A DNA stretch of 64,000 nucleotides from Malacoraja senta (Eukaryota), in assembly GCA_038087875.1 (NCBI GenBank), contig CM075988.1, positions 25,422,001 through 25,486,000 on the forward strand, read 5' to 3'. Shown one piece after another: positions 1 to 64,000 of the stretch. The first letter of the stretch is position 1, and every line of letters starts with the position of its first letter. The position numbers and the translations under genes were made by a program. The notes below the pieces were generated by a model. It searched no databases. It was not told the origin of the DNA and was given only the letters and a program-made list of their open reading frames with translations.

Positions 1-703
1 ACCGAGTCCACGCCGATCAGCGATCACCCGAGAGGACAATAAAGGGCTATCTATCTAATCTACACTAGAACTATCCTACACACACTCGGGACAATTTACA
101 ATTTTTCAGAAGCCAATTAACCTACAAACCCTGTATGTCTTTGAAATGTGGGAGGAAACCGGTGCACCTGGTGAAAACCCACGTGGTCATGGGGAGAATG
201 CACAAACTCTGTTCCGGATCGAACCCGGGGCACTTGCGCTGAAAGGCAGCAACTCTACCACTGTGCCACCCATTAAGATGGAGCAAAGAGCAATATTAGC
301 CGTGATGTGAGTGAGGGGGGTAAAATGGGATTGATGGGCCGAATGGCTTCCTCAGTTCCCATCAATACAAATCCTACAACTGAGCAGACACACTGCAGGC
401 AGCCAACCAGCCACTGTGGTGTCACCTGGCCCAACCAAGTGAGCATCTCTCTCTGCTGCTCCAACTATTGGCTTGCCACCACGAGAGGGGCCAGCTGATC
501 ATGTGGCCAGGACTATAACACACCACCATCTGTTGGAGACAGCACAGCAACTAAAACAGCTTTCATTTTCAAAAATCCCATGCTGTCAGCCAGCTGCCCA
601 TGCAGAACAAGATGCCCCATCTACACTAGTCCCACCTGCCCGTATTTGGCACAAATCTCTCTAAACCTTTCCTATCCAGGTACCTGTTTAATTGTTATAG
701 TAT

Positions 704-975
704 TTAAGAAGGAACTGCAGATGCTGGAAAATCGAAGGTAGACAAAAGTGCTGGAGAAACTCAGCGGGTGCAGCAGCATCTATGGAGCGAAGGAAATAGG
801 CAACGTTTCGGCCCGAAACCCTTCCGGGTTTCGGCCCGAAACGTTGCCTATTTCCTTCCGGGTTTCGGCCCGAAACGTTGCCTATTTCCTTCAGGGTTTC
901 GGCCCGAAACGTTGCCTGTTTCCTTCGCTCCATAGATGCTGCTCCACCCGCTGAGTTTCTCCAGCACTTTTGTCC
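704..975. mobile_element. PLE-derived fold-back element with internal ~34-bp tandem expansion
   Basis: Inverted arms; TSD AATTGTTATAGTAT (690-703 / 976-989); inserted in a minus-strand CR1. Confidence 0.85.
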
Positions 976-1974
976 AATTGTTATAGTATCTGCCTCACCT
1001 GCTCCTCTGGCAGTTTGTTCCATACACCCACCACCCTCTGTGTGAAACAAAAAGACCCTCATTTTTATATTAAATGTTTCCTATCTCACCTTAAACCGAT
1101 GCTCTCAGCTTCTCGATTCCCCTACTCTGAGTAAAAGACTGTCCCCTTCATCGAAAGCCCTAATTTTTTAATACACCTCTATACTCCTGTCTGCTCAGTG
1201 TGCGGCTCGTGTCATTGACGTACAAGACGAATCGGTTTCACCGAGAATGTCCATTGCATCAAAATAATCTCCACGCCACCACTACCTCATTGGAGACCTC
1301 TGGTCAAACTTTATGGGACTTTGATGTTATATCTTGCACTAAATGTGTGTCTTTACCTGTGCAATGTGGACGTCTGGATTGTATCCATGCAGTCTTTTTG
1401 ACTGGATAGCACGCAAGCAAAGGTTTTCACTGTTCCTCAATACTGGTGATGATAACAAACCCAACTAACAAAAACTTTTCCACAACAGGCAAACAATTTG
1501 TTCGGATGTTTTAAAATTACGTCACCAGGCATCCCAACCAACACTTTTTCATAGAAACATAGAAACATAGAAAATAGGTGCAGGAGGAGGCCATTCGGCC
1601 CTTCGAGCCAGCACCGCCATTCATTGTGATCATGGCTGATCGTCCCCAATCAATAACCCGTGCCTATAGAAGTTCACACAGAGTCTGTGGAATTCTCTTC
1701 CTCAGAGGACAGTGGAGGCCGGTTCTCTGGATACTTTCAAGAGAGAGTTAGATGGAGCTCTTACAGATTGCGGAGTCAGGGGATATGGGGAGAAGGCAGG
1801 AACGGGGTACTGATTATGGATGATCAGCCATGATCACATTGAATGGCGGCGCTGGCTCGAAGGGCCGAATGGCCTACTCCTGCACCTATTGTCTATTGTC
1901 TCCCGTCATTGCAAGAAGATAAAAGGTTTGGATAATGTTGGACAAAGCCAGATGAGGCCAGCTAGCAGAACTGC

Positions 1975-2126
1975 AGAACCTGTCCTGGTTTGTGGAGGTG
2001 CATTACCTGTCCTGGTTTAACAGGGTTCAGTACCTGTGCTGGGCTAAGGGAGGTGGGTTACCTGTACTAGGTTAGCGGAGGTGGGTTACCTGGACTAGTT
2101 TAACAGGGCTTCAGTACCTGTCCTGG
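1975..2126. repeat. degenerate ~27-bp minisatellite (about 6 units)
   Basis: ACCTG recurs at about 27-bp spacing, in two unit types. Confidence 0.7.
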
Positions 2127-4965
2127 GATCACACCGGCCCCTGGGGAAGGGCCACCTCGTCCATTTGTGTAACAGAGAGGAAGAAACTAACTCCATCATG
2201 CTTCTAGTGTCTCATCGCCCATTACTTTTATTTAAATCAGATCTTCAATATCGTTTAAAAAAAAATCCCAAGTCGGCTCAGATGGGACCAACTCCTTCTG
2301 CAGCGCGAAACTAAAAATACATGGCCTGAAAACCAAAACTAAAGTAGAAAATGATGGAAATGCAGAGAATCTGGGGAAGGAAAAGAACGTGATTGAGGTC
2401 CATTTATTGATTCTTCAAACAGAACTGAAAGAGAAATGAGCCACTTAGAACCCAGCAAAGCAACAAGAAATATCAAAGTTTAAAGGTCGTGTTAGGTACT
2501 TAATGGGATCAATCTTCAAACATATTTTTTCTAAAAGAGCTGTTCAAAGCAATTTCAAAGCATTATATTAACATGAAAAGCACCTGAATTGGAAAATGGA
2601 AACGTCGGAAATTCAGAGAAAAGCGTGAAAAAATTCAACGACAGGATGAATAAGTTTACATGTAGCAGACAGCTCGATCACAACTCACTTCATTTGTCGC
2701 ACAGCTTTACACGTTGAATCACTTTCCAAAGAGCAAGTGAGCAGAGAAACAGCCTTTTCACAAAAGCTATATTTAAGAGGGAGTTAGATGTGGCCCTTGT
2801 GGCTAAGGGGATCAGGGGGTATGGAGAGAAGGCAGGTACGGGATACTGAGTTGGATGATCAGCCATGATCATATTGAATGGCGGTGCAGGCTCGAAGGGC
2901 CGAATGGCCTACTCCTGCACCTATTTTCTATGTTTCTATGTATCTATGTAATACGCAACCGATATCAACACCACTTCATTTGCCTTTCGGTGCTTGAGCT
3001 GAGCATGTGAGCGGGGTCTGGGGACGACGGAGTGTGAGAAAGAGAGCAGAGAGAGACAGGATGAGAGGAAGTAGTAGGCAAGAGACAACCTAGGCCTGAG
3101 GTTCGTTAACTCCATACTGGAACATGCACTACCACTTCCTCAATAATAGACTCCAACATTCCCCATAGTATTTAATTTTGTAGATATCTCTGGCAGCTTT
3201 AGTGGACAATTTTGGCTTCAACCTCACGATTATGCACCACTTTTCCTTTCCTTGTCAAATGGCCCAATCTTCCCTTGATGAATGCCAACATTTTCTCAGG
3301 CATTCTTTTATGGCATTATAAATACTTTCCTTTGATCTAATACAATCTTCAAGTTCCCACAATAGGCACAGCTGGACTAATTTTCCCTTTTTTTGCTTAA
3401 AAGGAAAATATATCAGTTGTAAATCTATTAATTCTTTAACAGCACGAAGCATGTTCATTCTCATTTATCCTCCATCCACCTATTACTTGCCAAGCCTTGT
3501 CCTGCTCCCACGCCTCTTATCCAGCTTTCTCTGACTACTGCAATCAGTCTGAAGGGTCACGTCCAAAATGGCACCTACCCATTCCCTCCACAGATGCTGC
3601 CTGACTTACTAAGTTACTCCAAACTTTGTGTTTTGCTCAACATTCCGTTGAGTGAGATGCAGCTCCTTGCATCTCACTCTCGTTTATGGTTCCAATTAAA
3701 GATGCAGAAGATGGAGGGATTTCTTGTTTTGGAGTGTTGATCATCTTTGGAATTCTCTTATCCAGAGGGTTTGGGAGGCTAACTCATTGGGTGCATTCAA
3801 TGGCAAGATGGTTAGATACTTGGTCTGGAGGGAAGCCAAAAGGTTATGGGGAACAGGCGGCAAAGTGGGCCCCAGGTCAAGATAAGATCAACCATGATCT
3901 TGGAGAATGGGAGAGCAGTCTTCATGCTCTTGTTACTTACGAAACTTGGGCAATTTGGGCCACTTAATGTGTAAGTGGTGAACCAAACCCTCCTCTGCCG
4001 ATCAACATGATAACAGATCAAATAATCAACTACATTGTCACATCCTGCCTTCAATACAAGTTCAACAGAACTACCCCAGAGAGAAACACCCGCTCCGTCA
4101 AAGCTCTACATCGGCTCATGAGACTGAAGCTAAATTCCTAAATGTCGTTCAAAACCTAACATAAGAACAAGACAAACATGACTTTGAGAGACGTTATATA
4201 AAGTGAATCAGCCCACAAGAGTCATGGAACCACAAATCATATGACCCATGATTGCTGCATTGTTCCTTCTTACTGTTGCTCCCATCCAATTAAGTCACTC
4301 AACAAACCACTAAAGAAAACCAACGGGTGGATATTATGATTGAACAGTGAAAGATGGATTTATGTGGCAGTCGGTATGAGTTAGAACATTTGCAGCAGCA
4401 ATTACCAGACTCTAACACGGCGGTACAGTTGCTGCCTCACGGCGCCACAGACCCGGGTTTGATTCTGTCCACGGATGCTGTCCGTATGGAGTTTGTACGT
4501 TCTCCCTGGGGACCACGTGGGCTTTCCCTGGGTTCTCGGGTTTCCTCCCACACTCCAAAGATGTACAGGTTTGCAGGTTAATTGACTTTGGTAAATTGTA
4601 AAATTGCTCCCAGTGTGTAGGATAGTGCTAGTGTGCGGGGTGATCACTGGCCAGCGTGGACTTGGTGGGCCGAAGGGCCTGTTTCCATACTGTATCTCTA
4701 AAGTCAAACACTAAACCTCTAAGTAGCATTGGGGAAAATAACAAAAATGTTTTATCAGAGACATAGATGTTAAACTTATTAGAGGTGGAAAGAGTTTGGA
4801 TTGCAGTTCCTACACCTTGGGTCAGGGTGAGTGAAAGCGTCGCTGGTCTCCTCTCCTCACCCCACCCTGGGAATGAGTAACACATGTTTCTGGTTATGAG
4901 AAACACTGGTTACGTAAAAGTAACGATGATAAAGGAAAAAGACCAGTTTTAGCTGTTTGCTGGGT

Positions 4966-5452
4966 GAGAACGAGAAGCTGGTGAAACTTGGGTGGGGGAG
5001 GGATGGAGAGAGAGGGAATGCAGCGGTTACTTGAAGTACAGGAATAGCTACTTCCCCACAGCCATCAGGCTATTAAATTCAACATACAAAACTCTGAACA
5101 TTATTAGCCCATTATCTGTTTATTTGCACTTTATCTGTTTTATTTATTCATGTGTGTATATATATATAATGGTATATGGACACTGATCTGTTCTGTATTC
5201 ATGCCTACTATATTCTGTTGTGCTGAAGCAAAGCAAGAATTTCATTGTCCTATCTGGGACACATGGCAATAAACTCTCTTGAATCTTGAAGTTAGAGAAA
5301 TCAATAATCATACCGCTGGGTTGTAAGCTGGCCAAGCGAAGTATGAGATGATGTTTCTCCAATTGCGTTTGGCCTCACTCTGACATTGGAGGAGGCCCAG
5401 GACAGAAAGGTCAGTGTGGGAATGGGATGGGGAGTTAAAGTGTTTGGCAGCA
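4966..5452 (-). mobile_element. second PLE GIY-YIG 3' fragment, interrupted by a Rex1/Babar 3' end
   Basis: Minus frame EKHHLILRLASLQPSGMIIDFSNFK is homologous to the 60942-61181 peptide. Split at CTTGAAGT by the insert at about 5038-5285. Confidence 0.7.
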
Positions 5453-8032
5453 TTGCATGTTCGAGGAAACAGACAGGCAAATGTAGGGTGAGGATGCGAT
5501 GAAAGTACAGTCGCAAGTACTTTTGGGAAGTTTCCAGCACAAAGGGTCCCCCATCAAATGGAAATAAAAACCCCAGATCAAAGTCACTGTGCAGAATGAC
5601 AAGTGAAACAAAGTCATCTTGATAAGCAGAGGCCTCGTCCTGACTAGCCCCGGCAAGCCAGTGGAACTTTCTCACACAGCGGTTGTCAATGAAAGTTAAC
5701 CATCATTTTCCACTCGAGTCAGCAGATAACAACAGCCCAGCCCAGCCCAACAATCAGATCAGCATAGAGTGGAAACTGCTGCCAACCAGAAGGCCTCGAT
5801 GTCACAGAAGGTTACAGAGTTCAGGAAGGAGTTGGAGCTAAAGAGTGAGAAGTTTAAAACCAAAGCATTAAAGAGGACCCTCGGACTAACTTTGATCAAA
5901 CTTTGCTGGCTTTACCTTGCACTATTCCCTTATCATGTATCTGTACACTGCGAATGGCTCGATTGTAATCATGTATTATCTTTCCGCTGTCTGGTTAGCA
6001 CGCAACAAAAGCTTCTCACCGTCTCTCGGTACATGTGACAATAAACTATACTGAACTGAACGAGGAGATAACATCAGGCCTGTAACAAGAGGCCAAACTG
6101 AGAAGCACAAGGCAGCAACTCAGCCCGTGCCATGTCACTGGGGAGTGATCCCACTCATCCACCCCTCTCTCCCGTACCCCCACAGCCCACTCTCCCTATC
6201 ACTCCTCTCCAAAGAAAGACACAAAGCGCTGGAGTAACTCAGCGGTCCAGGCAGAGTCTCCGGAGAAAAAGGATGGGTGACGTTTCAGGTCAGGACCCGT
6301 CTTCAGACTCACCCCGACCCAAAATGTCATGCATCCTTTTTCTCCACAGATGCTGCCTGACCCGTTGAGTTACTCCTGCACTTTGTGTCTGTCTTCAGTA
6401 TAAACCAGCATCTGCAGTTCCTTCCCACACAACTCCCCACCAATTCCTTCCTCACTTACCTAGGCCAAGGTTAATTATCTGATCACCACAACTTGGGAAC
6501 ATGATTTTCATGCATTTTTCTTACTACTGTTGCTCCCATCCCATTGAATGACTCGACGAAGCAGAGAAGATATGGCAAGATATGACGATAAAATAACTCA
6601 GAAGGGTGGAAATCCACACAGAAAGCACCCAAGGTCAGGGTCAAACCTGTGTCCCTGCAACTGGCGATGGCAGGAGCTAACTGCAACCCAGGTTCCATCC
6701 GCTGGTGCTGTCTGTGTGGAGCTTGCATGTTCTCCCGTGATGTGTTGGGTATCATCCAGCTGCGTCATATTGGTAAGTTAATTAGCCACGGTAAATGACC
6801 CGCAGTGTGGGTGTCAATGTGCGATAGAGCTGTTCCAGCACAGACACAGGCCCTTCGGCCCACCAAGTCCATGTTGGCACCTAGTCGGCATACAGGAGTG
6901 GTCCCTTTTGTCTGCATTTGGCGAGAACCAGCGAGCATAGGTTTAAGGCGAGAGGGGAAAGATTTAATGGGAACCAGAGGGGCAAGATTTTCCACACAAG
7001 AAACGTTGCCTATTTCCTTCGCTCCATAGATGCTGCTGCACCCGCTGAGTTTCTCCAGCACTTTTGTCTACCTTCGATTTTCCAGCATCTGCAGTTCCTT
7101 CTTAAACCCCAAGTCGGGTATTCCAGTCTAGCTTGCATCACTACACAGGCAGGTCCCAGAGTCATAATTAACAGTGAATAAAACACACCCTCTTCATCAA
7201 GGTCTTTGACCCTCTGACTATCCTTGATCGGACTTTGCTGGCTTCATCTTGCACTAAGTGTTATTCCCTTATCATGTATCTGTACACGGCGGACGGCTCG
7301 ATTGTAATCGTGTATTGTTCTTTCCGCTGACTGGTTAGCAGGCAACAAAAGCTTTTCACTGTACCTCGCTACACGTGACAATGAACGGAACTGATCTTTG
7401 CAAATCGATTCGACAATCTGTTGTCGATCTACAATCAATACCATACAATCAGTTTTATTCCTCACTTGCACATAAAGTTCAAGTGGAATGAATCTGCCAG
7501 CAGCGGTACAATGATAAAGAACACACAAAAACACAATTTAAAAAACCCATGTAACGTTAGCATCCTTCCTCACAAGCTCAGAATATTTGGAAGACAGACT
7601 TCTGCCAGAAATCTCCATCTCGTGGCCCCCCCCTGATGCAGGGTCGGTGTGCTGACTCTCGCATGGACACGCCTGTGGGTGATCGGAGGGGGCTTGTACC
7701 TCTGTGTTGTAATAACAGGACATTCCAATAGGTGGAATCTCAACAGAGGTCTAACGCTGAGCCTAACGCTGAGCCCCAGGGTAGGCGTTAGACCCACAGC
7801 AGCGGCAGCATGAGGCTTGTTTACTCCGGTCGCTCCGGGGATTAACCCTCGCCCGCCCCGCCCCACAGACACATTCCTGGTTCTCCTTGCGGAATATCAC
7901 GGGACCCTGGACATCCACGTGGGCGGAGAGACGGAGGCTGGAATGTACGCAACCTCCTGAACAGTCTGAGTGTCACAGTGTGAGGCCGCTCCCAGTCTAC
8001 TCACAGCTTACTGGTCCAAACACAAACGATGC

Positions 8033-8705
8033 AGAGACACAGAGACACAGAGAGACAGAGAGAGACACACACACACACACAGACATGGACAGAGTGACAC
8101 AGACAGACAGAGACATGGACAGAGTGACACACAGAGACAGAGACAGAGAGACAGAGAGACAGAGAGGCAGAGAGGCAGAGAGGCAGAGAGGCAGAGAGAC
8201 AGAGAGACAGAGAGACAGAGAGACAGAGAGACAGAGAGGCAGAGAGGCAGAGAGGCAGAGAGGCAGAGAGGCAGAGAGGCAGAGAGGCAGAGAGACAGAG
8301 AGACAGAGAGACAGAGAGACAGAGAGAGAGACAGAGAGAGAGACAGAGAGAGAGACAGAGAGAGAGACAGAGAGAGAGACAGAGAGAGAGACAGAGAGAG
8401 AGACAGAGAGACAGAGAGACAGAGAGACAGAGAGACAGAGAGACAGAGAGACAGAGAGACAGAGAGGCAGAGAGACAGAGAGACAGAGAGACAGAGAGAC
8501 AGAGAGGCAGAGAGGCAGAGAGACAGAGACACAGAGAGACAGAGAGACAGAGAGACAGAGAGACACACAGAGACAGAGACAGAGAGACACAGAGACACAC
8601 AGAGACAGAGACAGAGAGATGGAGAGAGAGACACACACACACACAGAATGAGAGTGATAGACACACACACACACACAGAAAATGAGAGGGAGAGAGAGAG
8701 AGACG
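8033..8705. repeat. complex (GAGACAGA/GAGGCAGA)n purine-rich microsatellite
   Basis: Seen directly; explains the low-complexity ORFs at 7887-8753. Confidence 0.97.
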
Positions 8706-8873
8706 AACAGAGAATGCGAGGCCAGTCATAGAATCAGAGACAGTGAGACACACTCAGAGAATGAGACTGCCGTCCCACGACAGGGTGCGAGCAGGGTTTG
8801 TAACGCATGTCAGCATCAAAGAAGTAGGGTTTGGCGAGTCACTGCCCACAACACAGCGACCCTCTCCCATGCC

Positions 8874-8906
8874 GTGCCGGCCAAAGATCCTATAGCAAGT
8901 GCCGGC
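8874..8906. mobile_element. probable excision footprint of the same MITE family
   Basis: GTGCCGGC + CAAAGATCCTATAGCAA (17 nt, 16/17 identical to the TIR start) + GTGCCGGC. Confidence 0.75.
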
Positions 8907-9274
8907 CTGGCTCCGACAGTGGCCGTGGGATGGTGTCTGCCACACACAGCCCCGGGGAAGCACAAGTCCTGTGCCCGAGTTCAAACACAATGGTAAACAC
9001 CGAGAATAAACTTTTAAATGGTGAAGTTCAAAGCCGTAGGAAGGTGGGGGGTTGGGGGTTGGGAGGGGGGGTTGGGGGGGTGGATAGTTTGAATTATTAA
9101 ATTCCATTTTCTTTTTCAAGAAATGAAAACTTTTTGCTGCACTCGAGTACTACAAATGCCTCTACACTGAGACAGGTCTGAATAAGTTCACCAGACAGGC
9201 CTTGGCCATGGTAGGAGGTGCTAGCATGCACTGCATCAGGCCAGTGGGCTCCACACAGCTCACTGTAAAGGTCA

Positions 9275-9551
9275 TTTAAGAAAGAACTGCAGATGCTGGA
9301 AAATCGAAGGTAGACAAAAGTGCTGGAGAAACTCAGCGGGTGCAGCAGCATCTATGGAGCGAAGGAAACAGGCAACGTTTCGGGCCGAAACCCTGAAGGA
9401 AACAGGCAACGTTTCGGGCCGAAACCCTGAAGGAAATAGGCAACGTTTCGGGCCGAAACCCGGAAGGGTTTCGGGCCGAAACGTTGCCTATTTCCTTCGC
9501 TCCATAGATGCTGCTGCACCCGCTGAGTTTCTCCAGCACTTTTGTCTACCT
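9275..9551. mobile_element. PLE-derived fold-back element with internal tandem expansion
   Basis: Inverted arms; TSD TCACTGTAA(A/C)GGTCA (9260-9274 / 9552-9566). Confidence 0.85.
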
Positions 9552-10676
9552 TCACTGTAACGGTCAAACAGGAAGTACAAACACATGCGGTTACTGACAG
9601 TCACAGCCTGGGTCGCCACCACCACCACACACACAGTCCCCACCGTTAATGATTAGCATGAAGACAGCACAGGGCACAGGAAACTAGACACAAAATGCTG
9701 GAGTAACTCAGCGGGGACAGGCAGGCAGCATCTCTGGAGAGAAGGAATGGGTGACGTTTCGTGTCGAGACCCTTCTTCAGACCGACAGTCAGTGGAGACA
9801 GAGGGAGACGAGAGATATGGCTGCAGGTACAGGGAAGAAGGAGAGAGAGAGAGAAAGAAAAAAAATAAGGCAGGGGGGGATTCATTATTTTCAAGGAAAA
9901 TTCCAGGAATGAAGTTTTTAAAACTTTAAAATTCAAACTGAGCCTTCGGTGTGTGCAAATCAAAAATACTCTTCCAGGCAAAAAATACTGTTGCAACCAT
10001 GGCTCTGTTTCTATGCTGTGTATCTAAAGTTGAAAAATGAAAAGTGTTTTATCATTGGGGGGGGGGGATTTAGAATTATGAATGCAAGGCGAGTAGGATT
10101 GAATTATGGTACTGGCTTAGGATAGGCTTAAGGGGCTGAATGGCCTGAAGCTGGATTTCTGGATAGAGAGGATGTGGAGAGGATGTTACCGCTAGTGGGA
10201 GCGTCCAGGGCCAGAGCGCACAGCTCAATAATATAAAAGGACATACCTTTAGAAAGGAAATCAGGAGGAATTTCTTTAGCTAGTGGGTGGTGAATCTGTG
10301 GAAGTTATTGCCCCAGATAGCTGTGGAGGCCAAGACAATGGATATTTTTAAGGTGGAATTTGATAGGCTCTTGAATAGCATGGGTGTCAGGGGTTATGTG
10401 GAGAAGGCAGAAGAATGGGGTTAGGAGGGAGAGATAGATCAGTCATGATTGAATGGCGAAGTAGACTTGATGGGCCGAATGGCCTAATTCTGCTCCTTTC
10501 ATACATAGATACATAGAAAATGGGTGCAGGAGTTGGCCATTTGTCCCTTCGAGCCAGCGCCGCCATTCAATGTGATCATGGCTGATCATCCCCAATCAGT
10601 ACCCCGTTCCTGCCTTCTCCCCATATCCCTTGATTTCGCTAGCCCCAAGAGCTCTATCTAACTCTCTCTTAAATAC

Positions 10677-11101
10677 TGGCTTATACTCGCTAGAATTTAG
10701 GAGATTGAGAGGGGATCTTACAGAAACGTACAAAATTCTTATGGGGTTGGACAGGCTAGATGCAGGAAGATTGTTCCCGATGTTGGGGAAGTCCAGGACA
10801 AGGGGTCACAGCTTAAGGATAAGGGGGAAATCCTTTAAGACCGAGATGAGGAAAAATATTTTCACACAGAGAGTGGTGAATCTCTGGAACTCTCTGCCAC
10901 AGAGGGTAGTTGAGGCCAGTTCATTGCCTATATTTAAGAGAGAGTTAGATGTGGCCCTTGTGGCTAAGGGGATCAGGGGGTATGGAGAGAAGGCAGGTAC
11001 GGGATACTGAGTTGGATGATCAGCCATGATCATATTGAATGGCGGTGCAGGCTCGAAGGGCCGAATGGCCTACTCCTGCACCTATTTTCTATGTATCTAT
11101 G
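10677..11101 (+). mobile_element. young CR1 3' fragment nested in an antisense CR1 (host about 10500-12060)
   Basis: [14 protein letters not shown]...GEKAGTGY*; same tail as the 25452 copy. Confidence 0.93.
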
Positions 11102-11218
11102 TAAATGCATCCAGTGAATCGGCCTCCACTGCCTCCTGAGGCAGAGAATTCCACAAATTCACAACTCTCTGTGCGAAAAAGTTTTTCCTCATCTCAGTTC
11201 TAAACGGCCTACCCCTAA

Positions 11219-11739
11219 AGGGGCTGTCCCACTTGGGCGACCTAATTGGCGAGTTTAGGAGAGTTTGAAAAAAGGTCATGTTGAAGACCTCCTTCGACTA
11301 TGTTGAAGACCAGCTTCGACTAGCTACGACTAACTTCGAGAAAATTGGACACCGAATAGTGGAGAGTGAAGACGACCTCCTTCGATCTCCTTCGACCTCC
11401 TTTCGACCTCCCTTCGATTATGATGAAGACTATCTTCGACTACCATCGACGACCCTCGATTACCTACGACTAACATGCCGACCTACTACGACTAAACCTA
11501 CGAGTAAAAAAAGTGTCGATTTTTTCCATGGCGACCATTTTTTACTCGCGGGCATTTTTTTACATATTCAAAAAAACGCCGCGACCTATCTGAGGCTTCG
11601 AGTACGCGGAGACCACTCTCGAGCATGAAGGTGAGTTACGAAGATCTCCTACGACCTTGTGTCGACCATGCTGCGAGTATGAGTCAATGGCAAACTCGCC
11701 AGAACTAGCAGATTAGGTCGCCCAAGTGGGACAGGCACT
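11219..11739. mobile_element. PIF/Harbinger-like MITE inserted in a CR1
   Basis: TIRs ...CTGTCCCACTTGGGCGACCTAAT / ATTAGGTCGCCCAAGTGGGACAG...; TAA/TTA flanks; CpG-rich interior of CTTCGAC/CTACGAC motifs. Confidence 0.8.
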
Positions 11740-12537
11740 TTAATCTTAAACTGTGGCGCCCGGTTCTGGACTCCCCCAACATCGGAAACATTTTTCCTGC
11801 ATCTAGCCTGTCCAACCCCTGAATAATTTTATATGTTTCTATAAGATCCCCTCTCATCCTTCTAAATTCCAGTGAATACAAGCCCATTCACTCCATTCTT
11901 TCATCATATGTCAGTCCCGCCATCCCGGGATTACACTGAACCTACACTGCACTCCCTCAATAGCAAGAATGTCCTTCCTCAAACTAGGAAATCAAAACTG
12001 AACACAATACTCCAGGTGTGGTCTCACCAGGGCCCTGTACAACTGCAGGAGGACCTCTTTGCTTCTGTAATCAATTCACTTATGACCTTATGAAGGAAAG
12101 AAATCCCAGTGGTCTCGTTCCTCCGCTTCCAGCCCTAAACTTGTCCTCTCTCAATTTCCCACTCCCCTCTGCACTGGGTCCCCATTTGTTCTCCAACTCC
12201 TTCTCCCATTTGACCCCTGGCCTCAATTTCTCCAGCATTCCATGATCCTTTTCTTGAAGGATTTTCCCAATGTCATTATTGATTTCAGATTTTTTTTTCT
12301 CTCTCACTTTCTAATCCATCAACTGCTTGATCATCTTCAACCTCCATGAAGCCTCTGGCTTTTGGTTTCCCTACTCTGGGCAAATTTACCATATCTGTTC
12401 CTCTGGCAAAATCTGAGCAAAATTTCATGTCGTTCCGAGACATGGGTCACGAAAGTTGATTTCTAGACACATTTTTGATGCTCGGCCCACAGCCTAGGAG
12501 GAGTACATTTTGTGACTTTGTCGGGGCCTTTGTGGCG

Positions 12538-13052
12538 GCTCTTATCGGTTGCATCGTGGCTTGGTTCGGCAACTTGAGCGCCCTGGAGAGGAAAAGACTA
12601 CAAAAAGTAGTAAACACTGCCCAGTCCATCATCGGCTCTGACCTCCCTTCCATCGAGGGGATCTATCGCAGTCGCTGCCTCAAAAAGGCTGCCAGCATCA
12701 CCAAGGACCCACACCATCCTGGCCACACACTCATCTCCCTACTACCTTCAGGTAGAAGGTACAGGAGCCTGAAGACTGCAACGACCAGGTTCAGGAATAG
12801 CTACTTCCCCACAGCCATCAGGCTATTGAACTCAACTCAAACAAAACTCTGAACATTAATAGCCCATTATCTGTTTATTTGCACTTTATCTGTTTTATTT
12901 ATTCATGTGTGTATATATTTATATCATGGTATATGGACACACTGATCTGTTCTGTATTCATGCCGTCTATATTCTGTTGTGCTGAAGCAAAGCAAGAATT
13001 TCATTGTCCTATCTGGGACACATGACAATAAACTCTCTTGAATCTTGAATCT
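12538..13052 (+). mobile_element. Rex1/Babar-type LINE 3' fragment
   Basis: CIVAWFGN...LQKVVNTAQSIIG...LLPSGRRYRS...RFRNSYFPTAIRLLN; (TGAATCT)n tail. The same 3' end occurs at 5038-5285. Confidence 0.88.
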
Positions 13053-13354
13053 TTGTGTGCAAAAACAAATAATTTCACAGTCCCTAGCTGGGTACCAGTG
13101 ACAATAAAGCATCATCATCAAATTTATAGACGTTCGATTTTTGACGTTAAACACACAGTATTGATGTTTGTTCCAAAATAGCTCAGAATGAATCTCAAGT
13201 TGCCAATCTTCCCCAGGTGGACGTGCACACAAGTTTATTGATGCAGTTTTCCGAACGGCTGGTCAAGCGAGTGAAGAGACTCATGGTGACCCAGCAAACA
13301 GCAACCTGACATCTCACACACAGAGACAATATCCAGCCCCATCAATGCCCCTCC

Positions 13355-13622
13355 ACGATACCATAGAACGTTATTCATCCCAGGAGGGAAATTGATCCGC
13401 CAACAATCATAACACACAGGATACGTGAAACACAAAATTCAAGTGACGAGTGGAAAGGATTGGGGATGGGCAAGGATTGGGGAGGGGGGAGTCATTCTAC
13501 CCCACGACAGAAGGGGGGAGGAGTTGTACAGTTTGATAGCCACAGGGAAGAAGGATCTCCTGTGGCTTCCTGTGCTGCATCTTGGTGGCACCAGTCTGTT
13601 GCTGAAGGTGCTCCTCAGGAGC
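13355..13622 (-). mobile_element. Rex1-type LINE 3' fragment
   Basis: STFSNRLVPPRC...RRSFFPVAIKLYNS. Confidence 0.75.
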
Positions 13623-15050
13623 TGACTGCCCATTGAAACCCGTCCACGTGGGCTGGGAAGAAGGAAGTTGCGAGATTCAAAAGGAAGTTTAACACTGTTT
13701 ATAACGGAATGGCCGACCTCATGTGGTGAAATGCCGCCGAAGTTACATGGAAATTACGCAACTAATTGCTCAACTGGCAGCAAGTGTAAAGGCCAGTCGC
13801 CTGCAAGCCCATTCCATCTGCAGAGTAAACACAAATGCTTAGAGAACGGCTGCACTTATAACATCTGAGCATCTTGTGTCACCTAATTTATATGGTTTGG
13901 CCTGCTGCATATGTTCACCTTCAGCTCTTTGTGTTTTGCTCGAGTGCCAGCATCTGTAGTTCCTTGTACTCCTCTACATGAAGAGCAGGCCTGGATAGAA
14001 TGGATGTGGGGAGGATGTCTCAACTAGTGGGCGAGTCTAGGACCAGAGGGCACAGCCTCAGAATAAAAGGATGTACCTTTAGAAAGGAGACCAGGAGGAA
14101 TTTATTTTGTCAGATGGTGGCGAATATGTGGAATACATTGTCACAGGCGGCTGTGGAGGCCAAGTCATTGGGTATTTTTCCCATCGTTCTTCCCTCTGTG
14201 GCACAGTAGTGCAGCGGCTGAGTTGCTGCCTTACAGCGCCAGAGACCTGGGTTCGATCCTGACCACGGCTGCTGTCTGTTTGTACGTTCTCCCTGTGACT
14301 GCCTGGGTTTCCTCCCACATTCCAAAGACGTGCAGTTTTGTAGGTTAATTGGGCTTCTATAAATTGTCCCTCATGTGTAGGATAGAACTAGTGCACGAAC
14401 TAAACCAAACTCTTACCGAGGATAGACACAAAGTGCTGGGCAAACTCTGAAGAAGACTTCGAGTCTGAAGAAGGGTAACAGCCCGAAACATCACCCATTC
14501 CTTCTCTTCAGAGATGCTGCCTGTCCCGCTGAGTTACCCTAGCATTTTGTGTCTATCTTGGGTTTAAACCATCATCAGCAGTTCCATTTCTACACATTTA
14601 GTTTGTCACGTGCACCGAGGTACAGTAAAAAGCCTTTTGTTGCTTTGCAGAAAGACAAGACATGATTTCCAGATGGCACAACTACTTTCCTGTAAAAAGC
14701 AATGCAGTGTAAATTTCTTGCGAATAATTTCCATGTAGTTTGTGAAACCTAAAGACAATAAATAGGCCGGCGTGGTTTATTTTTACCTCAGTTCATGAAC
14801 CTCAGATCCCTGCTCTTTCTGCAAACCTTCATCATTACTTTTCTCTTCAAGCATTTAATCAATAGGGCGAATGTTTAAAAGAGTTTAATTGTCAATATTT
14901 GCTTGACTCGGGCATGTCTACACACAAGGACGGGAGAACCAGGAGTGGGGAGACAGCTTGTTAACTCTGCGACAAGTAGGTTGGTTTACATTTGCAATTA
15001 ATAGCAAACTCGTCAGCAGTTCAACCTTGAACAGGGCCCGAGAGGAAGTA

Positions 15051-15692
15051 TATAGATACATAGATACATAGAAAATAGGTGCAGGAGTAGGCCATTCGGC
15101 CCTTCGAGCCTGCACCACCATTCAATATGATCATGGCTGATCATCCAACTCAGTATCCCGTACCTGCTTTCTCTCCATACCCCCTGATCCCTTTAGCCAC
15201 AAGGGCCACATCTAACTCCCTCTTAAATATAGCCAATGAACTGGCCTCAACTGTCCTCTGTGGCAGAGAGTTCCAGAGATTCACCACTCTCTGTGTGAAA
15301 TAGTTTTTTCTCATCTCGGTCTTAAAGGATTTCCCCCTTATCCTTAAGCTGTGACCCCTTGTCCTGGACTTCCCCAACATTGGGAACAATCTTCCTGCAT
15401 CTAGCCTGTCCAACCCCATAAGAATTTTGTAAGTTTCTATAAGATCCCCTCTCAATCTCCTAAATTCTAGCGAGTATAAGCCGAGTCTATCCAGTCTTTC
15501 TTCATATGAAAGTCCTGACATCCCAGGAATCAGTCTGGTGAACCTTCTCTGCACTCCCTCTATGGCTATAATGTCCTTCCTCAGATTTGGAGACCAAAAC
15601 TACACGCAATACTCCAGGTGTGGTCTCACCAAGACCCTGTACAACTGCAGTAGAACCTCCCTGCTCCTATACTCAAATCCTTTTGCTATGAA
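15051..15692 (-). mobile_element. young CR1 3' fragment
   Basis: ORF 15150-15554 is the CR1 ORF2 C-terminus. Confidence 0.93.
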
Positions 15693-16214
15693 ACATGCTG
15701 AGTGCCACACTCAAAACACAGGGACGATGGGGCCAAACTAACATCAGGAAGCTCTCCACCCTCAATATTGGGCAGATAAGAGCCTTGAAAGGACTTCCAG
15801 GTGGGTTAGTTCAGTTACTGCCACGTGTATCGAGGTACAGTGAAAAGCTTTTGTTGTGTGCTAACCAGTCGGCAGAAAGATAATACGATTACAATAGAGC
15901 CATCTACAGTGCACGGATACATGACAAAGGGAATAACGTTTAGTGCGAGATAGAGTCCAGTAAAGTCCAAGGGTCTCCAGCAAGGTAGATAATACCTCAG
16001 GACTGCTCTCTAGTTGTTGGTAGGATGGTTCAGTTGCCTGATAAACACTAGGAAGAAATGGTCCCGGAAACTGGCAGAAATGGTGGAATGATCTAACAAC
16101 GTTCGGGGTGAGCCATGAAAAAGGCTCAAATGACAAACGTGAACATAATAAATAATAACATTCTTCATCCAGTGTCACCTTAGCAATGAGAATATAGTGG
16201 GATTATAATGAGAA

Positions 16215-16365
16215 ATAATCTGGGTTCCCACTCCAGAGATTCAAGCCCGCAGTCGGGGCCAACAATTCTGGTGCACTACTGAGTGAGTGCCGCACTGTCA
16301 GATGTGCCAATTCCAAATAAGAATTTAAACAAAGGCTCACTTGTCCTTTTTGGATGAACTCAAAA
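16215..16365 (+). repeat. ancient DeuSINE/SacSINE1-like relic; similar minus-strand relics at about 30030-30240 and 58700-58960
   Basis: GGGTTCCCACTCCAGAGA...GTGCACTACTGAGTGAGTGCCGCACTGTCAGATGTGCC resembles the Deu-domain SINE consensus as I recall it. Confidence 0.55.
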
Positions 16366-16406
16366 ATATATTTTTATTTGTTTTAAAAAATCATACATTT
16401 TGAATA

Positions 16407-16598
16407 TTTAAGAAAGATCTGCAGATGCTAGAAAAATCCAAGGTAGATAAAAAATGCTGGAGTAACTCAGCGGGTGATGCGCCATCTATGGAGCGAAGGA
16501 ATAGGTGACGTTTTGGGTCGAGACCCTGAAACGTCACCAATTCTTTCGCTCGATAGATGCTGCCTCACCCGCTGAGTTTCTCCAGCATTTTTATCTAC
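16407..16598. mobile_element. PLE-derived fold-back element
   Basis: Inverted arms; TSD CATACATTTT(G/T)AATA (16392-16406 / 16599-16613). Confidence 0.8.
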
Positions 16599-18210
16599 CA
16601 TACATTTTTAATAAATGTTTTAAGAGATGCCTAAATATTTGCACTTTTTTGGGGGGAAAAAGTGATAATATTCAGGCATTTCTTTAAACATATCTGGTCA
16701 GTATATCGCTGCTCTTTGTCCAGCAAGAGGCGGTGTGAAGTTGCCAACATCATGACAGTGACAAATGTCATTCAGTACGAGGCTGTAAAAGACCATCTGA
16801 CGATGGGAAAACTGCAGAGAGCACTTTACAGCAGATGTACTCTCAGCGGGAGATATTAGAACTGGTGAACTAATGTGCGGGCATTCGGGGAAGCTCTTCT
16901 GGAGCATCTCACAGGGGAACAGGGGCTCATTGTTACGAGCTATGCAGGTTCAGACCAAGTATCAAAAAGCTGCAAGATAGCACCAAATGTGCAGCAATCG
17001 GGCTGCGCACAGAACAGGAGAGATCATAGGTCCATAAGTTCTTGGAGCAGGATTAGGCCATTCGGCCCATCAAGTCTACTCCGCCATGCAATCGTGGCTG
17101 AGCTATCTTTCCCTCTCAACCCCATTCTCCTTCCTTCTCCCCGTAACCCCTGGCACCCGTTCCAATCAAGGTCTGTGGAGTGATGCACTCATCTGCAGGG
17201 CCATCGCTGGTCGGCACCAACTAGATGGGCCGAAGATGTTGTTTCCACACTGTATCTCTAAAGTCAGGCAGCATCTGTGGAAGGGGAATGAATCAGCATT
17301 TAACATTGCAGGATGAAGGTCCTTTGTCAGAGCAGAGGGTGGAAAATTAGCTTGGTTTCTCTTTCTGAATCTTGCTGCCTGGCCTGCTGAATGTCTCCAC
17401 CATTTTCCGATTTCATTTCAGAAAAGTGGGTCACATTTTCAGAGGAGGTGTTTGTGGGAGGTCGCGGTGCTGAATTTGGATGCCCCGTTTCCTGTAATAG
17501 AAATAACACTTCAAAAGCACATCACTGATGGCAAGAATCTACAGCGAATGTGTTTGTGTGTGTGGGGGGGGGGGTGACAATAACTGATACCATTGATGTT
17601 CCTGTCAGTTGCCATGTATTTGGCCATATAGGGCTCAATGAACCAGCAAACCCGTTTCCAAGCTGCCAGTTCCATGAGACACCACACTCCAGCATTTAGG
17701 CGAGCACCCTTCACTGTCCTCCTGCTGAGTTTCACTGTCTGTACATCCCGTTCTCACCTAGCTCACAGGCAACAATGGACCATTGTGGGCTCCACCTGTC
17801 TATGATCATCAGTTACTTTTTGCATAACTTTCATTCATTTGTTCTTTAACTCTTATAATCACTGCCCCCATCTCTTGTTTCCCTTTCCTCCCCCCCCCCA
17901 CACTCTGTGATAAGAAGGGTCTCAACCCGAAACATCACCCATTCCTTCTCACCAGATATGCTGCCTGTCCCGCTGAGGGAGTCCAGCACTTGGTGTATAT
18001 TTAGTGATGGTCACTGGTCACTATTGACACGGACCGCTCCCCAGATGCCTGTGGTCAAGAGACGTCAACTGGAATGATCTCTCATGATCACAGAAGACCA
18101 CGAGCCAAATGTGAGTGAAGGAACATCCCCCAGAGTAGGGAGATAAAGGGTGTCGACCAAAACATCACCCATTCCTTCGCTCCAGAGATGCTGCCCATCC
18201 CACTGAGTTA

Positions 18211-18525
18211 AACCCCTGTCCCACAGTACGAGTTCATTCCAAGAAGCTCTCCCGAGTTGCCCTGATTCCAACTCGGAGATTTACGGTAATGGCCACTCGT
18301 CGGTACTCGGGCTCTGGTGGACATTTTTCATCATGTTGAAAAATCTTCACGAGTCTTCCCGAGCTTACCTGCCATTAGCGAGTCTTCCCGAGTACCTGCC
18401 GTTAGCGCTAAGAGACATCCCCGAGCTCCGACGTACCCGCTACGTTCATTCTCCGTGCTTACCACGAGTTTGATTTTTAACTCGGGAGAGCTCTTGGAAT
18501 GAACTCGCACCATGGGACAGGGCTA
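18211..18525. mobile_element. PIF/Harbinger-like MITE inserted in a PLE terminal repeat
   Basis: TIRs CCTGTCCCAC..TACGAGTTCATTCCAAGA / TCTTGGAATGAACTCG..TGGGACAGG; splits CTGAGTTA|CTCCAGC with TTA/TAA flanks. Confidence 0.8.
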
Positions 18526-19917
18526 TAACTCCAGCATTTTGTGTCCGTCTCCAGGGAAATAAACCGCCTGGGTCCCATGTTTCCAATTACAGAATTTCAC
18601 ACAAATTTTAGAAGCTTTCAAATTTAATTGTTAAAGATCTAAAGTGCAAAAGCATTCTAAAGAAATGTTGCAAGTGTACAGACGGTGGTATTTATCCGTC
18701 AGACGTGCAGCGTTCCACCTGTAGTCTGGAGGTTAGCGTGACGTTCAAGTACAGCTGAGCTCGTTCAGACTCTGCGGCTCACTATTCACTTCCAGCAACC
18801 GCTATCTTGTGGTTAGAGAATGGAAAATGTCAATAATCAATGACAAAGCTCAACTCACTAGCTTATTATTTACAGCCAAAGAAACGGATTCACTCGAGCA
18901 TGTCCTTGAACCAAGGCTATGTTTCTTGGCCACGGACACCACACCGAGGCCAGCCTTGTCCCCAGAGCCTGCATACCATGGAGAGGCCGGTGCAAGGAGG
19001 CAGTCTATGGGCGGGTGTGGAGGGGGGCGGGGGGCCCCAAAGACTTGCTTCACTGCAGGTTCTTTGCAAGGTGGGTACCTGGGACGAGTCTGGTGGTCTG
19101 GTGCCAGGGTGGAGAACATGGACAGTGTAGTCCTGCGGAGGCAAGGCCGGAGGGGGGGGGGGGGGGAGAGGTGGCAGAAGCTGGGGGTCCCACAGCTTCA
19201 AGCTTGGAGATTGGCCAGGCAGAGGATGAGAAACGAAGGCGTCTAACACAGGGCTACCAACAGCCCACTTAGACCATTGAATCTGCAGGAAGGAACCACA
19301 GATGCTGGTTCATATCAGAGGTAGACACAAAATGCTGGAAAAACTCAGCGGGACAGGCAGCATCTCTGGGGTAAAGGACCAATCCATGTTCTCAAATTTT
19401 CAATTGTCCAGAGTCTCAGCTTTCTGGGAGTGTGTTCAAGAACTCCCATTTTGTTTTAATAACACTGCTTGCCATTAGTCCTGGACCTCCTGTCCACCCA
19501 CCTTCTCAAATCTTTTAATCATAGTCATAGTGCTGAAACAGGCCCTTCAGCCCAACTTGCCCACACTAATCAACATGTCCCATCTACACTAGTCTACCTG
19601 CTTGCGTTTGACCCATATCCCTCTAAACCCGTCTTATCCATGTACCTGTCTAAATGTTTCTTAATAATTGTGATAGTCCCAGCCTCAACTACCTCCTCCA
19701 GCAGCTCATTCCATACACCCACCACCCTTTGTGTGAAAAAAGTTACCCCTCAGGTTCCCATTAAATCTTTCTCCCTTCACCTTAAACCTTTGTCCTCTGG
19801 TTCTCGATTCCCCAACTTTGGGCATTAGAGACTGATCATCTACCCGATCTATTCCTCTCATGATTTTGTACACCTCTGTAAAATCACTCATCATCCTCCT
19901 GTGCTCCAAGGAATAGT

Positions 19918-20222
19918 TCAAGAAGGAACTGCAGATGCTGGAAAATCAAAGGTAGACAAAATTGCTGGAGAAACTCAGCGGGTGCGGCAGCATCTATGGA
20001 GCGAAGGAAATAGGCAACGTTTCGGGCTGAAACCCTTCTTCCAGCGAAGGAAATAGGCAACGTTTTGGGCTGAAACTCTTCTTCCTGCGAAGGAAATAGG
20101 CAACGTTTCGAGCCGAAACCCTTCTTCCAGGCGAAGAAGGGTTCCGGCCCAAAACGTTGCCTATTTCCTTCGCTCCATAGATGCTGCCGCACCCGCTGAG
20201 TTTCTCCAGCAATTTTGCCTAC
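19918..20222. mobile_element. PLE-derived fold-back element with three internal ~42-bp repeats
   Basis: TSD CTCCAAGGAATAGT (19904-19917 / 20223-20236); inserted in a minus-strand CR1. Confidence 0.85.
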
Positions 20223-20808
20223 CTCCAAGGAATAGTGTCCCAGCTTGCGCAACCTCATCTTTTAGATGAATTAGATTGCTGGTAATCTTCTGAACTCAAG
20301 GGAACAAAAGTCTTCGAAGTGCAAACATGTTCTTGCAATGTCGGGGTTCAGCCCCAGCGTGACTCAGGAGTTGGACAGCGTGAGACATGGGCGGTCCAGT
20401 CACATTACCCCAACTGGATGATGCCAGTCAGATGGAACAGAAACGATGAGAACAGGCCATCCTTCATCAGCAGAAAATATCAATAAGAAAACAGGAAGAA
20501 GAAATAAGAATGAGAACCAGCATGAGAACCAGAATGAGAATATCACTGTGACTTGTCACTAGAGACAATAAACTACCATTCATTCAGCAAGATGCAGCTA
20601 AACACACGGAGAAATAAGGCCGGCCGCCGGTGGGTTAGATTGCTTCCCAACCCCGCACCACCACTTCAAAACATCCCATATTATCAAATATTTGCCCTCA
20701 ACTCTACTTGTCTGCCCTGATCTTAATAAACTTTCACTTCCCCCTCTCTCTCACCCCACTTGAATATATAACGAGTAAGCGTTCGCAGACCCAGATATAG
20801 GATCATAA

Positions 20809-21103
20809 GGGCGGTCACAGTGGCACAGCGGTAGAGTTGCTGCCTTACAGCGAATGCAGCGCCGGAGACCCGGGTTCCATCCCGACTACGGGTGCTGTCT
20901 GTACGGAGTCTGTACGTTCTCCCCGTGACCAGCGTGGGTTTCCTCCCACACTCCAAAGACGTACAGGTTTGTAGGTTAATTGGCTTGGAATAAATGTAAA
21001 AATTGTCCCTGGTGGGTGTAGTATAGTGTTAAAGTGTGGGGATCGCTGGTCAGCACGGACCGGTGGGCCGAAGGGCCTGTTTCCACGCTGTATCTCTAAA
21101 CTA
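20809..21103 (+). mobile_element. tRNA-derived V-SINE (HE1-like), full length
   Basis: A box TGGCACAGCGG, B box GGTTCCATCCC, V-domain-like core GTTCTCCCCGTGACCAGCGTGGGTTTCCTCCCACACTCCAAAGAC, 3' tail GGCCGAAGGGCCTGTTTCC shared with the CR1-like LINE ends here. Confidence 0.85.
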
Positions 21104-24100
21104 ATGCAGGGAAACAGGCCCTTCAACCCGGCACATGCATGCCAGCCAAGATGCACATCTACGCTAGTCCTCTGCACACATATTGACCATATCACAGAAC
21201 CTGCCCATCCATGTACCTGTCGAAGTGTCTCTCCAATGCTGTTATTGTATCTGCCTCAACCACTTCCTTTGGCAGCTCCTTCCGTATACCCACCGCCCTT
21301 CTGAAAGAAAAAAGTTGTCCCTCTGGGTTCAATTCAATCTTACCCCTCTTAACTTAAACCTGTGCTCTCCAGCTCTCAACGTCCCAGTCATGGGGGAAGG
21401 CTGTGCATCCTGTCTTTGTCCCTGATGATTTTAAAATCACCCCACAGTCTCCTATGCTGCCAGGAATAAAGCTCCAGTCCGATGGACCCTCGGACTATCT
21501 TTGATCGGACTTTGCTGGCTTTATCTTTCACTAAATGTTATACCCATATCATGTATCTCAACGCTGCGGAAGGCTTGATTGTAATCATGTGTTGTTTTTC
21601 CACTGACTGGTTAGCACGCGACAAACGTTTTTCACAGTACCTCTGTACACGTGACAATAAACTAAAAATATCCGTCGACTTGGCCCCCCCCACGGCCTGC
21701 CTTCCTTCTGTGGCAATGAATTCCACATTTCTCCAGGCTGCCAGATCTCTTGTCTGGTAATGCAGTGACTCTGATACACATGAAAGACCAGCCATCTCCT
21801 GCGATGCACGAGGTGACCAACATCTAAGGAACATTGAGGAACCACAGCACATCATGACAGTTTGAACTTCCTGCCTCAGAGGTGAACCTTAACCTTTCGC
21901 CATGCCTTTGTGCTCCAGATGGCGACCAGATGCAAGACTCTAATAAACCACAACCTCGCGGATATTTGTTCTTTTATTTTGGAGAAAGCTGCTCCGGGCC
22001 AGAGGGGGATGTTGTGCAGATCGAGACGTCCTGCCTCCAAGACACCCACGCAATACTGGCCAAACACTGGGCCCCAGTGTGCAGTTGCAAACACACACAG
22101 CTTGCATCTCACCCGCTAACGCAAATCAATCAACATTTAGCATTAAAACAAAACCAGAACCAGGGGCCACAGTTTAAGAATAAGGAGTAAGCCATTTAGA
22201 ACGGAGACGAGGAAACACTTTTTCTCACAGAGAGCGGCGAGTCTGTGGAATTCTCTGCCTCAGAGGGAGGTGGAGGCAGGTTCTCTGGATGCTTTCAAGA
22301 GAGAGCTAGATAGGGCTCTTAAAAATAGCGGAGTCAGGGGATATGCGGAGAGGGCAGGAACGGGGTACTGATTGGGATGATCAGCCATGATCACTGTGAA
22401 TGGCGGTGCTGGCTCGAAGGGCCTACTCCTGCACCTATTGTCTATTGTCTATTAAAAAAGCTCGCTAAAGATAGGTGGTGGACGTTAAACAAGTGGTTTA
22501 GAATCAGCTCCAGGCACAGGCACACGGGTCACATGGACCCAGCTGTCAACACAACATATCTACAAAGAGAAAGGGGATGTCAGCGAGGATCTTAACAGCC
22601 AGTTCTGCTTCACCAGTCAATGTTCACCCCCCAGACCAACACACAGGGCACTCAGTACAGTCCTTTCATTTCCACCCTGTCAGTGATAGTGACTATACTT
22701 TAGACTTTAGAGATACAGCGCGGAAACAGGCTCTTCGGCCCACCGAGTCCGCGCTGACCATCCATCATCCCATACACACTAGGGACAATTTACAATTTTA
22801 CCGAAGCCAATTTACCTACAAATCCGCACTTCATCAGAGTGTGGGAGGAAACTGGAGCACCCGGAGGAAACCCACGCAGGTCACATGGTGAACGTACTAA
22901 TTCCGTACAGACAGCACCCATAGTCAGGACTGAACCAGAATCTCTGGCGCTGTATTGCAGCAACTATACCTGCGCACTCTGCCACCTAAATGCTGCTCCC
23001 AATCCTATCCAAAAGGAGCAATGCAGTAAGAAAACCACTGGTGTAACAGCCGAGGTAGACAAAAGATGCTGGGGAAACTCAGCGGGTGAGGCAGTATCTA
23101 TGGAGAGAAGGGATAGGCGACGTTTCGGGTCGAGACCCTTCTTCGGACTTCCAGCACCCTTCGGTCCAAATCATTCACTATTCGGTAAGTTTTAATGAGG
23201 TCCCTCCCCCTCATCCTTCTAAACTCCAGCGAGTACATGCCCAGTGCCGTCAAACACTCATCACATGTTAACCCGATCGTCCCTGGGATCGTTCTTGTAA
23301 ACCTCCTCTGGACCCTCTCCTGAAGTGGCACAACCTTCCCCAGATTATGGTGCCCAAAATCGCTCACAATACTCCAAATATTCCCCAATCAATTGTTCCC
23401 GAAATAATCCTACTCAGTCACCTCTTGTAAGGTTTTATTGATCGTCTTCTTTACATGAAATCATTAGTAGGTGTCACTGGACAAGAATGACCATTGATCC
23501 AAGTCACTCAAGTAACAGCAGACTGCGCAGGTTATTTGGAGGATTCATATATTATCAAGCACATTCCCAATGATTCTAGTATCTGGTTTGGATGAAGGAG
23601 TTGGGCGTAGGGACAGTTTCAGTGTACACAAGTTAAATAGTTACAGTCTTTCATCCATTCAAACATGACTTGTATTGTCCAGTCTATGAGTCACATTTTG
23701 CAAGAAGATGATTAATTATCAGCAGGGCTTAACATTTCTTGGCTTTAACATATATAAAAGTAGCAAATTTTAAAATAGCTCCAATGGGCTACGCATTTGA
23801 TAACTTTGTTTTTTGCCGAGAAAAATGGCAAATGTACACTAAATAATTCAACTTGGTCAACAGAGTAGCAGTCGTGTAAACAGAACACATATGAGTGTGA
23901 AGAAGGGTCCCAAACCAATATGTCCCCATTTCCTCCCCAGAAGCTGCCTGACCCATCGAGTTGCTGCAGAACCTTGCATCTTGCTCAAGAATGAAAGCAG
24001 GGAGAGAAAGAGGAACAAAAAAAAATGCATGTCTCATGAAAGAGAATGAATATGTTGTTGAAGCAAGTATTCAGACCAAGCGCTGGGTCTCTGATTGTAA

Positions 24101-24284
24101 CCGATGGAATCAGCATTGGGGAACTGGACATGTTCTGGGAAATTCCAAAGTAGGCTTCCTCCAACCCCTCTGCGTCTATGAATAATGAAGTCAACACCTC
24201 CCACAGCAAAATTAGTCAGGACCAGCCTTAATCACCGGGGGTCAGTGATGCAAAATAATAATTCTGTTAGTATCTATAATCACA

Positions 24285-24708
24285 AGATAGACACAGAGTG
24301 CTGGAGAAACTCAGCAGGTCAGGCACCATCTCTGGATAGAAGGAGTGGGTGATGTTTTGGGTCAAAACCCTTCTTCTGACCCGAGACCTGCCTCGACCCG
24401 AAACGTCACCCATTCCTTCTCTCCAGAGATGCCGCCTGTCCCGCTGAGTTACTCCAGCATTTTGTGTCTATCTTCGCTTTAAATCTGCAGTTCCTTCCCA
24501 TAACATGAAATTAACCCACTGGTCGACAAAATTGTTGGAGAAACTCAGCGGGGGCGGCAGCATCTATGGAGCGAAGGAAATAGGCAACGTTCCGGGCCGA
24601 AACGTCGCCTATTTCCTTCGCTCCATAGATGCTGCCGCACCCGCTGAGTTTCTCCAGCAATTTTGTCTACCTCCGATTTTCCAGCATCTGCAGTTCCTTC
24701 TTGAACAA
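24285..24708. mobile_element. two adjacent PLE-derived fold-back elements of different subfamilies
   Basis: First at about 24285-24500. Second at 24523-24708 with TSD TAACCCACTGG (24512-24522 / 24709-24719). Confidence 0.8.
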
Positions 24709-25451
24709 TAACCCACTGGGTTTGGCAATCGAATGGATTTGGTAACTAATTCATGGTGACTGAGTCTCGTACCTTCATCGAGTTTTGAACCTTTGAGTTT
24801 GGCTTCTTTTCCAATGGAAACAAAGATTAGAAGTGACAGGCGTTTGGTATTCTGGCTTCCCCGACACATAGCTTGGGGGGGGGGGGGGGGGCGGGGGGGG
24901 GAAGAGGAGGAAAACCAAAGTGATTGATCATGATCTTTGAAACCCGCTCGCCTGCAGCTCTCGGCTGATCTTCCCCCACATCGGATTCAAGGTCCTGGAT
25001 TCAACATTCAGCGGTGAACGCACTCCCACGTCACAGCTGAATCAATGCTCTCCCCGGCAGGGTCACCGTTAATGAGAAGCAGATGCAAGGCAATGCCTTG
25101 GGCACCTGCAGTGGTCCCATGTGTGGGTGAGAATGATCGCGGCACAAACAGGCCACAGGCACAACGCACACATGTCATAGTGAGGAAGCTGCAGAGAACC
25201 ACAGGGTCAATGAGTTGAGCCGAGGGAACACACAGGCAAACTTGCTGTTTTATCATTTAAAATTCACCTTTCATAGAAACATAGAACATAGAAAAATAGA
25301 AAATAGGTGCAGGAGTAGGCCATTCGGCCCTTCGAGCCATCACCGCCGTCCAATATGATCATGGCTGATCATCCAAAATCAGTACCCCGTTCCTGCTTTT
25401 TCTCCATATCCCTTGATTCCGTTAGCCCTAAGAGCTAAATCTAACTCTCTT

Positions 25452-26618
25452 AAGAGATTAGTATGCAAACTTAAAGCACACGGTATTGGGGGTTCAGTAT
25501 TGATGTTGATAGAGAACTGGCTGGCAGACAGGAAGCAAAGAGTAGGAGTAAACGGGTCCTTTTCAGAATGGGAGGCAGTGACTAGTGGGGTACCGCAAGG
25601 CTCAGTGCTGGGACCCCAGCTATTTACAATATATATTAATGATCTGGATGAGGGAATTGAATGCAACATCTCCAAGTTTGCGGATGACACGAAGCTGGGG
25701 GGCAGTGTTAGCTGTGAGGAGGATGCTAGGAGGCTTCAAGGTGACTTGGATAGGTTGGGTGAGTGGGCAAATGCATGGCAGATGCAGTATAATGTGGATA
25801 AATGTGAGGTTATCCACTTTGGTGGCAAAAACAGGAAAGTAGACTATTATCTGAATGGTGGCTGATTAGGAAAAGGGGAGATGCAACGAGATGCAATGGG
25901 TGTCATGGTACACCAGTCATTGAAAGTAGGCATGCAGGTGCAGCAGGCAGTGAAGAAAGCAAATGGTATGTTAGCATTCATAGCAAAAGGATTTGAGTAT
26001 AGGAGCAGGGAGGTTCTATTGCAGTTGTACAGGGTCTTGGTGAGACCACACCTGGAGTATTGCGTACAGTTTTGGTCTCCTAATCTGAGGAAAGACATTC
26101 TTGCCATAGAGGGAGTACAGAGAAGGTTCACCGGACTGATTCCTGGGATGGCTGGACTTTCATATGAAGAAAGACTGGATAGACTCGGCTTGTACACGCT
26201 AGAATTTAGAAGATTGAGGGGGGATCGTATAGAAACTTACAAAATTCTTAAGGGGTTGGACAGGCTAGATGCAGGAAGATTATTCCCGATGTTGGGGAAG
26301 TCCAGAACTAGGGGTCACAGTTTAAGGATAAGAGGGAAGTCTTTTAGGACCGAGATGAGGAAATCATTTTTTACACAGAGAGTGGTGAATCTGTGGAATT
26401 CTCTGCCACAGAAGGTAGTTGAGGCCAGTTCATTGGCTATATTTAAGAGGGAGTTAGATGTGGCCCTTGTGGCTAAAGGAATCAGGGGGTATGGAGAGAA
26501 GGCAGGGATGGGATACTGAGTTGGATGATCAGCCATGATCATATTGAATGGCGGTGCAGGCTCGAAGGGCCGAATGGCCTACTCCTGCACCTATTTTCTA
26601 TGTTTCTATGTTTCTATG
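25452..26618 (+). mobile_element. 5'-truncated young CR1-like LINE (RT C-terminal half) nested in an antisense CR1
   Basis: [31 protein letters not shown] and VVNLWNSLP motifs; one in-frame stop at 25863-25865; (TTTCTATG)n tail. Confidence 0.95.
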
Positions 26619-27833
26619 AAAACATCCAGTGAATTGGCCTCCACTGCCTTCTGTGGCAGAGAATTCCACAGATTCACAACACACTGGGTGAAAATGTTTT
26701 CCCTCATCTCAGTCCTAAATGGTCTGCCTCTTGTTCTTAAACTGTGTGACCCCTGGTTCTGGACTCCCCCAACATCAGGAGTCCAGACCTCAAGACATTC
26801 CAAAGGCTCCAAACACCATAACATTCAGTTTAGGTTCGTTTCGGTTTAGTCGAGAGATACAGCATGGACACAACCCCTTCAGCCCACCAGCGATCATGCG
26901 CTCACATTAGTTCTATGTTATCCCACTTTCTCATCCACTCCCTACACACTAGGGGCAATTTCACAGAGGGCCAATTAACCTACCAACCCGCAGGTCAGGA
27001 TCGAAGCCGGGTCTCTGACGCTGCGAGGCAGCAGCTTCACCCGCTGCGCCACTGAGCCAACTTAATTGAAGGGTACCCCTTGCAATGTGGAAGGAAATAT
27101 CATAGACAATTTACACACGAGAATCTCGCACGAGTAGGAACGCTATAACGACCAGACTATCGCCCCAACCTCTGGCCAACATCTCCTGAGATCTTTCTTC
27201 CCCTTCCCCTCGCTCGAAGTCTGCCCATTACTACATTTCCACTATCCCTTCCAATATTCACTACTCTCACTCCATACAAATGGTCTTCGGTTGACCCATT
27301 CACAACTGCAAGTACCAGGAGCAGAATTAGGCCATTCGGCCCATCAAGTCTACTCCACCATTCAATCACGGCTGATCTATTTCTCCCTCCTAACCCCATT
27401 CTCCTGCCTTCTCCCTATAAGCTCTGACACCCGTACTAATCAAGAATCTCCAATAACTCTACCACACGACTCCAAGGAACCTTCCGGAACCTTCCCATCT
27501 GCATTGGCCAACGTCGTTGCTCCTGCACAATAGACCCTGCACAACTCAACTCTCCTGTCCAATCACAGGTATTCCCTTGTGTACTCCCTTCCTCCCAATA
27601 CGTCATGGTCCCGGGAACTTCAACGTTTTTTATAAATAAAATCTCCAATAAAAATGAGAAATACCGGATGGAAAAAACATGCTGTGGGCCAACGACTCTT
27701 GAAGGGACATCACCTGGATTACTAGCTCTGTTTCAGCTGGACCACCAGCCTCATTTGCACTGGATCAATACATATGTTGCCCAACCTGCTGAGTGCCCCG
27801 TGAAGTTTCTATTTGTAGAACAAAGTCCAGTAC

Positions 27834-28130
27834 AAATTGAATTTGGTGGCCTGCACTCTGCTTGAAATGCTATGAAATTAAATTTGGTGGCCTGCACTCC
27901 GCTTGAAATGGAATTTCAAGGAATAGCTGTGAGTGAACTGCCAGCCCACCAGTCCTGAGTGACTGAGCTGCCAGCCTACCAGGCCTGATTGTCTGATCTG
28001 CCAGCCCACCAGTCCTGAGTGACTGAGCTGCCAGCCTACCAGGCCTGAGTGACTGAGCTGCCAGCCCAAGAATCCATTCGGCCCACAATGTCCATACTAG
28101 CCCATCTGGGAACCATTTCTTTGGGCCCAC
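27834..28130 (+). repeat. internal fragment of the same Helitron family (41-bp and 30-bp minisatellites)
   Basis: Near-identical to about 28850-29135. Confidence 0.8.
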
Positions 28131-28335
28131 AACAGGTCCTTCAGCCCACAATGTCTGTGTTGAACATGACGCCAAGACTAACTCTCATCTACCTCCATGT
28201 AATCCATATCCATGTGCCTATCCAAAAGTCTAAAAAATGCTGCTATCATATCCACCACTACCACCAGCAGCACCCTGCATATAGATGTGCAGCAGCATGT
28301 TCCAGGCACTCATCACACAAAAATTGCCCAGCACA

Positions 28336-29903
28336 TCTATATCTATATAACTAAAAGTCTCATCTTTACCACTTCCTGTCTGCACTGTATATTGATTTTA
28401 GAAAAAACGCTACCATATATCGCTTTGATTTTTGGCCATCTTACTCACAGTCCTCCTCCACTGAGGCAGCCCTGAGGATTTTTCCGATTGATAAAAAATA
28501 TAAAAGTTACGAGTGTTTAAAAGATCTTGAGATCAGCTGATTGGTCCTCTCGCCTGCCAATCACCACGATGAAGGTAACGCCCCCTCCGGGGGGGGGGGG
28601 GGGGCAGGACTATAAAACCCCGGATGCCTGGACGCGAGTCAGTCACTCTGGAAGATCACGAGGAAGAGTCCACAACTGTGATTCTAAGCTGTGAATCAAC
28701 TGAACTGTGAGTCTGCAATATACTTGCAATAAATGATTTGTTAGCCCTTAATGACAATGCAATGAGTTGTTTGGCAATTTGGTGGCCTGCACTCTGCTGG
28801 AAATGCTATGAAATTGAATTTGGTGGCCTGCACTCTGCTGGAAATGCTATGAAATTGAATTTGGTGGCCTGCACTCTGCTTGAAATGCTATGAAATTAAA
28901 TTTGGTGGCCTGCACTCTGCTTGAAATGGAATTTCGAGGAATAGCCGTGAGTGAACTGCCAGCCCACCAGTCCCGAGTGACTGATCTGCCAGCCCTGAGT
29001 GACGGAGCTGGCAGCCCACCTGCCCTGAGTGACTGAGCTGCCAGCCCACCAGGCCTGAGCTGCCAGAGCAAGAATCCATTCGGCCCACAACATCCATACT
29101 GGCCCTCTAGAAACCAGTCCTTTGGGCCCACAACACCCATACTAGCGCTCCAGAAAGCCCCCCCCCCCCTCGCTCCACGCCACTGGCCACCAATATTGAA
29201 ATTGGTGGAGAGGTGGAATATTGCATTGGGGGACCAGCCCTCCCATGTGAACATGGGACCTAACGGGTCCCACTTAGTCTAGTATATTACTAACACTATC
29301 TTGTTTGTTTCTATATCTGACTGCCTGTCTGGATGATCCTGAAATTATGCCAAAACTGCACACAACAGCACTACACTTACTCACCATTACACTTAGCCCA
29401 CCCTACTCACAATTGTCCCGGGGCGTGGTGTATCAAGTTCCCTTCAGATTGATAGTATATTTTACATGTTATTCACATTTTAAACTTTATAAAATCCAGT
29501 TTGAGAAAAATCACTTGCACTGGCAGTTAGCAGGGTATGACGTCACAATGGGATCTCATTTACATAAACTGCCCGTCAGCAGTGTTCCACCCCACAATGA
29601 CACCACATTTACATTTTTAAAAAACCAGCAGCTTCCACCTCACAATTACGTTACGGGAGGGGAGAGGCGTTATGGAGGGAGGGAGAGACTGGGGGGATAA
29701 GGGAAAGGAGAGGGAGGGAGAGGTGAGGGAGGGATTGGGAGAGGGGAGGAGGAGAGGGGAAATAAGAGGGAGGGTGAAGAAGAGGGGGAGGTAGTGCTGG
29801 GGGATGAGGGGAAATGAGCCGCTCCTGCGCAGTTGGGGGCTGTGGGTGAGTGGTGGAATATTGCATTGGAGGAACGGGGCCCAACGGGTCCCACTTGGTC
29901 TAG
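28336..29903 (+). mobile_element. non-autonomous Helitron (outer), inserted in a CR1 remnant
   Basis: Ends GGGGCCCAACGGGTCCCACTTGGTCTAG. Removing 28336-29903 restores the CR1-like sequence CAGCACA|TCTCCTTTAAA (A|T, no TSD). Confidence 0.8.
28342..29282 (+). mobile_element. non-autonomous Helitron (inner)
   Basis: 5' TCTATATAACTAAAA; 3' hairpin GGGACCTAACGGGTCCC then ACTTAGTCTAG; A|T insertion with no TSD; internal 41-bp and ~30-bp tandem repeats. Confidence 0.85.
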
Positions 29904-31802
29904 TCTCCTTTAAATGTTGCTCCCCTCATCTTAAAGTTATGCTCTAATTTCTGATTTGCAGTGTCACAATATTTTTCCTTTTGATCTTTCCCCTCCCCCC
30001 ACCCCAAGATATTCAGTGATAAATATTCACCAGGATACCAAACAAATCTCTTGCTTAATGAAATAGTGCCCTAGGATATCTTGCATCTACATAATTCATA
30101 AAATAGCATGACTTTTTAGTGACTTATCCAAAAGACAGTACTAATGACAATGCACAGAATGGCAGCCTGACTTTGTGCTTGACATATTGGAGCAAAGCCT
30201 GAAGCAATAACTTTCCTACATGGTTGAGGCTGATGGCCAAGACATACGACATTCAGGAAAGCACAAGGAAGTGCAGAGCTGGCTTACAAAAAAGCAACAC
30301 AAGATGCTGGAGTAACTCAGCAGGTCAGGCAGCATCTCTGGAGAAAAAGGAATAGGTGGCATTTCGGGTCGAGACCCTTCTTCTTCAGACCCAACCCGGG
30401 TCTCGACCCAAAACGTCATCCATCCATGTTCTCCGAAGTAGCTGCCTGACCTGCTGAGTTACTCAGCATCGTGTGTCCGTTTCGGTATAAACCAGCATCT
30501 GCAGTTCCTGGTTTCTCTCCGTTTCTCTCAGAGTGCTCTCTGTTCCAGGAATTAATTTTAGATTTCCACTATAAACCACTCAGAGACATATTTGCAGCAC
30601 CGAAGGAGGATAATCTGCTTGATGAGTCCAGGTTTATCTTAGACAATAGACAATAGACAATAGGTGCAGGAGTAGGCCATTCGGCCCTTCGAGCCAGCAC
30701 CGCCATTCAATGTGATCATGGCTGATCATCCCCAATCAGTACCCCGTACCTGCCTTCTCCCCCTATCCCCCGACTCCGCTATCTTTAAGAGCCCTATCTA
30801 GCTCTCCCTTGAAAGTATCCAGAGAATCGGCCTGAGGCAGAGAATTCCACAGACTCACAACTGTGTGAAAAGGTGTTTCCTCATCTCCGTTCTAAATGGC
30901 TTACCCTTATCTTCACAGTTTCCTCCACCTTTACAACCATGCCCCTCCCTTGCAAATCCAGCCCCCCCCCCCCCCCCCCCCCCCCACTGTGGTGAGAGCA
31001 ACATTGCCATTAGCATTCTGCACAAAGATGTCTGGCACAATTTCCTGTTCGATTCACTAGCTAATCATTTATTTATGGCCACTAGTCTTGGAATTTCCCT
31101 CGTTAAATGTTGACACACTCTCGCTGAGTGCCCATTGCTGGCCTAGAAGCAGAATTAAAAATGTCACAGCAAACTGGCTCGTGCACAGAGGACTTTAAAT
31201 GATGCAGGGGTGAAAGCAAAGGCAACAGGTGAAGCAAGGTCAAAGGGCAAGCGATACTGGGCACGGGGGTGAAGGCGGGTAAATTGCAGCATTACTGAGA
31301 AAGAAGAGGAATAACAAGAAACAATGAACTGCACCAACGTTTGTAAGTTCTAGGAGAAGAATTAGACCATTCGGCCCATCAAGTCTCCTCCGCCATTCAA
31401 TCATGGCCAATTTATCTTTCCCTCTCAACCCCATTCTCCAGCCTTCTCCCCGTAACCCCTGACACCCGTACTAATCAAAATTCTATCAACCTCTGCCTTC
31501 AAAATATCCATTGACTTGGCCTCCACAGCCGTCTGTGGCATTGAATTCCACAGATTCACCACCCTCTGACTAAAGAAATTCCTCCTCATCTTCCTATAGG
31601 AAAGTCCTTTTATTCTGAGGCTAAGGCATCTAATTCTTGACTCTCCCACACTTGTGGAAACATCCTCTCCACATCCACTCTATGCAGGCCTTTCACTATT
31701 CGGTAAGTTTCAATGAGGTGCCCCTTCATCCTCCTAAAATGCTAGTTTCCAAAGGCAATACACAAAATGCTGTTGCAACTCAGCGGGTCAAGCAGCATCA
31801 GA

Positions 31803-32340
31803 CTGAAGAAGGGTTCCGACCTGAAACGTCACCTATCCACGTTCTCCACAGATGCTGCCTGACCCGCTGAGTTACTTCAGCACTCTGTGAAACGTCACCT
31901 ATCCATGTTCTCCACAGATGCTGCCTGACCCGCTGAGTTACTCCAGCACTCTGTGAAACGTCACCTATCCATGTTCTCCACAGATGCTGCCTGACCCGCT
32001 GAGTTACTCCAGCACTCTGTGAAGCGTCACCTATCCATGTTCTCCAGTGATGCTGCCTGACCCGCTGAGTTACTCCAGCACTCTGTGAAACGTCACCTAT
32101 CCATGTTCTCCACAGATGCTGCCTGACCCGCTGAGTTACTCCAGCACTCTGTGAAATGTCACCTATCCATGTTCCGGCAGCATCTATGGAGCGAAGGAAA
32201 TAGGCAACGTTTCGGCCCGAAACCCTTCCGGGTTTCGGCCCGAAACGTTGCCTATTTCCTTCAGGGTTTCGGCCCGAAAGGTTGCCCATTTCCTTCGCTC
32301 CACAGATGCTGCCTGACCCGCTGAGTTACTCCAGCACTTC
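31803..32340 (+). repeat. head-to-tail array of a 66-bp PLE terminal unit (about 5.3 copies), followed by a fold-back centre
   Basis: Unit GAAACGTCACCTATCCATGTTCTCCACAGATGCTGCCTGACCCGCTGAGTTACTCCAGCACTCTGT starts at 31823, 31889, 31955, 32021, 32087 and 32153. Confidence 0.9.
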
Positions 32341-33273
32341 ATGTCTTTCAATGGGAGTGACGAGATTGCCTTCAAGATCCAGCATTGATTCAAGGGGCCA
32401 AAAGGCCTCCTGGTGCAGCGTCATAAATATAAATTAGTGCCCTTTTATTGTTAATTTGGAATTATCCCGAAGGAGCAAGTGGAATTAATTGCAGTCTCTG
32501 AAACAAGCGAAGTGGGCAGTGGAAGGAATAAAGATGAGATGCCACATTGCTGATCGATGGGGCAACTACAGTGCAATATATCTAATAAATCATCTGGATA
32601 CTCGCGATTTATTCTGAAGAACATGGAAATGCAAGACATATTATTGCATTCCAGGCAGCATGGTGTCTGGAGCTGTAAGGCAGCAGCTTTACCGCTGGTA
32701 AAGGCAGGTAGAGACAGTGGCAGAGACAGCACATGAGGTCCTTGCCTTGATTAGAGTCAGAGTCATGGAGCTTAGCTTAGATGGGGCATGGATGACTGGG
32801 CCTTGCTGTAGGACTTGGCGATACATGTTGGTCAGAATGCAAGAGACAATGGCTGTCTTTGAAATAATGCTAGGGTTGTTTGGTAAATCCATGGGAGAGG
32901 ACAGACAGGGCATTGATTCAACATGTCAAGTAGAAGTCAGAACCGCCTGCAGGATGGAAGCGTCCCAGTGTTGTTGGCCTAGATTCCTGTGCTCTGGTTT
33001 CTGGAGTGGGAATTTAACCCTTCATCTTCTCTGCCAGAATGGTAGGAATAATAGGGCCAGGAGGTGGCCATTTGTTCTATCATTTCTTCACAGGTCAAAG
33101 CAGCCTTTTCATGCAAGCCCCATGTTTAACCTCTTGCCCAAAGGCCTGTGGCTGACAGTCCTTCAGGTTCCCTTATAAATGTAAGAGTGTTTCTGCCTCG
33201 CTATCCCAGCAAGCAGTGATTTAACCAGTGGCCATTCTTGTCAACCTCACTGCGAACGAAAATGGGCCTTTCC

Positions 33274-33710
33274 TTTTTTTTTTTTTTTTTTTAATTTTTA
33301 TTTATTAGAAGTACATTACATTACAACCACATACATTAATACTCGTCATTTATATCTTCTTACAATTAATGTACTCCCTTTATTTATTTTTTTACACTAG
33401 AAAAAGAAAAGATTGAAAGAGAGAAGAAAGTGAAGGAAAAAGTGCAAGTGTAGAAAAGTGTAGAAAATGAAAAGAAAAAGAGTTAAGAAATAGGCCCTAA
33501 GAAAAGAAAAGAGAAAGAGAAAAAAAGAGAAACAAATGTTTTTTTTTTGAGCATCACGTAAATAGGACATACCAACTCTTCAACTATCATCCCCCCTTAC
33601 CTGACCTCAATTTTTTATTTTTTTTAAAGTACTTTTGCACCCTATGTTTGTAATAATTCTATAAATGCAGACCACGTCAGGTGGAAGTGATCTGGTTTAC
33701 CTGCTAGGAG
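33274..33710 (-). mobile_element. L1/Tx1-like 3' fragment with poly(A) tail
   Basis: Poly-T at the left; perfect 16-bp TSD GAAAATGGGCCTTTCC (33258-33273 / 33711-33726); minus frame ends LLAGKPDHFHLTWSAFIELLQT*. Confidence 0.75.
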
Positions 33711-33904
33711 GAAAATGGGCCTTTCCCATCTGCTCCATTCAACCTTAAGTCTGAGACATTTATATTAAATCTCAATTTGGTTAACTGTGCCCTGAAGAGA
33801 ACAACCTCCGCCCAGCTCCTATTGCCTTTGGACCTGCGTAAATTCCACTCCAACATCACTAGTGCAAGGGCATGGTCCCTGTTACGTGACTGGAACTCAT
33901 CGAG

Positions 33905-34205
33905 GCGGCACAGTGACGCAGCGGTAGAGTTGCTGCCTTACAGCACCAGAGACCCGGGTTCAATCCTGACTACGGGTGCTGTCTGTACGGAGTTTGTACC
34001 TTCTCCCCGTGACTGCGTGGGTTTTCTTCGGGTGCTCCAGTTTCCTCCCACACTCCAAATTAGCTTGGCTTGGTAAAAATTGATTAATTGGCTTGGTAAA
34101 ATTGAAAATTGTCCCTAGTGCGAGGGTAGTGTTAGTGTGCGGGGATCGCTGGTCGGTGTGGACTCGGTGGGCCAAAGGGCCTGTTTCCACGCTGTATCTC
34201 TAAAA
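33905..34205 (+). mobile_element. tRNA-derived V-SINE (HE1-like)
   Basis: Same three-part structure as the 20809 copy. Confidence 0.85.
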
Positions 34206-34500
34206 ACTAAAAAAACTTTTAAAAAACTGTACACTGCACTCGAGAGCTGACTGATAATGTCGCATCAACCCAGCTCTTGTAACCTCCCTGCTCTTGTGCC
34301 CCAATTGTGGACAATAAAGGATATTATTGTCTAAAGTAGTTCGGAAGTTATGTTGCAGTTATACAAGATGTTAGCGAGACCACACTTTGAATCTTGTGTT
34401 CACTTTGATCACCTGCTGTAAAAGATGCCATTGTGATGGAAATAGTGCAGTGATGATTTATGATTTTGTCAGGATTGAGCAGACAGTGTTATATGGAGAG

Positions 34501-34737
34501 TTGTTTCAGAAAGAACTGCAGGTGCTGGAAAAATCAAAGGTAGACAAAAACGTTGGAGAAACTCAGCGGGTGAGCAGCATCTATGGAGCGAAGGAATAGG
34601 TGATGTTTCGGGTTGAGACCCTTCTTCACACTGGTAATTCAGTCTGAAGATGGGTCTCGACCCGAAATGTCACCTATTCCTTTGCTCCATAGATGCTGCT
34701 CACCCGCTGAGTTTCTCCAGCGTTTTTGTCCACCTTA
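34501..34737. mobile_element. PLE-derived fold-back element with hammerhead-like motifs on both strands
   Basis: TSD TGTTATATGGAGAG (34487-34500 / 34738-34751); CTGAAGATGGGTCTCGACCCGAAATGTC at about 34644-34671. Confidence 0.85.
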
Positions 34738-37700
34738 TGTTATATGGAGAGGTTGGGCAAACTGATTTTACTCCTTGCAGCGTTAGAAAGTGAGGGGTGT
34801 TCTTAGATATACATGAAATCATGAAAGGGGTAGGAGTATTGCAGTCTTTTTAACATTGTAGATGAAATCTCAAATTGGAGGACAGACGTTTAAGGTGGTG
34901 GGGTGGGGGAAGATTTAATAGTACCTGTGGGGCAACTTTGTATGTGGAGCAAGCTGGCAGAGGAGGCAAACATAATAACATTTACAAGAAGTACATGGAC
35001 AAGAAGGTTTTAGAGGGATATGGACCAAACTACAGCAGCTTATTGTTGCCGTAAGATAACCTCAGACTCCGGTGATTTTTGTGTGTTCACCACAGTTCTC
35101 CTCAAGGCTGAACTAAAAGAACAATTGTTCCTTTATGCCACTTCCTCAGGGTGATGGGGTTTGACATTTGATCTGCTAGTTGATTTTCCCCATTAACTCA
35201 GCGGTGAATCAGAGAGGGAGTTGTTGTGCTCACTGGCCATGTGTTGTCAGCAACTGTCAAGCCACAGAGACTGCTCTATGTGTGGCAGCTTGCCGAGTTG
35301 GGCACAGCTAACCCAGAGTGGCTCCAAACTCTCAATCACCAAAGCCTGGACAAGGCAGAAGCTAAGGGCACGCACTCGCGACAGAGCAGGGAAATTGAGA
35401 ACCAGAGGGCTTAGGTTTAAGTTGAGGTGGGAAAGATTTTCTAGGAACCAGAGGGGTAACTTTTTATTTTTTATTTAATTTTTTAACATAAGTATGGAAC
35501 GAGCTTCCGGAAGAGGTAGGTACTATCGTAACATTTAAGAAACATTTGGATAGGTACATGGATAGGATAGGCTTCGAGGGGTATGGGCCAAACTCAGGCA
35601 GGTGGGACATGTTGGTCGGTGTGGGCAAGTGTGATGAAGGGCCTGTTTCCACGCTGTATGACTCCATAACTGGATATAAGGCATTGTGTTCATGCAACTG
35701 ACTCTTTTCTGGCAATCTCTGCGTCTGGGGATATGATTCATTCATACCAGTCAGTTGGAACAAGCAAGGTCTTTGATTGTAAGGGGAGATCAAGGTGAGT
35801 GGGGGAGGCGCATACATTGCCATTGTCATTCCCCAATGGTGAACCTTACATGGTGGTTACATTGGAAATATTTTTTGAACTTGGCCACACAGGGTTTCTG
35901 AGCACAGATTTTCTTTTACTCCAACCATTAGTTTCCACCTCAACTCAAATGTTTGAGGGGGAAAACAGAGGCAGTTTTCCAACTGGTGACATTGGATGGT
36001 GACATTGGGTAAAATACATCCAATCTGCAATGGTCACAAAGTGGACGCTGACAGGTAACGTTCCACAATACAAGGGTCTGGAACTTTGGGATTGTGGTGA
36101 CATGAAGGTTTCATCATCTTGTCTAAGGTTCATGAATCCTCAGTCTTCTCCACCCTGAATGGGTCTTCATTGGCAATATCTCAGATGGAGATGTAGATGT
36201 AGACGAGATCAGAAAGGAAGGCAAACTTGGAATAGAATGGCAGTGGTGATCTCATTTCAATAGCAGAGCAAATTCCAATGGTAACAATCCCAACTCCAGC
36301 TTCTTAGGTTCTTAACTCTATTTTCTTTTTATAAACAGACACATAAGAACTGTTTTTCTGTGTGCGCATTGCAAGCAAATGATTTTTTAAAAAAGGCTAT
36401 ATATGATGCTGGACCTAGTCACAAGGGAGTGAATGGTGAAAACAGCGCAGCAATAATTATGTTACGGTTTGAGGCAGCCCTGGGCAGTTCCTGACCTAAT
36501 TACAAACACTTTCATCCCCGCAGCCCAAGTGTGGATCAGTTTGCATGTCATTCGGAGCAGTTTAATAGATTATATATTTTTAGCAAGTCATTAATTCGTG
36601 CTGGGCCTATGAAAGGTAGTTAGACTCTCTGCAGGGGCCAGAGCCACCAAGTCCCAATGGGTTCATAAAACAAAGCACCAGTTGTATTTTTGGGAAGAAA
36701 CACATTGGACAAATCTTGCATCCAAGTTTCTCACTAAAGTCCATAGCACGCACTGATACCATCTCCCCGCTCCGCAACGTGCCTAATCCGTCTGAAGAAG
36801 GGTCTCCACCTGAAATGTCCACCAGTCTGAAGGGTCTCCACCCGAAACGTCACCCATTCCTTCTCTCCAGAGATGCTGCCTGTCCCGCTGAGTTACTCCA
36901 GCATTTTGTGTCCATCTTCGATTTAAACCAGCATCTGCAGTTCTTTCCTGCATCTAATCTAGAGTTGTTTCAGCAATAATGGAGAGGCCATTCAGATGAT
37001 GTGGGGAAGGACAGACTAATAATGCTGCAGGTGACTCACCCCGTGGTCTGACACAAACAAAGTATATATAATTGGATAGCACAATGTTTCAACTCAAAGA
37101 CGACTCTGCACCCACTTTGGTCTCACTTTCCCCAGAAACTTGTAGTTTTATTCTTGTTTATTCTCTTGTTATTCTTTTCACAGTTGTTTCAAATGTGTCC
37201 TCTCCGACACTCTGGCCAGCGAAATGGTTTCTCCTGTTTGTCTGCAAACATCGGTTGGGGTTTGGAGAACTTCTCTCAAATCCCTTCTCAACCTTCTCCA
37301 GCATAAATAGGGTTTGACGAGGAAACACTTTTTCTCACAGAGAGTGGTGAGTCTAGTGGAATTCCCTGCCTCAGAGGGCGGTGGAGGCAGGTTCATAGAT
37401 ACATAGAAAATAGGTGCAGGAGTAGGCCATTCGGCCCTTCGAGCCTGCACCGCCATTCAATATGATCATGGCTGATCATCCAACTCAGTATCCCGTACCT
37501 GCCTTCTCTCCATACCCCCTGGATGCTTTCAAGAGAGAGCTAGATAGGGCTCTTAAAGATAGCGGAGTCAGGGGATATGGGGAGAAGGCAAGAACAGGGT
37601 ACTGATTGTGGATGATCAGCCATGATCACATTGAATGGGGGTGCTGGCTCGAAGGGCCGAATGGCCTACTCCTGCACCTATTGTCTATTGACATGTACTG

Positions 37701-38035
37701 TTGGCGGGCTCAACCCAACTCTTCAGCGTTGAGAAGCACTGAGTGTGCAGATCTGGGTCCCAATGTGTAGCCACTAAGTCAGGTGAGAGGGGAGGACACG
37801 GCAGACTTGCCAACATCTCTCACACCTGGAAATCTGACTTACACCTCCCATCAATCAGCTGCAAGGCATTGAGCGAGTGTGGAATGAAACTTTGTACCGC
37901 TCACTTAGTAACCATAGAAACTGAAAGGCCATTAGGCCCTGTTGGAAAACTAACCACCAGCCTTTTCTCTTTAACTTACTTCCTGGCACTCTAACCTCTC
38001 ACTAAACGCACCATTCTTTTTTTTTAATTTAAAAT

Positions 38036-38770
38036 GAATGACGGTGGAATTGATTGTAGACTTTAGGAGAGCTCCCCCCCCCCCCTCCCCCACCCCCCCA
38101 CTCACTATCAACAACACCACAGTCACATCTGTGGAGTCATTTAAGTTCCTTGGAACCATCATCTCCAGGGAGCTTAAATGGGGGGAGGCCACCATCGACT
38201 CCACAGTCAAAAAGGCCCAACAGAGGATGTACTTCCTGCGGCAGCTGAGGAAACACAACCTGCCACAGGCCATGATGGTCCAGTTTTATACTGCCATCAT
38301 AGATTCTGTCCTCACCTTCTCCATCATGGTCTGCTTTGGCTCAGCCACCAAGCACGACATCCGGAGGCTGCAGCGCATCTTTCGATCAGCCGAGAAGGTT
38401 GTTGGCTGCAACCTTCCCCCCATTGATGAACTGTACACTGCAAGGGCCAGGAAGCGAGTGGGTAAGATCATGTCTGACCTCTCTCATCCTGGCCAACAAA
38501 CTCTTTGAAACACTTCCCTCTGGAAGGCGACTCCGGACTGTCAAAGCTGCCACAGATAGACAAAAAAACAAGCAGCAGCTCTACTCAACAGCTAAAAGTC
38601 TGTAGCCTCCTTTCGCTCTGGTATTTTATTTCATTCTTCACATGTTAAAATTATAATGTTTTACTTTTAATTGTCTACTGTATATCGTGTTGTTACTTGC
38701 GAGCAAAGCACCAAGGGCAAATTCCTTGCATGTATACATACTTGGCTAATAACATGTACTCAATTCAATA
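38036..38770 (+). mobile_element. Rex1/Babar-type LINE fragment
   Basis: TVELIVDFRR, VESFKFLG, KKAQQRMYFLRQLRK and FYTAIIDSVLT motifs. Confidence 0.9.
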
Positions 38771-40257
38771 TTGCTATTGAAGGCGAGAGGTGCAAGGATG
38801 AAGGGAGATGTGTGGGGCAGGTTTTGTACCCACAGACTGGAACCTGCTGCCAGGGGTGGTGGTGGGGGAGGCAGATACGGTCATGACATTTCACAGCCCT
38901 TGATATACGCACGTGGATACGCAGGAACGGAGCACGTGCGGACAGAGATTAGTTTAATTTGGCATGAGTTTTGGCACGGACATTGTGGGCCAGTGCCTGT
39001 GCCTGTTCCAAGTCTACAGTTACCAGCAAAATAAACATCGATGATAAACATCACACACGTCCTTTAAAAGCCGGAATCCTGACTACACTCCCAAACTCAA
39101 GATCCCAAGAGACGATCGCGGTGGCGCAGCGGTAGAGTCGCTGCCTTACAGCGCTCGCAGCGCCGGTGAACCGGGTTCGATCCCGACTGCGGGTGCTGTC
39201 TGTACGGAGTTTGCACCTTCCCCCCGTGACTGCGTGTGTTTTCTCCGTGATCTTCCACACTCCAAAGACGTACAGGTTTGTAGGTTAATTGGCTTGGTGT
39301 AAGTTAGTCTGTGTCTCCAGTTACCGGAAAGACAATACATGATAACAATCCAGCCTTTCACTGGGTACGGATACATAAGTCGATTTATAAAGGGGAATAT
39401 GAAGATGTTACAATGAAGTCCTGTCATCCCGTTAATCCACCATCGACCTTGACAGCTTCTGAGCTTCCTGCAGGCATGAATGACTCAGCACAGAGGAATC
39501 CACCAGGTCTTTGTGCCAATCCCCACAGTCCACATGAACCACATCCCTCCAGCTTGTGGCCAGAATCTCACACACTCATTTGTCAGCTACATGTTCACTC
39601 ACCGCTCAAACTTCAACTTACACCTCATTGTTACACAATAGCCACCTTCCATACTGTCCAATTCACACAATTCTGAAGCTTCAGGTTAATAGTTTTTCCC
39701 TCTCCACCGCATCATAATCTCGGATAATATTTAACACTGTATGTCATGTTGTTACTTGTGGGTGGAGCACCAAGGTAAATTCCTTGTATGTGAATACTTG
39801 GCCAATAAACTTACTTACTTAACTATCCTACACACCACTACGGACAATTTTCACGTTTACCAAACCAATTAACCTATAAACCTGCATGTCTGGAGTGCGG
39901 GAGGAAACCAATTATTTCATAATTAATTCATTTTGGTAATAAAAGAGGCCATGTGGCCCATCAAATTTAAGCTAGACCTTCTATCAATCCTAGTCATTTT
40001 CCCCCAGCCTGATTATTTCCCCTCCCCCCCCCCCCCCCCCCCCCCAACCACACATCATTGGATATGCGAGAAAAACCCGAGTGCCTGGAGAAACACTGGG
40101 AGAATGGTGACCTCCATACAGATACGCAGCAGAGGCTTGGAATCGAACCTGGGACACTGGGGCTGTGGCAACGTTGCTATACCCGAAACCCCACTGTATC
40201 CCCCCCCCCCCATTTGCTTCAACAACAATGGACCTCTGTTCATTGTTCTTACAAAAA

Positions 40258-40632
40258 ACGTACAAAATTCTTAAGGGGTTGGACAGGCTAGATACAGGAA
40301 GATTGTTCCCGATGTTGGGGAAGTCCAGAACAAGGGGTCACAATTTAAGGATAAAGGGGAAATCATTTAGGACTGAGATGAGAAAAAAAAATTTCACACA
40401 GAGAGCGGTGAATCTCTGGAATTCTCTGCTACAGAATGTAGTTGAGGCCAGTTCATTGGCTATATTTAAGAGGGAGTTAGATGTGGCCCTTGTGGCTAAA
40501 GGGATCAGGGGGTATGGAGATAAGGCAGGTACAGGATACCGAGTTGGATGATCAGCCATGATCATATTGAATGGCGGTGCAGGCTCGAAGGGCCGAATGG
40601 CCTACTCCTGCACCTATTTTCTATGTTTCTAT
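40258..40632 (+). mobile_element. young CR1 3' fragment
   Basis: TYKILKGLDRLD...GDKAGTGY and CR1 tail. Confidence 0.92.
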
Positions 40633-40855
40633 AAGTAATGCCCCTTAATTCTGTCTCCTGTTTGTTATTCATTCTTCATATACGTTTTATACTGCAGAGT
40701 GCGGGCAAGCTTTCCGAGCAAACTTCTAGCTCAAGTTCATTTTGTTATTGTCACGTGTCACGAGGTGTTATTCGCAATAAGGATACACAAGCAGATGGCC
40801 CCATAGAAGAGGCGTCCACGTGGCGGGGCTGGAAACTGGAAGTATCCCGAGCTAA

Positions 40856-41073
40856 CGGGCCTGTCCCACTGTACGAGTTTACCCAAGAGCTCTCCCAAGT
40901 AAACGGCAGGTACTCGGAAAACGCGGTAAGCTCGTGAAGGTTTTTCCAACATGTTGAAAAATGTCCACGAGAGCCCCGAGTACCTACGAGCGACTACTAC
41001 CGTAATTCTCCGAGTTCGAATCAGGGGAAACTCGGGAGAACTTTTGAATTACCTCGTACAGTGGGACAGGACC
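40856..41073. mobile_element. PIF/Harbinger-like MITE, internally deleted
   Basis: GGGCCTGTCCCACTGTACGAG ... CTCGTACAGTGGGACAGG; TAA flanks. Confidence 0.8.
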
Positions 41074-42432
41074 TAAAATTCTGCCCTCACCATCATCTAT
41101 TGCAACAAGTGACGGCTCCCACTGATTGTCGCCGGAAGCTCGCGTCTTTTCAGGACGGAACGAGGTCAACATTTGAATCAAGATGGACTCGAAAAGAAGA
41201 AGTAGTCCTACTGGAAGATGTGACATGGCACTAGAATATTTGTAGGCACAGCCAATAAGGAACTAGGCCAAATTCAAATTGCAAATACAAATTAACATGG
41301 TAAACTTCTACATTGATTTCACGATTCAAAAATCACATCTAGGAGACACAGGAGTGGAGAGAAATCTATAGCTTTTAAGTAGCCGTCTAAAGATCGGTTT
41401 AGTGGTTTAGTGGTGGGATTCCAGAACCATGAGGTGTGTCAGTTAAGTGTGCAACTTGTCCCACTCGCCAATAAGGGAATGGACAGGAAGCCAAGGTTAC
41501 AGGCTGACTGAGTTCTCAACCAGAGGTAGACAAAAATGCTGGAGAAACTCAGCGGGTGAGGCAGCATCTCTGGAGAAAAGGAATAGGTGACGGTGGAGGC
41601 AGGTTCTCTGGATACTTTCATGAGAGAGCTAGATAGCGCTCTTAAAAATAGCAGAGTCAGGGGATATGTGGAGATGGCAGGAATGGGGTACTGATTGGGG
41701 ATGATCAGCCATGATCACATTGAATGGCGGTGCTGGCTCGAAGGGCCAAATGGCCTACTCCTACACCTATTGTCTATTGTGACATTTCGGGCCAACCTGC
41801 TGAGTTACTCCAGCTTTATGTGTCTATCTTCGGTTTAAATCGCTCGTTCCCTCCGACACAAGCAGAAAAAGCCAATGGAAGACGATGGGTGGAAATGAAA
41901 GCAAAGGTTAACTCTGACCACAAATGAGTAAGTGAGCACTTTTTGTTCTGCATCTCTGCAGCCCCCACAGTTGTTTCAGTAAGTCGGGGAGCTCCCTTCC
42001 TGCTGGGGACGACACTGCACTTCTGCTAACTGTGCGAGGAGTACGTAATGCAATGCCAGCAGATGACACAGCTGCAGGTGAGGCTAGGGCCAGGGCATTC
42101 ACGACAACATGCACCAACTTGTTCCGAGCAAGGGTCAGAGTGAAGCGTGTACAATGTCAAATGGATCTGTTTGAGGGGAGCAGAAATCAGGAACAAGGAA
42201 AAAGACCTCAAGCGAACAGCCACTTTGTTTAATGTGGGGTGAAGAGAATGGTCCAAATGTGACCCGACCAACCTACATCAAGACTTCCTGCCCCTGATAC
42301 TCAATGCCACCACCTATGAGAGCAAGCACATCATATGTCTTGTTGACCCACTCCCATCTACTCGTGTTGCCACTTTCAGGGAGTTATGGACTTAGACCCC
42401 AAGGTCTCCTTGTACATCATTGCTGTTAAAGG

Positions 42433-43055
42433 TTTAGTTTAGAGATACAGCGCAGAAACAGGCCCTTCGGCCCACCGAGTCCACGCCAGCCAGCGATCCC
42501 CGCACACTAGCACTAGGTATATTTTACAATCTTTACCGAAGCCAATTAACCAACAAACCTGTACTGTTTAGGAGTGTGGGAGGAAACCGGAGCACCCGGG
42601 AAAATCCCACACCGTCACGGGGACAAAGTACAAACTCCGCACAGATAGCACCTGTAATCAGAATCGAACCTGGGTCTCTGCTGCTATTAATTTTATATTT
42701 TCCCCATACATTCGACCTCCCAATGTGCATCTCCTCACACTTACTTAGAATAAGCTCCTTTTATTTAAGGCACAGAGGCGCAGCTGTAGAGTTGCTGCCC
42801 TCAAGCACAAGAAGCCCAGGTACGATGCTGAAAAGGGGTGCGGTTTGTATGGAGTTTGTACTTTCTCCCTGTGACAGCGTGAGTTTTCTCCAGTTTCCTC
42901 CCACATTCCAAAGATATGCAGGTTTGTAGGTTAATTGGCTGCTGTAAATTGTCTCCAGTGTGTAGGATGGAACTAGCGCACGGGGCGATCGCTGGTCAGC
43001 GCGCAGACTCGGTGGGCCGAAGGGCCCGTTTCCACTCTGTATCGCTAAACTAAAC
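42433..43055. mobile_element. divergent pair of V-SINEs (minus 42433-42682, plus 42768-43055)
   Basis: Two oppositely oriented copies about 85 bp apart. Confidence 0.8.
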
Positions 43056-43887
43056 ATCTAATTATTATGGATACTGCTGGCCTTCCCATTCAATGCTCGT
43101 GATCACTAAAAATAACTGGAATAATTGAGTGTGATGCGGAGGCAGTTTTCACTTCTTCTATTGCTGTGTTTTGAAGCAAGGGATAAAAAGACCCAAGTTG
43201 CGTTTAAATAGTAAACCTGCGACTGGTGGAATTCCCCGATCACTTTAAGGGCATTAAGTTAAAATGTCAGCAACGCTTGCATCCAGCAGTGGGAGAGTCT
43301 AGGGCCAGAGGGCACAGCCTCAGAATAAAAGGATGTACCTTTAGAAAAGTGATGAGGAGGAATTTCTTTGGTCAGAAGTTGATGAATCTGTGGAATTCTT
43401 TGCCACAGACGGCTGTGACGGTCATCAATGGATATCTTTAGGGAGGAGGTAAACAGATTCATGATGAGTACGGGTGTCAGGGGTTATGGGGAGAAGGCAG
43501 GAGAATGGGGTTGAGAGGGAACGATACATCAGCCACGATTGAATGGCGGAGTAGACTTGATGGGCCGAATGGCCTAATTCTGTTCCTGTGACTTAGGAAC
43601 ATGAGCTACAAAGGTGGCAAAGTGCTGTTTGCAGGATTCATAATGGTTTGCAGAATCCACAGAGATTCCCACTGTTCCTGGAGGAAGATCTCCCACGTTT
43701 AGACAAGGAACAAAACAGCAGCCTTCATTTAGAATCTCATCCTAGAGATAACCCCACAGCACCAGGCAGTGGGAGATTCAGAGTTTTGTCCTCAAATTGC
43801 CAGCGTGGGATTAGAACCGAGGTGACAATAAACGAAACAAACACAAACTACGGAGCTGCTTCATTCCTGCAGCAATTTGTTGTACGT

Positions 43888-43939
43888 GCTGAAGTCTCTG
43901 ATCGCTGAAGTCTCTGATCGCTGAAGTCTCTGATCGCTG
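43888..43939. repeat. perfect 16-bp triplication GCTGAAGTCTCTGATC
   Basis: Seen directly. Confidence 0.9.
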
Positions 43940-44911
43940 CTACCAAAGCCACAAGGTCCTGCAGGTTGGGGACTGAGTGGATATATTTAAGGCAGAGATT
44001 GACAGATTCTTGATTAGTACAGGTCAGGGGTTATGGGGAGAAGCCAGGAGAATGGGGTTAGGAGGGAGAGATAGATCAGCCACGATTGAATGGCGGAGTA
44101 GACTTAATGGGCTGAATGGCCTAATTCTGCTCCTGTCACTTATGACCTTATGACTGCATCCCGTGAATATGTCAACACTCCCGGATCATGGATAGATGCA
44201 ACTAATCATGTATTGTCTTTCCGCTGACTGGTTACCACGCAACAGGAGCTTTCCGCTGTACCTCGGAACAGGTGACAATAAACTAAACTTAACTGATCCT
44301 CATAAAGGAAATGACACTCTTTCCAAATTTCCTGTTGTCATGATGTCTCAAATACACAGAAGCCAACAATTCACATGCTGCCATTAACAAATAAAGGGAA
44401 TAAACACAGTGGTGCAGCAGGTAGAGCAGCTGCCTCATAGCACCAGGGACCCGGGCTCTGTCATGACCTCAGTTGCTGCCTGTGTGGAGTTTGCACGTTC
44501 TCCCTGTGACGGCGTGGGTTTCCTCTGGGTGCTCCGGTTTCCTCTCACATCCCAAAGAGGTGCAGGTTTGTAGGCTAATTGGCCCTCTGTAAATTGTCCC
44601 TAGTATGTTGTAGGGAGTGGATGAGAAAGTGGGATAACATGGAACTGGTGTGAATTGGTGATTGATGGTCAGCATGGATTTGGTGGGCTGAAGGTCATGT
44701 TTCCATGCTGTATCGCTGAATCAAACTAAACGCGAGACACTATATGTTAAAATGGAGAAGTTATACACAGATAATTGATCGTGTTACTTGAATTCTTAGA
44801 AAATTCCACTTGGCCAAAACTTTGCAGTGAGCATGAGATGGGATTTCAGTGAACCTTATTATTGAAACAGGTTTCACTAATGGACTCTCAAGAGTTGTCT
44901 GGGCTTTGTTA

Positions 44912-45270
44912 AGGGCCTGTCCCACTGTACGAGGTAAATCAAGAGTTCTCCCGAGTTTTCCCCTGATTCGAACTCGGAGAATGTCCGTAGCGGGTACGTA
45001 GGAGGTCGTGGATGTCACGTAGCTGCTCGTACGAGTAACGGTAGGTACTCCGGAACTCCGGTAAACTCGTGACATTTTTTCAACACTGTGAAAAATGTCC
45101 ACGAGTAAAATAAATACTCGTGATAAAAAAAATGTTTTACTTTTTACTCGTACGAGCCGCTAATAGACATCCACGAACTCCTCTTGACCAGCTACGGACA
45201 TTCTCCGAGTTCGAATCAGGGGAAAACTCGGGAGAACTCTTGAATTACCTCGTACAGTGGGACAGGCCTT
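44912..45270. mobile_element. PIF/Harbinger-like palindromic MITE
   Basis: Long inverted arms starting AGGGCCTGTCCCACTGTACGAGGTAA; TTA duplicated at 44909-44911 and 45271-45273. Confidence 0.85.
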
Positions 45271-46883
45271 TTACTTTCCCCCTATTTATGTCAGCACCTC
45301 TGCTCAACGTGAAATGGAACCGATATTTCCCAGAAGTGGTTCACAGGTAAATGATCCCAGCTCACTATCACATGGCCACCTGCAGCCTGGTACTTGGAGC
45401 AAAAGACTCTTAGTTCACTACATTTCCTCATTTTCAGACACTTCACCCTCCTGTACACCTCAAGCTTAACTTCAGCGCACTTTAGAAATTCCTGGCAGTA
45501 ACATTACATACCTGGACTCTGAGCAGAATCAACAATTAAGGAATTTATCCGACAGCGGGTTTGCTGAATTATATGGAACTAAAACACAAATGGCAAAGCC
45601 AAAAAATGCAGTCCAACCAACCCACGTTAGTGATTGACACAAAACCCTGGAGCAACTCAGCGGGTCAGGCAGCATCTCTGGAGAAATGGAATATGTGACG
45701 TTTCGGGTCAGAACCCTTCTTCCAACCCAAAACGCTACCCGTTCCTTCTCTCCAGTGATGCTGCCTGTCCCGCTGAATTCCTCCAGCATTTTGTGTCTAT
45801 ATTCGGTGTAAACCAGCATCTGCAGTTCCTTCCTACACTGTCCACGTCAGTGTTTATACTTTACCTGGATAAAGTCTTGATGCCATTTAACCATCCACCT
45901 CCTGCATCACTTTCACTTAACTCTTTGTGGGGTTGGTGAAAACGTTAATCCCTTGCGTACAGCAGCAAATTGACATAGATTAAACTCCACTGTTGTAAAT
46001 TAACAATTGTACTTATTAGTTATGTAAACGACAGAAGTTGTTGAGGCTGGAGGAAGAGGAGAATGAATACTTGTACGTGGCCAAAAGTGCCAGGGCAATG
46101 GCACAGCTGGTAGAGCCACCACTGCCTCACCGCGCCAGAGACCCGGGTTCAAACCTAACCTCTGGTGTGTCTGTGTAGACTTTGTACATTCCCCCTGTGA
46201 CCATGTGGGTTTCCTACGGGTGCTCTGGTTTCCCCCCCACATCCTAAAGATGGGCCTGTTTGTAGCTTAAAATGGCTTCTGGTAAACGTGGGCCCAGCAT
46301 GTCGGGGACAGATGAGAAAGTGAGATAAAATTAAGCTAGGGTGAACAGGTGATCGCTGATGGCATGGACATGGTGGCGGATGTGGACATGGTGGGCACAA
46401 GGGTCCGTTTCCATGCTGTGCATCTAAACTGAAGCCACTTGGCCCAGGAGAGTTTTAACCTTCCTCTGGAAACGTGGCCTAGATGAAACCATTTTAAAAC
46501 TGGACATCAAAGACGGACTCGCCCTAATTCAGGAGTGAGATGAAAGGAGGTGCCAGTGGTGATGGTGGCTTCTCCAGTCAGAATACAGGGCAGGCAATGA
46601 ATGCTCGACACAAGGCGAGACACCCAGGCAACTACAACAGCTTCTGAAGCCACCAGAATGACACACACCCATAACCTGCTGCTCCAAGAGCCATCTCCAA
46701 ACAACACAACATTGTCCCTAGGATCCATTAATCAACTGCACCTTTATCCCCATTCAATTACCATTTGTTTTTAAACTCGCAAAAATATGAAAAACACTTT
46801 GTTTTAAAATTACATCCCATTCATTTCTCCTTTGCCAACTGCTGACTCCTTCACACCTCGAGGCTCCATGACAAGCACAGAAC

Positions 46884-47467
46884 CAAAGATCCTATAGCGA
46901 GCAAGATAGTCCACTCGACGAAAAAGACGTAGTACGGTCATGGGCAGATTCATGGGTCATTTTCGGCCACTTTTCCGTAACCGGCTTCCGTCTCCGCACC
47001 AAAGATCCCGTAGCGGAGCAAAGATAACTAGTGCAGAGACGGAAGCCGGTTACGGAAAATCCTCGTAAAAATTAAAGATCTTTGGTAAAAATCTTCTCCT
47101 CATTTTCCTTCTGCCTCTCTATAAAAAGCAAAAAGATGCCTATGCTCCTTCCACGGCGTGTGGGAAGTCTGGCCCGGATCAGCACGGCTGGGACACCAGG
47201 GTAAAGTTGCGGGGAGGTTTGCAATGTATTTTTAACAGAATTGTAATTTATTAACATATTAATAGTGACAGAATTATGAACTATGAATCTAACACTATAA
47301 TCACACACACACACACACACAAACTGTTCCCCTGATTACACTGCGAGAGGGATATACAAAGTCGGGTCGGGTTACAGAAATGGCCCACGTTCCACTCCGG
47401 TGTGTACTACACGTCAGCCCATTGGATTTAACAGGAGTGGACCATCTTGCTCGCTATAGGATCTTTG
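46884..47467. mobile_element. non-autonomous DNA transposon (MITE), 33-bp TIR, 8-bp TSD; P or hAT superfamily
   Basis: TIR CAAAGATCCTATAGCGAGCAAGAT(A/G)GTCCACTC at 46884-46916 and 47435-47467 (one mismatch); perfect TSD CACAGAAC (46876-46883 / 47468-47475). Confidence 0.9.
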
Positions 47468-50400
47468 CACAGAACTAGGTCACGCTCACCTCAACATACA
47501 GGCTACCCAACATTTACAATCACCTCTCGTGAATATTTGGCAGGTTTTCCTACATGAAAGACACTATTGTACAGGCAGGTCATCGTAATTTGCACGCTGG
47601 CCTGAATGGGTTAATGGAAACAGTATGTTAGGCCTCATCAAGCTAAATACTCCTGCCCCAATCTATCCACTTACTCTCAGAATAAATAGCTCAGGACCAA
47701 CCTTCTGAATTTCTAGCACAAAGGTCAAATCGATTTGGGTCTTTAAAATGAAAGACGACCCTCCTCCTCTACAGTGAAATGATGGCTTTTGATTTTGTAG
47801 CAAATGGTTAAACACAAACTGTTGTAGGAGCCAGAGACAAGATTCCACGTGCTGGCATGAACAGGCTGACAACAACACAAGGCAATAGTGTTCACTGCTC
47901 TCAAGTTAGCGACTGGCATATGCTGCGATACGGTCATAAAGGAAGCCCTTTAACAATAAGGAGTAAGCCATTTAGAACGGAGACGAGGAAACACTTTTTC
48001 TCACAGAGAGTGGTGAGTCTGTGGAATTCTCTGCCTCAGAGGGTGGTGGAGGCAGGTTCTCTGGATGCTTTCAAGAGAGAGCTGGATAGGGCTCTTAAAA
48101 ATAGCGGAGTCAGGGGAGATGGGGAGAAGGCAGGAATGGGGTACTGATTGGGGATGATCAGCCATGAATGGCGGTGCTGGCTCGAAGGGCCAAATGGCCT
48201 ACTCCTGCATCTGTTGTCTATAACGCTTCTACTACCTTAGGAGATTGAGAAGATTCAGTACGTTGACAAATATGTCATAAAGGATAGTAGAATTAGGCCA
48301 TTCAGCCCATCAAGTCTACTCCGCCATTCAATCATAGCTGATCTATCTCTCCCCATTCTCCTGCCTTCTTGCCATAATCCCACACGCTCGTACTAATCAA
48401 GTATTGTCTTGAACTTCTACAGGTGTACACAGCAGAGAGCCCACGGCCTGGTTCAGCAACTTGAACGCCCAGGAATGTAGGAAAATACAAAAAGCGCTGA
48501 ATACTGCCCACTTTATCACAGGCAATGATTTTTTTAAACTTATTTATTGAACTTTCCTTTTGTTTAATGTACAAGTGAGAATTTTATTATTCCACTCCAG
48601 GCCATAGGACAATAAAACACTCTTGCCACTTGACATTCAAGGCTGCACACCAATATGTAGCAGGCCTGGGTAGCTCGACAGCTCCCTCCACAACTGATCC
48701 ATCACTCATCACACTGAAGATAGACACAAAATGCTGGAGTAACTCAGCGGGACAGGCAGCATCTCTGGAGGGAAGGAATGGGTGATGTTTCGGGTCGAGA
48801 CCCTTCTTCAGGCTGATGTCAGGGGGAGATGGAGATGCATAGGTAAGGAGGTGTGAGGTGTGAAAACCAGGACAAAGTTCTCCACTGCAAAAACGTATCA
48901 CCCCGTCTGCATCTCCAAATGCCTGGTCATTTGTACCACTGGCGTTTGTCTGATTGTGTCAAATACAAACTGCTGCTGCAATCCTGTGCCTTCAAACAAT
49001 GACTGCCCTTCAGAAGCCCATCATTAGTTATGAATGTCTGTATAGCAATTTGCCGAGTGTTTATCTGCCCTCCGCCCCCCCCCCCCCCCCAACAGAATGG
49101 GACAATTCAAAAACAGACACACAAAATTGTCCTCTGTTCAGCAGACTCAATGTGTGTTAAAAAAAAAGATTAACACTGGTACTGACTTTCGGTTAGGTTA
49201 GATACAGCGCAGAAACAGGCCCTTCGGCCCACCGAGTCCGCACCAACCAGCGATCACCCCTTACACTAGTTCTATCCTACACACCAAGGGACAATTTACA
49301 AAAGACAATTAAACTACAAACCTGCATGCCTTTGGGATGTGGGAGGAGACCGGAGCACCCGGAGGAAACCCACACAGTCACAGGGAGAACATGCAAACTC
49401 CGTGCAGACAGCACCCGTAGTCAGGATCGAACCTGGGTCTCTACCGCTGCGCCACTGTGCCTCTCCTCAAGTTTTTTCCTTTAACTTTGACTAATTGAAA
49501 TTCAACCATGACAAGTATTTGCAATAAAAGATATCAATAAAAGATAGCAAATTTCACACAACCCCTGCACTCCCTCCCCCACCCTAAAACCTTTCCGGGT
49601 ACCCATGCTAATACCTGTAATCGTGTATTTTTTAAGTACCTCTATACTCCGCCCCCCAATTCATCTCTGCAACTTAAGACTCCTGGGGAGGCAGGGGATG
49701 TCTGGGTTTCTCAGCACGAACATACAGCAGCTATTGTAAGGTTTTATATGGAGGTGGGAAGCCAGTGTACACTGTTCCATGTTCAGGCTCATGTCCGTCA
49801 GTGCTGCAGGCACAGTGTTGCCGCCAGAGTTACACGGCCACTGGGGAGAGGAATGGATGGAGGATTCTCATACACAATGCAAACAGGATGCACAGCTGAA
49901 CACCACTCAATGGCTTGCAAGGAAGTCGGCTCGGCCACATTTATCCTGAACTAGCAAGATAGGTGGGTGGGGGAAATAAACAGAGAGTATATGTTTTAAA
50001 TAACAGATTTCCACCAGAAAAAAAAATCCACACAAACTAAAACCAGCCTCTCGTGACTGGATCGGCCGAGTACATAGGTAGTCCAGAACAGGAACAGGCC
50101 CTTCGGCCCACAACACCCATGCTGAACATGGTGCCAAATAAAAACTAATCTCTTGGAGTCATAGAATGACAGAGTGTGGAAACAGGCCCCTCAGCCCAAC
50201 TTTCCCACACTTGCCAACATGTCCCAGCTACACTAGTCCCACCTGCCTGCGCTTGGTCCATATCCCTCCAAACCCGTCCTATCCATGTACCTGTCTAACT
50301 GTTTCTTAAACGTTGGGATAGTCCCAGCCTCAACTACCTCCTCTGGCAGCTCGTTCCATACACCCACCACCCTCTTCTGCCTGCAAGTATTTTTTTTTTT

Positions 50401-52479
50401 TTTTTTTAAATCCCTGAAATTATCCTCCTGGAGTTTTCCCACAACATCAATGAAAACACAAAGAAAGTTCTGCAGCAACCAGCAGTCAGTCTTCTCTAAA
50501 ATGTGTAGAAAGGAACTGCAGATGCAGGTTTAAACTTGTGCTGCCTTCTTCAGTGGAGTAGTCACCACAATGTATACACAGCCATACATATGAAATACAA
50601 TCACTCTGGAGAGGGCACAAAAAGTTGGAGTAACTCAGCGGGTCAGACAACATCTCTGGAGAATAGGAATATGTGACGTTTTGGGACGAGACCCTTCTTC
50701 AGACCCTCAGTCTCGCCTTTTCTTTTTCTCCAGAGACGTTATAAGTGATAGGAGTAGAATTAGGCCATTCGGCCCATCAAGTCTACTCCGCCATTCAACC
50801 ATGTTGGCTGACCCGGTGAGTTACTCCAGCTTTTTGTGTCCTCTCCAAAGCGATTGCATTTCAGATTGTAAGGCCGTGTATACATTGTGGTGACTACTCC
50901 ACCTAAGGAGGCACCCCAAGACAAGACCCTCAGCCAAGGTCCATGACAACACATGGACGATGCACTGGGGACAGCCCGCACTCACAAGCATCCTCAACAT
51001 AGGAAACCAACTCCAGATCCTGCACATGGTTCTTAATGGAGGTCAGGGCCCCATGAGAAGAAATATTGGTGAAGAACTGCAGATGCTGGTTTAAACTGAA
51101 GATAGACACAAAAGCTGGAGTATCTCACTGGTTCAGGCAGCAGTTATTGGGACAGGTGACTTTATCAAAAGGAGTTGAGAGCAATGAAATAATCAAATGA
51201 ATTAAACTTGAAAGCCTCAATCCATGTGGGAGCATGAAGCCACTGCACAAAGCGGTCACTAAACAGTCCTCACATCCTCGGTTGCCAGAGTAATCCAATG
51301 CCGTGGAGGTGTAGCAAGGGGAGGGGGACTGGGGACGGAGCCAGCAGATTTCTCTCCCCGTCATCACCGATCCGGTGATGGAACGAATGTACTGATCATG
51401 ACCGACTGAGCGGCAGCAGAGAGACACAATGCTGGATGGAGTAAGTCTGCGGGTCAGGCAGCCATCTCTGGAGAATATGAAAAGGTGCTGCCCCACTGAG
51501 TTACTCCAGCATTTTGTGTCCATCTTCCCCAGCCTGTAAAAGGCCATTATGGGCTCCACCCTTCCTTGGTCATTGGTTGCCGGCCCCTTGATTTGTTCTG
51601 GCCTGGGGTGGGGGGGAAGGTTCCCACTCTCCCCCCCATCTCCCCAAACTTTCAAAATCCAGAGTGCAACTCGTGTGTTGGCAACACAAGTTTTTGATAC
51701 ATCATTTTCAAAGCAGCAAGTTTGATCTGGTGAAACCATGGAAGTGATCTTCTATAAACACAAAATGCTGGAGTAACTCAGCGGGACAGGCAGCGTCTCT
51801 GGAGAGAAGGAATGGGTGACGTTTCAGTTCCGAAGAGGGTCTCGACCCGAAAATTCACCATTCCTTTTCTCCAGATTAATGCAAACTTGCCTTTCTTGCT
51901 GCTCTGAAAATGATGCATCAAAAACTTGTGTTGCCAACACACGAGTTGCACTCTGGATTTTAGGTGCGCCTACTTGGATTTCTCAGGACTTGTTGGCTCA
52001 ATGTTTGTATATGTAATAATATTCTTCAGGCTCTGGTTGGTAAAGCAGCTGTACAAGTCACCATTGCAATGTGGGAAAGACTCCCATATACAATTAACAA
52101 CATTCTATTTCACTGCTATCGCGACTTTCACATTCCTGTCAGCACATTTCAAGCTGTTTTATAATCAACATCATATCTCTAAAATATCGTCACCACTGCA
52201 AATGAACGGGCTAACTTGTGTGCACGATTATCCCAACAACTTAAAGATGGCAAAGACATCAGATGACCAGCTTTTATTTTATGGACCAGGGAATAAATAG
52301 CCTGGGCATTTGACAAAACACTCCAACTTTCTGGGAAATTGTACAGAAACTCCTCTCCATCTACGTGACAAGAGTGGTGAGCAATACGGGGACTGATTCG
52401 GTGTGTACATGAAGCTGTGGGTTAAATAAGCCAGAGAGTCAAGATGCTGCTGAACTATTGCTGATGAGCAGATGCTGCT

Positions 52480-52772
52480 AAATGGTCAGCTCGACATACA
52501 CCAAAACCAAACCTATTAGGAGCAGACGAGGGCATTTGCTCCAATTTGAGATACCAGCTACCAAGACAGGTGTACAGCAATTCATTCTTCCCCCGCACAA
52601 TTAAAGCATGAAATAGTCTTCACCCTACCATAGTTACCCAACGAGAAGCAACTAAATTTAAGATAGCTCTTCTTCTCAAGAATCCTTTTTTGCTTAAGTC
52701 CACCCTCCGCCACCTCCAGTTTAAATTCCATTTGGAATATTTTGGAGGACCAAGAACCAAGAACAAAGAAGA
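52480..52772 (+). mobile_element. L2/Crack-like LINE 3' fragment
   Basis: RSRRGH...FEIPATKT...NSFFPRTIKA(W)NSL remnant; (AAGAACC)n tail. Confidence 0.6.
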
Positions 52773-55431
52773 ACTACCACACAGACTTTTCCATTTTACA
52801 ACCTGATCCTTGTTTGAGGGAGAACGGGTATTAGCAACAGAATAAGGTAGCAGACATTCGCACAGTTGGAGGGATACAAGGAATTACAAGAACGTTCAGA
52901 AAATGCATCCGTCTTACCAAGAGGGTAAAGAAGGCTGCCAATTATGTGGCAATTCTAATGGGAAGCCATTTTGGGTTTGACTTTGTGTAACATTCACCTG
53001 CCCACTAATCCATGGGTCTCGGCAGGTGAAGGCATAATTTTCAGCGATGGAGGGAAACGGAATGCACGAAGACCAGAACCTGCCAATAGACAATAGGTGA
53101 AGGAGTCGGCCCTTCGGCCCTTCGAGCCAGCACCGCCATTCAATGTGATCATGGCTGATCATCCCCAATCAGTACCCCGTTCCTGCCTTCTCCCCATATC
53201 CCCTGACTCCGCTATTTTTAAGAGCCCTATCTAGCTCTCTCTTGAAAGTATCCAGAGAACCTGCCTCCACTGCCCACTGAGGCAGAGGAGGAGGAGCAAA
53301 GAGATCCAGGATGTAGGACTGGTGAGGGTTACCAAAATACAGAGCCGCAGGCTTAGCTGTTTCAGGCTTTTAAATATCTTTTATATTTTAAATATAAAAC
53401 TACTTCCTTTCATGCAGCTGTGAACTATCACTGACCCTTAAATCCAAGATACATTACCAATACTTCCAAATATTATTTACTTGGGGGCCTTTTAGTTGCA
53501 GAAGCTAAGATACCATGGTCACCATTTGACTCCAGGACAGATGGTATAAAAGCACAGTAGATAATTTAGTCAATGGGTATTAAATGGCAGCCTACCTAGT
53601 TTAATTCCTACCTAGATCATTGTCATATATTTTCCTTATTCTACTAATGCCAATCATATCATGATTATGTCAATAGCAATTCAATTTGAAAACAAATTCT
53701 AACAATCAATTATTTTTGTTTCCTTTATTGTCACCAACAATGCATTATTCCATAGGGTATTTAATAAAGATTGCCACCCGCTGCCTTTACAAGCCAGAGA
53801 GGCACATAGTACGGAATTAACCCCCTTCAGCCCAACTCATCCTGCTGTTAAAGGTTTCAACGGTCTTGTATTGTCACGTGTACCAATTAAGGAACAGTGA
53901 TAACCGTATTACTGTTCGGGTTATAGGGGAGAACAGGAGAATGGGATTGAGAGGGAAAGATAGATCAGCCACAATTGAATGGACTTGATGGGCCGAATGG
54001 CCTAATTCAACTCCTAGAACGTACAAACTTAACCTACAACCAATTAGGTCATCCAGCACAGCGTTTATGGGTGGATCGGAGGGCAACAGGATTTTGGGTG
54101 GAGAAACTCAGCGGGTGAGGCGGCATCTATGGAGAGAAGGAATTGGAGCCCGCCCCCTCCCCTGACATCAGTCTGAAGGAGGGTCTCGACCCGAAACGTC
54201 GACAATTCCTTCTCTCCATAGATGCTGCCGCACCCGTTGAATTTCCACAGCATTTTTAGTCTACCTTCGATTTTTCCAGCATCTGCAGTTCTTTCTCAAG
54301 TATTTTGGATGGCCAAGTTTTGGAGAAAGACCTAGAATCAATGGGCAGTACTAGTTGGGGTGGGAGATAGGGAAGTCATGGATGGGAGTTTCAGAGCTGA
54401 CTGAGATGGGTGTTGGGCAGTCAGTTTCAAAGAGCTTTTTTGGTTAAAATAATATTTTCAACACTGTTGTTTTGAAACTAGGAAGTACAGAAAGTGCCTG
54501 GCGTCAGAAGCTTGGAAACAGGATTTCCCCATTCAGGGGCCGCCCCGGCCTCGTGTCCACTGCAGACTCGCTCTTCCCACAGAAAACCACAACTCTGTAA
54601 AAGTTAGCAAACAGATATCTAGCCCTCGCTACAAATGTACAATATATCCGCTGCTCCTCAGAATAGTCGACACTGGATACAAACCTACTGCAACTGAAGG
54701 TTAGCTCTCTGTGTAACAATGAGTTTTGGGGAACAGAGTTGGGGTTTTTTAAACAGATGTTTAGACTGGATAAAAAGATGAGATGATATCGAGAGGTTTC
54801 AATAATATCAAGACTGGATTTTAACAGCTTGTAGACAGAGAGGAATGTACAAGCTGCCAAGAACGAAGAGCTCAACAATTGGAACACATTTTGATCGCAA
54901 AATGTTGTAGATAAAATGGGTAACCTTCACAGCAAAGCATGGTCAAGAACTTAAAGATAGACACAAAATGCTGGAGTAACTCAGCGGGACAGACAGCAAT
55001 GGGTGGAATGGGTGATGTTTCGGATTGAGACCCGAAATGTTACCCATTCCTTCTCCAGAGATGCTGCCTGTCCCACTGAGTTACTCCAGCATTTTGTGTC
55101 TATCTTCGATTTAAACCAGCATCTGCACTTCTTTCCTACACACATGGTCAAGAACTCATTAAGGTCAGTGATAATCGCAAGAATGGTTGACTGGATGGAA
55201 CTGTGGAATAAAGATGTCTGTGAAAGGAGAAGTTGGGAGGAAGCCCTGTCTGATATTAACCTTTGCTGGAACCGTGCCAAAGGTCAAGAGTCCATTGTTT
55301 CATTGTCATCCGTCCCAATGAGAACAATTACATTCTTACTTGCAACAGCACAACACGATATGTAAACATAGCACACTGTAAACATTATAATGAGAAAAAA
55401 GTTCAGTATACATACACACATATATATATAT

Positions 55432-55470
<39 letters not shown>

Positions 55471-55479
55471 TACATAATA

Positions 55480-55625
55480 CTAGACCAAGTGGGTCCCATC
55501 CCCTCAACGCGGGTTTGCGGGGGCGGGGGAGGGCGACCTGCGGCATCACACGCACACACTAACCCCCCCCCCCCTTAATATGATTCATTCACTCCTTTTC
55601 CTCCCATCCCCCACCCTATCCACAC
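55480..55625 (-). mobile_element. Helitron 3' end fragment
   Basis: CTAGACCAAGTGGG.CCC is the reverse complement of the 29903 terminus; hairpin partly deleted; 5' end not resolved. Confidence 0.55.
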
Positions 55626-56348
55626 ACACACACATACATATACACACACACAAAAATTTAACAATATTAGTGCAACAATACCAATAATAGTCTGTGGTTC
55701 AGAGCTTATTGGAGGTTGCCGTGTTTAATACCCTGCAAGAACAACACAACTAAAATCCTCCATTGACCCAAAACGCACAGGTTTTTGAGGAAGAGATTTC
55801 CAGAGTTCCATGAGTCATCAAGCAAAAATAATGACTTTCTGAATCAGCTTTAATGCTCGTGATTCTTCCAGTCGTCCCCAGTCCAGAACATTGCTTCTCT
55901 GTTTCCACCCCACTGCATCTCTGACTTAAACAGCTCAGATCTATGAAAAGGAATATAACCTTGCTACAACTTCATACGTCAAGCCAAGAGATCATTCTGA
56001 TGGTAGAAACAAAAAAGCTGGAGTAACTCGGCGCAACAGGCAGCATCTCTGGAGAGAAGGAATGGGTGACGTTTCGGGTCGAGACCATTCCGATGAATTG
56101 ACGCAGTGCTGCCCATGGTCCAGCCCGCCAAGGTCAATACTCTTTTCCCAAAGTTCAGAGTCAAGAACCAAAGCCGTTACACTAGACAAGAATTGGTGAA
56201 TCTCTGTACAATCAATTAATAATATCTTCATCCTTAAACTCTAGGCTAACACTCTTTCCCCCGCTCCCATCTTCCCCACCCACCCCACTCACTGCCCCCC
56301 CCTCCCCCACCACAGGTCCAACTTCCACATACAAGCCAACATTTGATT

Positions 56349-56560
56349 GTAGTGACAAGGAACTGCAGATGCTGGTTAACAAAGAAGGTCACAAAGTTCT
56401 GGAGTAACTCAGCAGGTCAGGCAGCATCCCTGGATAACATCGAGAGGTGGCGTTTCAGGTCAGGACCCTTCTGAAGAAGAGCCCCAACCAGAAATGTCAC
56501 TTATCCAAGATGGCCTGGGATGGTGGCCGACCCGCTCGCTGAGTTACTCCAGCACTTTGT
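56349..56560. mobile_element. diverged PLE-derived fold-back element
   Basis: TSD GCCAACATTTGATT (56335-56348 / 56561-56574); degenerate arms. Confidence 0.75.
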
Positions 56561-57804
56561 GCCAACATTTGATTATTTTGTGCCAAGAGTTGTTGGGATT
56601 ATCACTAAGTTCTTCGATTGACCAAGGGATCAGAAATCTCAAAGCAAAACAATAATATGTCGATTGTGTTCCTCTCTCATTCCTAGCTCAAAACTCCACC
56701 TCCACACACACACACACACACACACAGAAACCCAGCACGAGCACTAAACCTTGTCTGCTGGTCACCTGGCCCAGCCAGCATCCTCATCACCCAACACTTT
56801 TATTTCTGTTTGATCCCAACACCGGTCTATCTACATCACCATCTATATCTCTCATTTCCCTCTCCCCGACTCTGTCTGAAGAAGGGTCTCGACCCGAAAT
56901 GTCACCTATTCCTTTTCTCCAGAGATGTTGTCTCACCCACTGAGTTATTCCAGCTTTTTGTGTCTATCTTTGGTTTAAACCAGCATCTCCAGTTCCTTCC
57001 TATACGAGCAAACACCTTCAATTGAGTTTAGTGGTACAGAACGGAAACAGGCCCTTCGGCCCACTGAGTCGATGCCGGCCAGTGATCCCCGCACATTAAC
57101 ACTATCCCACACACACACACACACTGGGGACAATTTACAATCTTTACCGAACAAACCCGTAGTACGTCTTTGGAGTGCGGGAGGAAACTGGAGCACCTGG
57201 AGAAAACCCACGTGGTCACAGGGAGAACATACAAACTCTGTACAGACAGCACCTGTAATCAGGATGGAACTCGGGTATCTGGCACTGTAAAGCAGCAACT
57301 CTACTGCTGCACCACCGTGCCGCCCCTAGCTTCTAAAATTAGGCATTTTAATTTTATCGAGTCATCCAGGTTTGGTTTTGGACTTGCAGATGCTGGACAG
57401 GGCACTAAGAGCGAGATATCATTCACACTGCAAGATTAAACAGAGCTGAGGTACATCTGTTGCAATTAATCTGCAACCGACTAGCAGATATGACCAGAAC
57501 ATGTATAGAGAATATTAATGTGGTCTCAGAGAAACAACAGCAATGCCACTGATATCTCAGGCCCCACCATTTTAAAGTCTCCATCACATGTCAGTCACTC
57601 CATTGCAAAAAGCACCCAGCAGTCAGAGCACAATTATAGATTTTACCTTGAGCTGTTTACACGGGCAGAGAATACCGAGCTGTCCAATGCTGGGGTGAAG
57701 TAGTGCAGGACACAGGGAGCTCTGGGAGCGGTTTAAAGAGACGCATTAACTCCACTGTAGGTAAAACCCTGACTTTAAGTGCAATGTGTTCAACAGAGCC
57801 ATTG

Positions 57805-57941
57805 GGGTGGGAGATTGCAACCTTCACGTGGTCCACCCTGTTTCGACGAATGCAATCAACCTGGCGTGCACAATCAAATAAGATCAAATAGAACAAGTTG
57901 TCCTACAACTTTAGGCTGTGCACGCCATACGCAAGGAGAAG
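57805..57941 (+). mobile_element. short retroposed insert with (AAG)n-like tail, possibly RTE-related
   Basis: TSD AACAGAGCC(A/G)TTG (57792-57804 / 57942-57954). Confidence 0.7.
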
Positions 57942-58121
57942 AACAGAGCCGTTGAGCCAAATGATAGCACAAATAGCCCTCCTTCTCAAACAGTAGAATA
58001 AAGCACTTGCAGTTAAACCATGCATCTCACAACCTCGGGACCCAAACTACCTTTCAGCCAGCAAAACCATTCAGAAAGCCGGGTGCAGGTGTTGGAAATC
58101 AATCTTCACACACCAATGTGA

Positions 58122-58693
58122 AGTGAGACCACATCTGGAGTATTGTGTACAGTTTTGGTCTCCTAATTTGAGGAAGGACATCCTTGTGATTGAGGCAGTG
58201 CAGCGTAGGTTCACGAGATTGATTCCTGGGATGGCGGGACTGTCATATGAGGAAAGATTGAAAAGACTAGGCTTGTATTCACTGGAGTTTAGAAGGATGA
58301 GGGGGTATCTTATAGAAATATATAAAATTATAAAGGACTGGACAAGCTAGATGCGGGAAAAATGTTCCCAATGTTGGGCGAGTCCAGAACCAGGGGCCAC
58401 AGTCTTAGAATAAAGGGGAGGTCATTTAAGACTGAGGTGAGAAAAAACTTTTTCACCCAGAGAGTTGTGAATTTGTGGAATTCCCTGCCACAGAGGGCAG
58501 TGGAGGCCAAGTCACTGGATGGATTTAAGAGAGAGTTAGATAGAGCTCTAGGGGCTTGTGGAGTCAAGGGATATGGGGAGAAGGCAGGCACGGGTTATTG
58601 ATAGGGGACGATCAGCCATGATCACAATGAATGGCGGTGCTGGCTCGAAGGACCGAATGGCCTCCTCCTGCACCTATTTTCTATGTTTCTATG
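58122..58693 (+). mobile_element. CR1 3' fragment, frameshifted
   Basis: [13 protein letters not shown]...VVNLWNSLP split across two frames. Confidence 0.93.
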
Positions 58694-59551
58694 ATGTCCT
58701 ATGGTCAGCTCCGTGATAATCATCTGAGCTGGTTTAGTGAAGTTATTTGATAAACAAATATGGGTCAGGATCCCAGGGAGGCCTCCCATCCCCCCCCTCC
58801 ACCCCCCACATAAAATGAAACACCGGTGGACATAAACATTCACAGAGTGTAAATGAAGCCTCAGATTAAAAACACACCTGAAAGCTGGTGATAAGGGCAG
58901 AGCGGCACTCTCTTGGTGGGTCAGCTTAGCCTCTGGAGTGAGACCTGAACCAACAGTTTACTTAGTTTACCACCCACTTCATCGCAGTGCGCCACTTGCC
59001 ACGGGTTATAGGGGAGAATGCAGGAGAATGGGGTTAGGAGGGAGAGATAGATAGATCAGCCATGACTGAATGGCGGAGTGAATGACTGATGGGCCGAATG
59101 GCCTAATTCTGCTCATGTCACTTTATTCCCCCCCACGTTGTCAGAGACGACACTTCATGAAGTGGGAACGGGACGACACGGAGCAGAGGTGGGGGTGGGC
59201 GCATTGAATGCGACCAAAACACACGCCAGGAAAATCTCTGCCGGCAAGCAGGAGGCACGCCCCTGGTGTGAAACGCAACGGCCATGCAAACTCTGCTCAA
59301 CCACAAAGCAGCCAAGTCTGCTAACGTTTCAGAATATTCCAGACCGTTTTGGAACGCACTCAGTAACGGCGTGTATGCAATGCAAAGGAGCAAGATCATT
59401 CTCTGGTGATCAATTGCAAATCCTGAAGGTCAGACACATTGACATCAGGCAACAGACAATTCCCATCACACTGACCATTGAAAGGAAATTGCTAGTTGTG
59501 AATATCCAAGGTTGTGCACCGTGATACACACACACGATAAAAGCTGCATCA

Positions 59552-59786
59552 GTGTGTGTGTGTGTGTGTGTGTTTATGTATGTGTGTGTGTTTATGTATG
59601 TGTGTATGTGTGTATGTGTGTATGTGTGTATGTGTGTATGTGTGTATGTGTGTATGTGTGTATGTGTGTATGTGTGTATGTGTGTATGTGTGTATGTGTG
59701 TATGTGTGTATGTGTGTATGTGTGTATGTGTGTATGTGTGTATGTGTGTATGTGTGTATGTATGTATGTATGTGTGTATGTGTGTA

Positions 59787-59838
<52 letters not shown>
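59552..59838. repeat. (TG)n / (TATGTGTG)n microsatellite
   Basis: Seen directly. Confidence 0.97.
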
Positions 59839-59839
<1 letters not shown>

Positions 59840-60279
59840 AATAGTAAACATGGACAAAATGTAAACACGTGTCAGTAACTGAAACTGCATGAACCACATA
59901 ATAAAAATAAATGTATTTCTGTACAACTTCACAGAACAGACTCTTGAGATAAACACAAAAAGCTGGAGTAACTCAGCCGGTCAGGCAGCATTTCTGGAGA
60001 TAAGGAATGGGTGACGTTTCAAATAGAATCGTCTCAAGCCGAAAAGTCGCTCATTCCATCTCTCCAGAGATCTTGTCTGACGCGCCCAGTTACTCCAGCT
60101 TTTTGTGTCTACCTTCGGTGAAAACCAGCATCTGCAGTTCCTTCCTGCACCGAGACTATGGAGACCTGTGTCCACTTTAAAAGGCGTTGCCATTAGTCTC
60201 ACTCGTGTGCTCTGTCCCATAGCTCTGAGATTTCCTTTTTCAATGTTAAATGGATGGAGGGGTTTGGGGTTCGTGCAGA

Positions 60280-60740
60280 AAAGCGACACTGCAGCAAATT
60301 GTGGACACAGCCCAGGCCATCACACAAACCAACCTCACTTCTATTGATTCCATCTACACCTCATGCTGCCTCGCCAAGGCCAGCAGCATAATCAAGGACC
60401 AGTCGCGCTTTGGCCGCTCCCTCTTCTCCCCTCTCCCATCAGGCAAAAGGCACACCTCCAGATTCAGGGACAGTTTCTTCCCAGCTGTTATCAGACAACC
60501 AAACCATCCTACAACAACCAGAGAGCGAGCAGTGGTGAACTACTATCTACTTCATTGGTGGATCACGGACTATCCTAGATCTGACTTTACTTTGCACTAA
60601 ACGTTACTCCATTATCATGTATCTATACATTGTAAATGCGTTGATTGTAATCATGTATTGTCTTTCTGCTGACTGGATAGCATGCAACTAAAGCTTTTCA
60701 CTGCACCTCGGTACACGTGACAATGAACTGAACTGACTGA
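60280..60740 (+). mobile_element. Rex1/Babar-type LINE 3' fragment; its 3' UTR recurs alone at about 1280, 5877, 7208, 15810 (-), 21483 and 44205
   Basis: LQQIVDTAQAIT...PLPSG...RFRDSFFPAVIR followed by the shared UTR ending GTGACAAT(A/G)AACTGAACTGA. Confidence 0.85.
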
Positions 60741-60754
60741 GATAAAAGATCAAA

Positions 60755-61183
60755 GGAAGACAAAAATGCTGGAGAAACTCAGCGGGTGAGGCAGCATCGA
60801 TGGAGCAAAGGAATAGGCGACGTTTCGGGTTGAGACCCTTCTTCAGACTGATGTGGGGGGGGGGGAGAAGAAAGGAAGAGGCGGAGACAGTGGGCTGTGG
60901 GAGAGCTAGGAAGGGGAGGGGAAAGAGGGAGAAGGCAAGGACTACCTGAAATTGGAGGAGACAATGTTCATACCGCTGGGGTATAAACTACCCAAGCGAA
61001 ATATGAGGTGCTGTTCCTCCAATTTACGGTGGGCCTCAATCTGGCTATGGAGGAGGCCCAGGACAGGAAGGTCGGATTCGGAATGGGAGGGGGAGTTGAA
61101 GTGCTGAGTCACCGGGAGATCAGGTTGGTTATTGCGAACCGAGCGGAGGTGTTGGGCGAAGTGATCGCCGAGCCTGCGCTTGG
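60755..61183 (-). mobile_element. 3' fragment of a Penelope-like (Neptune-type) retroelement: GIY-YIG endonuclease C-terminus, 3' UTR and terminal repeat with hammerhead motif
   Basis: Open minus frame 61181-60942: KRRLGDHFAQHLRSVRNNQPDLPVTQHFNSPSHSESDLPVLGLLHSQIEAHRKLEEQHLIFRLGSLYPSGMNIVSSNFR*, with motifs typical of PLE GIY-YIG domains (R..EH, HF, LE...I..L....P.G.N). Followed by a pyrimidine-rich UTR and the terminal sequence seen in the fold-back elements. Confidence 0.85.
60816..60850 (-). ncRNA. minimal type I hammerhead ribozyme motif
   Basis: Minus strand reads cagt-CTGAAGA-A-GGGT(ctca)ACCC-GAAA-CG-TC-gcc: conserved core, stem II, palindromic ACGT in place of stem III, GUC cleavage triplet. 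Stem I is very short. Activity untested. Confidence 0.65.
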
Positions 61184-62626
61184 AGATCAGCTGTGATCCC
61201 AGTATGTGGCAGGTCAGGCCTCAGAGGACAACCGTTCCACTGTTGCCTCTGCCGCTCATGTTCCAATATGTCCAACTCACCTTTGAAAGATTCAACCGAA
61301 TCTGCCACCACCGCCAGCTCACACATAAAGTGTCCGCACATTTCACATGGCCATTTGTGGAAATTCACTCCGCAAATACTGCCCATTGCCTTTGTTACGT
61401 TAGGGCATGGATAATACTTAAAACAGAACCTCACTGGCTATACTGCTGTGAAGGGCACAATAAATATGTAGGGGGGGGGGGGGTCTGTTTTTTAATTTGT
61501 GTATTTGTGATGTCTTTATAACTTGTTTTACTCTGATTATATGTTTATATGTTTCTTAAATTGTAAGGTGTCCTAGAGACCTCGGTATTAGGCGCCCTTA
61601 TAATAAAATCTATTATTATTATTATCACCATCCTCCCTTCCATGTGAAAAACCTCTCTCATCTTCCACTGTTTCTTTTTGCCTTTTACCCCAAATCTGCC
61701 CCCTTCTCAATTCTGTTCTCCCCAGAAGACACAGATTAGTAACCACATCAAACCTTGACTCTGGTACAATCACAACCCACCAAAAACAATTCTTCTTTCT
61801 GAGAAGTTAAGTACTTTGAGAACTAATGGACGTTTTTTTTTTTAATGGGGGAGGGGAGGGGTAATGCAACGATAAAAAGGATCCTTCAAAACTTAAATAA
61901 ATGACATTATAATGACATTTGCATCGGCAACTTTGGGGAGTGACACATTGCTGCACACAGACTGTGCTCTTACATGGGGAAATAACTGCTCAGCTGGCAA
62001 TGGGGATAAGCTGCCTTCACATTCATTAAAGCCGTACTGTGGTGGAAAGAAGAGGTTTCTGTGGATGATTTTGGGACTCGTGTTGTGGCCAAGGCATTCT
62101 CGTTCATTTCGAGGGGTAATTCTTTCCCCTCAGAGGGTGGTGGGTGTATGGAACGAGCTGCCGGAGGAGGTAGTTGAGGCAGGGACTATCACAACGTTCA
62201 AGAGACATTTGGACTGGGCAGGTTTGGAGGGATATGGGCCAAGCGCAGGCAGGTGGGACTAGTGTAGCTGGGACATGTTGGCCGGTGTGGGCAAGTTGGG
62301 CCGAAGGGCCTGTTTCCACACTGTGTCACTCTAAGACCAATTGCGGATACAGCTCGCTATATTGCGAATAAAACTCACGTGTCGGTTCGGGGGGGATGGG
62401 GGAGAGAGAGAAGGTAGGTCATATATAATGAACAGACTGGGTCTCAACAGCTGATGGGATTAATACAGCGCCCCCATAACACAAGCCTCCCTCCAACGTT
62501 AGACATCCACTCTCAGAGAGGCGACGTTTAAATTGCAACGTAGCCGCTCCCACCGGCTCTGAAACTACCCGGGACTAACTCCCATCTCCCTGCGTGCAGG
62601 CCAGAGTTCTGCTGTGGTTTTAATAT

Positions 62627-62627
<1 letters not shown>

Positions 62628-62671
<44 letters not shown>

Positions 62672-62675
62672 GGGA

Positions 62676-62721
<46 letters not shown>

Positions 62722-63483
62722 GACCGTTGCTTTCTCAAACCCTTTCGTTTTTCATTTTTTTTTAATTAAAAAAAAAGATTACGAAAACGAGTGGGTGGGA
62801 GGACAGCGACCGCAGAAACATTCCGCTGTTATTCCTCACCCGGCGTTTGGGAGCATTTTCTGCAATTTGAAGAAAAAAAAACAGCCTTTAAACCCCTAGG
62901 CCGTGTGACAAGTCCCGGCAAAGGGATTGTAACAGAAATTAAATGTTGCATTAAATGTTATACACACACACACACACACACACACAGACACACACACACA
63001 CACGCACAGAGACACACACACACACACACACAGACACACACACACAGAGACACACACACACGCACATAGACACACACACACATAGACACACACACACACA
63101 CACACACACCACACACACACACATAGACACACACACACACACATAGACACACACACACACACAGACACACAGAGACACACACACAGAGACACACACACAC
63201 ACAGAGACACACACACACACAAACACAAGCACACACACACAGACACTCACACACACACACACACACACTCAGACACTCACACACAGACACTCACACACAG
63301 ACACTCACACACAGACACTCACACACAGACACTCACACACAGACACTCACACACAGACACTCACACACAGACACTCACACACAGACACTCACACACACAC
63401 ACTCACACACAGACACTCACACACAGACACTCACACACACACAGACACACACACACACACACAGACACACAGACACACACACA
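62628..63483. repeat. (GT)n-(GA)n and complex (CA)n / (CACACAGACACT)n microsatellites next to exon 1
   Basis: Seen directly at 62628-62718 and 62961-63483. Confidence 0.97.
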
Positions 63484-63609
63484 TATCGCCATTTGATACA
63501 GTAACAGAGTAACATTTGGATACAGTGGAGCGAATACCAAACAAAGACACAGCGATACACACAGAGAGAGAGAGAGAGAGAAATATATAGATAAACTCGT
63601 GTAACTTAC

Positions 63610-63737
63610 GCCCTGCCTTTTGGGAATCCCATTGATAAAAAGACATCGAGAGTTGACCCATGTTTGACGGTCACGGGGCGGTTCTGGCGATTCTTCCTGG
63701 GTATAACTTGACTGTACATTTCTTCTTTGGTAGCCAT
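63610..63737 (-). CDS. UBASH3B: UBASH3B (STS-1/TULA-2) first coding exon, N-terminus and start of the UBA domain
   Basis: Minus strand ACC-ATG-G start translates MATKEEMYSQVIPRKNRQNRPVTVKHGSTLDVFLSMGFPKGR + GC, then a canonical GTAAGT donor (63609-63604). Closely matches the UBASH3B N-terminus as I recall it (MAAREELYSKVTPRRNRQQRPGTIKHGSALDVLLSMGFPRARA), including the UBA MGF motif. 128 nt, phase 2. Not in the supplied ORF track. Confidence 0.93.
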
Positions 63738-64000
63738 GGTGTGTGCCGAGTGGGACTAAAGTGGCATTATATAGTGAGCAGGAGTGGCTGCACACGAGTG
63801 CAACACACACACACACACACACACAGCAAGCAGCTTCTCCTCACATCCACTGGCTGCCCTCGACCGTCGCTACTGGCAGTCCGGCCTGCAACAGATAGAT
63901 TTTTTCCATCCTGCAGGAGAGAGGGAGGAGCGCTGACAACGACAGCGTGTCATTCAAGCGGCCACACTCTTCAGTAAGTGGCTGATTTATGAATGAGTCG
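63738..64000 (-). promoter_or_regulatory. putative 5' UTR / proximal promoter of UBASH3B
   Basis: Largely unique sequence directly upstream of the ATG, with raised CpG content, a (TG)n tract at 63802-63823 and a 3-codon upstream ORF at 63756-63767. TSS cannot be determined. Confidence 0.55.

What the first reader, a model, noticed from the sequence alone, without database searches (positions are those of the whole stretch)
8874..8906. 8-bp duplication enclosing exactly 17 nt of a transposon TIR: candidate P-element-type excision footprint
Seen: GTGCCGGC-CAAAGATCCTATAGCAA-GTGCCGGC. The 17-mer matches the first 17 nt of the TIR at 46884, differing only by a CpG-type G>A change. Established: Drosophila P transposase cuts one strand 17 nt inside the TIR and leaves such TIR remnants between 8-bp TSDs, whereas hAT excision goes through flanking-DNA hairpins and normally leaves no TIR. 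Inference: a P-superfamily (THAP9-like) transposase with the same 17-nt stagger was active in this lineage's germ line.
Basis: partly seen in the sequence, partly recalled or inferred. Interest (0 to 1): 0.75.

Follow-up and report, generated by a model that had tools for sequence, protein, structure and literature searches.

The report
Excision scar of P-like transposon
This 33-base motif is almost certainly the scar left when a very common jumping-gene family cut itself out, and similar scars elsewhere suggest it cuts deep inside its own ends like the fruit-fly P element, although the responsible enzyme was not found.

Summary
The motif is real and far beyond chance: an exact 8-bp duplication round 17 nt matching the end of a 584-bp non-coding element at 46884-47467 (33-bp TIRs, 8-bp TSD). 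Contigs of four public runs show a very high-copy family in three organisms and three more short end-to-end remnants at other loci, keeping 15-17 nt per end, one with a visible 8-bp duplication. A decayed 12-nt palindromic remnant lies inside the element. A shared subterminal motif sits 12 bp further in at one end, like P's 9/21-bp spacers. So: excision scar about 0.9; P-type long stagger about 0.7. TIR start and target motif fit hAT equally. The scan noted P-like scars before in another genome (e1-7810740).

The parts
8874..8881 (+). left copy of 8-bp target-site duplication
   Evidence: identical to 8899-8906; starts GT like the family's flank consensus (table 7)
8882..8898 (+). 17-nt remnant of one TIR (15 exact + AA)
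   Evidence: 16/17 to the TIRs at 46884 and 47467; chance test
8899..8906 (+). right copy of 8-bp target-site duplication; its first G could also be base 18 of the remnant
   Evidence: same AAG reading in other remnants
46876..46883 (+). left TSD of the full non-autonomous element
   Evidence: identical to 47468-47475
46884..47467 (.). 584-bp non-autonomous TIR element (MITE), member of the donor family
   Evidence: 33-nt TIRs 97% complementary (I1); no Pfam hit in 4 of its frames or in frame 47075-47335; very deep cover in 4 of 4 runs
46884..46916 (+). left TIR, 33 nt
   Evidence: I1
46929..46936 (+). subterminal motif, positions 46-53 from the left end; candidate transposase (THAP) site
   Evidence: 7-mer shared with the right end at offset 12; 8-mer with the base most copies carry at 47403; function inferred
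46971..47059 (.). 29-nt inverted arms round a 31-nt TIR-like piece; absent from another subfamily
   Evidence: I2; joints 46998/46999 to 47166 in X2, X20, X21
47065..47092 (+). second, older remnant inside the element: 8-bp direct repeat round a 12-nt palindrome equal to both TIR ends joined at GATC (11/12)
   Evidence: most copies differ at 47073 and 47078, so family-wide and decayed; weaker than 8874
47350..47357 (+). 8-bp target that, in another copy of the element (X20 contig), is duplicated round a 32-nt two-ended remnant (17+15)
   Evidence: table 5c row 47357 to 47349; register checked
47403..47410 (-). subterminal motif, positions 58-65 from the right end
   Evidence: table 3 row 47403
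47435..47467 (-). right TIR, 33 nt
   Evidence: I1
47468..47475 (+). right TSD of the full element

Best explanation
A member of this TIR family inserted at 8874, making the 8-bp duplication (shown as sequence; the event is inferred). It was later excised in the germ line by a P-superfamily (THAP9-like) transposase that cuts one strand at the element's end and the other about 15-18 nt inside it, so each flank keeps a long 3' single-stranded TIR overhang (inferred from Drosophila P). End joining then trimmed and joined the overhangs: at 8874 one was kept whole and the other lost; at other loci both were largely kept (15+16, 17+15, 17+filler+15); at 47073 they annealed at GATC to give a 12-nt palindrome. 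The scars are inert by-products. The recurring AA(G) ending most simply comes from a sibling TIR variant lacking 4-5 nt (inferred; not seen in a full element).
For: Exact TSD and TIR match beyond chance. Of 5 listed joins that link the left part of the element to the right part (tables 5 and 5c), 3 keep 15-17 nt of each end, 2 keep long parts (95+109, 175+34), and none keeps 18-33 nt on both sides when read against the window's TIR; uniform breakpoints give about 2e-11, and a geometric-tract null with a 15-nt detection floor gives 4e-4 for mean 10 nt. One remnant shows its 8-bp duplication. The 12-nt product is the length predicted by GATC annealing. Drosophila P cuts 17 nt inside its TIR (PMC7776569, passages) and its junctions include microhomology joins, one-sided joins with filler and, by my count, 25 of 63 with at least 14 nt of both ends (PMC5466332 section 9). 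hAT cuts through flank hairpins (PMC5499845, passages) and 128 Ds excisions gave flank deletions or palindromes (PMC5873905, passages). TIR length 33 is near the 27-32 bp of insect P elements (PMC3698922, passages). Shared subterminal motif at offset 12 against P's 9/21 spacers: shuffle P 0.015 for the 7-mer, analytic 0.005 for the 8-mer.
Against: No transposase or THAP hit in 380 frames of the window, no autonomous element found anywhere. Only 3 extra short remnants, each 1 contig per run, all from organism E; flanks of 2 were not printed; 7 joints of table 5 and 2 rows of 5c were not shown, and 2 joints were dropped in X2. Remnants under about 15 nt are probably undetectable, and with very short repair tracts (mean 3 nt) the clustering is unremarkable (P 0.12). 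One remnant (46900 to 47453) can be parsed as 20 nt of the commoner TIR with one mismatch, and the L011 palindrome as 18-20. No 17+0 join among 63 Drosophila junctions. Target consensus GT....AC fits hobo and Hermes as well as P and 1360. A second shared 6-mer lies at offset 11 in the opposite direction, so the motif test is partly post hoc. Zebrafish THAP9 gave larger flank deletions in S2 cells (PMC10983969 section 6).
Confidence: 0.7

Rival explanations
1. The family is hAT. Excision left flank hairpins; repair began copying the element back from the sister chromatid or another copy and aborted after 15-20 nt, then joined the ends.
For: 8-bp TSD and GT....AC target fit hobo and Hermes. Longer internal-deletion derivatives exist in the family. 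A detection floor could fake a cluster if tracts are very short. The TIR start also fits the hAT terminal consensus (recalled; PMC2820524 gives the same five-letter consensus to P, so it does not separate them).
Against: Both TSD copies are intact at 8874, 47065 and in the X20 remnant, with no flank palindromes, unlike Ds footprints. No listed joins at 18-33 nt. 33-bp TIR and a single offset motif look more like P.
Confidence: 0.17
2. An unclassified or other 8-bp-TSD superfamily with its own long staggered cut made the scars, so the mechanism is P-like but the enzyme is not.
For: No transposase seen; TIR string absent from the paper library (2 unrelated papers listed) and from the scan's index.
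Against: In what I read only P is described with a long stagger; end layout resembles P.
Confidence: 0.07
3. Not excision: post-insertion deletion of the element's interior and one end by replication slippage or repair of an unrelated break, or a templated insertion of TIR sequence at a break.
For: 8874 keeps only one end; a 1-nt microhomology (G) is possible at its right junction; high-copy repeats often donate fillers (general knowledge).
Against: The deletion ends exactly at the TSD and the insert starts exactly at TIR base 1; other loci keep both ends at similar lengths.
Confidence: 0.06

Closest known systems
Drosophila melanogaster P element excision footprints (17-nt staggered cut, PMC7776569; P{wa} junctions, PMC5466332)
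   Same: 8-bp TSD; TIR about 31-33 bp; TIR remnants up to about 17 nt between intact TSDs; microhomology and filler joins; two end motifs offset by 12 bp
   Different: Unrelated TIR sequence; natural fixed scars in a vertebrate, not lab events; 17+0 join not among 63 fly junctions; stagger here only bracketed at 15-20 nt; transposase unseen
Vertebrate P-like elements: zebrafish Pdre2/zfTHAP9 (PMC10983969) and medaka Izanagi (PMC2820524)
   Same: 8-bp TSD, TIRs starting CA, non-autonomous copies; Izanagi TIR 27 bp
   Different: Pdre2 TIR is 13 bp with distant subterminal repeats; both are low copy (at least 50; 13-28) while this family is far more abundant; Izanagi keeps a THAP relic, this element shows none; no cut position reported in the parts I read
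P-MITEs of Anopheles gambiae (PMC1562414) and BuT5 (PMC3698922)
   Same: Short non-coding TIR elements with 8-bp (8-9 for BuT5) TSD moved by a P transposase
   Different: There the autonomous partner is known; here it is not
hAT elements (Ac/Ds, hobo, Hermes)
   Same: 8-bp TSD, GT....AC-type target
   Different: Flank-hairpin cleavage leaves flank deletions and palindromes, not TIR remnants

Membership tests
P superfamily | 7-8 bp target-site duplication | tested here: met
   8 bp at 46876/47468, 8874/8899, 47065/47085 and in the X20 remnant; 8-nt register in flank consensus of 5 left-end read sets
P superfamily | TIR of about 27-33 bp starting CA | tested here: met
   33 nt, 97%; insect P TIRs 27-32 bp. 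Not exclusive to P; Pdre2 has 13 bp
P superfamily | Transposase with THAP, GTP-binding insertion and RNase H domains in an autonomous copy | not testable with these tools
   No genome held; no such hit in the window; TIR patterns gave no element in viral, metagenome or prokaryote collections
P superfamily | Long staggered donor cleavage leaving TIR remnants up to 17 nt | tested here: inconclusive
   Remnants of 15-17 nt at 4 loci plus a 12-nt palindrome favour it; small n, detection floor, 18-20 nt parses possible
P superfamily | Internal transposase sites at unequal spacing (9 and 21 bp) from the TIRs | tested here: inconclusive
   Shared 7/8-mer at offset 12, P 0.015 to 0.005; binding not testable; a second 6-mer has the opposite offset
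P superfamily | 11-12 bp subterminal inverted repeats | tested here: inconclusive
   Several short inverted pairs inside the element (I4-I6), none clearly above chance; not tested further
P superfamily | 14-bp palindromic target motif, ANAGT-type 5' half | tested here: inconclusive
   Flank consensus reads CA then GT in 5 of 5 left sets, first base A in 1 of 5 (overall agreement 0.34-0.38); hobo also has a 14-bp motif
hAT superfamily | 8-bp TSD with GT....AC-type preference | tested here: met
hAT superfamily | Footprints with flank deletions or P-nucleotides and no element DNA | tested here: not met
   The scars seen keep intact TSDs and element ends; but my scan looked only for TIR-containing scars, so hAT-type scars were not searched
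hAT superfamily | hAT transposase in an autonomous copy | not testable with these tools
   No autonomous copy available

The most novel reading that the evidence does not exclude
A cartilaginous-fish P-superfamily family reached tens of thousands of copies and left a genome-wide record of germ-line excisions showing that the 17-nt stagger and the 12-bp end asymmetry of the fly P element are conserved in a vertebrate family with unrelated TIRs; a near-identical TIR palindrome in an unrelated animal-like contig (L011) would then point to horizontal spread.
Probability: 0.35. Interest if true: 0.72.

Novelty: new member of a known kind. Interest (0 to 1): 0.5.

Why it matters
In the papers I read the 17-nt staggered cut is described only for the Drosophila enzyme; the cut position of vertebrate P-like transposases was not given in the parts seen (figures S6-S7 of PMC10983969 are pictures and may bear on this). 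Fixed scars let the cut depth of an extinct or uncloned transposase be read from a genome, and can classify orphan 8-bp-TSD MITEs that TIR and TSD alone cannot assign to P or hAT. They also record germ-line end-joining products in a lineage with little genetics. The single scar has no evident function.

Tried and rejected
Own genome: not held, so no genome-wide histogram. TIR patterns of 24-25 nt: 0 hits in viral, prokaryote and metagenome collections. Patterns of 18-19 nt: 0 and 5 viral, 9 metagenome, 3 prokaryote loci; 16 of these 17 show no inverted partner or further similarity and are taken as chance; L011 has a 33-nt TIR-like palindrome but no clean TSD and is not counted as support. Pfam on 376 stop-to-stop frames of 62 aa or more (low-complexity frames dropped) plus 4 shorter element frames: only LINE-type hits; exons under 62 aa would be missed. 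Rfam: 0. Paper search for three TIR strings: 2 unrelated papers listed; THAP9 + P element + shark + transposon: 1 review listed, not read; seen as listings only. Scan index by sequence and place: nothing. Runs holding 8740-9500: X19 0.94, X20 0.56, the other 22 rows 0.20-0.23, which the repeat at 9275-9553 probably explains; none was laid on this locus, so these shares are no evidence. Reads were laid on the element, so the allele state at 8874 is untested. Zero cover of the element's left flank in X19 and X20 is not read as a finding. Loose TSD matches with 1-2 mismatches (e.g. 13463, 21489, 55201) rejected as chance. TIR start and target motif rejected as P-versus-hAT tests. Two other 'TIR+TSD' hits (25363-26534, 37470-40557) have a palindromic 8-mer and enclose LINE pieces; rejected as inverted LINE ends.

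Full report
Observation. The motif is as described: 8874-8881 equals 8899-8906 and the 17 nt between them match the first 17 nt of the TIRs at 46884 and 47467 at 16 positions. In 150 simulated windows the 17-mer never appeared with at most one mismatch, and a looser footprint pattern appeared once, against two distinct sites in the real window. The flanks up to 9274 are unique in the window.

Setting. No genome is held. The window is repeat-rich; Pfam on 380 frames gave only LINE-type hits at 25359-25862 and 38038-38505 and a few sub-threshold matches, and Rfam gave none. From its repeat content I take it for a skate or ray; this is recall and comes from no call. The donor-family element spans 46884-47467, with 33-nt TIRs at 97% and an 8-bp TSD, and shows no coding relic.

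A second scar in the window. Inside the element, 47065-47092 is an 8-bp direct repeat round a 12-nt palindrome that equals both TIR ends joined at GATC, 11 of 12. Twelve is the length expected if two identical overhangs anneal there. Most copies differ at 47073 and 47078 and are further from the TIR, so this scar is old and family-wide, and it is weaker evidence than 8874.

The family elsewhere. Contigs of four runs from three organisms were laid on 46700-47650. All four cover the element very deeply (summed depth up to about 9e5 in X20 against 15-74 for single listed contigs; the tool warns this is no copy number, so 'order 1e4 copies' is rough). One X21 contig bridges the right junction with about 5% differences, so this insertion predates that split; its left-junction contig has 28 letters on the element side, under the tool's bar of 31. 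Many copies carry an extra G after TIR position 16. Consensus flanks of five left-end read sets (58-111 reads each) put GT exactly 8 nt before the element, preceded by CA, which confirms the 8-bp register.

More remnants. Five listed joins link the left part to the right part. Three are short: 46898 to 47452 (15+16 nt; X19 and X20), 46900 to 47453 (17 + 12 filler + 15; X20), and a 32-nt insert (17+15) between a duplicated 47350-47357 in another copy of the element (X20; register). Two are long (95+109, 175+34). The first two do not continue into this locus's flanks, so they are taken as other loci; their own flanks were not printed. 15 of 22 joints and 12 of 14 filler rows were shown, and 2 joints were dropped in X2. 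Uniform breakpoints make three such joins very unlikely (about 2e-11); a geometric tract model with a 15-nt floor gives 4e-4 at mean 10 nt but 0.12 at mean 3 nt.

Against 'exactly 17'. The nested remnant's left end finishes in AA like 8882-8898, and the right end of the filler remnant can be read as the same 17-mer; in all three the next base is G. So AA is probably not a private CpG change. A sibling TIR lacking 4-5 nt would explain it and would make the retained length 17-18 with no mutation; 15 nt plus added bases is the other reading. The filler remnant can also be read as 20 nt of the commoner TIR with one mismatch. The stagger is thus bracketed at 15-20 nt, with 17-18 the simplest value.

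End layout. A 7-mer lies at positions 46-52 from the left end and 58-64 from the right; with the base most copies carry at 47403 it is an 8-mer. The offset of 12 equals the difference of P's 9- and 21-bp spacers (PMC7776569, passages). Shuffle P is 0.015 for the 7-mer and the analytic value 0.005 for the 8-mer, but a 6-mer with offset 11 the other way also exists, so this is suggestive only.

Comparison with known systems. P cuts 17 nt inside its TIR (PMC7776569: passages and section 9). The 63 junctions of PMC5466332 (passages and section 9; rad51 background) include microhomology joins, two left-only joins with filler and, by my count, 25 with at least 14 nt of both ends, but no 17+0. hAT uses flank hairpins (PMC5499845, passages) and Ds leaves flank deletions or palindromes (PMC5873905, passages). 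Target motifs do not separate P from hobo or Hermes (PMC3276498 and PMC2577343, passages). Vertebrate P-like elements are known in zebrafish (PMC10983969: first part, section 6, passages, supplement text) and medaka (PMC2820524, passages); zebrafish THAP9 gave larger flank deletions in fly cells, and its junction figures were not visible to me. P-MITEs: PMC1562414 and PMC3698922 (passages). Searches for this TIR or a P family in sharks and skates found nothing relevant in the held library; Repbase and Dfam were not available, so the family may already be catalogued.

Verdict. Excision scar of this family: about 0.9. Made by a P-type long-stagger enzyme: about 0.7. Exactly the Drosophila 17 nt: about 0.4. 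It works like a P footprint; membership of the P superfamily is not established because the defining transposase could not be tested. New member of a known kind; interest 0.5.

Noticed in passing
L011 2942-3006: A metagenome contig with an Ig-domain exon-like frame (Pfam Ig_3 E 3e-4, below cut-off) carries a 33-nt palindrome whose left arm matches the commoner TIR variant over 18-20 nt and right arm at 14 of 15. No clean TSD; the arms extend 3 nt outward, and the neighbouring 8-mer, present two times plus one near copy, equals positions 11-18 of the 8882 reading. Could be a relative in another animal or one of the 9 chance hits.
   Followed up: partly
window 46971-47059: A TIR-like 31-mer sits between 29-nt inverted copies of its flank; another subfamily lacks this block in three runs. 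May record a fold-back repair or aberrant transposition fixed in the family founder.
   Followed up: partly
window 47108-47235: Low depth and loose ends at 47107 show that most copies lack this segment; the window copy belongs to a longer, rarer subfamily.
   Followed up: partly
window 47405-47425 (minus strand): CCAAT and TGACGT words lie next to the end with the longer spacer; possibly the old promoter end (inference).
   Followed up: no
window 9275-9553 and many copies (e.g. 702-974, 19917-20227, 34504-34736): Abundant fold-back repeat with long inverted arms and a short internal tandem unit; resembles Penelope-type hammerhead repeats by recall only; Rfam found nothing at gathering score.
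   Followed up: no
   Followed up: no
window 25359-26519, 38038-38505: LINE fragments: RVT_1 hit (E 4e-15) and ALKBH8_N hit (E 1e-15), the latter probably a retroelement C-terminal piece (interpretation recalled).
   Followed up: no

What the first reader, a model, noticed from the sequence alone, without database searches (positions are those of the whole stretch)
60755..61183. The most abundant short repeat is the hammerhead-bearing end of a Neptune-type Penelope element
Seen: a GIY-YIG-like frame ends at 60942. About 95 nt downstream lies CTGAAGA-A-GGGT(ctca)ACCC-GAAA-CG-TC, then the arm sequence found in roughly 30 short repeats across the window. Similar cores, some with substitutions, occur near 6280(-), 9753(-), 14465(+), 31803(+), 34644(+), 48783(-), 54174(+) and 56876(+). 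Established: Penelope-like elements carry minimal type I hammerheads whose stem III is reduced to a palindrome and which are proposed to cleave as dimers. Inference: this repeat, easily mislabelled as a MITE or SINE, is a large ribozyme-linked non-autonomous PLE derivative (retrozyme-like) in an elasmobranch.
Basis: partly seen in the sequence, partly recalled or inferred. Interest (0 to 1): 0.75.

Follow-up and report, generated by a model that had tools for sequence, protein, structure and literature searches.

The report
Skate Penelope retroelement fold-back stubs
The commonest short repeat in this stretch of likely skate DNA is the tail end of a Penelope-type jumping gene, mostly left as head-to-head hairpin stubs; it carries a hammerhead-ribozyme motif that is likely crippled, so it is a new example of a known kind of element rather than a ribozyme-driven retrozyme.

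Summary
Observation confirmed. On the minus strand a GIY-YIG C-terminal frame stops at 60942, a minimal hammerhead core starts 95 nt later, and the arm follows. The arm family is the window's most repeated sequence (73 hits, 41 loci, 9.8% of bases). Homologs are elasmobranch RT+GIY-YIG proteins with a Cys linker, so Neptune is likely, by exclusion. The 'retrozyme-like' reading fails. The short copies are mostly head-to-head fold-backs: 14 of 18 have a 30-35 nt tail on one arm only, and 8 of 18 have 11-15 bp target duplications. That is the published Penelope insertion signature. No tandem unit holds a complete hammerhead. Helix I is 2 bp or less in 11 of 12 window cores, against 3 bp or more in 95 of 120 related cores elsewhere, and 47 of 57 arms read through the cleavage site. 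One composite fold-back lacking the catalytic box occurs twice, each with its own target duplication and with the tail on opposite arms, so some stubs were likely re-copied as units. The scan noted similar stubs in three other genomes. Cleavage is untested.

The parts
60945..61184 (-). 5'-truncated C-terminal part of a Penelope-like GIY-YIG endonuclease ORF (after YIGET; holds the HF..H and EE..LIF.L.SL.P.G.N blocks)
   Evidence: a loose end at 61183 in run X18 continues into RCQLLYIGE on the minus strand
60942..60944 (-). TAG stop of the ORF
60847..60941 (-). 95-nt pyrimidine-rich 3' UTR ending in CATCAGT; its last 2 nt are the 5' strand of helix I
60819..60846 (-). Minimal type I hammerhead core: CUGAAGA, extra A, stem II GGGU/ACCC (60838-60835 with 60830-60827), GAAA, palindromic ACGU in place of helix III, GUC; the predicted cut would fall between 60819 and 60818
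   Evidence: architecture as in PMC4209133
60750..60818 (-). About 70-nt arm downstream of the core; this copy ends at the tail boundary (no tail, no inverted partner, only a 6-nt AGATCA match at 60747-60752 and 61184-61189)
5287..5451 (-). Second, frameshifted fragment of the same endonuclease C-terminus, 80% identical, cut off before the 3' UTR
690..989 (.). Composite fold-back A: 14-bp target duplication (690-703, 976-989), tail on the left arm, three 34-nt core repeats in the centre, no CUGANGA box
9260..9566 (.). Composite fold-back B: 98.8% identical to A over 241 bp in the opposite orientation, own 15-bp target duplication (1 mismatch), tail on the arm that lacks it in A
32174..32349 (.). 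Partial third copy C of the same composite centre (two core repeats), with a chimeric right arm
16392..16613 (.). Fold-back whose two arms overlap inside stem II; 15-bp target duplication (1 mismatch); tail on the left arm only
34487..34751 (.). Fold-back with a 14-bp target duplication, tail on the left arm only; both arms share a private 1-nt deletion
54938..55156 (.). Fold-back joined in stem II; 14-bp target duplication; tail on the right arm only
19904..20236 (.). Fold-back with three 44-nt partial core repeats; 14-bp target duplication; tail on the left arm only
56852..57006 (+). Solo copy with part of the 3' UTR, core, arm and full tail (tail about 56975-57006); AGATGCTG-like arm bases can pair with CAGCATCT in the tail
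31794..32153 (+). One core-bearing arm followed by four head-to-tail 66-bp units that start at GAAAC and lack the CUGANGA box (not a retrozyme array)

Best explanation
The repeat is the 3' end of a Penelope-like retrotransposon, likely of the Neptune clade, and the short copies are mostly head-to-head fold-back stubs, likely made when reverse transcription stopped at the hammerhead motif about 100 nt from the element's end. The likely sequence of steps is: (1) the element's protein would cut the two target strands about 14 bp apart (inferred from the duplications seen); (2) copying would start at two sites about 33 nt apart (inferred from the two clusters of 3' ends, and matching the in vitro result for the Anolis element); (3) the template was likely uncleaved RNA, since most arms read through the cut site; (4) the inverted arm was likely copied from the same template and joined at or near the self-complementary stem II, by snap-back or by annealing. 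The hammerhead is ancestral but likely inactive or protein-dependent in this family, and is likely not needed for the stubs to spread. A minority of stubs were likely re-copied as whole units in trans.
For: Shown: ORF end, 95-nt UTR, core and arm are contiguous in one copy. Other copies link core to UTR or stop: X15 contigs 1-3, with 13-16 differing letters, and continuous RNA depth across the UTR. Homologs have RT before a CxxxxCxxC linker and GIY-YIG. In metagenome DNA the same core lies 67-165 nt downstream of such an endonuclease end, same strand, in 29 of 104 cores with enough flank; in none of 127 cores does the endonuclease end lie within 250 nt downstream. 18 of 41 loci are fold-backs; 14 of 18 have a full tail on one arm only. 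Arm 3' ends: 29 of 57 at +85 to +104, 24 at +120 to +132, 3 in between. Duplication score 11 or more in 8 of 18 fold-backs against 7 of 300 random pairs. 5' ends: 35 of 57 fall within -10 to +20 of the core start, and 47 of 57 include the cut site. RNA depth falls about tenfold or more just upstream of the core. Arms of one insertion agree at 80% of diagnostic sites against 51.5% when re-paired, 0 of 10000 permutations. Third helix I pair forms in 2 of 13 window cores against 42 of 51 metagenome cores. Literature: inverted truncated copy plus one-sided 30-40 bp tail (PMC8557442, PMC3846280); two RT start sites bounding the tail, and cleavage not required in vitro (PMC11167929).
Against: No whole genome was held and no full-length autonomous element was seen in this organism. 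Only 1 of 57 arms reaches the ORF in the window. Neptune is assigned by linker motif, domain order and exclusion, without an RT tree. 10 of 18 fold-backs and all 23 other loci lack a high-scoring duplication (age, or boundaries outside the model). Arm concordance could come from gene conversion after insertion. Clustered 5' ends could partly reflect a few re-copied masters or later loss of palindrome centres. A 2-bp helix I is also reported for the active D. virilis Penelope, and the Anolis hammerhead cleaves once protein is added, so inactivity is not proven.
Confidence: 0.82

Rival explanations
1. Most fold-backs are a self-propagating non-autonomous family: a hairpin RNA of about 200 nt is transcribed and re-inserted whole by the Neptune protein in trans, MITE-like in shape but retrotransposed.
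For: A (690-989) and B (9260-9566) share a complex centre at 98.8% identity over 241 bp, with unrelated flanks and separate 14-15 bp duplications; C shares the same junction. Arm-bearing RNA is abundant in both orientations in a polyA run of a related or the same organism. pLTR sequences suffice for mobilisation in trans (PMC3846280, passage).
Against: Apart from A, B and C, the fold-backs in the window each have a different centre. The tail sits on opposite arms in A and B, which a simple one-tailed master cannot give without a centre inversion, a two-tailed master or a template switch. Arm RNA could be read-through of host transcripts.
Confidence: 0.3
2. One reading: a retrozyme-like element whose hammerheads cleave as dimers, release unit RNAs (possibly circular) and drive amplification.
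For: The catalytic boxes, extra A, G10.1-C11.1 pair and ACGU palindrome are all present in the focal copy and in 4 of 22 core-spanning copies. Short tandem arrays exist. Retrozymes were reported in the one chondrichthyan sampled (bioRxiv 10.64898/2026.07.22.740005).
Against: The arrangement is head-to-head, so the core would be buried in a long hairpin in read-through RNA. No tandem array has two complete cores. Helix I is 2 bp or less in 11 of 12 cores and shows no covariation above shuffles. 47 of 57 arms include the uncleaved site. The re-copied A/B unit has no CUGANGA.
Confidence: 0.07
3. A MITE of a DNA transposon, or a tRNA-derived SINE, that happens to resemble a hammerhead.
For: The copies are short, abundant and hairpin-shaped.
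Against: Ends are asymmetric, duplications are 11-15 bp, the arm is contiguous with a GIY-YIG ORF end, ARAGORN finds no tRNA in the window, and the same core marks Neptune-type ORF ends in unrelated DNA.
Confidence: 0.02

Closest known systems
Canonical EN+ Penelope-like element insertion with inverted pLTR and one-sided tail (Craig et al. 2021, PMC8557442; Arkhipova et al. 2013, PMC3846280)
   Same: 5' truncation, head-to-head inverted copy, 30-40 bp tail at one end only, long target duplication (8-10 bp in the Adineta vaga examples), palindromic junctions.
   Different: Here both halves are usually cut back to about 100 nt, so the whole insertion is a 200-bp hairpin; duplications are mostly 14-15 bp; density reaches 9.8% of the window; at least one composite hairpin was re-copied.
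Minimal type I hammerheads of metazoan PLEs (Cervera and De la Pena 2014, PMC4209133)
   Same: Intact boxes, one extra base between positions 9 and 10.1, G10.1-C11.1, palindromic 15.2-16.2, mostly dispersed single motifs, some close pairs on opposite strands.
   Different: Helix I is 2 bp (as in D. virilis) rather than 4-5 bp, and helix II is 4 bp. The text read names bony fish, coelacanth, Xenopus and reptiles, not elasmobranchs.
Poseidon element of Anolis (PAc; Frangieh et al. 2024, PMC11167929)
   Same: Copying starts internally, downstream of the hammerhead, at two sites bounding the tail; uncleaved RNA is the main template.
   Different: PAc is of the Poseidon clade and its ORF starts inside the hammerhead; no conserved frame across arm and tail was seen here.
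Metazoan non-LTR retrozymes (Cervera and De la Pena 2020, PMC7229834; Li et al. 2026, bioRxiv 10.64898/2026.07.22.740005)
   Same: Non-coding, related to PLE pLTRs, type I hammerhead, target duplications longer than 4 bp.
   Different: Retrozymes are head-to-tail 150-450 bp repeats with complete hammerheads; these are head-to-head stubs with broken or partial cores.

Membership tests
EN+ Penelope-like element | RT followed by a C-terminal GIY-YIG endonuclease in one ORF | tested here: met
   Met through homologs: P0010, P0013, P0016 and P0022 match both RVT_1 and GIY-YIG at E 0.008 or better, mostly below the curated cut-offs; the window holds only the endonuclease C-terminus (59% identical to P0010).
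EN+ Penelope-like element | CCHH motif with two cysteines between GIY and YIG | tested here: met
   YCIRC..C..LYIGET and HF...H in homologs; the HF...H part is in the window fragment.
EN+ Penelope-like element | Inverted 5'-truncated partner and 30-40 bp tail at one end | tested here: met
   14 of 18 fold-backs have a one-sided tail; the tail is a loose end in 773 RNA reads.
EN+ Penelope-like element | Full-length ORF with direct pLTRs | not tested
   No whole genome was held; the longest homologs begin inside the RT; no search for longer proteins was run.
Neptune clade | CX2-5CxxC Zn-finger linker between RT and EN (absent in Penelope/Poseidon) | tested here: met
   FPCNRRVCNTC in P0002, 76% identical to the fragment; same motif in shark and ray homologs. 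The linker lies outside the window fragment.
Neptune clade | RT phylogeny separating Neptune from Nematis | not tested
   No named reference set at hand; Li et al. 2026 report only Neptune and Poseidon in the vertebrates they sampled.
Minimal type I hammerhead | CUGANGA, GAAA and UH boxes, helix II, palindromic helix III | tested here: met
   Met in the focal copy; boxes intact in 10 of 22 core-spanning copies, with ACGT in 4 of 22; helix II cells 96% paired.
Minimal type I hammerhead | Helix I of about 4-5 bp | tested here: not met
   2 bp or less in 11 of 12 window cores; 8x8 nt duplex +0.7 kcal/mol in the focal copy against a median of -3.3 in 126 metagenome cores. A 2-bp helix I is also reported for D. 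virilis.
Minimal type I hammerhead | Self-cleavage after UH, as a dimer | not testable with these tools
   No read-end pile-up in a fragmented polyA library, which is an insensitive test.
Non-LTR retrozyme | Head-to-tail tandem units, each with a complete hammerhead | tested here: not met
   Arrays at 826-978, 9303-9461, 20043-20130 and 31889-32153 lack CUGANGA in their units; at 36785-36922 the second core has a 3-nt deletion.
Non-LTR retrozyme | Abundant circular RNAs of unit length | not testable with these tools
   Only a polyA run and contigs were available.
MITE | Symmetric terminal inverted repeats with a short fixed target duplication | tested here: not met
   One-sided tail and 11-15 bp duplications. 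The short fixed duplication of DNA transposons is recalled, not from a call.

The most novel reading that the evidence does not exclude
Skates carry a very large family of hairpin-shaped, non-autonomous Penelope derivatives that are retrotransposed as whole fold-back units after losing ribozyme function, with the tail assigned afresh to either arm at each insertion. The family would be a natural genome-wide test of how Penelope proteins prime both target strands, and evidence that the hammerhead acts as a stop and joining point for reverse transcription rather than as a catalyst.
Probability: 0.3. Interest if true: 0.55.

Novelty: new member of a known kind. Interest (0 to 1): 0.3.

Why it matters
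It gives the right label to what is likely one of the commonest short repeats of skate genomes (9.8% of this window), which would otherwise be filed as a MITE, an unknown repeat or a spurious miRNA hairpin. Thousands of such stubs would allow a statistical test of the Penelope insertion mechanism: stagger length, two start sites, same-template copying and tail flipping. The shortened helix I, next to relatives that keep a covarying helix I, bears on the open question of whether Penelope hammerheads need to cleave at all.

Tried and rejected
Rfam found no hammerhead family in the window or in 60780-60900, but it also missed six control loci carrying the same core, most with 4-6 bp helix I, so the blank is uninformative; its miRNA hits come from the fold-backs. 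Pfam found nothing for the 79-aa fragment. No whole genome was held. The viral scan gave 3 loci with no endonuclease match. The metagenome scan covered 9 of 64 parts and gave no copy of the arm itself; the arm profile hit only the core region there. No RNA holder was listed on record among indexed runs; X15 and X18 are only guessed to be RNA. Idea of an intron ending at the CAG just before the core, as in D. virilis: no such joint appears among the listed joints, none of which had RNA reads, and loose ends at 60849 are heterogeneous (agreement 0.35); 148 joints were not shown, so it is unsupported rather than excluded. A distal extension of helix I with arm bases was considered and not pursued, because those bases pair preferentially with the tail. 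The arm-tail fold has z-scores of only -0.4 to -1.6, so it is not claimed as significant. The 6-nt match flanking the focal copy is not accepted as a target duplication. Searches for a printed description in skates or sharks (listings only) and of one supplement file of PMC4209133 found none; subscription papers, Repbase, Dfam and the bioRxiv supplements were not seen.

Full report
Observation. On the minus strand an open frame of 79 codons ends in TAG at 60944-60942. A 95-nt pyrimidine-rich stretch follows, then the core CTGAAGA-A-GGGT(CTCA)ACCC-GAAA-CG-TC at 60846-60819, then an arm of about 70 nt to 60750. A loose core pattern matches 10 times in the window against 2.47 +/- 1.86 expected; 0 of 100 shuffles reach 10. 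A profile of core, arm and tail gives 73 hits covering 6299 bases (9.8%), and 0 in the reversed window. The hits cluster into 41 loci. By self-BLAST this is the most repeated sequence, with up to 55 hits per position against at most 25 for other families.

The coding part. The fragment has no Pfam match. Its best homologs are Leucoraja erinacea proteins at 76-77% identity, so the window is likely from a skate. A search with one of the homologs (P0007) returns shark and ray proteins of 379-522 aa among 13 hits. Four of the 8 proteins scanned (P0010, P0013, P0016, P0022) match both RVT_1 and GIY-YIG, mostly below the curated cut-offs. The alignment shows RT, then a CxxxxCxxC linker, then YCIRC..C..LYIGET, then the block present in the window. 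A loose end at 61183 in run X18 continues into RCQLLYIGE. Craig et al. 2021 (PMC8557442, passages) state that this linker marks Neptune and Nematis and is absent from Penelope/Poseidon. Li et al. 2026 (bioRxiv 10.64898/2026.07.22.740005, parts 1-3 of 5 read; supplements closed) report only Neptune and Poseidon in the vertebrates sampled. Neptune is therefore likely, by exclusion; no RT tree was built.

Link between arm and coding region. In the window only 1 of 57 arms reaches the ORF. Laid reads show the link is not unique to this copy. PolyA run X21 (11535 reads laid, from about 6% of the run) has depth of about 3000 per mate class on the arm, 82-253 across the UTR and up to 665 on the ORF. 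X15 contigs 1-3, with 13-16 differing letters, span core to UTR or stop. Divergent UTRs fall below the 84% cut-off, so the drop is overstated to an unknown degree. Independently, a metagenome scan (9 of 64 parts scanned) gave 127 cores in 123 loci from unnamed hosts. Of the 104 with 250 nt of upstream flank, 29 have the end of a homologous endonuclease within 250 nt upstream on the same strand (67-165 nt over all 30 such rows). None of the 127 has it within 250 nt downstream, and 2 have it nearby on the opposite strand.

What the short copies are. 18 of 41 loci are head-to-head pairs. By inspection, 14 of the 18 carry a 30-35 nt extension on one arm only, one has partial extensions on both arms, one has a partial extension on one arm, and two have none. 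Among 57 arms reaching +80 from the core start (three near-identical tandem units dropped), 29 end at +85 to +104, 24 at +120 to +132, 3 in between and 1 earlier. Two of these ends, including the focal copy's, are alignment overruns. Target duplications of 11-15 bp score 11 or more in 8 of 18 fold-backs, 0 of 23 other loci and 7 of 300 random position pairs; two more fold-backs have 14-bp matches with 2 mismatches. An inverted truncated partner with a one-sided 30-40 bp tail is the published Penelope signature (PMC8557442; PMC3846280, passages; PMC8969392, passages). Frangieh et al. 2024 (PMC11167929, parts 1-2 of 4 read) showed in vitro that the Anolis protein cuts and extends both strands, starts at two internal sites bounding the tail, and does not need hammerhead cleavage.

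Where copying stops. 35 of 57 arms have their 5' end between -10 and +20 of the core start, 9 extend further, 3 end at +21 to +27 and 10 at +28 or later. The cut site lies at +27/+28, so 47 of 57 include it. Several junctions lie inside the self-complementary stem II (16515-16527, 55025-55033, about 24590-24600). The two arms of one insertion agree at 80.2% of 14 diagnostic sites, against 51.5 +/- 5.2% after random re-pairing, 0 of 10000 permutations; 17 pairs were used, one duplicate composite and one short pair having been dropped. This fits copying from one template by snap-back or by two primers, but gene conversion is not excluded. Four metagenome loci, two of them apparently the same insertion, show the same head-to-head pivot just upstream of the core, so the shape is not skate-specific.

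State of the ribozyme. The core matches the minimal hammerhead of Cervera and De la Pena 2014 (PMC4209133, parts 1-2 of 4 read; one supplement file searched): extra base after A9, G10.1-C11.1, palindromic ACGU. Of 22 copies spanning the core, 10 keep both boxes and 4 also keep ACGT. Helix I is the weak point. It is 2 bp or less in 11 of 12 window cores, but 3 bp or more in 95 of 120 metagenome cores (six with G at the cut site and one short-flank row dropped; shuffled partners mean 29.5, maximum 44 in 500). In 51 distinct metagenome cores all five helix I pairs show changes on both sides (97 such cells over the whole structure against 40 shuffled, 0 of 500). In 13 window cores the third pair forms in 2, and nothing exceeds the shuffles. 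Against my reading: that paper reports a 2-bp helix I in D. virilis Penelope, and the Anolis ribozyme cleaves when protein is present, so activity in full-length elements is not excluded. No read-end pile-up was seen, but that library is an insensitive test. Dimer cleavage of minimal hammerheads in Lunse et al. 2017 is recalled, not read.

Not a retrozyme. Non-LTR retrozymes are head-to-tail 150-450 bp repeats with type I hammerheads (PMC7229834, passages), and Li et al. require two consecutive complete motifs. The five small arrays here never hold two complete cores.

The one unusual point. Insertions A (690-989) and B (9260-9566) share an asymmetric centre of three 34-nt core repeats and are 98.8% identical over 241 bp in opposite orientation. 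They have unrelated flanks and their own 14- and 15-bp duplications, and the tail is on opposite arms. A partial third copy lies at 32174-32349. So at least one hairpin was likely copied as a unit, although it has no CUGANGA box. The tail switch needs a centre inversion, a two-tailed master or a template switch. The other centres in the window differ from one another, so I rank wholesale self-propagation second.

Prior notes and print. Three earlier scan notes on other genomes reached the same fold-back reading; I consulted them after forming mine, and they are not independent support. A look-up by sequence found nothing. Paper searches for Penelope with skate, shark, chondrichthyan or elasmobranch (listings only) showed no description of this family.

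Verdict. A real, very abundant Penelope-like 3' end, likely Neptune, with a likely crippled minimal hammerhead. New member of a known kind; interest 0.3.

Noticed in passing
window 10248-11204, 15057-15436, 26187-26775, 40247-40632, 58262-58693: A second abundant family (about 24 self-hits) is the 3' end of a CR1-type LINE with an RT fragment at 25359-26519; several ends sit tail-to-tail or nested at short tandem tails such as 10497-10503. The label HER1 for it is recalled, not from a call.
   Followed up: no
window 61-270, 4416-4716, 20816-21100, 33907-34204, 42773-43054, 57022-57317: A SINE-like family of about 300 bp with about 14 copies and a GGTTCGATCC-type B box; likely the elasmobranch HE1 SINE (name recalled). 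ARAGORN calls no tRNA.
   Followed up: no
window 41514-41839 and 50502-50840: Two apparent fold-backs interrupted by later insertion of LINE 3' fragments, so the stubs predate some LINE activity.
   Followed up: partly
window 60847-60870 (-), 48812-48840 (-), 54144-54172 (+), 56852-56875 (+): A pyrimidine tract ending in CAG (or CTG) one base before the hammerhead core resembles a splice acceptor, as described for D. virilis Penelope; no splice joint was listed in the RNA run.
   Followed up: partly
window 699-978, 9273-9554, 19915-20228, 24515-24709: The most homogeneous subfamily has an extra A downstream of the core (851 of 6256 reads in X21) and a stem II loop that allows an alternative hairpin with the GAAAC box; none of these copies keeps CUGANGA.
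   Followed up: partly
protein P0011 C-terminus: The read-through tail of this zebra shark gene model ends in LMKGLRPKRQ, which is how a hammerhead core of this type would translate, suggesting the same motif downstream of the endonuclease in sharks; its DNA was not seen.
   Followed up: no
L042, L049, L110, L121: Metagenome loci from unnamed hosts with two inverted hammerhead cores joined 19-31 nt apart, the same fold-back pivot in unrelated Neptune-type families.
   Followed up: partly
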